From Silvanigrellaceae bacterium (GTDB lineage: Bacteria; Bdellovibrionota_B; Oligoflexia; Silvanigrellales; Silvanigrellaceae), in contig JBMSQQ010000017.1 in NCBI GenBank assembly GCA_049423385.1, positions 1-45,399 on the forward strand: a stretch of DNA of 45,399 nt. The letters are read 5' to 3'. The notes below the pieces were generated by a model. It saw nothing but the letters and a program-made list of their open reading frames with translations. It ran no database searches and had not been told where the DNA came from. Shown here one piece after another: positions 1 to 45,399 of this stretch. The translations under genes were made by a program, and so were the position numbers. Each line of letters begins with the position of its first letter. The stretch's first letter is position 1.

Positions 1-1
1 T

Positions 2-766
2 TTGTTTGAAAACCTGCTCACGCAGATTGCCCCTTATGCCATTCCGGTGAGTGTCAGCCAGGAAGTTGTCCTCATTCAAAAAAACCGCAACCACATTTTG
101 CGGGTCGAAACCCGTGATGGGCACGTCTATCACAGCAAGACGGCTGTTTTGAGTCTTGGCATGGGAGCCCACATTCCCCGGCGCCTCGATATTCCGGGTC
201 TGCGCGAGTTTGAAGGACGTGGTGTCGTTTATGGTGTTCACCACCTGGACGACTTCAAGGGCAAGCGTGTGATGGTGATTGGCGGCGGAGACAGTGCGCT
301 CGATCTTGCTCTCACCGTGATGGAAGTGTGCAAAGACATGGTTCTGATCCACAGATCGGATCGCTTCAATGCACACGAGGAAACAGTTAAAAAACTCTAC
401 GCTTCAAATGCGGAGATCCGGACGTTCGCAGAGTTGGCTTCCATTGAGGGGACTGATCGTGTTCAGCATGTTCAGCTTCGTGACACCCGCAGCAAGGCTG
501 TCTCGCAGCATGATGTGGACGTGGTGATCGTGGCTATCGGCTTGATCTTCAATCTTGAAGGAGTCAAGGATTGGGGGATTCAGCTCGAGAACAATGCCAT
601 TGTGGTTGATCACAATCGCCAAACAAACATGCCTGGTGTTTATGCGGCAGGCGATATTGCGACTTATCCCGGAAAAATGAAATTGATTGGAACCGGCGCT
701 GCAGAGGCGATGCAGGCAATCAATCATGCCAAACACTACATTCAGGAAACTTTTCCCTATTTGTAA
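2..766 (+). CDS. Thioredoxin-reductase-type ferredoxin--NADP(+) reductase (YumC-like), 5' end truncated by the window
   Basis: GGGDSALD NAD(P)H motif, HRSDRFNAHE, and C-terminal AAGDIATYPGKMKLIGTG typical of TrxR-like FNRs; no CxxC redox pair in the visible part. Confidence 0.85.
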   Translation: MFENLLTQIAPYAIPVSVSQEVVLIQKNRNHILRVETRDGHVYHSKTAVLSLGMGAHIPRRLDIPGLREFEGRGVVYGVHHLDDFKGKRVMVIGGGDSALDLALTVMEVCKDMVLIHRSDRFNAHEETVKKLYASNAEIRTFAELASIEGTDRVQHVQLRDTRSKAVSQHDVDVVIVAIGLIFNLEGVKDWGIQLENNAIVVDHNRQTNMPGVYAAGDIATYPGKMKLIGTGAAEAMQAINHAKHYIQETFPYL

Positions 767-840
767 AAAAAAAAGGGCTGCCCGAGCGGTCCATCCGAAA
801 AAGCCAGTTGGCTGACCTTCTCGTCTGTGTCGGGCAACCC
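765..840 (-). terminator. Rho-independent terminator or structured 3' end of a minus-strand transcript
   Basis: Inverted repeat 775-785 (gggctgcccga) / 830-840 (tcgggcaaccc) next to an A10 tract at 765-774, which reads as U10 on the minus strand. Confidence 0.7.
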
Positions 841-869
841 GTTGCTAGGAGGAGGGGGGCTCTCGCTAG

Positions 870-956
870 TTATATTCGTTCGGTTGTCAGAGCCATTAAG
901 CCCTTGTCGATGAGTCCGCGAACTTCGGCGGCTCCTCTTGCGTTACGTGGTTTCAT
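870..956 (-). CDS. Putative 28-aa small protein MKPRNARGAAEVRGLIDKGLMALTTERI
   Basis: ATG at 956 preceded by a GGAGAG RBS (963-968) inside the predicted transcript. Confidence 0.3.
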   Translation of the reverse strand: MKPRNARGAAEVRGLIDKGLMALTTERI

Positions 957-1020
957 GTCATTCTCTCCGTGGAATCGGGTCCGGTTGGGGATCGGGTTAT
1001 TCACAATCCCGCCAGATATT

Positions 1021-1047
1021 TTATCGGAGCTTTTAAAGGCGAAATTA
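1021..1047 (-). promoter_or_regulatory. sigma28 (FliA)-type promoter
   Basis: TAAT-N15-TCCGATAA versus consensus TAAA-N15-GCCGATAA, with an AT-rich upstream region. Confidence 0.55.
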
Positions 1048-1212
1048 ATGTTCATATTAATGTGATTTAAAATCAGTATGTTATATTAAATATTAACCGT
1101 TTTTGAGAGTAAAAAGCGTAATTAAATTCTTTTTTTGATGAAACCTTTCCGAATTGCCAGAGGTCTGTCGTGTTCGTGGTGATAACCTGCCGGAAAACGG
1201 GGGGCACATGGC

Positions 1213-2001
1213 ATGGAACATTTGCTTCAGAACACAAATCTGACGCGGACCGCCCGAGACTTTATTTTGCGCGTCGTTCAGGAATGCCCAAACGTCTTCA
1301 GGCCACGCGAGCTTCATTGGCAATTGAAGCTGATGTCACGATATCCGGGCGAAAGAGCTCTGTTCTCCGCCGCGTTTGTCAAAAAAAAGGTTGAGTTGGA
1401 GGAAGTGCTCCCGCTGGTCCGGTTGATGGTGGTGCCACCACCACGTTCGACACCAATGTCCCAATGGCCCGGGCAATTTTCCGGGTGGCCGACTCCACAG
1501 GCAATTCTGACGCAAATATTCCTCCAGCAAATCCTGATATCCAATGAATTGTTTCTGGATTTGGGCAGTCGAAGCGAGGCGTTTTTTTTGTCGGAAAATC
1601 GCGATTTCATCGGATGGGTTCCGGAAAGCGTCGGTGTGCGATGGCACGAGCCCTTCAGGCAGGAATTGGCAAGGCTTTATCTTGGCTGGGCGTTTGATCA
1701 GGAAGCACTTGTCGAAACTGCACTGAACTCGATGCATCTTGCACCCCTGGACAAAGAATTGCTGCACGTCCTGAATCATTGGCGCGAAGCTTCAGGGTTT
1801 GTTGCCGAGAGTGTTCAGACTCGATTCCTCAAGGCTTTTGCCAAAGCGGAAAGAGTCGGCCTGCATTTGCATCCGAACACAATGGTCTGGGCAATCTATG
1901 AGATCGAAGTTGTCGAGGTGTTGTCGAAGCTGCATGTTGTTGCGGACCTTGAAAACTCGGCAGACGAACTTTGCAGAGTTCACAGCCGGATTTCAGCCTG
2001 A
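1213..2001 (+). CDS. Hypothetical protein
   Basis: 262-aa ORF filling the space after an AT-rich intergenic region; no recognisable catalytic motif. Confidence 0.7.
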   Translation: MEHLLQNTNLTRTARDFILRVVQECPNVFRPRELHWQLKLMSRYPGERALFSAAFVKKKVELEEVLPLVRLMVVPPPRSTPMSQWPGQFSGWPTPQAILTQIFLQQILISNELFLDLGSRSEAFFLSENRDFIGWVPESVGVRWHEPFRQELARLYLGWAFDQEALVETALNSMHLAPLDKELLHVLNHWREASGFVAESVQTRFLKAFAKAERVGLHLHPNTMVWAIYEIEVVEVLSKLHVVADLENSADELCRVHSRISA

Positions 2002-2028
2002 AATTTCGAAGAAAAGATCCGATTCAGT

Positions 2029-2427
2029 TCAAGGTGCGAGAACCCGTCCACCATTTTTCTCGCAAGCCGAAGGTGCTGTGACAGCTGACAATGCTGATGC
2101 AGTGTAGCCCCAGGTTGTCGATGATGTTGAAATGTTGCTTGCGCTGTCCGAAAAAGTCACTTGACATCCACCCTGACGCGCCTCGGTCACGCATGGAGCT
2201 TCCTGCCAGTTGGCGGCATCCATCGAGCTGTCGCTGTCGCATTTTTGTTTGAAATAAGCGACCTCGTTGGGGGAAAGACTTTTGAATTCCGTGCACGACT
2301 GGCGGGTTTGGCCTTTGGTCAAGGTACACGAATAGACTCCACCAATCGATTGCGAGCCCATCTTCTTGATGCATCCTGCATTTGCCAGGGCCATTGCGCA
2401 GATTCCTGCGACCATCGTGATTTTCAT
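2029..2427 (-). CDS. Cysteine-rich hypothetical lipoprotein (132 aa)
   Basis: ATG 2427 with GAGGAG RBS; signal peptide ending ANAG-C; six further Cys in the mature part. Confidence 0.75.
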   Translation of the reverse strand: MKITMVAGICAMALANAGCIKKMGSQSIGGVYSCTLTKGQTRQSCTEFKSLSPNEVAYFKQKCDSDSSMDAANWQEAPCVTEARQGGCQVTFSDSASNISTSSTTWGYTASALSAVTAPSACEKNGGRVLAP

Positions 2428-2573
2428 GAAAGACTCCTCGTTGCATGGCAATGTTTCCAGAATAGCAAAGTCCGACAGCGCGCAGCATGCTGGGGAACCA
2501 AGAATTTGGCTCTGAAGATTTTGCCAATGATGACGGAGGAGTGCAGCATATCTGCATGACAGGAGGAAGTCGG

Positions 2574-3662
2574 ATGAAGATTCATTCAACCGCAGTGGGT
2601 CTTCTGAAGTCCCCTCTTTTGCGGCCATTCAAGACGGCCCTGAGGACGGTCACCGAACTCGAAGAGATTACAGTTCAGGTGGTCGACCAGAACGGACGGG
2701 TGGGTTGGGGAAGCGTTGTGCCCACTCCGGCCATCACGGGCGACACCGACGAACGCATTCAAGCAGACCTGAAGACTTTACTGAGCGAGTTGAGACGAAA
2801 ACAGATCAACGACGTGTGGGCATGGCAGCAGGAAATTTCTGCTGCTGCAGGATGCTCGCGATCGGCCGTGTGCGCCATCGATGTGGCTCTTCACGACCTC
2901 GCAGCAAAGTCTGCGGGTCAACCTTTGTGGAAATGGCTTGGTGGAATGCATTCCATCCGCATGACGACCAACATGACCATCAGTGTTGATACGCCAGAAG
3001 TCATGGCCCGTTGTTCGGCAGATGCCGTGGCTGCAGGATTCACTTCTTTGAAGGTGAAAGTTGGATTGAATGCCGAGCTCGACAAAACCAGAGTGATGGC
3101 CATCCGCAATGCAATTGGCAGCAAAATTTCATTGCGCCTTGATGCCAATCAGGGGTGGAGCGAAAGAGAAGCCCTGGCTCTGATTCCTTGGTTTGTCGAC
3201 ATGTGTGGACCAATTGATTTTATCGAACAACCGGTCGTGGCTGGCGATTTGGATGCCATGGTGAACATAGCGCGCGCGAGTCCGGTTCCTGTGGTGGCAG
3301 ATGAATCAGCCATGACATTTGCTCAAGCGCGCGAAGTGCTTGATCGGGGAGCTGCGAATGCCCTCAGTGTCAAGCTTATCAAAGCTGGCGGGGTTGCCGA
3401 AGCCCGGCGAATTCTTGATTTGGCTTTTGAACGCAAAGTTCCTTGCCTGATGAGTTGCATGTTTGAGGTGGGTGCAGGCTTGCAGGCTTCGGCGCAATTG
3501 GCTTGCATGCATCCTTCGGTTCATTGGGTCGATCTCGATTCCGCTGAATTTTTGGCATCGCTCCCCTATGAAGGTGGAGTGAGGTTCAGTGGCCCACGGA
3601 TTGCAGTGGGCGACGATCCCGGACTTGGGATTGACCTCGGCAGGTCGCTGCGGCCAGAGTAA
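2574..3662 (+). CDS. L-Ala-D/L-Glu dipeptide epimerase (enolase superfamily, YcjG/YkfB-like)
   Basis: PFKTALRTV N-terminus, KVK motif, DANQG, EQP, ADES, VKLIKAGG, DLD; AGGAGG RBS before ATG 2574. Confidence 0.88.
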   Translation: MKIHSTAVGLLKSPLLRPFKTALRTVTELEEITVQVVDQNGRVGWGSVVPTPAITGDTDERIQADLKTLLSELRRKQINDVWAWQQEISAAAGCSRSAVCAIDVALHDLAAKSAGQPLWKWLGGMHSIRMTTNMTISVDTPEVMARCSADAVAAGFTSLKVKVGLNAELDKTRVMAIRNAIGSKISLRLDANQGWSEREALALIPWFVDMCGPIDFIEQPVVAGDLDAMVNIARASPVPVVADESAMTFAQAREVLDRGAANALSVKLIKAGGVAEARRILDLAFERKVPCLMSCMFEVGAGLQASAQLACMHPSVHWVDLDSAEFLASLPYEGGVRFSGPRIAVGDDPGLGIDLGRSLRPE

Positions 3663-3800
3663 AGTTGTTTTCACAACTGCCACAATTCAGGCGATTGTTC
3701 ACAAAAAGCACAAATGCAGATCTTGGTTTCGGGCTGGACCCAGAATGATAATTCCTTCGCTTGAGGGAATTGGCCCGCTCGGCATTTGGACGGCGAGTAT

Positions 3801-4541
3801 ATGTTGTTTTCAATTGTAGCCATCTTTCGAATGTGTGGAATCGTGACACTCGCACTGCTGCTCAATCTGTTTTTGATATTTCTCCCCGGCAGCAAACTTG
3901 CGCGCATTCACCTGACCTCCAGTTTTTTCAAGCTCATTCTCTCTTTGTGTGGGGTTCACGTTGATTGTAAAATTCCACCCGCCTTGCTGCACGAGGCAGG
4001 GCGCAAAGTGATCGTTGCAAATCACATCAGCTACCTTGATATTTTGATTGTTTCATCATTACGACCCTGTATTTTTCTGGCCAAAAAAGAAGTCGGTGGC
4101 TGGCCGTTGTTTGGCTGGGTGGCGCGCGTGCTGGGATGTATTTTTGTTCATCGAGAATCGCTGATGGGCAGGGCCTGCGCGTTGCGCAATTGTCTGAAGG
4201 CGTCGCATGAAAGCGATATCGCACTTTTTCCGGAAGGAACAACAACGGCTGCTCGATATCCCGATTTGAAGGTGTGGGCCAAAGGGCATGCATGGCTTGC
4301 ACAACGTGCCGGTGCAGATGCCATTCTTTGCCTGGGGTTGGTCTATGAGAATCAGCAGGAACGGGCTTGGATAGACGACGACGCCTTGCTACCGCATTTG
4401 TTTGCAACTCTGCGCAGGCCCAAGACCAAAGTGATAGTCACCGGTGCCTGGGTTCCCGTCGAACAGTCGATTCAACCTGCGCGCCTTGCGCACACAACAC
4501 ACTTTCAACTTTGCACTGCGGTGGCCAATGAATGTTCTTGA
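3801..4541 (+). CDS. Lysophospholipid or lyso-ornithine-lipid acyltransferase (PlsC/OlsA family)
   Basis: NHISYLD, FLAKKEVGGWPLFGW and FPEGTT motifs; start uncertain (3786/3801/3831). Confidence 0.85.
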   Translation: MLFSIVAIFRMCGIVTLALLLNLFLIFLPGSKLARIHLTSSFFKLILSLCGVHVDCKIPPALLHEAGRKVIVANHISYLDILIVSSLRPCIFLAKKEVGGWPLFGWVARVLGCIFVHRESLMGRACALRNCLKASHESDIALFPEGTTTAARYPDLKVWAKGHAWLAQRAGADAILCLGLVYENQQERAWIDDDALLPHLFATLRRPKTKVIVTGAWVPVEQSIQPARLAHTTHFQLCTAVANECS

Positions 4542-5484
4542 AGATATACAGAGTTTCAGTCGCAAATATTCCAACGATATTTTGAGCAGTCGCCTTGAAT
4601 CGATTCAATGTGACGAGGGGAATTTCGACATTGAAATGTTTGAAATCAAACCCCACGACCGCCCCAAAAAAAACCGCTTCACTTTGCTGCTGGTCGCCGG
4701 TGTGCATGGTCTTGAAACTATCGGTGTGACGGTCTTGCTGCATTTCCTTTCGCACCTCATCGAACAAGCCAAGTGGAATGAAGCCGTCAAACGTTCTTTG
4801 GCAAGCGCGCGAGTCGTGGCAATTCCTGCTTTGAACCCTACGGGGATTTTTCAAGGACGCAGGGCGACGTCCGAAGGAATCGACCTCATGCGCAATGCGC
4901 CTGTATCAGCAGAAAAACCACTTCCGTTGTTGGGTGGGCATTCGCTTTCGCCGATTTTGCCCTACTACAAGGGCACGGGAGAACTGGCACAAGAAAGTCG
5001 TGCACTGATTCGTGCTGTCAATGGACTCCTCGAGACGTCCGACGGGATGATTGCCCTCGATTTGCACAGCGGCTTTGGAATGCGCGACAGGTTGTGGACT
5101 CCTTGGTCGATGTCAACGGCATTGCCTCCGCATTGGGAACATTATACGGCCATTCAAAAAGCTCTCGACGATTCGTTTCCTGACCACGTTTACACCTTCG
5201 AGAAGCAGTCCGACAGCTATCAAACAGATGGTGATCTTTGGGACTATCTTCTGTTGGAGAACCAAAACCGAAATGGGCCACTCTTCTTGCCCTTGGCGCT
5301 CGAAATGGGCAGTTGGAATTGGCTGAAAAAAGCTCCATGGCGGGCGTTCAGCAAAATTGGTTGGTTTCATCCGATTGCGGCTCACCGTGTGCAACGTGCG
5401 TGCCGCCGGCACACCACTTTGCTGGACTTTTTGGTGAGCGTCTCTGCGAACTCAGAAAAATTCTTTCGCCAAAGCCTGGGCTGA
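4528..5484 (+). CDS. Zinc carboxypeptidase, M14 family (DUF2817-like)
   Basis: GVHGLE (HxxE), NPTG, DLMRN, DLHSG and LEMG motifs; start overlaps the end of the upstream gene. Confidence 0.85.
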   Translation: MNVLEDIQSFSRKYSNDILSSRLESIQCDEGNFDIEMFEIKPHDRPKKNRFTLLLVAGVHGLETIGVTVLLHFLSHLIEQAKWNEAVKRSLASARVVAIPALNPTGIFQGRRATSEGIDLMRNAPVSAEKPLPLLGGHSLSPILPYYKGTGELAQESRALIRAVNGLLETSDGMIALDLHSGFGMRDRLWTPWSMSTALPPHWEHYTAIQKALDDSFPDHVYTFEKQSDSYQTDGDLWDYLLLENQNRNGPLFLPLALEMGSWNWLKKAPWRAFSKIGWFHPIAAHRVQRACRRHTTLLDFLVSVSANSEKFFRQSLG

Positions 5485-5492
5485 GTCGAGTT

Positions 5493-6311
5493 TCAGCTGA
5501 ACAAGGTCTTTCGGCAACGATCAGACATCGTTGTGGTTGAAAAGTGCATGAGAAAATCGTGGCAATGAAATACGGGATCATGCGCTGGTCCACCGAGGAT
5601 TTTTGCCCCAAGCATCAAGTATGAGCGCAGCAACGGTGGAACAAGAGCTTTCAGATGGGCAGCGTCGAAGTATTCAGATCCGGATTCAACTTTCGTGCTG
5701 GCAGGACACTCAAAGCCTGCTGTCCAGGCACCCGTATTTTGGAAGTATTTGACCAGTGCGTTTGCTTCGGCGTGTGAACGATTGAACACGCTCACGCAGC
5801 CAACTGCTTCGCTTCTTCCTTGCTCGGTCATGTATTTTGCAAGCGCACTCCAAAGGAGTTTTGGGATTGCTCCATTGCGATAAGCCGGATGAACGCAGCT
5901 GCGCCCCAATTCGACCGTCTTTCGCGGGTCGAGCATTTCCATGAGTGGATCCACGACAAATTCATGAGCGGCATAGAGTCCAAGCCCTGCATTTAAGACC
6001 CGGTCGGTGGGCAAGACGCGATAAGTCGCGACAATCCTGCCCTGGTGAATGACGACCAGATGATCGGCAACGGCATCAAAGTCATCAACATCTTTCATGG
6101 TTTGGATGATTTGTTCATTGCCTGACAGGAAGACATCCCATCGTAAAGCAAACACTTCATCAAGTTCGTGTGGAAGGGCCAGACGGACTTCAAACCTTGA
6201 TGACTCTGATTCGTTGCCCAGATGAGAGCGGGCTTCCGAAAATCGTCCGTCAAGCATTGGAACAGATGATGAGATTCGAGCGAATTGACCATTCAGGCTT
6301 GTGTTGTTCAT
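5493..6311 (-). CDS. olsB: GNAT N-acyltransferase, ornithine-lipid/amino-lipid synthase OlsB-like (Acetyltransf_5)
   Basis: LRWDVF..DVDDFDAVADHLVV, VATYRVL, ELGRSCVHPAYRNG, VPPLLRSYLMLGAKILGGPAHDPVF; ATG 6311 with GGAG RBS. Confidence 0.8.
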   Translation of the reverse strand: MNNTSLNGQFARISSSVPMLDGRFSEARSHLGNESESSRFEVRLALPHELDEVFALRWDVFLSGNEQIIQTMKDVDDFDAVADHLVVIHQGRIVATYRVLPTDRVLNAGLGLYAAHEFVVDPLMEMLDPRKTVELGRSCVHPAYRNGAIPKLLWSALAKYMTEQGRSEAVGCVSVFNRSHAEANALVKYFQNTGAWTAGFECPASTKVESGSEYFDAAHLKALVPPLLRSYLMLGAKILGGPAHDPVFHCHDFLMHFSTTTMSDRCRKTLFS

Positions 6312-6379
6312 CGTGGCTCCTGTCGAGAAAGAGATCACTAGATTCTCTCTCCCTCGCGCCTCTCGGAACAGTCCGTTCA

Positions 6380-6472
6380 ATTACGAAACGGTGAATAATT
6401 TCGTCGAATTGTGAACTCACAAAATTGTCAAAAATGATGATTCGACACTTGCTTGTGAAACGAATGTGTCAC
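6380..6472. promoter_or_regulatory. Pho-box-like 7-4-7 direct repeats in the olsB/pstS divergent promoter region
   Basis: Plus strand AACTCAC-aaaa-TTGTCAA (6414-6431) and GTGAAAC-gaat-GTGTCAC (6455-6472); minus strand TATTCAC-cgtt-TCGTAAT (6380-6397). Confidence 0.5.
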
Positions 6473-6544
6473 CCTTGCCAGAAACGATGAGCGCCCGCTA
6501 AGACCCGCTTGTCCTTGTCTACGGACAATTTGAGGAGGTTTTCC

Positions 6545-7366
6545 ATGCGTCTTGTATCGACACTCGTTCTTTCGACTGTTTCAGCTTCTGCATTTGCAGC
6601 TCCATTCACATTCAAAGGCTCCGACACCCTCGCAGGATTGATGACCGACGCCATTCAGGCAGCAGGTCTTCAAGACGAAATTCAGTATGCCGGTGGCGGT
6701 TCTGGCAAAGGTGAAGAGGCGCTTGTGGCCGGCCAACAAGGCATCGCGCCAATGTCACGCGAGATGAAGAAGGAAGCTGCTGCCAAGGCCGTTGCCGCTG
6801 GCATCAACCCAGTTGCTCATCCGATTGCCCTCGACGGCATTGGCGTTTTCGTGAACCGCACAAATGTTGTTGGCAAAATGAGTTTGCCGCTCATCAAGAG
6901 CATCTTCACATGCCAGATCACAGATTGGTCCAAGGTTCCTGCTTCTCAGAAGGTTGGAACAATCGAAGTTTTCCGTCGTGATGACGCTTCCGGAACCACC
7001 GACACCTTCAAATCCATCGTTGGTGTCAAGGAATTCGGACCCTGCGTGAAGGTCCTCAAGGAAACAACCGACATTGCCAATGAAACATCAAACAATCCAA
7101 ACGCAGTCGGATACGCCGGACTTTCGGCAACACGCGATGGCAACCGCCCTGTGACCATTTCCAAGGATGACAATTCGGGAGCTTATTTGCCAACGGTGCA
7201 CAACATCCGCAAGAGCCTTTACCCATTGGCACGTACACTTTATGTGTACGAAGCGACCGGCAGCTACACCTTGAATTCGGCTGAATCAAAGTTGCTTCCT
7301 CAGATTCTTGATCGCTCGTTCATGGATCCTATCGTTCAACAAAACGACTTCATCACATTGGACTGA
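6545..7366 (+). CDS. pstS: Phosphate-binding protein, PstS family
   Basis: Signal peptide; KGSDT, GGGSGKG, PIALDGI, RDDASGT, YPLARTLYVY; GAGGAGG RBS. Confidence 0.85.
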   Translation: MRLVSTLVLSTVSASAFAAPFTFKGSDTLAGLMTDAIQAAGLQDEIQYAGGGSGKGEEALVAGQQGIAPMSREMKKEAAAKAVAAGINPVAHPIALDGIGVFVNRTNVVGKMSLPLIKSIFTCQITDWSKVPASQKVGTIEVFRRDDASGTTDTFKSIVGVKEFGPCVKVLKETTDIANETSNNPNAVGYAGLSATRDGNRPVTISKDDNSGAYLPTVHNIRKSLYPLARTLYVYEATGSYTLNSAESKLLPQILDRSFMDPIVQQNDFITLD

Positions 7367-7372
7367 TTGGTT

Positions 7373-10120
7373 ATGAAAAAATACCTGCGATACCTTCTTG
7401 GCATCGTGGCTGTTGTGACAATCGTCGGATGCGAAGCCTCTGGGCCTTCGTCGTCCGACGTTGTCATTGCTGTTACGCCTGTTCCGGGAAGCAACCCATC
7501 GATTGTTGACCCCAATGGTAATCCGACTGGCAGGGACGGCTCGGCCACCAACGAACCCGGACTTTCAACAAACACCGAGTGCAGTGAACTCAGGACTTCA
7601 TCGGTTCTGCCTCCATTGATTGAGAATGAAAATCCTGTTTCTCCGTCGTCGACATTCGAGGAGCTGCGTGCAGAAGTCGACGCATCTTGCGCTGGCTGCC
7701 ACCTTGCTCCGGCATCCAAAACAGGAGGTTTTTGGTACGTTTCTGCTCGCGACAGAGCCGAAGTTAGAGCCAATGGCCAGAAAGTTGTTGTCGGTGGTAT
7801 CGCAGATCAATCCGAGACGATTCTAAAAGCGTTGTCGGCCAATCGAATGCCGCCCGAAAATATGCGCAAAGCGGCTCCGCAAAAATATGCGAGGCTCCAG
7901 GCGCTGCTGGAAGATTGGATATCCGCTGGCAAGCCCGACGGAAAATTCACGGTTAGAGCTGGCGACAACTCATCAGGAAATGCGCAACGCAACAGGCAGT
8001 CCGACCTTGGGAGCTGCATTCCACGTGCAGATCAGTTGGGTGGAGATCCTGAACGAGATGAGTTCTTTCAGAATGCGACCAGTTTGCCCGAGAAGCTCTC
8101 CCAGACCGACCTTTTCACACTTGACAGTCTTGCACTCGCCCGCAAAGGAACCGTTTCCTACAACGTTGAATATCCGTTGTGGGCAGACAACGCCGAGAAG
8201 GGTCGCTATGTTCACTTCCCAGCGGTTTGGGATGAGCGCGAGCAGCGCCTGAGACCTTCTGGAGCCACGTATAATCCAGTCAGTGGTCAGCTCGACGTGC
8301 CAGCCAACACACGCTTCTACAAAACATTTTATAAAGCCGTGAAAAACAAGCTTGGCACAACTGTTTTCAGGAAGATCGAAACGCGCATCATCGTTGCGCG
8401 CAAAGCTCCACAGGAACCTTTGCATGGATCCTACAAATGGAACGACGATGAATCTGAAGCAATACTCGTGACCACACCCTATCGTGATGGCACACCCTGG
8501 AAAGACGATATTTTTAAGGTTGTCGTCGATGAGCAATCTGGAAAAACGCGAAGATATGTGATTCCAGGAAAGCAACGCTGCGTGGAATGTCACAAGGGTG
8601 GTCAGGATTTTGTGCTCGGATTCACACCATTGCAGTTGAATCGACGGCCTTTAGGGGTTGCAGGTCGGGATCGCGAGCCTGGAGCCGACGAACTCGGACA
8701 AATTCAGAGGTTTGTCGATGCCGGGATTCTCAGGAACGTTCAAAGCCTGAATGACTTGCCGGTGCTCGAAAAGGCAGGAACCCGCGAATCACGAAACGTT
8801 CACGAGACGCGTCTTCAGGGCTACATGGTGGGCAACTGCGCCCATTGCCATAATCCTGATGGGTTCGCCATGAAAGACAACAAAGTGGCCCTCGATTTGC
8901 GCGAGGGACAGCTCTTTGATTTTGATGTTCGTCGTATCACCCGTGATTCGAATCGCAGCAGTCCCAAGTATTTTGCCAAACCCGGGGATCCCCAGCAGAG
9001 TCAGATTTATCTGCGCGTTGCAGCATCTAAAATTGGCGATGGAGGGCGGTATCTGCCCATGCCCATGCACACGCCCGGAGACGCCAACTGCAAGCTTCTC
9101 AACCTCACTGCCAAGTGGATTTATTCATTGAGTCCGGATGCGGCATTGGCGGCCAAAGCTGAAAGTGAACCCGTTGCATGTGAACCCAACGATGATTTTC
9201 AATGGATTGATCTTGATCTGACTTGGCCAACATCGAAGGTTTTCGTTCCTCGTCGAGCCGACTGGAAAGACACTGTGAACGGAATGCCGCAAAGGTTTGT
9301 CGACTTGAAGTTGGATCCGCGGCTTGGAAGGCTGCTTCAGACCCCTGTTGCTGTTGACTTTTGGGATCGAGTTCCTGGCACGAATGGGAAACTTGAGCCC
9401 AAGTGCGACTTTCCGCCCAAGCAGCCGCCACGCAAAGCCGTTGCCTGGATGCTTGACGGCAACGGTTCGTTCAAACAACCCGCCGGAGAACTCTACAAGG
9501 TGACTCCGGGAGCACATTTCTACAACACCACCTGCGCCAAGTGTCATGGCAGTATCGGAGACGGGAAATCAGGTCTTTCAACAAATCTTCTGACGCTTTC
9601 AGGGGGAGCCATTCGAGTTGCCAATCTGAAAGACGGATTGTTTGCACCCGCAAATCAGAAGATTTTTGAAATTCAAGACAGGCGAGGGAAGGTGCGCAAC
9701 CTTGCCGGGCAATACATGATTTGGATGGCCATGGAGGGAACGCGTGTGACATTTCCTCCCGAAATGGAACCATTTGTTGGTCGGCATAAGGCACAGATGC
9801 TCAATCAGCTGCGGGAGCGTTGCAAAAACTTTATTGCCAGCTCACCTCAACGTGCGACCGAACGGATGAAAGACTATCTGGCATTCAAGGATATTTGCTT
9901 CTTCAACAATGGTCGTCCGACAGACAGGGAATTGCAGTTTGATCCTGAAACAGATCAACCACTCAACCCACCTGCGCTCGAGGCATGGGCAGACCGTGCA
10001 GCAATCAATGTTGGTTGGGCAATCAATGACTATCTGCAGAACGAAGGTGCTGCCGGCAAGTGGCAGCCTGCCAAAAACGAATGCGAGAAAGTTTTCCCTT
10101 TGAAAGGGAAAAACGATTGA
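7373..10120 (+). CDS. Large tetraheme c-type cytochrome lipoprotein with a central SO2930/HNE_0200-like diheme domain
   Basis: Lipobox IVG-C; CxxCH at 7688, 8579, 8837 and 9533; central YxVxxPLWADxAEK..FYKTFY..IETRI..YKWNDD..CVECH..LGF..LQLNR..NCAHCHNP pattern. Confidence 0.8.
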   Translation: MKKYLRYLLGIVAVVTIVGCEASGPSSSDVVIAVTPVPGSNPSIVDPNGNPTGRDGSATNEPGLSTNTECSELRTSSVLPPLIENENPVSPSSTFEELRAEVDASCAGCHLAPASKTGGFWYVSARDRAEVRANGQKVVVGGIADQSETILKALSANRMPPENMRKAAPQKYARLQALLEDWISAGKPDGKFTVRAGDNSSGNAQRNRQSDLGSCIPRADQLGGDPERDEFFQNATSLPEKLSQTDLFTLDSLALARKGTVSYNVEYPLWADNAEKGRYVHFPAVWDEREQRLRPSGATYNPVSGQLDVPANTRFYKTFYKAVKNKLGTTVFRKIETRIIVARKAPQEPLHGSYKWNDDESEAILVTTPYRDGTPWKDDIFKVVVDEQSGKTRRYVIPGKQRCVECHKGGQDFVLGFTPLQLNRRPLGVAGRDREPGADELGQIQRFVDAGILRNVQSLNDLPVLEKAGTRESRNVHETRLQGYMVGNCAHCHNPDGFAMKDNKVALDLREGQLFDFDVRRITRDSNRSSPKYFAKPGDPQQSQIYLRVAASKIGDGGRYLPMPMHTPGDANCKLLNLTAKWIYSLSPDAALAAKAESEPVACEPNDDFQWIDLDLTWPTSKVFVPRRADWKDTVNGMPQRFVDLKLDPRLGRLLQTPVAVDFWDRVPGTNGKLEPKCDFPPKQPPRKAVAWMLDGNGSFKQPAGELYKVTPGAHFYNTTCAKCHGSIGDGKSGLSTNLLTLSGGAIRVANLKDGLFAPANQKIFEIQDRRGKVRNLAGQYMIWMAMEGTRVTFPPEMEPFVGRHKAQMLNQLRERCKNFIASSPQRATERMKDYLAFKDICFFNNGRPTDRELQFDPETDQPLNPPALEAWADRAAINVGWAINDYLQNEGAAGKWQPAKNECEKVFPLKGKND

Positions 10121-10145
10121 ATCCGGGGCTCGCGGGCCCCGGATT
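10120..10145. terminator. GC-rich hairpin between convergent genes (possible bidirectional terminator)
   Basis: aatccggggc-tcgcgg-gccccggatt, perfect 10-bp stem. Confidence 0.6.
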
Positions 10146-10151
10146 CCGGGG

Positions 10152-10715
10152 TTACTTGGGGAGCAAGTGACAAGCAATCATGACTTCAGTCAGGTTGAGG
10201 TCCATTGTGGTGTCTTTGTATGCCAAATAGCCGTGCAGATACTTTCCGCCTTCGCCGTCGTTCTTGACTTCAAAGTCGAGGTCATAAATCTTGCGAGCTT
10301 TCCCGTTCATTTCTGCGGTGACTTCAATTTCAAATTTCTTTCCCTCGAAGTCGGTTTCCAGCCCGAGCATTTTTGTTTTCAGGTCTTTCGAGAAGATTTC
10401 ATACTTTTTGAGGTCCGGAGTCAGGTCATTGAGAACGTTGGCAGGGTTGTTCTTGTCTCCGTATGCAGCAATAGTCAGCGTTTCCAGATTTCCATCTTTG
10501 AAGGAAGCACTGGTGCGAATCAAATTCAATTTGGAATCCATACCCGAACAGCTCAGTGTTCCATCCTTCTTCAATTCTCCGACTCGTTCCGAAAGCTTCC
10601 AAACGGCGCGTTCTTCGTCCTGGCCTTTGTTTTTGCTGTCGATCGTCGACTGTTGGGGATGACAAGCAAGAGCCAACACAGGAAAAAGTGCCAGTGCGAT
10701 TTTTGCTTTTGTCAT
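10152..10715 (-). CDS. Hypothetical lipoprotein (187 aa)
   Basis: ATG 10715 with GAGGAG RBS; MTKAKIALALFPVLALA-C lipobox. Confidence 0.8.
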   Translation of the reverse strand: MTKAKIALALFPVLALACHPQQSTIDSKNKGQDEERAVWKLSERVGELKKDGTLSCSGMDSKLNLIRTSASFKDGNLETLTIAAYGDKNNPANVLNDLTPDLKKYEIFSKDLKTKMLGLETDFEGKKFEIEVTAEMNGKARKIYDLDFEVKNDGEGGKYLHGYLAYKDTTMDLNLTEVMIACHLLPK

Positions 10716-10818
10716 CTCGAGAGTCTCCTCTAAATTTGGTTGATGGCTAAACCTTGTACAAAAAAAATCCCAATCAATTCGGTAAGGAATGCTGTAAAGG
10801 CATTTCTGCATTATTGAA

Positions 10819-10835
10819 TGCAAACAGTGTGCCAA
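10819..10835 (-). promoter_or_regulatory. sigma54 (RpoN) -24/-12 promoter
   Basis: TTGGCACACTGTTTGCA, exact GG-N10-GC spacing, about 100 nt upstream of the 10715 start. Confidence 0.75.
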
Positions 10836-10996
10836 AGTCGAGGTTGTCACCAAATGACGCCGGTGAAGCTCATGCTTTCAGGTCGAATCACAAACATGCC
10901 GCCGTTTTTTGCCCATTCGGTTTTACGTCGGATGAGAGCGGTGGGTGATTTGGCTGAACGTTGACTTGTGAATGCCGTGTGACGAAGTTGGGGTCT

Positions 10997-11040
10997 ATGA
11001 AACAAAATTGTAACAAACCTCGATTTCATCCACGGATGAA
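10997..11040 (+). promoter_or_regulatory. Pho-box-like repeat plus palindromic operator upstream of acr3
   Basis: ATGAAAC-aaaa-TTGTAAC (10997-11014); perfect palindrome TTCATCC-ac-GGATGAA (11025-11040). Confidence 0.45.
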
Positions 11041-11090
11041 TGTGCTAATTGGTGCCATATCCGCAAATCTGGCTTCTATTGGTGAACGCA

Positions 11091-12131
11091 ATGAATCAGC
11101 TTTCATTTTTGGACCGTTACCTTACCTTCTGGATTTTCCTTGCGATGGCGTTGGGCGTAGCGTTGGGGAATGTCCTGCCAGAAATTCCATCAACGCTTAA
11201 TAATTTGAGTTCGGGAACGGTCTCTTGGCCGCTGGCTGTGGGCCTGATTCTGATGATGTATCCGCCCCTCGCCAAGGTGAAGTATGAAGAACTTCCATCG
11301 GTCTTTTTGGATTTGAAGGTCCTTGGATTGTCGCTTCTCCAAAACTGGGTCGTTGGTCCGCTGCTGATGTTCGCGCTGGCAGCTGTATTTCTTGCCGACA
11401 AACCCGAGTACATGACGGGTCTTGTGGTTATCGGGCTGGCCCGTTGTATTGCAATGGTGATTGTCTGGAATGACTTGGCAAAAGGAAACCGCGAGTATTG
11501 CGCAGGACTTGTTGCTTTCAATTCGATTTTTCAGGTGCTCTTTTTTCCTTTCTACGCATGGTTGTTTGTGACCTGGCTGCCCAACAAGTTTGGTTTGCAC
11601 AGCATGGCCATTGAAATATCAATCGTCGAAACGGCAAAAGCAGTGGGTCTTTATTTGGGTGTTCCATTTGTTGCTGGATTTCTTTCGAGAATGATTTTGA
11701 TGAAAGCAAAAGGAACTGCCTGGTACGAGCAAAAGTTTATACCACGCATCAGTCCAATCACTCTTGTTGCCTTGCTTCTGACGATCGTCATGATGTTTTC
11801 CCTGAAGGGTGAACTCATGCTGCAGATTCCCTGGGATGTTGTGCACATAGCGATTCCTTTGACCTTGTATTTTGTATTGATGTTTTTGGCGTCGTACTTC
11901 CTGAGCCGCAAGGTGGGAGCCGATCATGCCCGTAGCACAACTCTCTCGTTGACCGCGGCATCCAACAACTTCGAATTGGCAATCGCGGTTGCGATTGCAA
12001 CCTTTGGTTTGAGTTCCGGACAAGCCTTTGCGGCGGTGATTGGGCCCCTGATTGAGGTGCCGGTACTGTTGATTCTTGTGAAAGTTGCACTGCGTTGGGG
12101 TCGCTCCACGGAAGTTCCCGCAACAGAGTGA
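11091..12131 (+). CDS. acr3: Arsenite efflux transporter, ACR3 family
   Basis: [62 protein letters not shown]. Confidence 0.95.
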
Positions 12132-12147
12132 ATTGAGGAGTCTTGCA

Positions 12148-12570
12148 ATGAAAATCGTTTTTCTTTGCGTTGCAAATTCGGCCCGAAGCCAGATGGCAGA
12201 GGGCCTTGCAAGGTCGCTGGCACGACCTTCTGTGGAGGTGTTGAGCGCAGGTTCACAACCCTCTATCGTCAATCCTTTTGCAATTCAGGCAATGTCCGAG
12301 ATTGGGATAGACATATCGAAACATTTTTCGAAAAGTGTTTCAGAAATTGAGTTTGATGATGTTGACGTTGTGATCACACTTTGCGCAGACGAAGTGTGTC
12401 CCGTCTTTGTTGGTTCCGCCCGACGGCTTCACTGGCCATTTCGTGATCCGGCATCCCTTGGGGAAAGCGATTTTGGCCGTCTTGCTGCGTTCCGTGAAGT
12501 GCGCGACGAGATTGCTCAAAAGTTGCGTCATTGGCTGAAAGACGAACAGGCGCTTGCATCGGAGCAATGA
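12148..12570 (+). CDS. arsC: Arsenate reductase, thioredoxin-type (LMW-PTP fold)
   Basis: [15 protein letters not shown]-loop, [11 protein letters not shown] resolving cysteines, [17 protein letters not shown]; directly follows acr3. Confidence 0.92.
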
Positions 12571-12676
12571 CAACTGAAGAACGATGAACAATCCTGGCAT
12601 CTATTCGTGAAATTCAATAAAATCTCAATAATTTTGTGGATGTATTGGTCTGTTCTGAATTTTTAAAAGTCTTTCT

Positions 12677-12704
12677 TCAAGTCCGGATCTCCCGTTGCCG
12701 ACAC
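12677..12704 (+). promoter_or_regulatory. Possible sigma28-type promoter
   Basis: TCAAG-N15-GCCGACAC about 20 nt upstream of ATG 12724; spacing is one base longer than ideal. Confidence 0.4.
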
Positions 12705-12723
12705 GTTCCGCAGCGGGGGCGCA

Positions 12724-14223
12724 ATGAGGCAAATTGTATGGTTTTCATCTGTGGCACTATTTCTGGCCGGTTGCGCTGCAAGTACGGCCAGAACGCCGGC
12801 TGGCTGTAAATCAAGTTTGGCTTCCGATTCTGCGTCTTCGAAAAGCAATCTTACGTTCGGAGAAGCACAACTGAACCTCGACTCCTCCGTGACTGGAATG
12901 CAGGTACTTCGGGGCTGGATGGATCTGACCTGGGACGCGGATGGTGTGCGGAAACAAAAACGCTGTGCCATGAGTCTAGTCCCTGAAGTCACCGAGGGAA
13001 TGCAGATCAAGATCGCCACTGCAAACCATTGTCTGCCGGAAGTTCCTGAAAGTTCCGGCTCGATTGTGGAATCGAAAGTCCATGTTTACTTTCGTGATGG
13101 CTACATCCCCATTCTAATCAACATCCATAATCTGGATAAATTTTTGAAAATGGGACAGTTGATCAACAAGAATCTGGTTCCCTTGATTCCGGGTGCGCAG
13201 CTTGGGAGCTGGCTTCCGGATTATGCCACGAGCAGCTGCACAAATTGGACGAACACTTTCCGGCAAGGCAGCGCGCAGGACACCAAGACAGCGTGTTTTT
13301 CGAGGACCGATCTTCGCATCATCGATGCGAACGTAATTGAGACCGGGGCGAAGCACCTTGAGCTTTACAAGGCCGCGTTGACGGAGTTGAACAGAATCAA
13401 GGGCGCCGCTTTGGAAGATTTGCCACCCGAATTGAGTCGAGGCATACAACTCCTGTGGCGTGCTACTAACATGGACGACGTACGCAGAAGAAACTTGCGG
13501 GCGATGGCCTACCTTTCAAACGTCCAATATTGTGCGGCAGCATCAATCCCGCCTCTGGAGAATATTGCCGAAGAGAACCAGGTCTTCTTCGTCTTGGATG
13601 GCAAAAAAATGTTTTGCACCTTGAGCCCGACAGAACGGGATTTGTTTTTCAAACTGTCTTCAACAGAAGCCGAATATTCCCGGTTGAAGGTCATCCAGAA
13701 TGACCAGACGACTCCGCTGACAGAGCTGCGGAACAGAAACATGGGTTGCGAAGCTCCATCAAACGGGTTTGCGGAAGAGATGACTTCTTGTCAATTGATA
13801 TCTCCTACGCGCGGCTTTTTCACCAAGTGGGTCCGCGACGGATTGGCCAACTTCCAGCTGCTCAGCGCGACCGAGAAAAAGGGCCTCACCGCGGATGATT
13901 ATTTCAATGTGGTTGCGCCTTCACACAACAGCGCATCAGACGTGGGTGTTCATTTCTTTCGGCTGGCGTCCAACACAGAGAGGGTTGCTCCCGCAGATGG
14001 ATACTTGACTGCTTTTCTTTTCGACTATCTGCCTGCGAAAAATTATTTTCAGTTCCAAAAGGGCGACAGCGGCTCGGTGCTGAACATTTTCTCAGGCTAT
14101 CCTGTGGCGGTCTTGTCGACCGTCGATGGCGAACCTACATCGGGTGGAGCAACAATCACACCTTTGCCTGAGCCCGCTGAAGAAGCTCCAACCACATCGG
14201 GTGCTAGCCCCGCTTGTCGCTGA
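12724..14223 (+). CDS. Lipoprotein with split trypsin-like (S1) serine protease motifs
   Basis: Lipobox LAG-C; IATANHC (His motif) and KGDSGS (Ser motif) separated by about 340 aa. Confidence 0.65.
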   Translation: MRQIVWFSSVALFLAGCAASTARTPAGCKSSLASDSASSKSNLTFGEAQLNLDSSVTGMQVLRGWMDLTWDADGVRKQKRCAMSLVPEVTEGMQIKIATANHCLPEVPESSGSIVESKVHVYFRDGYIPILINIHNLDKFLKMGQLINKNLVPLIPGAQLGSWLPDYATSSCTNWTNTFRQGSAQDTKTACFSRTDLRIIDANVIETGAKHLELYKAALTELNRIKGAALEDLPPELSRGIQLLWRATNMDDVRRRNLRAMAYLSNVQYCAAASIPPLENIAEENQVFFVLDGKKMFCTLSPTERDLFFKLSSTEAEYSRLKVIQNDQTTPLTELRNRNMGCEAPSNGFAEEMTSCQLISPTRGFFTKWVRDGLANFQLLSATEKKGLTADDYFNVVAPSHNSASDVGVHFFRLASNTERVAPADGYLTAFLFDYLPAKNYFQFQKGDSGSVLNIFSGYPVAVLSTVDGEPTSGGATITPLPEPAEEAPTTSGASPACR

Positions 14224-14247
14224 AAGTCGCAAATCGCGGTTGTCGTC

Positions 14248-15630
14248 TCACTCGCCCTTGCCAACATTTTTTGCTGCTTCCTCATCTATGTTGAGAGGTG
14301 CGAGCATAAATGCTCCAACCACAAAAAACGCAACCACGAGCAGGAGTGCTGTCTGACGGCTCGTTGCATCCGACAGAAAACCGAATCCAACGCCGAGCAG
14401 AGTTCCCAGACGCGAGAAGAATCCCCAGAATCCAAACATTTCTGCGCTGTGGTTGGCGGGCGCGAGCATCCCCACAACCGCACGGCTTGAACTTTGCGTG
14501 GCACCGATTCCAGAGCCGGCGATGAGCGAAATTCCGAAGAAAAGTGCCTTGCGGTCCACGGATGTTGCAGCACTGATGTTGTCGATGAAATAAATCGCAA
14601 GGATTCCGCAAATCCACCAGACGAGTGTGGCCAATACGGTCTTTTTGGCTCCGAGTTTCGATTCCAGATAGCCGAAACCCACCGCTCCGGCAGCAGCGCT
14701 GAGTTGGAGGATCAGAAACATTTTGGTGATGTCGGCCATCTCGAAATTGAGTTCCTTGCGGGCATAGATTCCAACGAATTTTACAACCGCGTCGAGGCCC
14801 GCCATATAGACCATGAACGCCATCAGGAATCGGAAAAGGGTTTTGTGCTCGCGAGCCGTCTGGACGGTATGCTTGAAGCGTCCCACGCCTGCTTTCAGGA
14901 GGTCAATTGGGGATGCAGACTCGAAGCCCTTTGCTGGCGGGGTTCTGTTTTTGACAAAAAGAAGTGTTGGCAGTGCCGCAACAAGGAAAAACAAACCGGT
15001 GGCAACCATGGCGGTTTGGTGGCGCGAAATAATGGTGGCACCTTCTGCTCCCGTTGTGTCACCAAGAATAAACATGACAAGAGCAAGGCTCGCGAGGCCG
15101 CCAAAATACCCCAATCCCCAGCCGATCCCGGAAACGAGTCCCATGTTTTCCTTGGTTGCGATGTCGGTGAGAAAACTTCCGCAAAAAGTTTCACTCAACA
15201 TGAACGCGGCGTTGCTGATGGTGATAAGAAAAATGGCGGGCCAGATGTCGCCTTGCCCGACAAAAAACAGTCCGGCAGTTGCAATAGAGCAAATCACGGT
15301 GGAGTAGGCCAAATATTTCTTTTTCTTGCCGCTCAAATCGCAGATGGCACCTGCCAAGGGAGAGAGCAGCAACGCAAGAATTGTGGAACTGGCAATCGCA
15401 TACGACCAATAGCTGTCGCGCGATGTTGATTCCGCAGGTACAATGTATTCGACAAAAAATGCCGAAAACACGGCGGTGATGATCACAGTGGTGTAGCTCG
15501 AGTTTGCAAAATCAAACATCGCCCAGGAAAAGATTTCGCCTTTTCCCGCCGCGCCGGCTTTCTCCCGCGCTTCTTGGCCTTGCAATGCCTGTTCCTGATT
15601 TCTCCAATGCCGGGAGTTTCCATTGAACAT
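14248..15630 (-). CDS. MFS transporter, UMF1/ATG22 family
   Basis: SWAMFDFANSSYTTVI, SPLAGAICD, SGIGWGLGYFGG, GATQSSSRA, EMFGFWG; about 12 TM segments; start taken as ATG 15630. Confidence 0.9.
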   Translation of the reverse strand: MFNGNSRHWRNQEQALQGQEAREKAGAAGKGEIFSWAMFDFANSSYTTVIITAVFSAFFVEYIVPAESTSRDSYWSYAIASSTILALLLSPLAGAICDLSGKKKKYLAYSTVICSIATAGLFFVGQGDIWPAIFLITISNAAFMLSETFCGSFLTDIATKENMGLVSGIGWGLGYFGGLASLALVMFILGDTTGAEGATIISRHQTAMVATGLFFLVAALPTLLFVKNRTPPAKGFESASPIDLLKAGVGRFKHTVQTAREHKTLFRFLMAFMVYMAGLDAVVKFVGIYARKELNFEMADITKMFLILQLSAAAGAVGFGYLESKLGAKKTVLATLVWWICGILAIYFIDNISAATSVDRKALFFGISLIAGSGIGATQSSSRAVVGMLAPANHSAEMFGFWGFFSRLGTLLGVGFGFLSDATSRQTALLLVVAFFVVGAFMLAPLNIDEEAAKNVGKGE

Positions 15631-15773
15631 CTTGATTGTCCTTTGCTGCAGTAACGATCTTGTTCCACGTCCGAAGTGAAGACAGAATATCATTTCCTGG
15701 ATGTTGTTGATTTCAAGAGTGCAGATTCTTTGGCGAATTCTATTGACATCAAAAACCGTGGAGGTGGTAAACA

Positions 15774-15800
15774 TAAAATTTTTCCAGGAAATTCCGATGA
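15774..15800 (+). promoter_or_regulatory. sigma28 (FliA)-type promoter
   Basis: TAAA-N15-TCCGATGA upstream of the 15843 lipoprotein gene. Confidence 0.65.
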
Positions 15801-15842
15801 GTTCGAAACGTGCATACGATAGAAGGCAAGGTTATGATCTCA

Positions 15843-16766
15843 ATGAAAAAAGTCATCTCAAGGCTTGATTGTTTGTCGTCACTCTCAGGAATGTTGGTCG
15901 TCCTTTGCGTTTCAGGATGCAAGAAGGGGGACAACGCATCGGAATCGCAATCCACTGCAAACTCGAATGCTCAATTCAGCATCCTCGGAACCTGGCAAGA
16001 CCAGGATCAACTCCTTCTGGTGGACACAGACAACCAAACTCTCGATCCTGTTGTTGGTTTCAACTTGAATGTGAATCAGGAAGTCGAAAAAGCTTCTGCT
16101 GCGAAGCAGCTGAAGATAGGCTCATGGATGATCCTGCGGGTGAAGCGGGTTTTTTCGCAAAACAGCTACACACTGGATGCGAACTGCTCCACAATGAATG
16201 GTGAAAAGACCAATGTGTCGGTATCGGCTCCTTGGACTCTCAATGAAAAAGCATCCAGTTTCGATTTGCCAGGCGATGAGAAAAGTCATTATGCGAAGCT
16301 CGGCGATTTCGACTGCGTTGCTTCAATTTCTGGGCACACGTCCAGAAAGTACGCGGTCTCTGCAGATGGCAAACAGCTGACCCTTATTTTGGGCAGTGCC
16401 CCAGAAGACAGAATTCCGTTGATGCGAATCGCGTATGCTCAAAATCCGGTCGGTGGTGTCAATACACCTCCTCCCTCCGCAGTTGGAACTGCGTCGCCTG
16501 GAACGAGCGCGAGTGTGACCTTGAAGCCATCACAAGAAACGTATCTCAAGAAAAATCCCGGAACGAGCGTGACCGGCAGTACCGGTTTGAGGGAGGGAGT
16601 GGACTATTGCAAGATTGTGGGTGAGTTCAAAGTCAGCTGTGTCCGCAGTTCTTCGGCAAATGAATTCTATGTGTCTGGCGCGACAGCGTGCGCCGGAATC
16701 GTGTCTGGTTATCTCTTCAAGCCACACTTTCCCAACCCAGGGGCATTGTCTGTATCGTGTCCATGA
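15843..16766 (+). CDS. Hypothetical two-domain lipoprotein
   Basis: Lipobox VSG-C; beta-rich N-terminal domain, Pro/Ser/Thr linker, Cys-containing C-terminal domain (ETYLKK..YC..C..C..GYLFKPHF). Confidence 0.8.
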   Translation: MKKVISRLDCLSSLSGMLVVLCVSGCKKGDNASESQSTANSNAQFSILGTWQDQDQLLLVDTDNQTLDPVVGFNLNVNQEVEKASAAKQLKIGSWMILRVKRVFSQNSYTLDANCSTMNGEKTNVSVSAPWTLNEKASSFDLPGDEKSHYAKLGDFDCVASISGHTSRKYAVSADGKQLTLILGSAPEDRIPLMRIAYAQNPVGGVNTPPPSAVGTASPGTSASVTLKPSQETYLKKNPGTSVTGSTGLREGVDYCKIVGEFKVSCVRSSSANEFYVSGATACAGIVSGYLFKPHFPNPGALSVSCP

Positions 16767-16797
16767 CCCGAATCGGTGCAGCTGAACCAAAGATTTT

Positions 16798-16824
16798 GCC
16801 CGGATGAGTCCGGGCCTTTTTTTT
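16798..16824 (+). terminator. Rho-independent terminator
   Basis: gcccgga-tgag-tccgggc followed by T8. Confidence 0.85.
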
Positions 16825-16971
16825 GCCCTTGTTCCAGCAGATCCAAAACCATTCGGAATGAATTGAAGTGACCAAAATGCACAGGTTTTGTTTGAAATTG
16901 CGTATACAAATATACAAACAAATTTAATTTTATGACTACCTAAGTTACTGATTAGAAACAATTTAAAGTTC

Positions 16972-16998
16972 TAAAGTTATATAAAAATAATCCGAAAA
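16972..16998 (+). promoter_or_regulatory. sigma28 (FliA)-type promoter
   Basis: TAAA-N15-TCCGAAAA with extended -35 TAAAGTT, 25 nt upstream of ATG 17024. Confidence 0.7.
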
Positions 16999-17023
16999 GA
17001 ATCGCATAACAACGGGGGAAACA

Positions 17024-19009
17024 ATGAAGAACAGTTTGTTTTTGCCATCTCTGATGATCGTTTCACTGGGACTCGGTGGCTGCGGCTTTGGAAAAACCGT
17101 CTCCGATTATAGTCCCACAGCCAAAACGCCTACCCCCTCGGATCCCAATTATCCCAACAATCTTTGCGCACCGCTGCTGAAGGAACGTTCTGAACCTCTC
17201 TCACTCACCTACAATTCGTGTGGTGAAATCGAATCCGACCTGAAGGATGTTCAGGCATTCAACTCGTGTGTGCAGGATGAATGGAACAAGATTTGGTCTG
17301 CGCGTTCCAAAGCGAAAAATGGAGTGCAAGGCTCAGTTGCAAAAGCGTCGGCCTCTGCGGATTCTGCAACTTCCTCCGGAGCCTCGAAAGGGGAACTCCT
17401 CACAAACCTGCGCGAAGCAGGGGTGGATGAAGCAGACGTCGTGAAGGTTTCGGCCGATCAGATTTTTGTTGCGTCCTCGGCCAGCGCAATCCAGGTCATT
17501 GAGCGCTCAAACAAAAAGGTCATTGGAACTTTGTCGCTGGAAAGCCTCAAGACTTCTTCGGCCGTTTCGAATTCTCTCCTGTCCGGCAACAGCTATCTGT
17601 ACAATTCGCAAAAGCCCTTGATGTTTGTCACGGCCGATCGCTTGATTGTCCTGAGCGGAAACAGTTTGCGCACCTACAAGACCGCTGCCGGGCAAATGCC
17701 GGTTTTTCTGCAGTCGAAGGTTTTGGATGGCTCCATTTCCGAGGCGCGCCTTGTGGGCGAGCGTCTTGTGGTTGCAAGCGTGAATCAACAGGATTGGTCG
17801 GCGGACCGCCGCTGGGGCCGCAAGGAGATCAATTGTCGTTCCGTATTGCGCCCTGTGAGCAAGACCGACCTTGAAAGCAGGTCGGTGACCCGATTGAACA
17901 GCATGTCTGTTCGCGACTTGACGGATTCCGTCGAAACGAGTCATCCGGGGCATTTTTCACTCTATATGACGCACCAGAGCATTTATCTCTACGGCGCCAA
18001 TCATTTCTCATGGAACGGTTGGGGCGAAGGGGCATCGATTCGCAAGATTTCACTCGACTCCTCGGGTCGCATGGGCAATGCGATTCGTGGGCGAACCAAA
18101 GGCCGCATCAAGGATGTTTGGGCATTGTCGGAGTTGGAGGGTGGCGAGCTTGCCGTCGCCACCAGCACCGGGTCCATCGGAGACGATTCGGCACGAAACC
18201 ATTTTGAAGTTTTTGCAGAGCGTGATCTGCGCCTCGATAAAATTGGCGAGACAGAAGACTATGGTGCCAAGGAAGACATTCGTTCTGTGCGCTTTGTTGG
18301 AAAGATGGCGTATGTTGTGACCTTCAAAAAGACCGACCCGCTTTATGCGATTGATGTTTCGCGTCCTTCCGAACCGAGAATATTGGGTGAATTGAAGATC
18401 CCCGGTTTTTCGACCTACATGCATCCCTTGTCGGCGGAACGCCTGATTGGATTGGGTTTCGATGCCACGGATCAAGGTGATTTTGCCTTCTACCAGGGAT
18501 TGCAGGTGTCCCTGTTCGACACCCGTGATCCGATGAAAATGTCGCGCAAGGATGTGCGGATTCTGGGATTGCGCGGAACCTCGTCGGCAGCGACAAACGA
18601 TCACAAGGCGTTCTACATGGATCAAGTTGAGCAGGTGATTGCCTTTCCCGTGACTGAACTGAACAAATGCCAGGATGGATACGCATGCCAGTCGACACCT
18701 TCTGCCGCGCAGCAATTGGCACTCGGCAGGCCGCTTTTTTCTGGTGCGGTTTTCTACACGGTCTCTCCCGATACCTTGGGTGATGAAAGGCGCGTGACCC
18801 ACACGGACCTCATGTCGGAGAGTTGCAGGAATCGCATTCAACCTCATGCAGTCTGGTGGTCAAACTCCGAGCCGACACCTGACATTCAGAGAATCTTCAA
18901 GCTTGCAGGTGAGATTGTCACGGTCTCGCAGGGCGCACTGAAGACGTTCCGAATGGGGGCCGAACTTGAGCAGACCGGCAGCGCGCGCTGGGCATCCGAC
19001 TGCGATTAA
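17024..19009 (+). CDS. Beta-propeller domain lipoprotein (Beta_propel family)
   Basis: Lipobox LGG-C; TNLREAGVDEADVVK; EDIRSVRFVGKMAYVVTFKKTDPLYAIDVS..GELKIPGFSTYMHP. Confidence 0.88.
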   Translation: MKNSLFLPSLMIVSLGLGGCGFGKTVSDYSPTAKTPTPSDPNYPNNLCAPLLKERSEPLSLTYNSCGEIESDLKDVQAFNSCVQDEWNKIWSARSKAKNGVQGSVAKASASADSATSSGASKGELLTNLREAGVDEADVVKVSADQIFVASSASAIQVIERSNKKVIGTLSLESLKTSSAVSNSLLSGNSYLYNSQKPLMFVTADRLIVLSGNSLRTYKTAAGQMPVFLQSKVLDGSISEARLVGERLVVASVNQQDWSADRRWGRKEINCRSVLRPVSKTDLESRSVTRLNSMSVRDLTDSVETSHPGHFSLYMTHQSIYLYGANHFSWNGWGEGASIRKISLDSSGRMGNAIRGRTKGRIKDVWALSELEGGELAVATSTGSIGDDSARNHFEVFAERDLRLDKIGETEDYGAKEDIRSVRFVGKMAYVVTFKKTDPLYAIDVSRPSEPRILGELKIPGFSTYMHPLSAERLIGLGFDATDQGDFAFYQGLQVSLFDTRDPMKMSRKDVRILGLRGTSSAATNDHKAFYMDQVEQVIAFPVTELNKCQDGYACQSTPSAAQQLALGRPLFSGAVFYTVSPDTLGDERRVTHTDLMSESCRNRIQPHAVWWSNSEPTPDIQRIFKLAGEIVTVSQGALKTFRMGAELEQTGSARWASDCD

Positions 19010-19023
19010 CTCTTGCGGGTGAG

Positions 19024-20286
19024 TCAGGGAGTCGCCGGAGGAATGTACTTTACCCTCACCCGCACGATGCCTGAATTGTTCGGAGTTGGAAAAACCGGAG
19101 TTGAACTGGTGTCATCGGGGTAATTGTGGATCACGATGCGGAATCCTGGAGTCGAGAGCTCGGGTGTACTTATGGCGGGTTCAAAAAGGAACTTTGCATT
19201 CAGGTTGATCAACCTGGAGTCGATTCTGCTCAGGAATATGGTGTCATGGTAGAGGCTGTTGCCAACCGAAATGCAATCCGTCTTTCCAAACGGACACCAA
19301 ACCTGACTTTCGCCAATATTCGACTGATCGGCACTGCTCATGCTTTCCGACAAGTTTCTGAACATAAAGCGCCAGATCATTGCCAACGGGGACAAACCAA
19401 AGGTCAGCTCCGTTGGCTTGATGTTCGTAAAGACTCCATGCTCGCGTGCCAACGTGGCAGCATATCGACGCGTGAGAACGTTTGAAGGTGAGGGCCAGTC
19501 GAATCGGAGGTCATCCAAAAACTCAAGTCCGCAAAAAACACTTGTCGGGTCGATATTTCCTGTTTCGGGGCGACTCCAAAATATGGCTTTTCTTGCGTCC
19601 TGCTGGTTTTTGAAGAATTTCAGTGTGACGTCTTCGCGAGTGACAACCGCTGAAGACTCGCAGAGCTGATTTTGAACTGCATATGCGTTCAAACGGGGTT
19701 GAAAAACGGTTGATTCGGCAATCGATGTGCCGTTCATTTGCAGATTGGCGATTGACACCCGAACGGGATATTTTCTCATGTCGGAGATTTCGGCGGTTGG
19801 CACCTCAAAGTGCAATCCAACAGGGTTGCCTTTCGAGATTCTCCATCTCTGGGGATCCGTGCCCTTGAAAGCTGAAATGGCTGCCACTTCGACGTCTCTG
19901 TCACTTGTGGCGCTCTTGATCGCGATCTTGTTTGATTTGAACTCCGACTCAGTCGAAGAGTCCGACTCGATTTCGCAGTGGATTCCCCTGGTCTCGGAAG
20001 CTCGGCCAGGAGAATCGAGATCGATGCAGGTGGTGGTCAAGTTCGAGCCTGCGACCTCGATCGTAGGAATCTCTCGTTCATCCACAAACTTTTTGTTTTC
20101 TTGAGGCTGTGGTGTTCCTGTTTGGCCAGAAGGCGCACTTGAGTTCGGAGCAGGATTTTTTCCGAGGATTCCCTGAAAAGTTCCGATGCCCGAACAGGAA
20201 AACAATGGCAACATCAGCGCAACGGGCGCAATCGACCGTGTCATCTTGAAAAAACGAACCCTGGACAATCTGCGCGTAGTCATCAT
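19024..20286 (-). CDS. Hypothetical lipoprotein
   Basis: 420-aa ORF with signal peptide ending LFS-C and a Pro/Gln/Ser tether. Confidence 0.75.
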   Translation of the reverse strand: MMTTRRLSRVRFFKMTRSIAPVALMLPLFSCSGIGTFQGILGKNPAPNSSAPSGQTGTPQPQENKKFVDEREIPTIEVAGSNLTTTCIDLDSPGRASETRGIHCEIESDSSTESEFKSNKIAIKSATSDRDVEVAAISAFKGTDPQRWRISKGNPVGLHFEVPTAEISDMRKYPVRVSIANLQMNGTSIAESTVFQPRLNAYAVQNQLCESSAVVTREDVTLKFFKNQQDARKAIFWSRPETGNIDPTSVFCGLEFLDDLRFDWPSPSNVLTRRYAATLAREHGVFTNIKPTELTFGLSPLAMIWRFMFRNLSESMSSADQSNIGESQVWCPFGKTDCISVGNSLYHDTIFLSRIDSRLINLNAKFLFEPAISTPELSTPGFRIVIHNYPDDTSSTPVFPTPNNSGIVRVRVKYIPPATP

Positions 20287-20403
20287 CAGGCCCCCGAATT
20301 ACCTTCTTTGGTTCGGAACACTTCGAAATCGACCTGAGAATAAAAGTGCCTACGGCTGCAACTCGCCGAAATAAAAAGAAAATATCCAATAGTCTTTGCT
20401 GCG

Positions 20404-20913
20404 TCAGTTCGGGACGCTCACCAAAAGTGTCAACTTCACCTTGTCGCTGATGTCCTGGCCTGTGATGGTGACTGCTGCGTTGCAGCTCTTGCCGGCAGCA
20501 TTGGTGAATTTGAAGCTGTATTGCCCGGCGGGCATTGAGGTTGCGGTGAACGACAAATCTTGTGCGGGAACTTCGACACCCGTCGACGGATTTTTCCAAA
20601 CGAGGGATTCGCTCGTGGCAGGATCGGCATCATAAACCTCAATGATGGCACCACTCTTGCCCGAGCTGTTGAGGCTTCCTTTGCTCACGGTCAGATTGCA
20701 ATTCAAAATCACCGGGAGTGAGGTCGTATTATCCGCCGGTGCATTGCTGCTCTCGCCAGCCGAAGACCTCTTTGAATCCGGAGTGCCTGGTTCGGGGTCA
20801 GGATTTCCGGGATTTTCAACTTCAAATCCGCAGCCGTTCAGTGCGCCAATTGCACAGATGATTTGGAAGACAGCAAGTGAAGGTGATGAAAGGAACCAGG
20901 TCTTTTTTTTCAT
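20404..20913 (-). CDS. Hypothetical lipoprotein
   Basis: LNG-C lipobox followed by GFEVENPGNP; ATGA overlap with the upstream TIGR02147 gene. Confidence 0.78.
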   Translation of the reverse strand: MKKKTWFLSSPSLAVFQIICAIGALNGCGFEVENPGNPDPEPGTPDSKRSSAGESSNAPADNTTSLPVILNCNLTVSKGSLNSSGKSGAIIEVYDADPATSESLVWKNPSTGVEVPAQDLSFTATSMPAGQYSFKFTNAAGKSCNAAVTITGQDISDKVKLTLLVSVPN

Positions 20914-21782
20914 TTGCCGTTCCCCGTCACTGGAAAGAGCTGCATGTTCAATTGAAAAATGTCTGCGTCGGCTGTGTTGGTGTCGCTCAGTGCAACAATT
21001 TTTCTGCGCGCCTCGCGGAGAATATTCTTGATTTCCGGAATCTGCTCTGCGCTCAATTTGACTGTCAGGGCACTGAGGTCGCGTTCCGCGGCATCAACTT
21101 CACTGAGACTGCGTTCGCTGAGCTGCAGCATCTCCTGGTGGTATTTGTGTATGGCCAGATTGTTTACACCTTCGGGCACGCGAATGTGCGAATGGGTCAG
21201 TCGATGCTGGTTGTCCTGCACGACCTCAACGTAGCCGAGGCGAATCTGGAGTTCGAGACTCTGTTTGGCCTGATCCGGTGTGATTCTCGGCCGAACGCGC
21301 TGACAAATCCACTTTGGATCCGGCGAGAAATCGGAACGCGCGATGAGTTCGCGGACCACTGGATGAAACCATCGCCCGAAAAATTCCATCTCATCCCGTG
21401 TCAGATCATTTCCCAATGTTTTTTGTCTGACTTCAAAGGCTTTTTTGATTCCCTCGGCACGTTGTGCATTGTGGCGTCCGGCTGTGTGTTCAACGAGGGA
21501 AAGGAACCAGGTGCGTCGTTCGTTGTGCAGGCCAAGATGAGATGCCACCTGTTGTGCACTTCGGAGTGACAACTGGCGTTTGTGTGTACAAATCAGGTGC
21601 AAATAGTTCGTTTCACCAAAACCCAGGTCACGGGAAAACGCGCGATACGAATACCGCGGAAGTTGCTTTTTGAGTTCCTCGTAGGCATGTGAAAGCAGGT
21701 CTTGCACGGATAGAAACGCGAAGACGTCGATCTCGTCGACGATTTCCTTGAGACTTTTTGTCTTGGGCTTGCGTTCCATCAT
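20910..21782 (-). CDS. TIGR02147 / DUF4423 family protein (putative HTH regulator)
   Basis: YSYRAFSRDLGF, WFHPVVRELI, IHKYHQEML, ERDLSALTV, IFQLNMQLFP. Confidence 0.88.
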   Translation of the reverse strand: MMERKPKTKSLKEIVDEIDVFAFLSVQDLLSHAYEELKKQLPRYSYRAFSRDLGFGETNYLHLICTHKRQLSLRSAQQVASHLGLHNERRTWFLSLVEHTAGRHNAQRAEGIKKAFEVRQKTLGNDLTRDEMEFFGRWFHPVVRELIARSDFSPDPKWICQRVRPRITPDQAKQSLELQIRLGYVEVVQDNQHRLTHSHIRVPEGVNNLAIHKYHQEMLQLSERSLSEVDAAERDLSALTVKLSAEQIPEIKNILREARRKIVALSDTNTADADIFQLNMQLFPVTGNGK

Positions 21783-21968
21783 GTGTTCAACCTTCCTCTC
21801 TGCTCATCGGAGTTTCGGGAAAAATATACAGTCCCGCTTAGCCAAATTATTGTGATTTGATGAAAGTGCCTGATTTTAAATCGTTATTTTGGTGTGCTTG
21901 TCTACCAAATTGAAATCCAAGGCAACAGTTTGCTTTTTGAATCAACGAGGCGCGTTTGTCTGCGATCC

Positions 21969-21984
21969 TGGCATGGCAATTGCA
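21969..21984 (+). promoter_or_regulatory. sigma54 -24/-12 promoter
   Basis: TGGCATGGCAATTGCA (GG-N10-GC), about 56 nt upstream of ATG 22041. Confidence 0.75.
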
Positions 21985-22040
21985 AAGCGTGTCTCGCGAC
22001 GCGACATTTGCACAACTCCTTTTTTGGAGAGAATTTCATC

Positions 22041-23033
22041 ATGAAAGACCTGTTTTTACGGTCTTTGATTGCTGCTTCGTTGGCGACATTGGTTGGCTGC
22101 GGAATTTCCAGAAATGATTCTCCACTGTCCACGGATTCAACAGTTGCGTCGACATCCGAGGCATGCCGTTTTTTGGGCGATGCCTATGAGTCCAAGGTTG
22201 TCCTTCCAAAAGGCAGCCACAAAGGGGAGTGTGCCGACACGACCACCGCGAGATCGGTGATTCGAATTCTCGACGATTTTCCAAAAAACTCAGATCGCCT
22301 TCTGGTTGCAAATGTTTCCCATGCGGGAAGTTTCTGGATTGCGGATTTTCCTCGGGACGGGGTGGAGGAAGTTCTTTTTCAAATGGAGCGTTTTCCTGCA
22401 ATCGTACCGGCAGCTCACACCCAGATTCGATTGCGTTTCAAGGAAAACTCTCAGGTTATTTTGAAAAACCAGTTGAATCCGGAGAAACAAGTCACACTCC
22501 GTGATTTTGTCTTGAGTGCCGAGGCGTTGGGACAGAAAGGCTGGTCGTTTGATTTGATGAAGGGAATGAAGGGCGAATATTTGATCAACTACCGCATCAC
22601 CTCCTTGAGCGACAAATTCGACTGGATGATTGTCAAACAAAAGCACCAGGTGATTCAGTGGCCATTGAAGCTTTCTGCAGAAGACAAACAAAAAATTCTT
22701 CCGGCGTATCTTGCATTGGCAAACAAGGAAGGAATGAACAAACTTTATCACACCCTTTCAAAGAACTGCACGAATGAACTGTTCCGGGTGATGGATTCTA
22801 CCCTCCGTTACGGCGCGTTGAGTGTGCTGCCCATCAATCTCAATCCATTCGACGAGATGTATCCGGTTTTGGTCAAGAGTGCTCTGGATGCTCGTGGGCT
22901 TATCCAATATGTGGACAATCCGGCGGCCTATCCGCCGAACAGACCGCTCGACAAGACAACCCACGTTCCCGACAGGTTTGATGTCCGATGGCCCAATCTC
23001 GAGGTTGATCCAACCGCGGTGGGTGCGCCCTGA
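22041..23033 (+). CDS. DUF4105 (Lnb N-terminal-like, permuted papain fold) lipoprotein, paralogue 1
   Basis: Lipobox LVG-C; AAHTQIR, LSAEA, YHTLSKNCTNE; GGAGAG RBS. Confidence 0.7.
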   Translation: MKDLFLRSLIAASLATLVGCGISRNDSPLSTDSTVASTSEACRFLGDAYESKVVLPKGSHKGECADTTTARSVIRILDDFPKNSDRLLVANVSHAGSFWIADFPRDGVEEVLFQMERFPAIVPAAHTQIRLRFKENSQVILKNQLNPEKQVTLRDFVLSAEALGQKGWSFDLMKGMKGEYLINYRITSLSDKFDWMIVKQKHQVIQWPLKLSAEDKQKILPAYLALANKEGMNKLYHTLSKNCTNELFRVMDSTLRYGALSVLPINLNPFDEMYPVLVKSALDARGLIQYVDNPAAYPPNRPLDKTTHVPDRFDVRWPNLEVDPTAVGAP

Positions 23034-23132
23034 TCGTCGTCAGGGGCGCAGTCGTCAAATCCTTTGTCATGCTTGTTTTGCTTGCTGTGAAAATATCCTC
23101 TGTGGTTCTTGTGCTTTGACCATGCGAGAGGT

Positions 23133-23148
23133 TGGCATGGCGATTGCT
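23133..23148 (+). promoter_or_regulatory. sigma54 -24/-12 promoter
   Basis: TGGCATGGCGATTGCT (GG-N10-GC), about 60 nt upstream of ATG 23209. Confidence 0.75.
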
Positions 23149-23208
23149 GGTTCGCGATTGTGACGGGACCACGGGGACTTGAAACGCCGTTCATTCGAAG
23201 GAGTCAAT

Positions 23209-24141
23209 ATGAAACGCTCACTGACCTTGGCTGCTCTTGTGCTTATGGCTGCTTGCAAGATGCCGGTTGTCAAGAATGGCTCTGGTTTGGCCTCCCTCGG
23301 TGGACCCGATTGTATTTTCGATTCCCAGGATCCGTTTGAACCGCACAGCCGTTTGCCCAAAGGCGACAATGCGGGACAATGTTATGACACCCGCAAGGCT
23401 CGCTCACTTGTGCGACTGACGGAAGAACAAGCGCAAAAGTACGGGGGTGCCGCAAAAGATGTCTTGGCGGTTGCCAATATCTCGCACAAAGGCAAATATT
23501 ACGTTGGCCATATTCCCTTGGCTGGCCTGAAGGCCGCCATTTTCCACCTCGAATATTTCCCAGCTGTTGTTCCCGCTGGTCACACCCAATTGCGGTTGCA
23601 ATTCGATGAGAAATTGCCGGTGACCTTGGTTTCCCAATCCAAGGCTGATCCCACCACTGTCGTTCGTGTCACCGACCTCGTGATGAGTGTCGAGGCTTTG
23701 GGCCAACCCGGTTACCAGTACGACATTTTCAAGGGAATGGATGACCAGTTTGGTGCGGTGTATCGCCTGACCACGCTCGAAGAAAAATACGATCACATGA
23801 TCCGAAAGCAGAACCACCGGGTTGAACAATGGAAATTGAACATGAATGCGGATGAGATTCGGACTGCGCTCGAGAAATATGTTGCCAAAAGTGAAGAGCG
23901 TGGAATGAACTCCATGTATCACACCATAAAGCTCAACTGCACAAACGAGATCATGGCTGCAATCGACGATGGAATGGACTACTCCCTGCGTGAGAAGTTC
24001 GGAAAATTCACGGCCAAGACGACCGACTTTTACCCGAACGTGATCCGTATCTCCCTCATCAAGCGTGGATTGCTGCCGCTGGGCAAGGGCAACGATCTTG
24101 AGGAACTTGCGAACGACCCTGTTGCTGCCAAGTTCAAGTGA
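23209..24141 (+). CDS. DUF4105-like lipoprotein, paralogue 2
   Basis: Lipobox MAA-C; AGHTQLR, MSVEA, YHTIKLNCTNE; colinear with 22041..23033; AAGGAG RBS. Confidence 0.7.
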   Translation: MKRSLTLAALVLMAACKMPVVKNGSGLASLGGPDCIFDSQDPFEPHSRLPKGDNAGQCYDTRKARSLVRLTEEQAQKYGGAAKDVLAVANISHKGKYYVGHIPLAGLKAAIFHLEYFPAVVPAGHTQLRLQFDEKLPVTLVSQSKADPTTVVRVTDLVMSVEALGQPGYQYDIFKGMDDQFGAVYRLTTLEEKYDHMIRKQNHRVEQWKLNMNADEIRTALEKYVAKSEERGMNSMYHTIKLNCTNEIMAAIDDGMDYSLREKFGKFTAKTTDFYPNVIRISLIKRGLLPLGKGNDLEELANDPVAAKFK

Positions 24142-24165
24142 TCCTGCATTGGTGTTTCCTGAACG

Positions 24166-24195
24166 AAACGGTGGGTTGGCCCACCGTTTTTTTTT
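24166..24195 (+). terminator. Rho-independent terminator
   Basis: aaacggtggg-ttgg-cccaccgttt followed by a T-run. Confidence 0.85.
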
Positions 24196-24245
24196 GCGCC
24201 GGAAAATCTGTGCGGCTGAATGTTCTGGTTCCGCAACCGGATTCT

Positions 24246-25646
24246 TCAGTTTCCGTACCTGAGTTCCTTGATGTTCTCGATCGGATAGAGCTGCAGGTCC
24301 TGTGTGTTTCCCTCACTCTTTTGCATTTCGAGGAGGGCTTGTTTTTCCATCTGGAAACTTCGTCGCGGGAGATAGACTCTTTCGAACCCCAATTTCATTG
24401 CTTCCTGAACCCGGCCCACAGGGTTGGTTGTGGCTCGAATTTCGCCGCTCAATCCAACTTCACCAAAAAAAGCGACACGTCCCTGCCACGGTGTTTCAAT
24501 CACACTTGAAAGCACGCTTGCTGCAACCGCCAGATCACTCGCCGGTTCCGTCAGCCGCAAACCACCCGCCACGTTGGCATAGATGTCGAGCAAGCCAAGG
24601 GAAATTCCGGCACGACGCTCGAGCACCGCAAGGAGAATTGCAAAGCGGTTCGGGTCGAGTCCAGTCACAGTCCTCCGTGGTGTGGCGAGAGTCGACTTGC
24701 CCACCAGCGATTGAATTTCCACCAGCAATGGTCGCGTGCCTTCCATGCTGACAGCCACTGCAGAACCCTCAATTCCAGACTTGAGGCTTTCGAGAAAAAG
24801 CGCACTTGGGTTTGCTACATCGGAAAGGCCATTGGCCTGCATGGAAAAAACACCCACCTCGCCCGTCGACCCGAAGCGATTTTTGAGGCTGCGCAACAAT
24901 CGAAACCCGGTTGCTGCGTCGCCTTCCAGGTGCATGACCGTATCGACGAGATGCTCGAGAACCCTGGGACCGGCGATGGCACCTTCCTTGGTGACGTGTC
25001 CCACCACCCAGGTTGTGATGCCATGCATTTTGGCGACATCCATCAGGCGGGCGGTGCATTCACGCACCTGCGTGACACTGCCAGGGCTGCTCGGATAATC
25101 AGGATGTGCCACGGTCTGGATGGAGTCCACAACAAGAACGTGAGGTTTGAGATGAAGAGCCTGTGCGACAATGGTCGAAAGATCGGTCTCATTGAACAGA
25201 AGAATGTTTGGATGAACGGTTTTAAGTCTGTCGGCACGCAGTTTGATCTGTTCGCGGCTTTCCTCGCCGCTGGCATACAAAACGTTGTATCCACGTGACG
25301 CCAGACCATAGAGGGCTTGCAGGAGCAGGGTCGATTTTCCAACGCCTGGGTCGCCGCTGATGAGCACAAGGCTTCCAGGCACCAGACCTCCGCCCAAAAC
25401 CCGATCCAGTTCTGGCAGTCCACAATAAATCCGCGGGACCGTTTCGCGCTGAACCTCGGTGATTGGAGTTGGTTTTTCCGTTGGACGTCCGGCCTGTGTT
25501 TCGGGGCGCACGGAGCTGCTTTTTTCGCTGCTCACTTCCTCTGAAAATGAGTTCCATGCGCTGCAATCCGGACAGCGTCCCATCCATTTGGGTTGCTGCG
25601 AGCCGCATTGCCCACAAACGTAGATCGTCTTTTTGGAAGATTTCAT
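24246..25646 (-). CDS. radA: DNA repair protein RadA/Sms
   Basis: CxxC-x10-CxxC zinc finger, GDPGVGKST, KNRFG, EGTRPLLVEIQ, GEVGLSGEIR. Confidence 0.97.
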   Translation of the reverse strand: MKSSKKTIYVCGQCGSQQPKWMGRCPDCSAWNSFSEEVSSEKSSSVRPETQAGRPTEKPTPITEVQRETVPRIYCGLPELDRVLGGGLVPGSLVLISGDPGVGKSTLLLQALYGLASRGYNVLYASGEESREQIKLRADRLKTVHPNILLFNETDLSTIVAQALHLKPHVLVVDSIQTVAHPDYPSSPGSVTQVRECTARLMDVAKMHGITTWVVGHVTKEGAIAGPRVLEHLVDTVMHLEGDAATGFRLLRSLKNRFGSTGEVGVFSMQANGLSDVANPSALFLESLKSGIEGSAVAVSMEGTRPLLVEIQSLVGKSTLATPRRTVTGLDPNRFAILLAVLERRAGISLGLLDIYANVAGGLRLTEPASDLAVAASVLSSVIETPWQGRVAFFGEVGLSGEIRATTNPVGRVQEAMKLGFERVYLPRRSFQMEKQALLEMQKSEGNTQDLQLYPIENIKELRYGN

Positions 25647-25664
25647 CGAAGCAGTCCCCGGGCT

Positions 25665-27080
25665 TTATTGCTTGGCACCGGGATACCAGAAAATCGAGAT
25701 GACTTCAGCATGCATCGTGTGGGCAAAGCAATCGAACAGGGCAAGGGAATGAAGATTGAATGAAGCATCCAGGAATGGCTTCGTGTCGCGGGCGAAACTT
25801 GCCATGTCGCATGCAATCCAGACCACAACGCTCGGTGACTTCTTTTTGGTCAGTGCGGTTGCCAAAGCCCTCGCGGTCGGGGCTCCGATGCCGTCCCGGG
25901 GCGGGTCGCACATCAGAATGTCGGGCAATTCATTTGCTTTGACCCTGGCCGCAATAAATTCGCGGACGTCTTCAACGGTGGCTTGGTTTGCCAATGCCGA
26001 GTGGTTCCATTTCAATGCGTTGATGGCTGCAGAGACACCTTCCACGCACCAGGTCGTCACATGTCGGCTTGTGCCCGCGGCCTTTGCAGGAAGATCAGAA
26101 AATGCTCCTGCACCACAGTAAAGGTCCCAAGCCGTCCAGTTGCGCTTTCCGTGCAGATCCTCGAGCCCAGGCTCTTTGATGAGCTGCTTGAGTTGGCGGG
26201 TGATCTCGGAGCGATAAAGTTCCATGGCGTTGCGATGAGGCTGCAGAAATCCTTGCGGAGAAATCACAAAGGAGTCCATGTCGGGATGAGCGATCTGGAT
26301 GAATCCCTTGGGATCGATTTGCAGTCCATTCCATTGCTTCACGAACGCATGCATGCTTTCGCGCATCTTTGCTTCCGCTGCATTGCCCCCGGTGCATCGG
26401 CTGTCCTTGAGCCACAGCGTCACGGCTTCGTTCTTCAAAAGCGTGGCTTCAATTTGCAAGTCGACCAGGCCTGCCTTTGAAAACATTTGCTGAAATTCGG
26501 GAGAGGTCAGGCGCGCTTGAAGTTCGGCACGGGCTCGGTCGAGCTGTGGAGCAACAATCAAGCATCCGTCTGCATTGACCACGTTGTGGCTCTTGCGCGC
26601 AAAAAAGCCAAGTTCATGGCCATTGAAGTGCCAACGCACACGTTGACGATATCTGGCCGAGGCTGCCTGTTCGCAGCGCAGCATGCGACCCGCGTTGTTG
26701 ATTTGTTCGGGTGGCCATTGACCAATCCGGCGGAGAGTTTGAACCAGCCATTGTTTCTTGAGTGCCAGTTGGGCTGCGGGTGTCACGTGCTGGAGTTGGC
26801 AGCCACCACATTGACTGGCGTGTCGGCAGGGTGGCTTTTGCCTCATGTCCGATTTCTTGGAAACCGAGACCAATTGCGCTTCGGCCATGGTGCTGTTTTC
26901 ATGCACCAGTGTTGCAGTGATGACTTCACCACCCAGTCCGCCTTCCACAAAGACAACTTTTCCATTCGCCAGTCGTCCCACGCCACGTCCATCGGTTGCG
27001 GTGTCATGCAGCTCCAGCTCAAACGCTGGAGTTGAACCTGTTGCAATTGATGGGCTGTCCTTAAAGGCTTCTCTTTGCAA
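25665..27080 (-). CDS. RNA (uracil-C5)-methyltransferase, RlmD/TrmA family, with TRAM domain
   Basis: TRAM-like N-terminus, CRHASQCGGCQLQH, DLYCGAG, DPPRDG, IACD..SFARD, FDCFAHTMHAE; TTG start with GAGGA RBS. Confidence 0.9.
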   Translation of the reverse strand: MQREAFKDSPSIATGSTPAFELELHDTATDGRGVGRLANGKVVFVEGGLGGEVITATLVHENSTMAEAQLVSVSKKSDMRQKPPCRHASQCGGCQLQHVTPAAQLALKKQWLVQTLRRIGQWPPEQINNAGRMLRCEQAASARYRQRVRWHFNGHELGFFARKSHNVVNADGCLIVAPQLDRARAELQARLTSPEFQQMFSKAGLVDLQIEATLLKNEAVTLWLKDSRCTGGNAAEAKMRESMHAFVKQWNGLQIDPKGFIQIAHPDMDSFVISPQGFLQPHRNAMELYRSEITRQLKQLIKEPGLEDLHGKRNWTAWDLYCGAGAFSDLPAKAAGTSRHVTTWCVEGVSAAINALKWNHSALANQATVEDVREFIAARVKANELPDILMCDPPRDGIGAPTARALATALTKKKSPSVVVWIACDMASFARDTKPFLDASFNLHSLALFDCFAHTMHAEVISIFWYPGAKQ

Positions 27081-27227
27081 GTGTTCCTCGCTTGCGGAAA
27101 TGTTTTTTTCAAATCCTGTTTTGGAAGTTCGTGGCGTTCATCTTGCTGCTTCAAGTTTGATCATAACTCGATTCGGTTTGATTACCAAATCGACATACAG
27201 CAAGTTTTGTACAAGAGGGCAAGCATC

Positions 27228-28598
27228 TCAGTAGGCGTTGGGGTGAATCAAACCTTTGAGAGGTGTCAGTGCACAAATCTTGAGGTCGAGCCAAAGGCTC
27301 CAGTTTTGAATGTACCAGAGGTCGCACTCGATGCGTTTTTCAAGCGAAGTGTTGCCGCGCCAGCCGTTGATTTGTGCCCATCCGGTGATGCCTGCCTTGA
27401 CCTTGTGGCGCAACATGTATCCCGGAAGATTGTGACGAAATTGATCCACAAAGAACGGGCGCTCCGGGCGTGGACCCACGACACTCATCTCGCCTTTGAG
27501 AACATTCCAAAACTGTGGAATTTCATCGAGACTGCTTTTTCGCAAAAACGCTCCGACCCGGGTGACCCTGTCGTCATTTTTGCTTGCCCAGACAGGACCC
27601 GTTTGTGTTTCGGCGTCGATGCGCATTCCGCGGAACTTCAAGCACCAGAATGTTTTGCCATCCAGGCCCATGCGCTCCTGACGATAAAAAATGGGTCCAG
27701 GACTCGAAGCCCGCACTGCGACTGCGCACAACAAATAAACAGGGCTCAAAAGCGCCAATGCCAACGAAGCAAAAGCAATGTCAAATGACCGCTTGAGGAT
27801 TCTCCCAGAGCTGTCGAGGCTTGAACTGTTGAGCACAATGGCAGGGAGAGAATCCAATTGCATGATGCGTGGCGCCAGAAATTCCGGTGCTTCGAAATCG
27901 GGGATGACGAAGACGTCAGCCAGAGTGTTGCCGAGCGACTGATAGATGACGTGGAGTTTCTCGGTTTCTCCTGCTGCAGGGGCCAGGAAGACCACATCGA
28001 TGTCGCCGGTCGCAAGACGGTTTTGCACCTGCGGAAGATCGTCTATGGACAGATGCGAATCGAGAGACAGCGCCCAATCCTGGCGTTCGTTCACCATTCT
28101 TGCCACTCGATTGGCGACGATTCCAGAACCCACGACAATGGCTCGTCCACGCGTCTGTGAATGGCGCAGATACCAGCGATTTGTCTTGCGCACAAAACTG
28201 CGTCCGAAGGCAAGTGCGGCAGGGACAAGCAAGAAGAAAATCGCAAGCGTGACGCGACTGAAGCGATGTTCGAAGATAAAGTAAACAGAAGTGACAAAAA
28301 CGAAAAATGAAAGCAGGTGTGCGCGACTCAAATCGAAGAGTTCTTCCCAAACGCGTCGTCTGTCGAGACTTCGTCGATAAACACCAAGTGCCACAAAAAC
28401 AAAGGCATAGGAAAAAAGCAGAGCCGGAATAAGCTTGGCGTAGTTGGAAAAGGTGTCCGTTCCCTTGGTGATTTCAATCACTGACATCTTGAATCGTATA
28501 AAATAGGCCAGCATCCAGCACATGATTACAGCCAGAAGATCCACGGCACCGCGGAAGGTGTTCAGCAGCTGTGCGTGACGATGGATGCGCATGTTCAC
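27228..28598 (-). CDS. Undecaprenyl-phosphate glucose phosphotransferase (WcaJ-like)
   Basis: N-terminal TM helices; KRSFDI, KFRGM, DDRVTRVGAFLRKSSLDEIPQFWNVLKGEMSVVGPRPERP, KAGITGWAQING. Confidence 0.93.
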   Translation of the reverse strand: MNMRIHRHAQLLNTFRGAVDLLAVIMCWMLAYFIRFKMSVIEITKGTDTFSNYAKLIPALLFSYAFVFVALGVYRRSLDRRRVWEELFDLSRAHLLSFFVFVTSVYFIFEHRFSRVTLAIFFLLVPAALAFGRSFVRKTNRWYLRHSQTRGRAIVVGSGIVANRVARMVNERQDWALSLDSHLSIDDLPQVQNRLATGDIDVVFLAPAAGETEKLHVIYQSLGNTLADVFVIPDFEAPEFLAPRIMQLDSLPAIVLNSSSLDSSGRILKRSFDIAFASLALALLSPVYLLCAVAVRASSPGPIFYRQERMGLDGKTFWCLKFRGMRIDAETQTGPVWASKNDDRVTRVGAFLRKSSLDEIPQFWNVLKGEMSVVGPRPERPFFVDQFRHNLPGYMLRHKVKAGITGWAQINGWRGNTSLEKRIECDLWYIQNWSLWLDLKICALTPLKGLIHPNAY

Positions 28599-29743
28599 CT
28601 TTTCTCGATCAGGGTCAGCAGTTGGTCTGCCATGTTTTCGGAAAAGTGATTCTGCGAAAACGACTGCGCGTGCGTCTTGAGATCATTTTCATTGACGTTT
28701 TGCGTCAACGCGGATTCAACCGCACGCAGCATCGATGTGTCATCACCCCAGTCGAAAAGCGTACCGGTCTTTCCGTCGATGACAGTTTCTCCAGTACCGC
28801 CTTGCCGGGGTGCCACAACCCAACTTCCCGATGCCATGGCTTCGAGCGGGACAATGCCAAAATCTTCCAGCGCGGGGAAGAGGAGCACTTTGTGATCTGC
28901 ATATAGACTGGCAACCTGGGCATCCGTAGGATTCATTTCAATGCGGACGAGAGGGTTTTTGCTATATTTTGAAGCTACCATTTCGAGTTCTGTGCCTTGA
29001 CCAGCCGCGGTGACCGCGAATCCTTGGCTCAAGCAAAGCTCAAGGGCATGGAGCATCCGTTTGTAGGGTACCCATGCGCCAAAAATTAGCACACGTTTTT
29101 CCCTTTCTGCCCGGGTGGGCCGGCTCAAGAATCTGTCAAGTTCGACACCAGGATGCACAACCACCGCGGGCCGGCGGTAAAAGAGTTCACAGCGTCGAGC
29201 CACAAAGTGGCTGTTGGCAATAAACATGTCGACTCTTGCACTTGAACACACGTCCCACATTCTCAAATTCTTGAGCATGATGCGGCGCAGGATTTCAATG
29301 GGCCGAAAGAACGAGGGCCGTTTCGGGAAATAGACGTGTTCCTGATCCCAGGCATAGCGCATCGGGCTGTGGATGTAGCAGGCATGCAGCGCTTTCGGCG
29401 GTGGGACAATTCCTTTTGCGACACAGCTGCTGCTGCTGACGACGAGGTCATAGTGGCTTAAATCGAAACTTTCGGCTGCGACAGGCATCCATGGAAGCAA
29501 TGCTTTGTAGTAGCGTTCGACCCAAGGCAGAGAATCTATGAATGATTTGAAAATGCGATGAGTGTTGGTCGTTTTGAGTACTTTTTGCGGACGGCCCATC
29601 AGGCAATAGAGATCGGCATTGGGAAGCAAATTGAGAATCTGTTCGAGCACGCGCTCGCCTCCACGGCGAACAAAGATCCAATCGTGGATGACTGCAACTT
29701 TCATTCCACGTGTGCGCTCTTCCAGTTGGGCGACCGAACTCAT
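28595..29743 (-). CDS. Glycosyltransferase family 4
   Basis: VAVIHDW..GGERVL, YIHSPMRYAWD, ANSHFVARR, EDFGIVPLEAMASG; ATG 29743 with GGAGA RBS. Confidence 0.93.
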   Translation of the reverse strand: MSSVAQLEERTRGMKVAVIHDWIFVRRGGERVLEQILNLLPNADLYCLMGRPQKVLKTTNTHRIFKSFIDSLPWVERYYKALLPWMPVAAESFDLSHYDLVVSSSSCVAKGIVPPPKALHACYIHSPMRYAWDQEHVYFPKRPSFFRPIEILRRIMLKNLRMWDVCSSARVDMFIANSHFVARRCELFYRRPAVVVHPGVELDRFLSRPTRAEREKRVLIFGAWVPYKRMLHALELCLSQGFAVTAAGQGTELEMVASKYSKNPLVRIEMNPTDAQVASLYADHKVLLFPALEDFGIVPLEAMASGSWVVAPRQGGTGETVIDGKTGTLFDWGDDTSMLRAVESALTQNVNENDLKTHAQSFSQNHFSENMADQLLTLIEKR

Positions 29744-29968
29744 CAAATCTTCTCCGAAAATCCCAGTGCGATGGCGAATAATCCTATGATTTCTCAAGTT
29801 TCGCAAGTTTCGTGGTGAATGGAATTGAACGTTGGGATGCAGTGCAATGAAGACCACTTTGAAAGCATCTCCAAAAAATTGAATTCGACCAGCGCCAGGG
29901 AATCTGTCCTGCAAGGTTATGGAGTCACCCTGAATCACGGGTGTTTATTTGTAATTCCGGGGTTTCAC

Positions 29969-29995
29969 TCAAATTACGATTTCGAATTCCGATTC
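29969..29995 (+). promoter_or_regulatory. sigma28-type promoter
   Basis: TCAA-N15-TCCGATTC upstream of ATG 30039. Confidence 0.5.
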
Positions 29996-30038
29996 TAAAG
30001 ATGAACGCTAAAATGATTGACCTCTCGGGAGAACACCC

Positions 30039-31193
30039 ATGAAACTGATGTTTTTGGTGACGAGTGTCCTCTTCGCAGTTGTTGTGGGTGGATGTTCAGC
30101 TGCAAACAAGGGCGATGCAGTGCTGCCAATTCCTGGGATGGCCAAGTCTGCCGGCGGTTCCGGGGACGCGGGTGCGGCGAACCCATCGGCATCCAATTCC
30201 TCGCCGGCCACCACGGCTGGATCGTCCGTTGTTTTCAATCTCGCGGAAGCAAAACCTTATTGCGTGGGTTGTCATGTCGCCGGAGCAAGTGGTGCCGGCG
30301 TCTGGGCAAAAGCCGATGGCACTGAAGCAGATTGGAAAGCATTTGCGGCCACCGCGAAAAATTCGGTTCAAGCAGACAGAATGCCATCCGGAGGTATGAC
30401 TGCGGATGCCAAGGCAAAATTCATTGGTTACCTGGATTCGTTGCTTGGAGTCGCGCCTGGTGGTGCCGCTTCGACGGGTGGTGGCTCAACAACAGCCGCG
30501 TTCACCCTTGCCGAGGCAAAATTGTTTTGCGTGGGTTGTCACAGTTCAACCGCAAGTGGCACAGCGGCCGCAGCATGGAACAAGGCAGATGGCACCGAAA
30601 ACGATTGGAAAACATATGCGGCAACAGCCAAAGCGTCTGTGGAAGCCGGAAGAATGCCTAAAGGTGGCATGAGCGACGCAGATAAATCCAAATTTATCGC
30701 CTATCTGGATTCACTGCTTGGCGCTGCTGCAAATGGTCCCTACACGTTTGCAACGGCAAAAGGACTCTGCGCCGGTTGCCATGGTGCAACTGCAACCGGG
30801 GTTGCCGGATTGGCCTGGAACAAGGCCGATGGTACCGAAAACGATTGGAAGCTGTACGCGTCGACTGCGAGGATTGTGGTGAGAAACAATCTGATGCCCA
30901 AACCCGTGGGGAGCTTGAGTGCTGAAAACAAGACAAAACTGCTTTCGTATCTGGACACACTCGCCGGTACAGCGCCGGTTTTCGACTTCAATGCAGCCAA
31001 GGGGTTGTGTGTGCATTGCCATTATCAGGGACAAGGCGGAAGGTCACCCAGACTTGAAACAGTACAGGACTGGTCCAACAACAAGTCCGACATCAAATCT
31101 GAAGTTGAAAAAACATCTGGCGGTATGCCCAGGGGCATGACTTTGACCCCTGACGAGCGACAGGCACTACTGAATTATATCAATTCACTTTGA
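30039..31193 (+). CDS. Tetraheme cytochrome c lipoprotein made of four tandem mono-heme repeats
   Basis: Lipobox VGG-C; CVGCH, CVGCH, CAGCH, CVHCH, each followed by an MP motif (candidate distal Met ligand) and a YLDSL-type helix. Confidence 0.85.
   Translation: MKLMFLVTSVLFAVVVGGCSAANKGDAVLPIPGMAKSAGGSGDAGAANPSASNSSPATTAGSSVVFNLAEAKPYCVGCHVAGASGAGVWAKADGTEADWKAFAATAKNSVQADRMPSGGMTADAKAKFIGYLDSLLGVAPGGAASTGGGSTTAAFTLAEAKLFCVGCHSSTASGTAAAAWNKADGTENDWKTYAATAKASVEAGRMPKGGMSDADKSKFIAYLDSLLGAAANGPYTFATAKGLCAGCHGATATGVAGLAWNKADGTENDWKLYASTARIVVRNNLMPKPVGSLSAENKTKLLSYLDTLAGTAPVFDFNAAKGLCVHCHYQGQGGRSPRLETVQDWSNNKSDIKSEVEKTSGGMPRGMTLTPDERQALLNYINSL
30225..31190 (+). repeat. Intragenic tandem repeat of about 70-90 codons, four units
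   Basis: aaggcagatggcaccgaaaacgattggaa (30582) recurs nearly identically at 30822 (240-nt period) and more divergently at 30309. Confidence 0.8.
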
Positions 31194-31231
31194 GAGGATT
31201 GGCTGTTTGGAGGAGGCTTCCGAAAAGCGGC

Positions 31232-32995
31232 CTAGCTTCCCTGTTTCTCCATAAACGCCTGCAGTTCCATTTGTGAGTAGCGCACAAAACGGTGTTCGCT
31301 GCGGCGAACGAGGACCTTCCCTGGCGGAAGGTCTTTGCGTTTGTCGAGATCGGCGCGCAATGCAACGTAAACGTCAGCTTCCTGCGCGCGTGTCTGTTTT
31401 GAATGATGAATGGCCAAAATCGCGGCTTCGCGCAGGGCGGTGTCTGATGGCTTTGCTCCTTTGGGTTTTTCAAGCCACACATGGCTTCCTTCACCTGTCA
31501 TGACGTGCACCCAGGTGTGGTGCGCCGGCATGAGTTTGAGCATGGCGTCTGCATCAGCAGCAGATTTCGAGACGCGGATAAATTCCCCAGAAGTTGCGCG
31601 AAACGAACGGTACGGAAGTCTGCGCTCGCGTTCGGCTTCCATTGCGCTTTGCTTTTCGCCAACAGGGCTCCAGCTGACTTCAAGTTGAGTCAGAATGCGT
31701 TGCACCGTAACCAAGTGTTGAACATCGCGGGCGAGAGCCAGCCGCGATGAACGCACTTCTTCGGGCAAAGCAAAGATGTCGGCTCCGGCTTGAATGATTT
31801 GATCTGCAAAGCGTTCCAGCGCCAGGCGGCTTTCCTCGATACGTTTCTCCAATTCATTGCGTCGCCGCGCGAGCTTGTCGAGTTCGTCGAAAGCAGCGGT
31901 TACAAGGTCACCCGGCGACTGGCCGTGCTTGAGAGTGAGGATTGCCGGCAGTCCGGCGGATTCGATGATTTCGGGCGGTACATGCCATTGCGGGAAGTCT
32001 TTGGGCCACATGTAAATGTGGGCGCGCAATCCTTCCGCCCTCCGTTTGAGATTGTCCATCACGCTTGCAACCGGAAGGTCTGTTTTTTGCCTTTGCAGCC
32101 TGCGTTCAAAAAATTGCAGGCGCGTGCGTGCGGCGCGACGCACATGGGTCGGAAGAAGGTTGAGCGCAAATTGGAGGTTCATCTCTGGCTGCTGGGTGAC
32201 AGATGGTTTGATGAGCTCAAAGTTCTGCGATTCAGCTCCAGCAGTGACTGGTTGAGGAAATTTGGAAATTTCTGTTTGAAAAAAGTCCTCTTTTTCTGTC
32301 TCCTGCCCAATCGATGCTGCGGATGCAGTATCGGACACGGAATTTGCTGCCATCGAAGCTTCACCGCCAACGATGCACGACGTCACCAAAGGGTGGGTGA
32401 AGGTGGCCCTTCGCTTTGTTTTGGTGTTTTCCAACGACCACTCGCAGTGGCTTTCAAAAAAATCACCTCCGGATTCAAAACCGGAGCACTGGTCAGCGTA
32501 TCTGTTGGGTACGCTCGAGTGTTTGGTTGCAACACAGACCCGCGCCGGGCGGGAATCGAGGTCGATGATGATGCAATTTGGAGAATCGGGCGTCCATTCC
32601 TGCTCCTCCAAAAGCTTTCCGCCTGGAGCCGCGAATTCAATAATCACCGCAACCGGATCCAGACACAGCAAAACCTGTTCAATGCGTCGGCCCTGCAAAT
32701 ACTTTCTTGCGACCTGGACGATTGAATTTGGCTTGTTTTGAGAGGTCGGCTTTGCATTGCTGAAGGAAATGCCTGAACCCGTGCGTTGGATGCTGATGAG
32801 TGCGGGTTCGCGTGGGGCTCCCGGCCTGTAAAGATTCAGGATGACAAACCCTTCGTCGGAAGCCGATATCTTTTGAACCGTCGAATTGCGCAAACGCTCA
32901 AAGACAACAGTCAACTTCTTTTGCCAGAGCCCCAGTCGAGCCCACTGTGGGGCGAGGTCCTGGAAAAATCTTGGGATGGCAGGCGGAGTCGACAT
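31232..32995 (-). CDS. NFACT family protein (RqcH/FbpA-like) with C-terminal NFACT-R domain
   Basis: C-terminal IRVSKSA..WVHV..GSHV..EAAILAIHHSK..PPGKVLV; N-terminal ARKYLQGRRI; central coiled coil. Confidence 0.75.
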   Translation of the reverse strand: MSTPPAIPRFFQDLAPQWARLGLWQKKLTVVFERLRNSTVQKISASDEGFVILNLYRPGAPREPALISIQRTGSGISFSNAKPTSQNKPNSIVQVARKYLQGRRIEQVLLCLDPVAVIIEFAAPGGKLLEEQEWTPDSPNCIIIDLDSRPARVCVATKHSSVPNRYADQCSGFESGGDFFESHCEWSLENTKTKRRATFTHPLVTSCIVGGEASMAANSVSDTASAASIGQETEKEDFFQTEISKFPQPVTAGAESQNFELIKPSVTQQPEMNLQFALNLLPTHVRRAARTRLQFFERRLQRQKTDLPVASVMDNLKRRAEGLRAHIYMWPKDFPQWHVPPEIIESAGLPAILTLKHGQSPGDLVTAAFDELDKLARRRNELEKRIEESRLALERFADQIIQAGADIFALPEEVRSSRLALARDVQHLVTVQRILTQLEVSWSPVGEKQSAMEAERERRLPYRSFRATSGEFIRVSKSAADADAMLKLMPAHHTWVHVMTGEGSHVWLEKPKGAKPSDTALREAAILAIHHSKQTRAQEADVYVALRADLDKRKDLPPGKVLVRRSEHRFVRYSQMELQAFMEKQGS

Positions 32996-33118
32996 TCGTA
33001 TGAATCCAGGTTTGGGTTGGTCAACGGGGCAAAGAAAACTATCATTTTTTGACTGAGCGACAAGTCCCGAGTAAGTTTCTTGGATTATTCACTTTATGCA
33101 TGCCGAGGTCCGCCTCAG

Positions 33119-34462
33119 ATGGATGTGCGTTTGGGCAAATCAACGTTCGAGTCTTTGCTTTCTAAAATATTTTTTATCGTTGCCGTTGTTTTTGCAAGCA
33201 TTCCGGTTTGTTCGCTCGCGGCAGAAAAAAAGAGCTTTGATGGTGAAAATTCCGTGTCCGAGGTTTTGGATTATGCCAAGGTGTTGCGGGAAGTTCGAAA
33301 GAATTCATTGCTCCTCGGCCGTCTCTCCGAATCAAAAAAGTCGGCAGAATACAATCATGCTGCGGTTCAATCACAAGCTGCACCATCTCTGCAGCTCTCC
33401 AGCAACCTGACGGCGCAATATGTTCAACCCTCCAGGCAGCTGCACTCGCTTTCCGTTGGCATGACAGTTTGGGATTTTGGCAGACAATCGGCACAGGAAT
33501 TGAAAACGGCTGCTCAATTGATGAACGCTCATTCCCAATGGAACGAAGCGGAAGAATCCTTGCGCTTCAAGCTGGCCCGTTTTTACATAGCGGCTTGTTC
33601 AGCGCAGGCGATCCTTGCCGATATTCAGGAGCAACAACGCAATGCAGAGAGCAAACTCAAGACTGTCCGTGCAGGTTATCTGCGCGGTGAGCGACCGCAA
33701 ACAGATGTCGTGCGGCTGACGGCAGAGGTTGGCAAGGCAACCTTGGTCTTGAAAAAAGCGCAGGATGAATTCGATTGGTTGCGCGAACAGTTGTTGTTGC
33801 TGATGTCGCCAACCGGTCAGGTTTTATCATTGCAGCGAAAAGTGGTTCTCAAGCCGCTCAAGCTTCGGGAGCGAGGCTGGTGGATGGACTCCATGCTGCG
33901 GGCTTCAGCGGCCCGGGTGGAATCTTCCACTCTTGAAAGAATCCGGGCAGGCAAAGCTCTTCTTGAGGCGGAATTGCAGTCCCTGGATGCCGAATCGTAT
34001 CCTGTGATTTCTGCAAGTGCAGGCGTCCAGGCGCTTGGCAGTCTCACTCCCGTCAAGCCGGATGCGCAGGCTCAGTTGAATTTTCAATACAATCTCCCCT
34101 TCAGTTCGATACGCGAACAAAGACGCCAGTCGGTATTGGCTCGTCTGCGCGAAAACGAGCTTGCCCGGGACGACGAGCTCAGGGTGCGCGGCGAGAAATT
34201 GATTCAAAGTCGAATCAAGCTTGAAGGACTTCTGGGGCAAATGGATCTCCAGAAAGCCCAGATCGACATTCTACTCGAATATCAGAAACTCGTGCGGACT
34301 CGATATTTTTCGGGCCGTGCATCTCTGCTGGAGCTGACCAGCACCGAAGATGAACTCTTGTCCAACAGGCTTGAACTCACCCGCATGCAGTCGAACCTTT
34401 ATCTGGCTGCAAGCGATGCTGCGGAGGCATTGGGAGGAAAAGATCTTGAAGAGCTTTTTTGA
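33119..34462 (+). CDS. TolC-family outer membrane efflux protein
   Basis: Signal peptide; VWDFGR, YLRGERPQTDV and RYFSGRASLLEL repeat motifs; first gene of an RND operon; start uncertain. Confidence 0.85.
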   Translation: MDVRLGKSTFESLLSKIFFIVAVVFASIPVCSLAAEKKSFDGENSVSEVLDYAKVLREVRKNSLLLGRLSESKKSAEYNHAAVQSQAAPSLQLSSNLTAQYVQPSRQLHSLSVGMTVWDFGRQSAQELKTAAQLMNAHSQWNEAEESLRFKLARFYIAACSAQAILADIQEQQRNAESKLKTVRAGYLRGERPQTDVVRLTAEVGKATLVLKKAQDEFDWLREQLLLLMSPTGQVLSLQRKVVLKPLKLRERGWWMDSMLRASAARVESSTLERIRAGKALLEAELQSLDAESYPVISASAGVQALGSLTPVKPDAQAQLNFQYNLPFSSIREQRRQSVLARLRENELARDDELRVRGEKLIQSRIKLEGLLGQMDLQKAQIDILLEYQKLVRTRYFSGRASLLELTSTEDELLSNRLELTRMQSNLYLAASDAAEALGGKDLEELF

Positions 34463-35429
34463 CAAACGATTGAGAATGCTGCGTTGGATGTCGGGAGCAT
34501 TGGTACCCATCATGCCACTCGCCGCGGCTCAGGAAAAAGCTGGAAAAAAGCGTGATCGCGGGCCGGCTGTTGTGCAAACAATCAAGGTGCAAAAGCGTTC
34601 TGCGGCGCAAATTGCAGAAACTGCAGTTGCGCTTGTGGGTCGAAAGCAAACCGGAGTTTTTTCGAAGGTGGCAGGGCGTGTGACGGGCATTGCTGTGGCA
34701 GAAGGTCAGCCTGTCAAGGCAGGGCAAACCTTGTTCCGGGTGGATCGCAGTGAACCCGGAGAGTCCTATTTGTCGGTTCCGGTCACGAGCCCGATTTCGG
34801 GTTGGGTGGGGCGCTGGAACGTCACTGAAGGCACGCAGGTCTCGACCCAGGAGCCAGTGTTGCTGGTGGTGGATGATCAAAAACTCATCGCCAACATCTA
34901 TTTGCCTGTGCAGGAATGGATGCAGGTCAAGCTCAATTCCAAAGTCAGTGTGCATGTGAACGATTTGAGTCGACCTGCGCGCGTTCTGACGATTGCACGC
35001 GCTGCTGAAGCCGGGAGTGGCCGCGGAGGCCTGACGGTCGAACTCAACAACGAGGACCATGCCTTCAAGTCGGGAGTTGTGGCTCTTGCCAAACTTGAGC
35101 TCGACACCCGCGACAGAATGCTGTTGCCCAGTTCCGCATTGCGTATTTCGGATCAGGGAGCCGCGGTTTTCAAGATTGAGGAAGGCAAGGCCAAACGGAT
35201 TAAAGTCGGCTACGCACTTTACAACAATGATCTCGTTGAGGTGACTTCGGGTTTGAACGAAAACGACGTGGTTGTCAGTGTTGGTGCACACCAATTGTAC
35301 GATGGTGCGGAAGTGAGTGAGGCAGACACGGCGCAGGCAAGAGGTACCTCAGAAGGGCAAGGCAAGGGAGAGGCGCCGGCTGAAGGGCGTTCTCGTGAAC
35401 GGCGTGCGAAGGGAGAACGCGGACAATGA
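34446..35429 (+). CDS. RND efflux periplasmic adaptor (MFP) subunit
   Basis: SKVAGRVTGIAVAEGQPVKAGQTLF, VTSPISG, VEVTSGLNENDVVV; TTG 34446 with GGAGG RBS (alternative ATG 34476). Confidence 0.9.
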   Translation: MKSFFDKRLRMLRWMSGALVPIMPLAAAQEKAGKKRDRGPAVVQTIKVQKRSAAQIAETAVALVGRKQTGVFSKVAGRVTGIAVAEGQPVKAGQTLFRVDRSEPGESYLSVPVTSPISGWVGRWNVTEGTQVSTQEPVLLVVDDQKLIANIYLPVQEWMQVKLNSKVSVHVNDLSRPARVLTIARAAEAGSGRGGLTVELNNEDHAFKSGVVALAKLELDTRDRMLLPSSALRISDQGAAVFKIEEGKAKRIKVGYALYNNDLVEVTSGLNENDVVVSVGAHQLYDGAEVSEADTAQARGTSEGQGKGEAPAEGRSRERRAKGERGQ

Positions 35430-38400
35430 ATATTCCGCGCCTGGCGATCGACCGGCCCATTTTCATCACCATGGTGACGGTGTTTCTATTGGTGCTGGGC
35501 TTGATGGGTTTTGGCAAGCTCCCGCTCGACCTGTATCCAAGCCTCACTTATCCCGTGCTTGCGGTGCGTACCGATCTTAAAGGCGCAGCACCGGAAGAAA
35601 TGGAACAGCTCGTGTCGCGGCCGATTGAGGACGCGTTGAGCACCGTGACAGACGTATCGTCAATACGCTCGGTGAGTCGCGAGGGCATGTCGTACGTCAT
35701 CCTTGAGTTCAATCAGGGAACAGACATCAAGTTTCAGGAAATGCAGGTGCGTGCCAAGGTGGGCAATATCCGCAAGCGTTTGCCCGAGGCTGCAAGTGAA
35801 CCCATCGTCAACAGGCAGGACCCCGACGAGACTCCAATTCTTGAAATTGCTCTCACCGGAAAGCGCCCATCCTCCGAACTTTCGACCTTTGCAGATGAGA
35901 TTGTTGCGCGCCGCATTCGCCAGATTGAAGGAGTGGGCGAGGTCAATATCCGGGGAGCACACAAGGAAGAAGTTCAGGTCGAATTGGATCCTGTCGCTCT
36001 TTCCGTCTGGCGTTTGAATGCAACGGATGTTGTGCAGGGGATTGCTCGGGCCAACCGCAATGAACCTGTAGGAAAACTGGAAGGGAAGGAACGCACCTGG
36101 ATTCTCCGTTCATCCGGAGCGGCCAGAACAGTTGAGGAGTTGTTGAACACCCCCATTGGCCGGGCCGCGAGTGGACTGCCGTTGCAATTGCGCGATGTCG
36201 CGCAGGTCACAGCCGGTTATGCCGAACGCGACACGGTGAGTCGGCTTGGAACCCGGGAATCATTCCAGCCGTCGGTCGTGGTTGAGATCGTCAAACAGTC
36301 GGGTGAGAACACTGTTGCGGTTGTCGACAAGGTCAATGCTGTTTTGAAAGACTTGGCTGATTCCTTGCCAACCGATGTGACGCTGCAGGTGGTGCGCGAC
36401 AATTCGGGTTTGATCCGTTCCAATGTTGCCGATGTTCAGGAAAGCTTGATTATTGCCTGTATCCTTACCGTTATAGTTGTACTTCTTTTTATGCGCAGTC
36501 CGCGCAGCACCATCACCACCGGCTTGGCCTTGCCAAGCAGCGTGGTCACCACTTTTGCGATGATGGCCTGGGCGGGATTTTCGATGAACGTCATGACACT
36601 TTTGGCGTTGTCATTGTCGATAGGCTTGCTCGTCGATGACGCCATCGTGGTGCGTGAAAATATTTCTCGGCATTTGCAGGAGCGTGGAGGAGATCCGCGC
36701 AAAAATGCGCTCGAAGGAACCAATGAGGTGGTGCTCGCTGTGGTTGCGACCACGTTGGTTGTTGTTGCGGTGTTTTTGCCAGTTGGCTTCATGAGCGGAG
36801 TGACGGGGCAATTTTTCAAGCCGTTCGCACTGACCGTTGTATTTGCAATGCTTGTTTCGTTGTGGGATGCGGTTTCAATGGGCCCCATGTTGTCGGCCTA
36901 CTTCGCAAACATTCCGCGGCCTGTCGACGAATGGCGAAAGTTTGGTGCGTTGGGCGTGCGTGTGAACGATTCTCTGGAGCGGTTCGAACACGCGTTCGAG
37001 CGCCTTGCGCAAAGATATGCAAAAATTCTTGAGAGATTGATGCGCAGGCCTTTGATTTCAGCGGCGATTGCCTTGGTGTCGCTGTTGATTGCCGCTGGAG
37101 GATTTTATTTCGTCGAAAAGAGTTTTCTACCAACCCAACTTGGTACGACATTCACTGCACAATTGGATGGCCCTCCTTCCGTCCGGCCCGAGGTGGTTGT
37201 TCCGGTTGGTGATGAAGTTCACGAGCGGCTCAAAAATTTGGAATCGATTGATTTCTGGACCATTGGTGCCGGGGTCAACAGCGCCGGCACAGCAAACATC
37301 TCGATCAATGTTCATGTTGCCGGGAAATTCTCGCGCTCGCAGAAGATGTTGGCAAAAGTCCGGCAAGACGTGCGCAAGGCATTGAGCGGAATTCCGGGCT
37401 TTAACGTTCGAGTGAATGAACCTGCCGACCCTCTTTCCAGTGGTGGTGCGCGGTATCAGCCTGTGGCTGTTGTGGTTGCGGGTGATAATCAAGCTGAACT
37501 CATGGACCTTGCAAAAAAGGTCCGCAGGGTGTTGCAGCAAACACCGGGTATCTCAGATGCCCAGCCGTTGCAGGAAGATGGCAATCCCGAGGTTCGCTTT
37601 ATTCCGAATCCTCAACTCACGGCGCAATACGGCCTAAGCAACGATGTTCTGCTTTCACAGTTGGCTGTCTGGGTGCAAGGCGACGCGACGAATTATCTTT
37701 CCCGGGGAGATGAAAAGATTCCTATCCGCGTCCGTCTCAAGGATGCAAGATACTCAACACCGCAGCGGCTTGCGAACAATGGGATTGTTGTCAAAACAGG
37801 TTCCGCAAGTGCGGTGGTACCGATTGGAAACATGATCAAGATTGAGTCGGGAGCAGGTCCTGCGGTGATTGTTCGCGAGAATCGTCAACGCGTCATTCGT
37901 GTGGGCGGAAATCTTCAACCGGGCGCAGCTCTGGGTACGGTGATTGCTGAATTGAATACCCGCCTCAAGGAAATTCCGTTGGCTGCGAACCAATCGCTTG
38001 CGGTAAAGGGACAAAACCAGCAGATGGACGAATTGTTCAGAAATCTTGTGTTCGCACTCGCACTCGGATTGCTGTTCGTCTACATGGTATTGGCGTCGTT
38101 GTTCGAATCTTTCATGCAGCCGTTTGCGGTGATGATGGCCATACCTTTGGCTGCAACCGGAGCCGTTCTGGCTTTGCTGCTCTTCGGCTTTCCACTCGAC
38201 CTCTATGGCGGAATTGGTGTGGTTCTGTTGGCAGGAATTTGTGCGAAGAACAGTATTCTCCTCATTGATTTTGCGATGCAGAGGATTCGCGGTGGTGGCG
38301 ATCCGCAACATGCGGTGCTGCAAACTGCTCCGCTGCGTTTGCGGCCCATCTTGATGACCTCGGTGGCCATGATTGTTGGCATGTTGCCTGTGGCAACAGG

Positions 38401-38539
38401 TTGGGGCGCGGGTGGTGCAGCGCGAATGCCGCTTGGCATCGCCACCATTGGCGGTGTGGTGAGCTCAACATTGCTGACTCTTTTTGTCGTTCCGAATTTT
38501 TTTGTTTTCATCGAGAACCTTCGGCGTCGGCGCAGCTGA
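35426..38539 (+). CDS. RND efflux permease, AcrB/HAE1 family
   Basis: 1037 aa; GLLVDDAIVVRENI, KNSILLIDF, RLRPILMTS; ATGA overlap with the MFP gene. Confidence 0.95.
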   Translation: MNIPRLAIDRPIFITMVTVFLLVLGLMGFGKLPLDLYPSLTYPVLAVRTDLKGAAPEEMEQLVSRPIEDALSTVTDVSSIRSVSREGMSYVILEFNQGTDIKFQEMQVRAKVGNIRKRLPEAASEPIVNRQDPDETPILEIALTGKRPSSELSTFADEIVARRIRQIEGVGEVNIRGAHKEEVQVELDPVALSVWRLNATDVVQGIARANRNEPVGKLEGKERTWILRSSGAARTVEELLNTPIGRAASGLPLQLRDVAQVTAGYAERDTVSRLGTRESFQPSVVVEIVKQSGENTVAVVDKVNAVLKDLADSLPTDVTLQVVRDNSGLIRSNVADVQESLIIACILTVIVVLLFMRSPRSTITTGLALPSSVVTTFAMMAWAGFSMNVMTLLALSLSIGLLVDDAIVVRENISRHLQERGGDPRKNALEGTNEVVLAVVATTLVVVAVFLPVGFMSGVTGQFFKPFALTVVFAMLVSLWDAVSMGPMLSAYFANIPRPVDEWRKFGALGVRVNDSLERFEHAFERLAQRYAKILERLMRRPLISAAIALVSLLIAAGGFYFVEKSFLPTQLGTTFTAQLDGPPSVRPEVVVPVGDEVHERLKNLESIDFWTIGAGVNSAGTANISINVHVAGKFSRSQKMLAKVRQDVRKALSGIPGFNVRVNEPADPLSSGGARYQPVAVVVAGDNQAELMDLAKKVRRVLQQTPGISDAQPLQEDGNPEVRFIPNPQLTAQYGLSNDVLLSQLAVWVQGDATNYLSRGDEKIPIRVRLKDARYSTPQRLANNGIVVKTGSASAVVPIGNMIKIESGAGPAVIVRENRQRVIRVGGNLQPGAALGTVIAELNTRLKEIPLAANQSLAVKGQNQQMDELFRNLVFALALGLLFVYMVLASLFESFMQPFAVMMAIPLAATGAVLALLLFGFPLDLYGGIGVVLLAGICAKNSILLIDFAMQRIRGGGDPQHAVLQTAPLRLRPILMTSVAMIVGMLPVATGWGAGGAARMPLGIATIGGVVSSTLLTLFVVPNFFVFIENLRRRRS

Positions 38540-39054
38540 AGTGCTCTCTTGGAGATTTTGTAATTCCAGCTCGGACAGGTCCAGGTCGGGTCAAGTTTGC
38601 CGTTGGCGACGAACCGTCGGCGGAACAGGCGAGAAATAGATGCTCTGCCTCTTGCAAAGGACACATCTCAGCAAAAATCACTGCACGCATGGCAGAGATT
38701 ACGCTGCCTTCAGGCTAAATGAGGGAGCAAATTCATCCTTGTCTCTGTCCTTGAAAAGTACTTGAGTGAAGTAACCGTTCGTGAATTTAAACATGATTCA
38801 ATGAAGTTTTTTACGCACATCGCCGTGCACTTTTTCAAGTGCTGCCCCCAATTGGAAAAAGCAGGCCACATTGTGCATCTTCATGATTCTGTCTCACTGA
38901 TGACTGGCCTCCATCCGCTGACGAATCCGTCACCACCCCAGTTGCGTGGTAGTCGCATGATCCTGAGCTGAACTTCTTCAATCTGTATTTTGTCGAAGAG
39001 TTCCAGAGACTGAGGCACGCATCTGCAAGGGACTTGAGCAATGCACCCAAGGCT

Positions 39055-39735
39055 TCACATCGCGCCTTTAATCGCGTCCTCGATTCGACTTTTCAAAGCT
39101 TCATAGCTCAAATCTTCAAGCCGCTTTCCATTGACAAAAAATGTGGGAGTTCCGGAAACACCCAGTGCAATGCCATCCTGTTTGTCCCGTTCGATCTTTT
39201 GAATTACAAGTATGTTCGAAAAATCAGCTGAAAATTTTTCCATGTTCAACCCAATTTCATTTGCATATTTGAACATGAGAACTTTTTGTGGCTCTTGCTG
39301 ATGACTCCACTCTGGTTGCTTTGAAAACAGGAGTTCCTGCATCTCCCAATACTTTCCTTGTTGACCTGCAGCTTCGGTTGCAGATGCCGCTACAAGTGAA
39401 TTGGAATGAAATGGCATGTACCTCACCACGAATCTAATCTTGCCTTCAAAATCTTTCAGTATCTTTTTGACTGTCGGAAAGAACGCACGACATGACTCAC
39501 ATTCGGGATCAAGAAATTCAACCAAGGTCACAGCTGCCTTTTCGGGCCCAAGGCTCGGGCTGTCGGCCCGAACAAGGCGCTCTGCATTTTCGTGGTTTGC
39601 CGGTTCCGCAGGTTGGCCAGCGTGAGTAGTTTTTTCTGCGGCGACCTGCTGAGTTTGATAGATCTTCGCAAAGCCGAAGAAGGCCAGAGCCACAACAACC
39701 AAGCCCAGCAGAAGAAGTTTGAACTCATTTTTCAT
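39055..39735 (-). CDS. DsbA-family thiol-disulfide oxidoreductase (BdbD-like)
   Basis: N-terminal membrane anchor, EFLDPECESC, GVSGTPTFFVNG. Confidence 0.9.
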   Translation of the reverse strand: MKNEFKLLLLGLVVVALAFFGFAKIYQTQQVAAEKTTHAGQPAEPANHENAERLVRADSPSLGPEKAAVTLVEFLDPECESCRAFFPTVKKILKDFEGKIRFVVRYMPFHSNSLVAASATEAAGQQGKYWEMQELLFSKQPEWSHQQEPQKVLMFKYANEIGLNMEKFSADFSNILVIQKIERDKQDGIALGVSGTPTFFVNGKRLEDLSYEALKSRIEDAIKGAM

Positions 39736-40210
39736 TGTTTGAAACTCCTGTTTGTTTGTCGTTCCTGCACAAAAGAAGTAAACCGGCAATGAGAGAGAAA
39801 GCCACCAAAGACATTAACGGAATGGTGATAAAACCGAGCCACTCAATCTGCCTGGACGTGCACGACACTCCCGATGTGCAGGGCTTGATGCTCTCTGGAA
39901 TGATTTTGTAGTAGAGCAGATTGTGGTAGGCGGAAATAGCCAATCCGACCAGACTCAGCGGCAGCGCGTATATTCTGGCTCTCGAATCTTTGAGCACAAT
40001 CCCGACACCAAGAATAATAATCAGCGGATACATGGCTATGCGTTGATACCAACAAAGAAGACACGGAGGCAGCTTCATGACCTCACTGAAGAACAAGCTT
40101 CCGGCAGTCGCAATCAATGCAACAAACCAACCAGCCTGAAGAAGATAAGCGCTCATATCGTTCATCTTGTATTCTGCTTTGGTTCTGTCGTCTTTTGTAA
40201 TGTGCGCCAT
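39725..40210 (-). CDS. Disulfide bond formation protein DsbB/BdbC
   Basis: GSLFFSEV..PCLLCWYQRIAMYP, PCTSGVSC, WLGFITIP; start may be 40165. Confidence 0.92.
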   Translation of the reverse strand: MAHITKDDRTKAEYKMNDMSAYLLQAGWFVALIATAGSLFFSEVMKLPPCLLCWYQRIAMYPLIIILGVGIVLKDSRARIYALPLSLVGLAISAYHNLLYYKIIPESIKPCTSGVSCTSRQIEWLGFITIPLMSLVAFSLIAGLLLLCRNDKQTGVSNNEK

Positions 40211-40477
40211 GACAAAATCATTTTAAGTTAAAGCATCTTGCCTTGTTGAGGCTCAACTTTTTCATGTCCATTATCAGTGTCAAGCGTTCTTGGGCTTTTC
40301 CAGAGACTTGCAGACCCGGTCCTGCTTGACAATACGGGCGTGTAAAGAAATTGTTCAAATGGTGTTTTGGAGTTCGACATCAGCCCATGGGTCCAAATGG
40401 AGACGTTCCTGGTTGCATTTAAAATGAGCGTATTTCTGGTCATATGATGAAATCTCTTTAAAAAAGGTCGTTTTTTT

Positions 40478-41275
40478 ATGTTGACTTGGTTGAACAGGAA
40501 TAAATCCTTTTTACTGATTTTGATTGTCATGTTCCTTGGGATCGAGGCATTTGGCCATGGTATTTCTGAAGCTGACAAGGAAAGAATGCTGTCAGGTGGA
40601 AATTTCAGATACGTGGTTCTTGGAGCATCGCACATGCTCACCGGCTACGACCATCTCCTTTTCCTTTTCGGCGTGGTCTTTTTTCTCAGAACTTTTAGAG
40701 ATATCGCAAAATTCGTGAGTGTCTTTACTCTGGGTCACTGCATCACGCTTATTTTTGCGACTTTCTATAAAATCACGATGAACTACTATTTGATCGACGC
40801 CGTGATCGCCATCAGCGTTATCTACAAGGGATTCGACAACAATGGCGGATTCCAAAAACACATCGGTATCAAATCTCCGAGTCTGATTTGGATGGTGTTT
40901 GTTTTCGGACTTGTTCACGGCTTCGGATTGTCCACTCGCCTTCAGCAATTGCCTCTCGGTGATGACAACACTGGAATGCTGACTCGTATTCTATGCTTCA
41001 ATATTGGCGTTGAAATTGGCCAAATTTCCGCTTTGGCTTTGATGGTGGCGGTGCTTGAACTTTGGCGAAAAAAGGCCTCTTTTGACAAATTCAGCACCTT
41101 GGCCAATCAGGGAATTATCGCGGTGGGTATTTTTCTGTTTTTTATGCAGGCACACGGCTACTGGCACGATTCACACCCAAATGATTTTGCATTTCCCTCC
41201 GAAAACCATAAACACATCCACGAAGATATGGAATTGGAACAACTAGATAAGGAGTCAGGTCGTGAGAATCTCTAA
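40478..41275 (+). CDS. HupE/UreJ family membrane protein (putative Ni/Co transporter)
   Basis: HMLTGYDHLLFL, FTLGHCITL, FGLVHGFG, FNIGVEIGQ; His-rich tail. Confidence 0.88.
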   Translation: MLTWLNRNKSFLLILIVMFLGIEAFGHGISEADKERMLSGGNFRYVVLGASHMLTGYDHLLFLFGVVFFLRTFRDIAKFVSVFTLGHCITLIFATFYKITMNYYLIDAVIAISVIYKGFDNNGGFQKHIGIKSPSLIWMVFVFGLVHGFGLSTRLQQLPLGDDNTGMLTRILCFNIGVEIGQISALALMVAVLELWRKKASFDKFSTLANQGIIAVGIFLFFMQAHGYWHDSHPNDFAFPSENHKHIHEDMELEQLDKESGRENL

Positions 41276-41642
41276 GTTCTGCACCACTCTTGATGGTGCT
41301 GCTCTTTTGTAGCTGGTGTCAGGACACGCTGACTTTTTTTCACAACATGCCCACGCGGGTGCTGATGCAGCCTGCCATTTTCACGGCAAGAAGACTGCCG
41401 AAGAAAAAACGGTGCTCGACTGTGCGACAAAGCGAAAAGAAACTCTTATAAAAAAGGGTAAAATCGAAGGGTCGTGGAAAGAAATTCCGTATGAAAAAAT
41501 CGTTCAGGTTGATGGAAAGAAGGGCAAGGAATGGCTGGTCACCTTCAAAGATCCGGTCGCAAAGGACAAGTCGAAAGAAACGCTCTACATGTACTTTTCT
41601 CTAATTGGGAACTTTATTGCTGCGAACTTTTCCGGCAACTGA
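41262..41642 (+). pseudogene. DUF6488-like periplasmic protein with an in-frame TAG in the signal-peptide region
   Basis: AAGGAG RBS plus GTG 41262, TAG at 41310-41312, then in-frame CHFHG..EWLVTFKDP..LYMYFSLIGNFIAANFSGN. Confidence 0.6.
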
Positions 41643-41750
41643 ATCAGTGCCGTTTGAGTTTCAAATCCGCCTGCGAGTCGTTGTTTCGGATCTAAAGTTC
41701 TACTCAGTATGAAAAGAAAACTCGTCAAGAAATCGGATATCCCCCCTGAT

Positions 41751-42140
41751 TGGCGCTGAAAGTTTTGGAAATTCTCTATAAAAACACCATTCCTCCACTT
41801 CTGTTTATACCGAGCGAATCCCTGGGCACTGCTTCTCCTCATCCGAAAAAATCTCAAAACACACCCGCGTGGTTGCGTTGTCCAAGCTGACCAAAACGGT
41901 GACTGTTTGCCAATTACGCCACCTGCCCCTTGTGTACAGCACGCCAATCCTATTTCGGCTTTCAGCCCGAATGCAGGATGCTGGATATTCGCCAAATTCA
42001 ATTGAACGGGCGTTGTTACCCAAGACGCAGCCACGCCGGCTTCAATCTGTTGAGTCAATTTGTTCACAAAGCAAAAAAATACACAATCTTGTTCAAATGC
42101 CATCGCTGCTGCTCCTCTGTGGAATAAGGATGGTGATTAA
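41751..42140 (+). pseudogene. Decayed Cys-rich protein gene fragment
   Basis: One frame reads protein-like across TGA 42003 and TGA 42051 and ends at TAA 42138-42140, overlapping the next ATG (TAATG). Confidence 0.35.
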
Positions 42141-43093
42141 TGAGAGTGAAACCATGGCAAGTTGTGGCGGTCATTTGCCTCGTTGCTTGTTCCAAACGCG
42201 AGTCCCAGTCCACTGAAAATTGCAACACTCGATTTCAGATCACTGAGGTGGAAGCCTTTTCTGTTTATGGTGTGTCGGGCAATGAGCTCGTGGTGAATGA
42301 CATTGAATGCTTGCAAGACGGAGTGTGCATCGCTGTCGGTAATTACGATGCAGTCTCCAAAAGTACAGATATTGTCGGGAGCTTCCAGACTATTTCCACT
42401 TGCTTGCACTTTCATTCCGTGCGTGCTGTCGACTGTCCCTCTCCTGACTTTTGTCTGGCTTTGAGTAGTGCGAATCCATTGCCAGGTAGTCGAGTTGATG
42501 TATCTCGCGACAAAGGAACCTCTTGGGATCTTTTTTCTCATCCCAGCTTCAGCGAAAATCTCGAAGATCTTTCGTGCGGCTCACAAAATCTTGCGCGGTC
42601 CGGAACGAGAGTCGAATCGTGTGACCTTCGCGCAAATTCAGAATGGAACGTCGTTGTTAATAGTCACTCCCTTCAAACAGTTCCCGACAGGTGACATTGG
42701 TTCTGCAAGTTGGAAAAATCTTCGATACCCCGATGATGCTCATTGTTTTGTGTCTGGAATCCGAAGCAATTATCTTTATAAACAAGGGAATCCAGCCCCT
42801 GTTTTTCTCTGGAGCAATGATTCACAAACATGGAGCACCTTAAATGTGATTGATAAACCGCTGGATGGCACCGACGCCAACCAAATTGACGTCATGGATT
42901 GTCAGTCATCGCAATCACGCTGCGCTGGGCTCACCAAACGCGGTCAGATACTCGAGAGCGAAAATGGGGGCCAATGTTGGAAGGCTGTGAGTTCTTTTCA
43001 GCTTCCACTTGGTTCCAAATGGAAAGACTTGCGTTGATTTTCGGGAACTGCTTGGCTTTGACGAATCGAAATATCTTCATCCGGATGGAATAG
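42140..43093 (+). pseudogene. Frameshifted Cys-rich beta-propeller (Asp-box/BNR-like) lipoprotein
   Basis: Lipobox LVA-C; Asp-box motifs SRDKGTSW in ORF 42140..42694 and SNDSQTW, SENGGQCW in the overlapping ORF ending at 43037. Confidence 0.6.
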
Positions 43094-43140
43094 CCTGCAG
43101 TTCTTGAGTTGAATTAACGGTTGAACAGGCAGGCAAGTGA

Positions 43141-43681
43141 AGGACTCTGGAGTGGGACCAGGCCTCCGGCCAGATCGTCGAGCGTTCCATTTCAGTCACG
43201 GAGCACTCGTTAGCAGGCGCGGGTTTGGTGCTCTCCGGAGTGGGTTTGGCGCTGGGCGGTTTGGGCGGCGCAGCTTTGGCTCGCCCGATCGAAAAGATAC
43301 GGTGTAAAATCGCCTTCAGAACTGAAAGCGTTCGAAAACGTACTTGAAAAGCTGGAGGCATTGCCGCAGCACCTCGACGTGAAACGGATTCGATTTGGGA
43401 AGGAGCCAGAAAAAATTGCTGTCATTGGTCGCAGCACGGGAAATCCCGAGGCCAAAATCGTAGGTGTCAATGACATTGCAAAGCTCCCGCGCGAGCAAGG
43501 GATTAATGTAAAAATTTTCACTCCATTCTGGGCAGCAAATGAAAGCTGGATATAGCAATTTAAAGAGGAGGATTATACCTTTTTGGATGTTGGCAATCCG
43601 AATAATCTGATCAACCCCAGTGCCTTCTTCGACATGGAAATAAATTCGCTGTTTTTCAAGGTGAAAAAAAACTATGGATAA
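43141..43681 (+). pseudogene. Remnant C-terminus of a polymorphic toxin
   Basis: Gly/Ala-rich pre-toxin-like helix, +1 frameshift near 43300, TAG 43553-43555 within KIAVIGRS..ANESWI*..YTFLDVGNP..SAFFDME; its stop overlaps the next ATG. Confidence 0.55.
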
Positions 43682-44081
43682 AATTGCTGCCTTTGAAAAT
43701 CTCTTGTTTCCCCTATCCGATGGCTTCACTTCTGCAGGCATGGAATTCATTGGAGCTTCAGACCTTACAGATGAGCTGGGAAGCACGTTCCGCATTTTCA
43801 AATTTCTCAACCCTGAGAGTCAAACCAGAATGGATATCAGTGTTTCCAGACTGCAGGGCTCCGTGGTCGTTCATATTGCCTGCAGAGATTCCAGGAGTTT
43901 CACTGTAGAAAATTACTTAAAACGGAAGGGCAGACGCGATGAGTGGACGCAGCACTGTTTCAGAAAGGGTCCCGAGACGATTCTTCCCTACCTGAACCAG
44001 CTCTTGAAAGCCGACCTTTACGACATTTTGGTGGGCAAAGAATCTGTCGAAATTCCCTACGACTGGACAGAGTTCGGATAG
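43674..44081 (+). CDS. Hypothetical protein, probable immunity protein
   Basis: Intact 135-aa ORF translationally coupled to the toxin-like remnant; ends DILVGKESVEIPYDWTEFG. Confidence 0.6.
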   Translation: MDKIAAFENLLFPLSDGFTSAGMEFIGASDLTDELGSTFRIFKFLNPESQTRMDISVSRLQGSVVVHIACRDSRSFTVENYLKRKGRRDEWTQHCFRKGPETILPYLNQLLKADLYDILVGKESVEIPYDWTEFG

Positions 44082-44323
44082 ATGAGTCTTTAAACGACTC
44101 CTCAGGGTGCGCGAAAACCGACCCTTCAAAAATCCCCTTTGCACAGCTTCTCCTCACCTTTAACGATTGGTCAACCCGGCAGGGATGGACACTGCGATGA
44201 AAACAAGAGCAATCAAAATGAAAATGTTATTCCATTCCTTCTGGCAAAGACTCCGGTATGATGATGAGTGTCTTGTATTCGCAATATCTTCAACTTTTGA
44301 GTCGATTTTTGGAGAACTCGAAC

Positions 44324-45097
44324 ATGTATTGGATGAAATCTGTTGTCGCACTCGGTGCCACTGCCGTAACATCGGGAGCTGCTGCCAATGTGAAAGGCCG
44401 AGCGTTGACTTATTCTATCGATAAGATGGAATTCGAAGGATACCTTGTTGAAGGCGGCAAAAAAGGAAGTGTGTTGGTCGTGCACGACTGGATGGGAATC
44501 ACCGACAAAACCCGTGCAAAAGCCGATGCTGTAGCTGTTTTGGGTTACACCGTGTTTGCCGTGGATGTTTTCGGGAAGAGTGTGCGACCCAAAACGCCCG
44601 AAGAAGCGCGAGCCAATTCTGGCCAGTACTATAAAGATCGGAGCATGTTGCGCGAACGATTGAAAGCCGGCTTGGCTCAGCTGGTGAAGATAGCACCGAG
44701 CAAAAACATTGGAGCCATTGGATATTGTTTTGGCGGCACGAGTGTTGTTGAGCTTGCGCGAAGTGGTGCAGATCTTCGCGCGGTGGTCAGTTTTCATGGT
44801 GGTCTCGACAGTCCCGCTCCCGCCGACGGAAAAAACATCAAGGCACGTGTCCTTGCGCTGCATGGTGCAGATGATCCATTTGTCTCTGCTGCAAATTTGA
44901 CTGGATTCGAAGATGAAATGCGCGCAAACAAAATCGACTGGCAGTTGGTGAAATATGGCGGCGCTGTTCATTCTTTTACAGATCCGACTGCAGGTACTGA
45001 CAACAGCAAGGGAGCTGCCTATAACGCAGCAGTTGATCAGCGCAGTTGGCAGGCAATGAAGAATTTTCTGGAAGAAAGCTTTTCCCAACCGCGCTGA
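44324..45097 (+). CDS. Dienelactone hydrolase family protein (with signal peptide)
   Basis: VVHDWMG, GYCFGG nucleophile motif, SFHGGL, HGADDP, GAVHSFT; GGAGA RBS. Confidence 0.93.
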   Translation: MYWMKSVVALGATAVTSGAAANVKGRALTYSIDKMEFEGYLVEGGKKGSVLVVHDWMGITDKTRAKADAVAVLGYTVFAVDVFGKSVRPKTPEEARANSGQYYKDRSMLRERLKAGLAQLVKIAPSKNIGAIGYCFGGTSVVELARSGADLRAVVSFHGGLDSPAPADGKNIKARVLALHGADDPFVSAANLTGFEDEMRANKIDWQLVKYGGAVHSFTDPTAGTDNSKGAAYNAAVDQRSWQAMKNFLEESFSQPR

Positions 45098-45133
45098 CGT
45101 GCTTGTTCCGGGAGTCTTTCTTCTTTGTTTTCG

Positions 45134-45397
45134 TCAGAGCGGAAAGGCAAAAAAACAGACCAACGGAATTGCCAGCGCGAATTTGATTCTTTGGCCACTT
45201 ACGGATCCTTTCAGAATAGTGCCCGGAGACAAAGTCCCGGATGCAAACAGCGGGACTTCGAGGCAGAGGTCGGTTGCGAGAAAATTGTATTGGGTCGAGT
45301 GGTTGTAATAGGCGTCGCCAACATTCCAGCCATGTATGATTGTGTTCTTGGAACGCCTTGTCGCTCTGATTCCTGCGCCCAAGTTCCACGCCACGCG
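45134..45397 (-). CDS. Possible 3' end of a hypothetical gene running off the window
   Basis: Frame is open to the window edge; alternating aromatic/hydrophobic beta-strand-like pattern. Confidence 0.3.
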   Translation of the reverse strand, partial: RVAWNLGAGIRATRRSKNTIIHGWNVGDAYYNHSTQYNFLATDLCLEVPLFASGTLSPGTILKGSVSGQRIKFALAIPLVCFFAFPL

Positions 45398-45399
45398 TT

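Follow-up and report, generated by a model that had tools for sequence, protein, structure and literature searches.

The stretch of DNA analysed here (the window, 45,399 nucleotides from a Silvanigrellaceae bacterium) carries two closely spaced genes on its forward strand. The first, at 6545..7366, was recognised by profile matches as encoding a PstS-like periplasmic binding protein of 273 residues (P0001); the second, at 7373..10120, encodes a four-heme c-type cytochrome lipoprotein of 915 residues (P0002), as judged from its open reading frame, motifs and profiles. The TGA stop codon of the PstS-like gene occupies 7364-7366 and the cytochrome ATG begins at 7373, which confirms the 6-nt gap reported in the initial annotation, and this spacing suggests that the two genes are co-transcribed. 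The PstS-like gene had also been described as an orphan lacking ABC permease and ATPase genes, and indeed none of a Pst system was found in the 45-kb window when 42 ORFs were profiled with Pfam and NCBIfam and a generic ABC-ATPase probe was run by tblastn; the term orphan thus applies to the window, not to the genome.

The PstS-like protein carries a signal peptide (MRLVSTLVLSTVSASAFA/AP) and matches PBP_like_2 of Pfam at 93.1 bits (cut-off 27), as had been anticipated for the product of 6545-7366. Its best solved relatives are the 'phosphate binding protein' entries 4pqj and 4omb (E ~4e-20), and it has the fold family and the signal peptide in common with the PstS of PstSCAB. The segments that align with the solved phosphate-binding proteins (GSDT, GGGSG, MSR, D97 and R145..SGT) are invariant in the subfamily, S26, T28, S53, S71-R72, D97, R145 and S149-G150-T151 being unchanged among 40 orthologues, so that the phosphate-site residues are retained in 40/40. 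Unlike PstS, the protein scores below the cut-off of the PstS-family model TIGR02136 (139.5 against 206.6 bits), as do the cytochrome-linked orthologues (117-146 bits), and it is further set apart by two additional cysteines (C123/C167) and by a C-terminal tail whose last residue is D273, both likewise invariant among the 40 orthologues; the ORF stops directly after D273 in all 46 loci in which the PstS-like gene lies upstream. By their sequences, these proteins form a distinct subfamily below the NCBIfam cut-off, marked by the invariant tail.

The cytochrome begins with a lipobox-like N-terminus (MKKYLRYLLGIVAVVTIVGC) and contains CxxCH motifs at residues 106, 403, 489 and 721 (codons at 7688-7702, 8579-8593, 8837-8851 and 9533-9547, forward strand), all of which, along with M159, M563 and M785, are invariant among 21 aligned homologues. 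The lipobox Cys20 is followed by a low-complexity tether (residues ~21-90; 7433..7642), with pLDDT below 50 at residues 17-67 and 81-89 and a length and sequence that differ among homologues. Next comes a PSCyt1-like heme-1 domain (residues ~94-195; 7652..7957), which gave a weak PSCyt1 match at residues 106-162 (21.1 bits, just under the cut-off of 22) and holds an invariant M159-P160 whose methionine is a candidate axial ligand. The SO2930-like core (residues 205-640; 7985..9292) consists of a beta-sandwich and then hemes 2 and 3, and is followed by the C-terminal heme-4 domain (residues ~640-915; 9290..10117), where the PstS-like protein is predicted to dock, with a Cytochrome_CBB3 match at residues 710-737 and, from the family profile, a CcoP-like match. 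These matches agree with the earlier description of four CxxCH motifs in a diheme core with additional N- and C-terminal mono-heme domains. The label 'SO2930-like' stands as a likeness and not as family membership, as TIGR03806 ('SO2930 family diheme') aligns with residues 239-554 over model positions 2-287 of 314, two shared CxxCH motifs included, at 132.4 bits (cut-off 313.3). The nearest Atlas clusters likewise include 'TIGR03806 family' and 'SO2930 family diheme c-type cytochrome'. Compared with the SO2930/HNE_0200 diheme cytochromes, the protein is long (~900 residues), has gained the PSCyt1-like and class-I heme domains, the lipid anchor and the tether, and is partnered with a binding protein. 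SO2930-family proteins usually sit beside a beta-helix protein, and a profile search of the ORFs found no such neighbour in the window. The AlphaFold2 model of the core, built from 90 sequences, reached a pLDDT of 86.5 and a pTM of 0.86, and a Foldseek search with this model returned 0 matches in the PDB at E<=0.001; the core is a distant SO2930/TIGR03806 relative without a structural match in the PDB. Near heme 2 it presents the invariant residues K276, R278, H281, R338, R343, R371 and R402.

The initial annotation had let its reading depend on whether homologues of the cytochrome are linked to pstS in other genomes, and the neighbourhood survey revealed such a linkage. Of 60 related loci from several families of Bdellovibrionota, 50 have a PstS-like gene directly beside the cytochrome gene and in the same orientation, upstream in 46 and downstream in four, the latter being Oligoflexus loci with inverted gene order. 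Nine of the ten loci with no PstS-like neighbour are missing the needed flank from their sequence; the tenth (L033), the sole unpaired locus with real flanks on both sides, has the cytochrome and no PstS-like gene in 6 kb upstream and 938 bp downstream. Twelve Silvanigrellaceae-type loci have the same 6-nt gap as the window, and the gap in 35 other loci has a median of 12 nt (at most 30 nt in 26/35). The pairing is far beyond chance. As in the window, pstCAB is absent from beside the pair in the loci examined: an ABC ATPase of any kind lies within 6 kb in only 4/60 loci, the window having none, and the flanking permease is of ABC-2 type in three of these (L044, L048, L050), the partner of the ATPase in the fourth (L047) being without annotation.

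Prediction of the complex, which the initial annotation had suggested, supports direct binding. Modelled without hemes and without cytochrome residues 1-204, the two proteins gave an ipSAE of 0.84 (0.85, 0.84 and 0.83 in three runs), as against 0.02 for the best of three controls, with 108-118 contacts, a partner pLDDT of at least 87 and a contact agreement between runs of at least 83%. The mark of 0.84 is reached by 116/157 solved complexes and by 2/215 mismatched pairs, counts that are only roughly valid here since our own alignments were used. On the PstS-like side the predicted interface comprises two segments at the edges of the phosphate site (residues 27-28 and 148-150) and the tail (257-271); on the cytochrome side it comprises 662, 691-692, 718-735 (around the heme-4 CxxCH), 796-834, 859-867 and 900-903. 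The predicted partner of the PstS-like protein is thus a cytochrome domain, in place of the permease that serves PstS, and in the model the cleft mouth and the tail dock onto the heme-4 domain. Conservation of the interface is higher than in the remaining protein on the PstS-like side (0.72 vs 0.64); on the cytochrome side it does not exceed that of the remaining domain (0.52 vs 0.58), which counts against the explanation proposed below.

Upstream, an olsB-like ornithine N-acyltransferase gene (5493..6380, reverse strand; NF052555 105.9 bits, below the cut-off of 320; Acetyltransf_5 85 bits) is divergent from the PstS-like gene and has a common control region with it. Alignment of 13 Silvanigrellaceae-type promoters revealed a conserved box of the TTCACA..TTGTCA type at 6415..6430 (forward strand) in this intergenic region, which may have a regulatory role, and a direct repeat resembling an operator (TGTGAA-N5-TGTGTCA, period 11 bp) at 6454..6471 (forward strand), whose TGTGAAA and TGTG cores are invariant in 13/13 promoters. 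The window contains one exact match to the operator and four matches at two mismatches or fewer (1.6 expected); 6 loci have an exact match in the corresponding position, and a copy with two mismatches lies in the intergenic region of canonical pstS and olsA in both loci that have one (L003 and L011), which are close relatives and do not represent two independent cases. The direct repeat may resemble PhoB/PhoP boxes. The E. coli-type Pho box was not enriched, matches of at least 11/14 occurring in 2/46 upstream regions compared with 18/920 random and 22/920 shuffled ones. Sequence and conserved columns point to a weak candidate promoter at 6475..6504 (forward strand; -35-like TTGCCA at 6475-6480, an 18-nt spacer and -10-like TAAGAC at 6499-6504), where a consensus promoter scan made no call. 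A small conserved 5'-UTR hairpin (6511..6526, forward strand) precedes the Shine-Dalgarno sequence GAGGAGG (6532-6538); RNAalifold on 13 sequences gave it four pairs, one with compensatory changes in 5/13. At the other end, the unit had been said to close in a hairpin, and a strong GC-rich one is indeed present at 10119..10146, between the cytochrome gene and a convergent gene (10152-10715, reverse strand), with an 11-bp stem, 8 GC pairs, -26 kcal/mol and z = -3.0 (equalled by 1/200 shuffles). Its T-run sits on the minus strand, however, and the hairpin therefore looks like a terminator for that gene, or is at best bidirectional.

The genomic context suggests a connection with phosphorus. The olsB-like gene adjoins the pair in Silvanigrellaceae-type loci, its cluster being present in 13/61 sources including the window, and olsB and olsA flank the pair. 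In L003 and L011 a canonical PstS (235 bits, above 206.6) is encoded ~4 kb upstream, and the operons of the pair include Porin_O_P or Porin_5 porins (cluster c4 in 19 loci, c17 in 4). Of the roles suggested in the initial annotation, the release of Fe(III)-bound phosphate gains indirect support from the ornithine-lipid genes, the nearby canonical pstS, the Cyc2-like heme-porin and the anion porins. In other clades the genes flanking the pair bear no relation to phosphorus or iron, which counts against it.

We propose that the two genes encode a periplasmic heterodimer. The soluble PstS-type partner would still bind phosphate, yet instead of handing it over to a PstCA permease would dock by its cleft mouth and invariant tail onto the heme-4 domain of the cytochrome, which would be held on the membrane by its lipid anchor and a flexible tether of ~70 residues. 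Hemes 1, 3 and 4, each with a conserved methionine, look like an electron wire, while heme 2 would lie against a conserved beta-sandwich rich in invariant Arg, Lys, His and Tyr residues, in a fold without a solved relative. The module would link electron transfer outside the cytoplasm with the occupancy or capture of phosphate, and probably belongs to the phosphate-starvation response; its most likely purpose would be to release phosphate from Fe(III) minerals or colloids and to trap it. In the Bdellovibrio-type operons, a diheme lipoprotein, the Cyc2-like heme-porin, YceI and anion porins may add an electron path to the surface and a route of anion entry. The conserved pairing, the retained phosphate-site residues, the four invariant heme motifs and the clade-specific contexts are observations, the complex and its interface are predictions, and Pho control, the direction of electron flow and the iron-phosphate role are inferences. 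That the two proteins form a functional pair is highly probable in our judgement, and a link to phosphate starvation is somewhat favoured; the explanation as a whole, a phosphate-starvation complex in which phosphate binding is coupled to electron transfer, is put forward tentatively, and mobilisation of Fe(III)-bound phosphate in particular is doubtful. Phosphate is not redox-active, and so there is no chemical necessity for the coupling. Linkage, inverted gene orders and the predicted complex support the earlier proposal of a system not previously described, in which a redox lipoprotein, and not pstCAB, is the partner of a phosphate- or oxyanion-binding protein. Throughout the phylum, a phosphate-binding protein with no transporter genes next to it is encoded beside a membrane-tethered four-heme cytochrome onto which it is predicted to dock; this suggests that phosphate capture is tied to extracytoplasmic electron transfer in a way not yet described.

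There are partial precedents for such a module. TorT-TorS, AioX-AioS and LuxP-LuxQ are substrate-binding proteins signalling to non-transport partners, and they share with the PstS-like protein the lack of an own ABC transporter and action via protein contact; in the present pair, however, a multiheme cytochrome lipoprotein takes the place of the sensor kinase or chemoreceptor, and no kinase was conserved beside the pair in the related loci. Phosphorus limitation is described as switching on iron-reducing redox metabolites, such as phenazines, that aid phosphorus acquisition (PMC11784245), and this reduction of iron to gain phosphorus is the analogy behind the proposed role. Those metabolites are small, secreted and PhoBR-controlled, whereas the putative agent here would be a protein complex.

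The alternative that survives best, although unlikely, is an oxyanion oxidoreductase, in which the PstS-like subunit would bind a redox-active analogue of phosphate (such as arsenate, vanadate or phosphite) and offer it at the heme-4 edge or pass it to the Arg/Lys-rich heme-2 pocket, with electrons moving between the ligand and the four-heme chain. The docking sets the ligand-site flanks against the heme-4 CxxCH segment, many invariant Arg, Lys, His and Tyr residues lie next to heme 2, and the core fold, having no solved relative, leaves room for a catalytic role. In the window, acr3 and arsC lie 0.9 kb downstream of the pair, but they are linked to it in 0/60 related loci, and the arsenic role offered in the initial annotation gains no support. 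All canonical phosphate-site residues are invariant, including the Asp that selects protonated phosphate; the invariant M785, at the usual distance from heme 4, favours a six-coordinate heme for electron transfer over a catalytic heme; and we know of no heme-only enzyme for anions of this type.

We consider it quite unlikely that the system serves Fe(II) oxidation or respiratory electron entry, with electrons passing from the Cyc2-like heme-porin via the diheme lipoprotein and the four-heme lipoprotein to an oxidase, and with the PstS-like protein in a structural or protective role, for example keeping phosphate from co-precipitating with new Fe(III). The heme-4 domain resembles CcoP of cbb3 oxidases, and the Bdellovibrio-type operons contain the diheme lipoprotein in 27 loci, the heme-porin, a heme-plus-barrel protein with a Cyc2-like N-terminus, in 26 and YceI in 17. 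To our knowledge, described porin-cytochrome conduits include no binding protein; the likeness to these and to Cyc2 fused cytochrome-porins lies in the heme-porin, a largely barrel-like protein of ~375 residues with a signal peptide, and in the accompanying diheme lipoprotein. The heme-porin has a single CxxCH, which follows A-F-P-E-[MF]-[VA]-R near the start (~10 residues) of the mature chain; its nearest named Atlas cluster is 20% Porin_O_P, and its hhalign comparison with the operon porins was not significant. Cyc2 proteins are presented as outer-membrane Fe(II) oxidases, not reductases (PMC8406198), which speaks for this alternative and against the main explanation. Their consensus AXPXFAR[Q/K][T/Y], as given in the same source, is only partly matched by the heme-porin, which has a spacing of 3 residues instead of 5 and lacks the PXL motif, so it was not counted as a Cyc2 member. 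Moreover, the pair is kept in Silvanigrellaceae-type and Oligoflexus-type loci without the heme-porin operon genes, and in the window the diheme lipoprotein, the heme-porin, YceI and the porins all lack a homologue; it therefore represents a minimal module in which no path to the exterior is evident, a point that weighs against the main explanation too. Nor would this alternative account for the invariant tail and phosphate site of the binding protein, or for the ornithine-lipid and canonical pstS context.

It is improbable that the two proteins do separate jobs, the PstS-like protein feeding a PstCAB encoded elsewhere and the cytochrome being an unrelated respiratory protein. The phosphate site is canonical, sources call the relatives phosphate transport substrate-binding proteins, the absence of pstCAB covers the window and not the rest of the genome, and blindly picked neighbours can pass the complex test (7/44 in the description of the method). 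Against this stand the adjacency across several families in either gene order, the existence of a distinct subfamily where canonical PstS is encoded nearby (L003 and L011), the position of the invariant tail in the predicted interface and the very large margin over the controls. Finally, MauG/MbnH-type enzymes are encoded next to their protein substrates, and the predicted contact is tight, but a diheme core that modifies the PstS-like protein in this manner is scarcely credible, as the CCP_MauG match (residues 478-508, 14.9 bits, cut-off 25.6) is far under its cut-off and covers the heme motif only, the fold search gave no peroxidase or MauG relative, and the predicted interface lies away from the diheme core, on the heme-4 domain.

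The PstS-like gene (window 6545-7366 (+)) and the cytochrome gene downstream of it (7373-10120 (+)) form a conserved two-gene module, and this is a solid result. Scanning one genome per species gave 60 related loci that carry a cytochrome homologue, representing the best 80 of 107 confirmed stretches, and all of them are labelled Bdellovibrionota or bear vague MAG names. In 50 of the 60, the cytochrome gene has a PstS-like gene (48-85% identity by tblastn) as immediate neighbour on its own strand. Six of the ten other loci start inside the cytochrome gene and two have no room upstream of it; L048, a locus with Oligoflexus-type neighbours, stops 43 bp past its cytochrome gene, and L033 is the sole locus with usable flanks (6 kb upstream, 938 bp downstream) and yet no PstS-like gene. 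The cytochrome gene comes first and the PstS-like gene second in four Oligoflexus loci, with adjacency and strand unchanged. The initial annotation had placed the two genes 6 nt apart, which is correct; the same gap recurs in 12 Silvanigrellaceae-type loci, while the gap in 35 other loci has a median of 12 nt and is at most 30 nt in 26 of them. Because the two genes are linked in so large a share of the loci, the coupling of cytochrome and binding protein proposed in that annotation withstands the survey of gene neighbourhoods. It is very probable that the two products cooperate, and probable that they bind one another.

The upstream gene encodes a 273-aa product with a cleavable signal peptide. 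Its residues 20-239 match the Pfam family PBP_like_2 (PF12849) with 93.1 bits, above the gathering cut-off of 27 bits, whereas the score against the NCBIfam PstS family TIGR02136 (139.5 bits) lies under the curated cut-off of 206.6. Four cytochrome-linked orthologues score 117-146 bits against TIGR02136, and the canonical PstS proteins of loci L003 and L011 score 235 bits. The closest solved relatives are 4pqj and 4omb, both named 'phosphate binding protein' (E about 4e-20), with which the GSDT, GGGSG and MSR segments, an Asp and the R..SGT segment pair up in the alignment. The PstS-like protein thus aligned carries a complete phosphate-site pattern, i.e. the Ser/Thr of the N-terminal loop, the Ser of GGGSG, the Asp, the Arg and the Ser-Gly-Thr. 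Residues S26, T28, S53, S71-R72, D97, R145 and S149-G150-T151 are invariant in 40 of 40 orthologues, and we take these positions, judging from E. coli PstS, to be the phosphate-contacting residues. In E. coli PstS the Asp selects the protonated oxyanion, and arsenate is the usual weaker mimic of phosphate. Since the presumed contact residues are invariant, the Asp included, the sequence points to phosphate as the most likely ligand. The same 40 orthologues share an invariant Cys pair (C123/C167), the C-terminal tail LDRSFxDPIVQxHxFxT(L/I/V)D is conserved, and the ORF ends directly after the final Asp of this tail in 46 of 46 loci with the PstS-like gene upstream. By these signatures the group is a subfamily of its own. 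Relatives are named 'phosphate transport system substrate-binding protein' or 'hypothetical' in the source records.

The genes of a Pst transporter do not accompany it in the window. Neither pstC, pstA nor pstB is encoded with the PstS-like gene in the 45-kb window; a Pst permease or ATPase, phoU and phoBR are absent from the 42 window ORFs scanned, and a generic ABC-ATPase probe was likewise blank, in agreement with the initial annotation, which had reported no ABC permease or ATPase genes. An ABC ATPase lies within 6 kb in just 4 of the 60 loci; an ABC-2-type permease stands beside three of these, and in the fourth, L047, the partner is without annotation.

The 915-aa cytochrome has CxxCH motifs at residues 106, 403, 489 and 721, the four that had been annotated initially, and all are invariant in an alignment of 21 homologues. 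Its N-terminus (...VTIVGC) is lipobox-like, the lipobox consensus being [LVI][ASTVI][GAS]C at the close of the signal peptide; Cys20 is invariant in the 21 homologues and the orthologous cytochromes also start with lipobox-like N-termini. The signal peptide and lipobox therefore mark a predicted bacterial lipoprotein. The predicted lipidation site, Cys20, is followed by a low-complexity stretch of about 70 residues (pLDDT below 50 at residues 17-67 and 81-89), which we read as a probable tether. Residues 239-554 match TIGR03806, the SO2930 family of diheme c-type cytochromes, with 132.4 bits, under the curated cut-off of 313.3, and this core holds two of the invariant motifs, C403xxCH and C489xxCH. 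The SO2930 family usually has a parallel beta-helix protein (TIGR03805) as neighbour; no such protein was found among 15 window neighbours by NCBIfam, nor by Pfam. A PSCyt1 match around the first heme motif is borderline, and a Cytochrome_CBB3 match surrounds the fourth. An invariant Met stands at a plausible distance from each of three hemes (M159-P160, M563-P564 and M785), which suggests that these would be six-coordinate electron-transfer hemes. Before heme 2 lies a beta-sandwich with invariant K276, R278, H281, R338, R343, Y354, W356, R371 and R402. The model of the core (residues 205-640, 90 sequences) reached a pLDDT of 86.5 and a pTM of 0.86, and that of the whole cytochrome a pLDDT of 74.1. 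Fold searches of both models against the PDB gave no match at E<=0.001, and weak recurrent matches to cytochrome c'-beta/P460 (probability 0.2-0.44, TM about 0.3) are a lead only. The family profile matched only CcoP-like PDB sequences, at the region of the heme-4 motif. As modelled, the core is a new fold.

Direct binding between the two proteins is supported by the predicted complex. Cytochrome residues 205-915 and binding-protein residues 20-273 were co-folded with a separate alignment for each, without hemes and without residues 1-204 of the cytochrome. The complex reached an ipSAE of 0.84 (0.85, 0.84 and 0.83 in three runs) with 108-118 contacts, at least 83% of which agree between runs, and a partner pLDDT of at least 87, against an ipSAE of 0.02 for the best of three controls. 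In calibration, 116 of 157 solved complexes and 2 of 215 mismatched pairs scored this high, counts which hold only roughly here because our own alignments were used. As no solved complex of this kind is known to us, the score is unlikely to reflect a memorised structure. In the prediction the binding protein contributes both lobes at the cleft mouth (residues 27-50, 146-150, 173-175, 193-202 and 215-219) together with the conserved tail (257-271). The cleft-mouth face is the side that a binding protein normally turns to its permease. The cytochrome contributes its C-terminal domain, including the segment with the heme-4 CxxCH (718-735) and the helices 796-834, 859-867 and 900-903. Conservation is higher at the interface than elsewhere on the binding protein (0.72 versus 0.64), but not on the cytochrome (0.52 versus 0.58).

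In the Silvanigrellaceae-type loci, as in the window, the surroundings of the pair have a phosphorus flavour. There, an ornithine-lipid cluster (window 3786-6380) comes before the pair, in which an olsA-like acyltransferase gene is followed by an overlapping M14 carboxypeptidase-like gene and a divergent olsB-like gene, and this order is conserved. Ornithine lipids are phosphorus-free membrane lipids that are often produced under phosphate limitation. In six loci (L002, L003, L004, L010, L011 and L013) the gene directly before the pair encodes an exported protein that matches CYTH weakly and below the cut-off (E 0.0033). The canonical PstS of L003 (137-1129 (-)) and L011 (130-1113 (-)) is encoded beside olsA, some 4 kb upstream of the PstS-like gene, so that in these genomes a single region houses both a canonical and a cytochrome-linked copy. 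The arsenic handling considered in the initial annotation has a local counterpart in a small arsenic-resistance unit 0.9 kb past the cytochrome gene (window 11049-12570 (+)), composed of acr3, an arsenite efflux gene (TIGR00832, 438 bits, above the cut-off), and an overlapping arsC of the LMW-phosphatase type. As conserved context we rejected this link, since acr3/arsC occur in none of the 60 loci. No function recurred among the genes that flank the pair in 15 loci of other types. Elsewhere in the window we noted a TIGR02147/DUF4423 family protein (20910-21782 (-)), two tandem Lnb_N-domain paralogues (21894-24141 (+)) and a HupE/UreJ-DUF6488 pair (40478-41642 (+)).

A direct repeat with an 11-bp period (TGTGAAAcGAwTGTGtCA, window 6454-6471) precedes the PstS-like gene and is invariant in 13 of 13 aligned promoters, which also have in common an upstream TTCACA..TTGTCA box and a weak -35/-10 pair. 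In our own reading this pair is a candidate promoter; a sigma-70 consensus scan of 5400-11200 called no promoter before the PstS-like gene. A small conserved 5'-UTR hairpin (6511-6526) lies just before the Shine-Dalgarno sequence; in 5 of 13 sequences one of its pairs (C-G or U-A) has changed in a compensatory way. A copy of the repeat with two mismatches stands in the canonical pstS/olsA intergenic region in both loci that have this region, L003 and L011, which are close relatives; copies with at most two mismatches are expected by chance about 1.6 times per 45 kb. Another two-mismatch copy lies upstream of acr3 (10967-10984) and may be chance, with 1.6 expected per window. Upstream of 46 PstS-like genes, a scan for the E. 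coli-type Pho box gave no enrichment over random or shuffled sequence. Control of the pair by a Pho system is plausible. At the other end, the initial annotation had let the unit end in a hairpin. A GC-rich hairpin does exist past the cytochrome gene (10119-10146; -26 kcal/mol, z = -3.0), and 1 shuffled sequence in 200 folds as stably. Because the T-run belongs to the minus strand, the hairpin serves at least the convergent gene (10152-10715 (-)), which has it in common with the cytochrome gene. This gene encodes a small exported protein that lacks any Pfam or NCBIfam match, and homologues of it (40-85% identity) occur at or near the same place in nine related loci as well as in the window. 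Its candidacy as a YceI relative was rejected (hhalign probability 0.7%).

In the Bdellovibrio, Pseudobdellovibrionaceae and Bacteriovoracaceae loci the pair is part of a longer same-strand row of genes. The row includes a porin, of the Porin_5 type in 19 loci or of the Porin_O_P type in 4, as well as YceI (17 loci), a diheme lipoprotein resembling PSCyt1 (27 loci) and a putative heme-barrel protein (26 loci). One Porin_O_P-type porin (L018 10954-12063 (+), neighbour cluster c17) has a weak match (26 bits, cut-off 150) to ExtI, the porin of a selenite/tellurite-reduction porin-cytochrome cluster; the match probably reflects general porin likeness only. The heme-barrel protein is about 375 aa long (median 377), with a single CxxCH some 10 residues into the mature chain, preceded at a distance of 3 residues by A-F-P-E-[MF]-[VA]-R-H-G. 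The lead for reading it as a barrel or porin is the nearest named Atlas cluster (20% Porin_O_P, score 0.97), and hhalign of its family against the operon porins was not significant. PMC8406198 describes Cyc2 as a cytochrome fused to a porin whose barrel is OprO/P-like; the protein is recognised by AXPXFAR[Q/K][T/Y] 5 residues before CXXCH, PXL 4 residues after it, a length of at least 365 aa and a 16-strand porin. Compared with that description, the N-terminus of the heme-barrel protein recalls the Cyc2 signature, but its spacing is 3 instead of 5 residues and the PXL motif is missing. A search of the window for diheme lipoprotein, heme-porin, Porin_5, YceI, Porin_O_P and CYTH-like genes found none; it gave only weak heme-motif matches, the best (E 1.85e-06) at the other cytochrome gene (30639-30953), and the query from neighbour cluster c9 matched its own gene (10155-10853). 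That second c-type cytochrome gene (30039-31193 (+)), whose 384-aa product contains four Cytochrome_CBB3-like stretches, is flanked by glycosyltransferase genes on one side and an NFACT-like gene on the other.

On account of the phosphorus-flavoured surroundings and the operator shared with canonical pstS, a role of the module in phosphate starvation is its best reading, and one that we hold to be reasonably probable. More tentatively, the module may use redox chemistry to help mobilise phosphate bound to Fe(III) and to capture it, and the phosphate occupancy might in addition gate the flow of electrons. We favour this role because the extended operons resemble an outer-membrane electron conduit with anion porins, because the predicted docking sets the cleft over the edge of heme 4, and because iron reduction under phosphorus limitation is documented in other bacteria, where, according to PMC11784245, it proceeds via small molecules. 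Under such a mechanism, a phosphate-type binding protein that has left its transporter would be docked over the heme-4 edge of a tethered four-heme cytochrome, at the spot that a permease would normally occupy, and would have been recruited as a ligand-reading subunit of the multiheme cytochrome. Phosphate occupancy would then gate or direct electron flow through the membrane-tethered four-heme wire, and Bdellovibrionota could thereby reduce Fe(III) phases and seize the released phosphate in a protein-based, phosphate-controlled manner. That the binding protein reads the ligand and that its occupancy steers electrons to Fe(III) phases is likewise a possibility that we advance with caution.

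Four other explanations were weighed. The pair could be a binding-protein-dependent oxyanion oxidoreductase, with the oxyanion as the substrate of the redox reaction, and we regard this as rather doubtful. A pathway of Fe(II) oxidation, in which the phosphate-binding subunit would be structural, is unlikely. That the two genes are unrelated neighbours appears improbable beside their conserved adjacency and the predicted complex. A maturation enzyme of the MauG type is very improbable.

A second role, as sensors for kinases and chemoreceptors, is known for the binding proteins of ABC transporters; the principle of working through a non-transport partner is the same here, but the type of partner, a cytochrome, is new. 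Our literature search, outside the coverage of which lay subscription journals and supplements, found no description of a binding protein as a cytochrome subunit, nor of a PstS-multiheme pairing; SO2930 appears in one paper, as an item in a list. Across a phylum whose bacteria are common in fresh water and soil the pair has been kept, with both partners annotated only as 'hypothetical' or 'PstS family'. Should the complex couple the sensing or capture of phosphate to electron transfer outside the cytoplasm, it would explain how some bacteria gain access to the large pool of iron-bound phosphate without secreted mediators, give a first handle on the function-less SO2930-like cytochromes and provide a marker gene pair for the process in metagenomes. 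If phosphate occupancy does gate electron flow, the module would represent a new class of redox machines that depend on a binding protein, and it would add a new route to the coupled cycling of iron and phosphorus in fresh waters.

The cytochrome itself has at least 208 full-length homologues at E<=0.001 among 8,000 candidates scored. Among the 120 matches listed, lengths are 816-1,022 aa and identities 38-79%; where named, these proteins are called 'hypothetical', 'cytochrome c553' or 'mono/diheme cytochrome c family protein', and the labelled hosts are Silvanigrellales, Bdellovibrio or Pseudobdellovibrionaceae. In one locus, L057 (6001-8399), the cytochrome gene consists of two consecutive ORFs (731 and 141 aa), which could reflect a frameshift, an assembly error or a pseudogene. 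HMMER against 1.84 billion representatives gave 2,982 matches at E<=0.001, 173 of them at E<=1e-30, including about two dozen full-length representatives and a larger set of proteins of 1,200-1,400 aa (P0259-P0365). These longer relatives have cytochrome residues of about 30-525 in common (38-46% identity) and carry a CBB3-like heme domain near residue 900, some of them with N-terminal DUF4215 cysteine-rich repeats.
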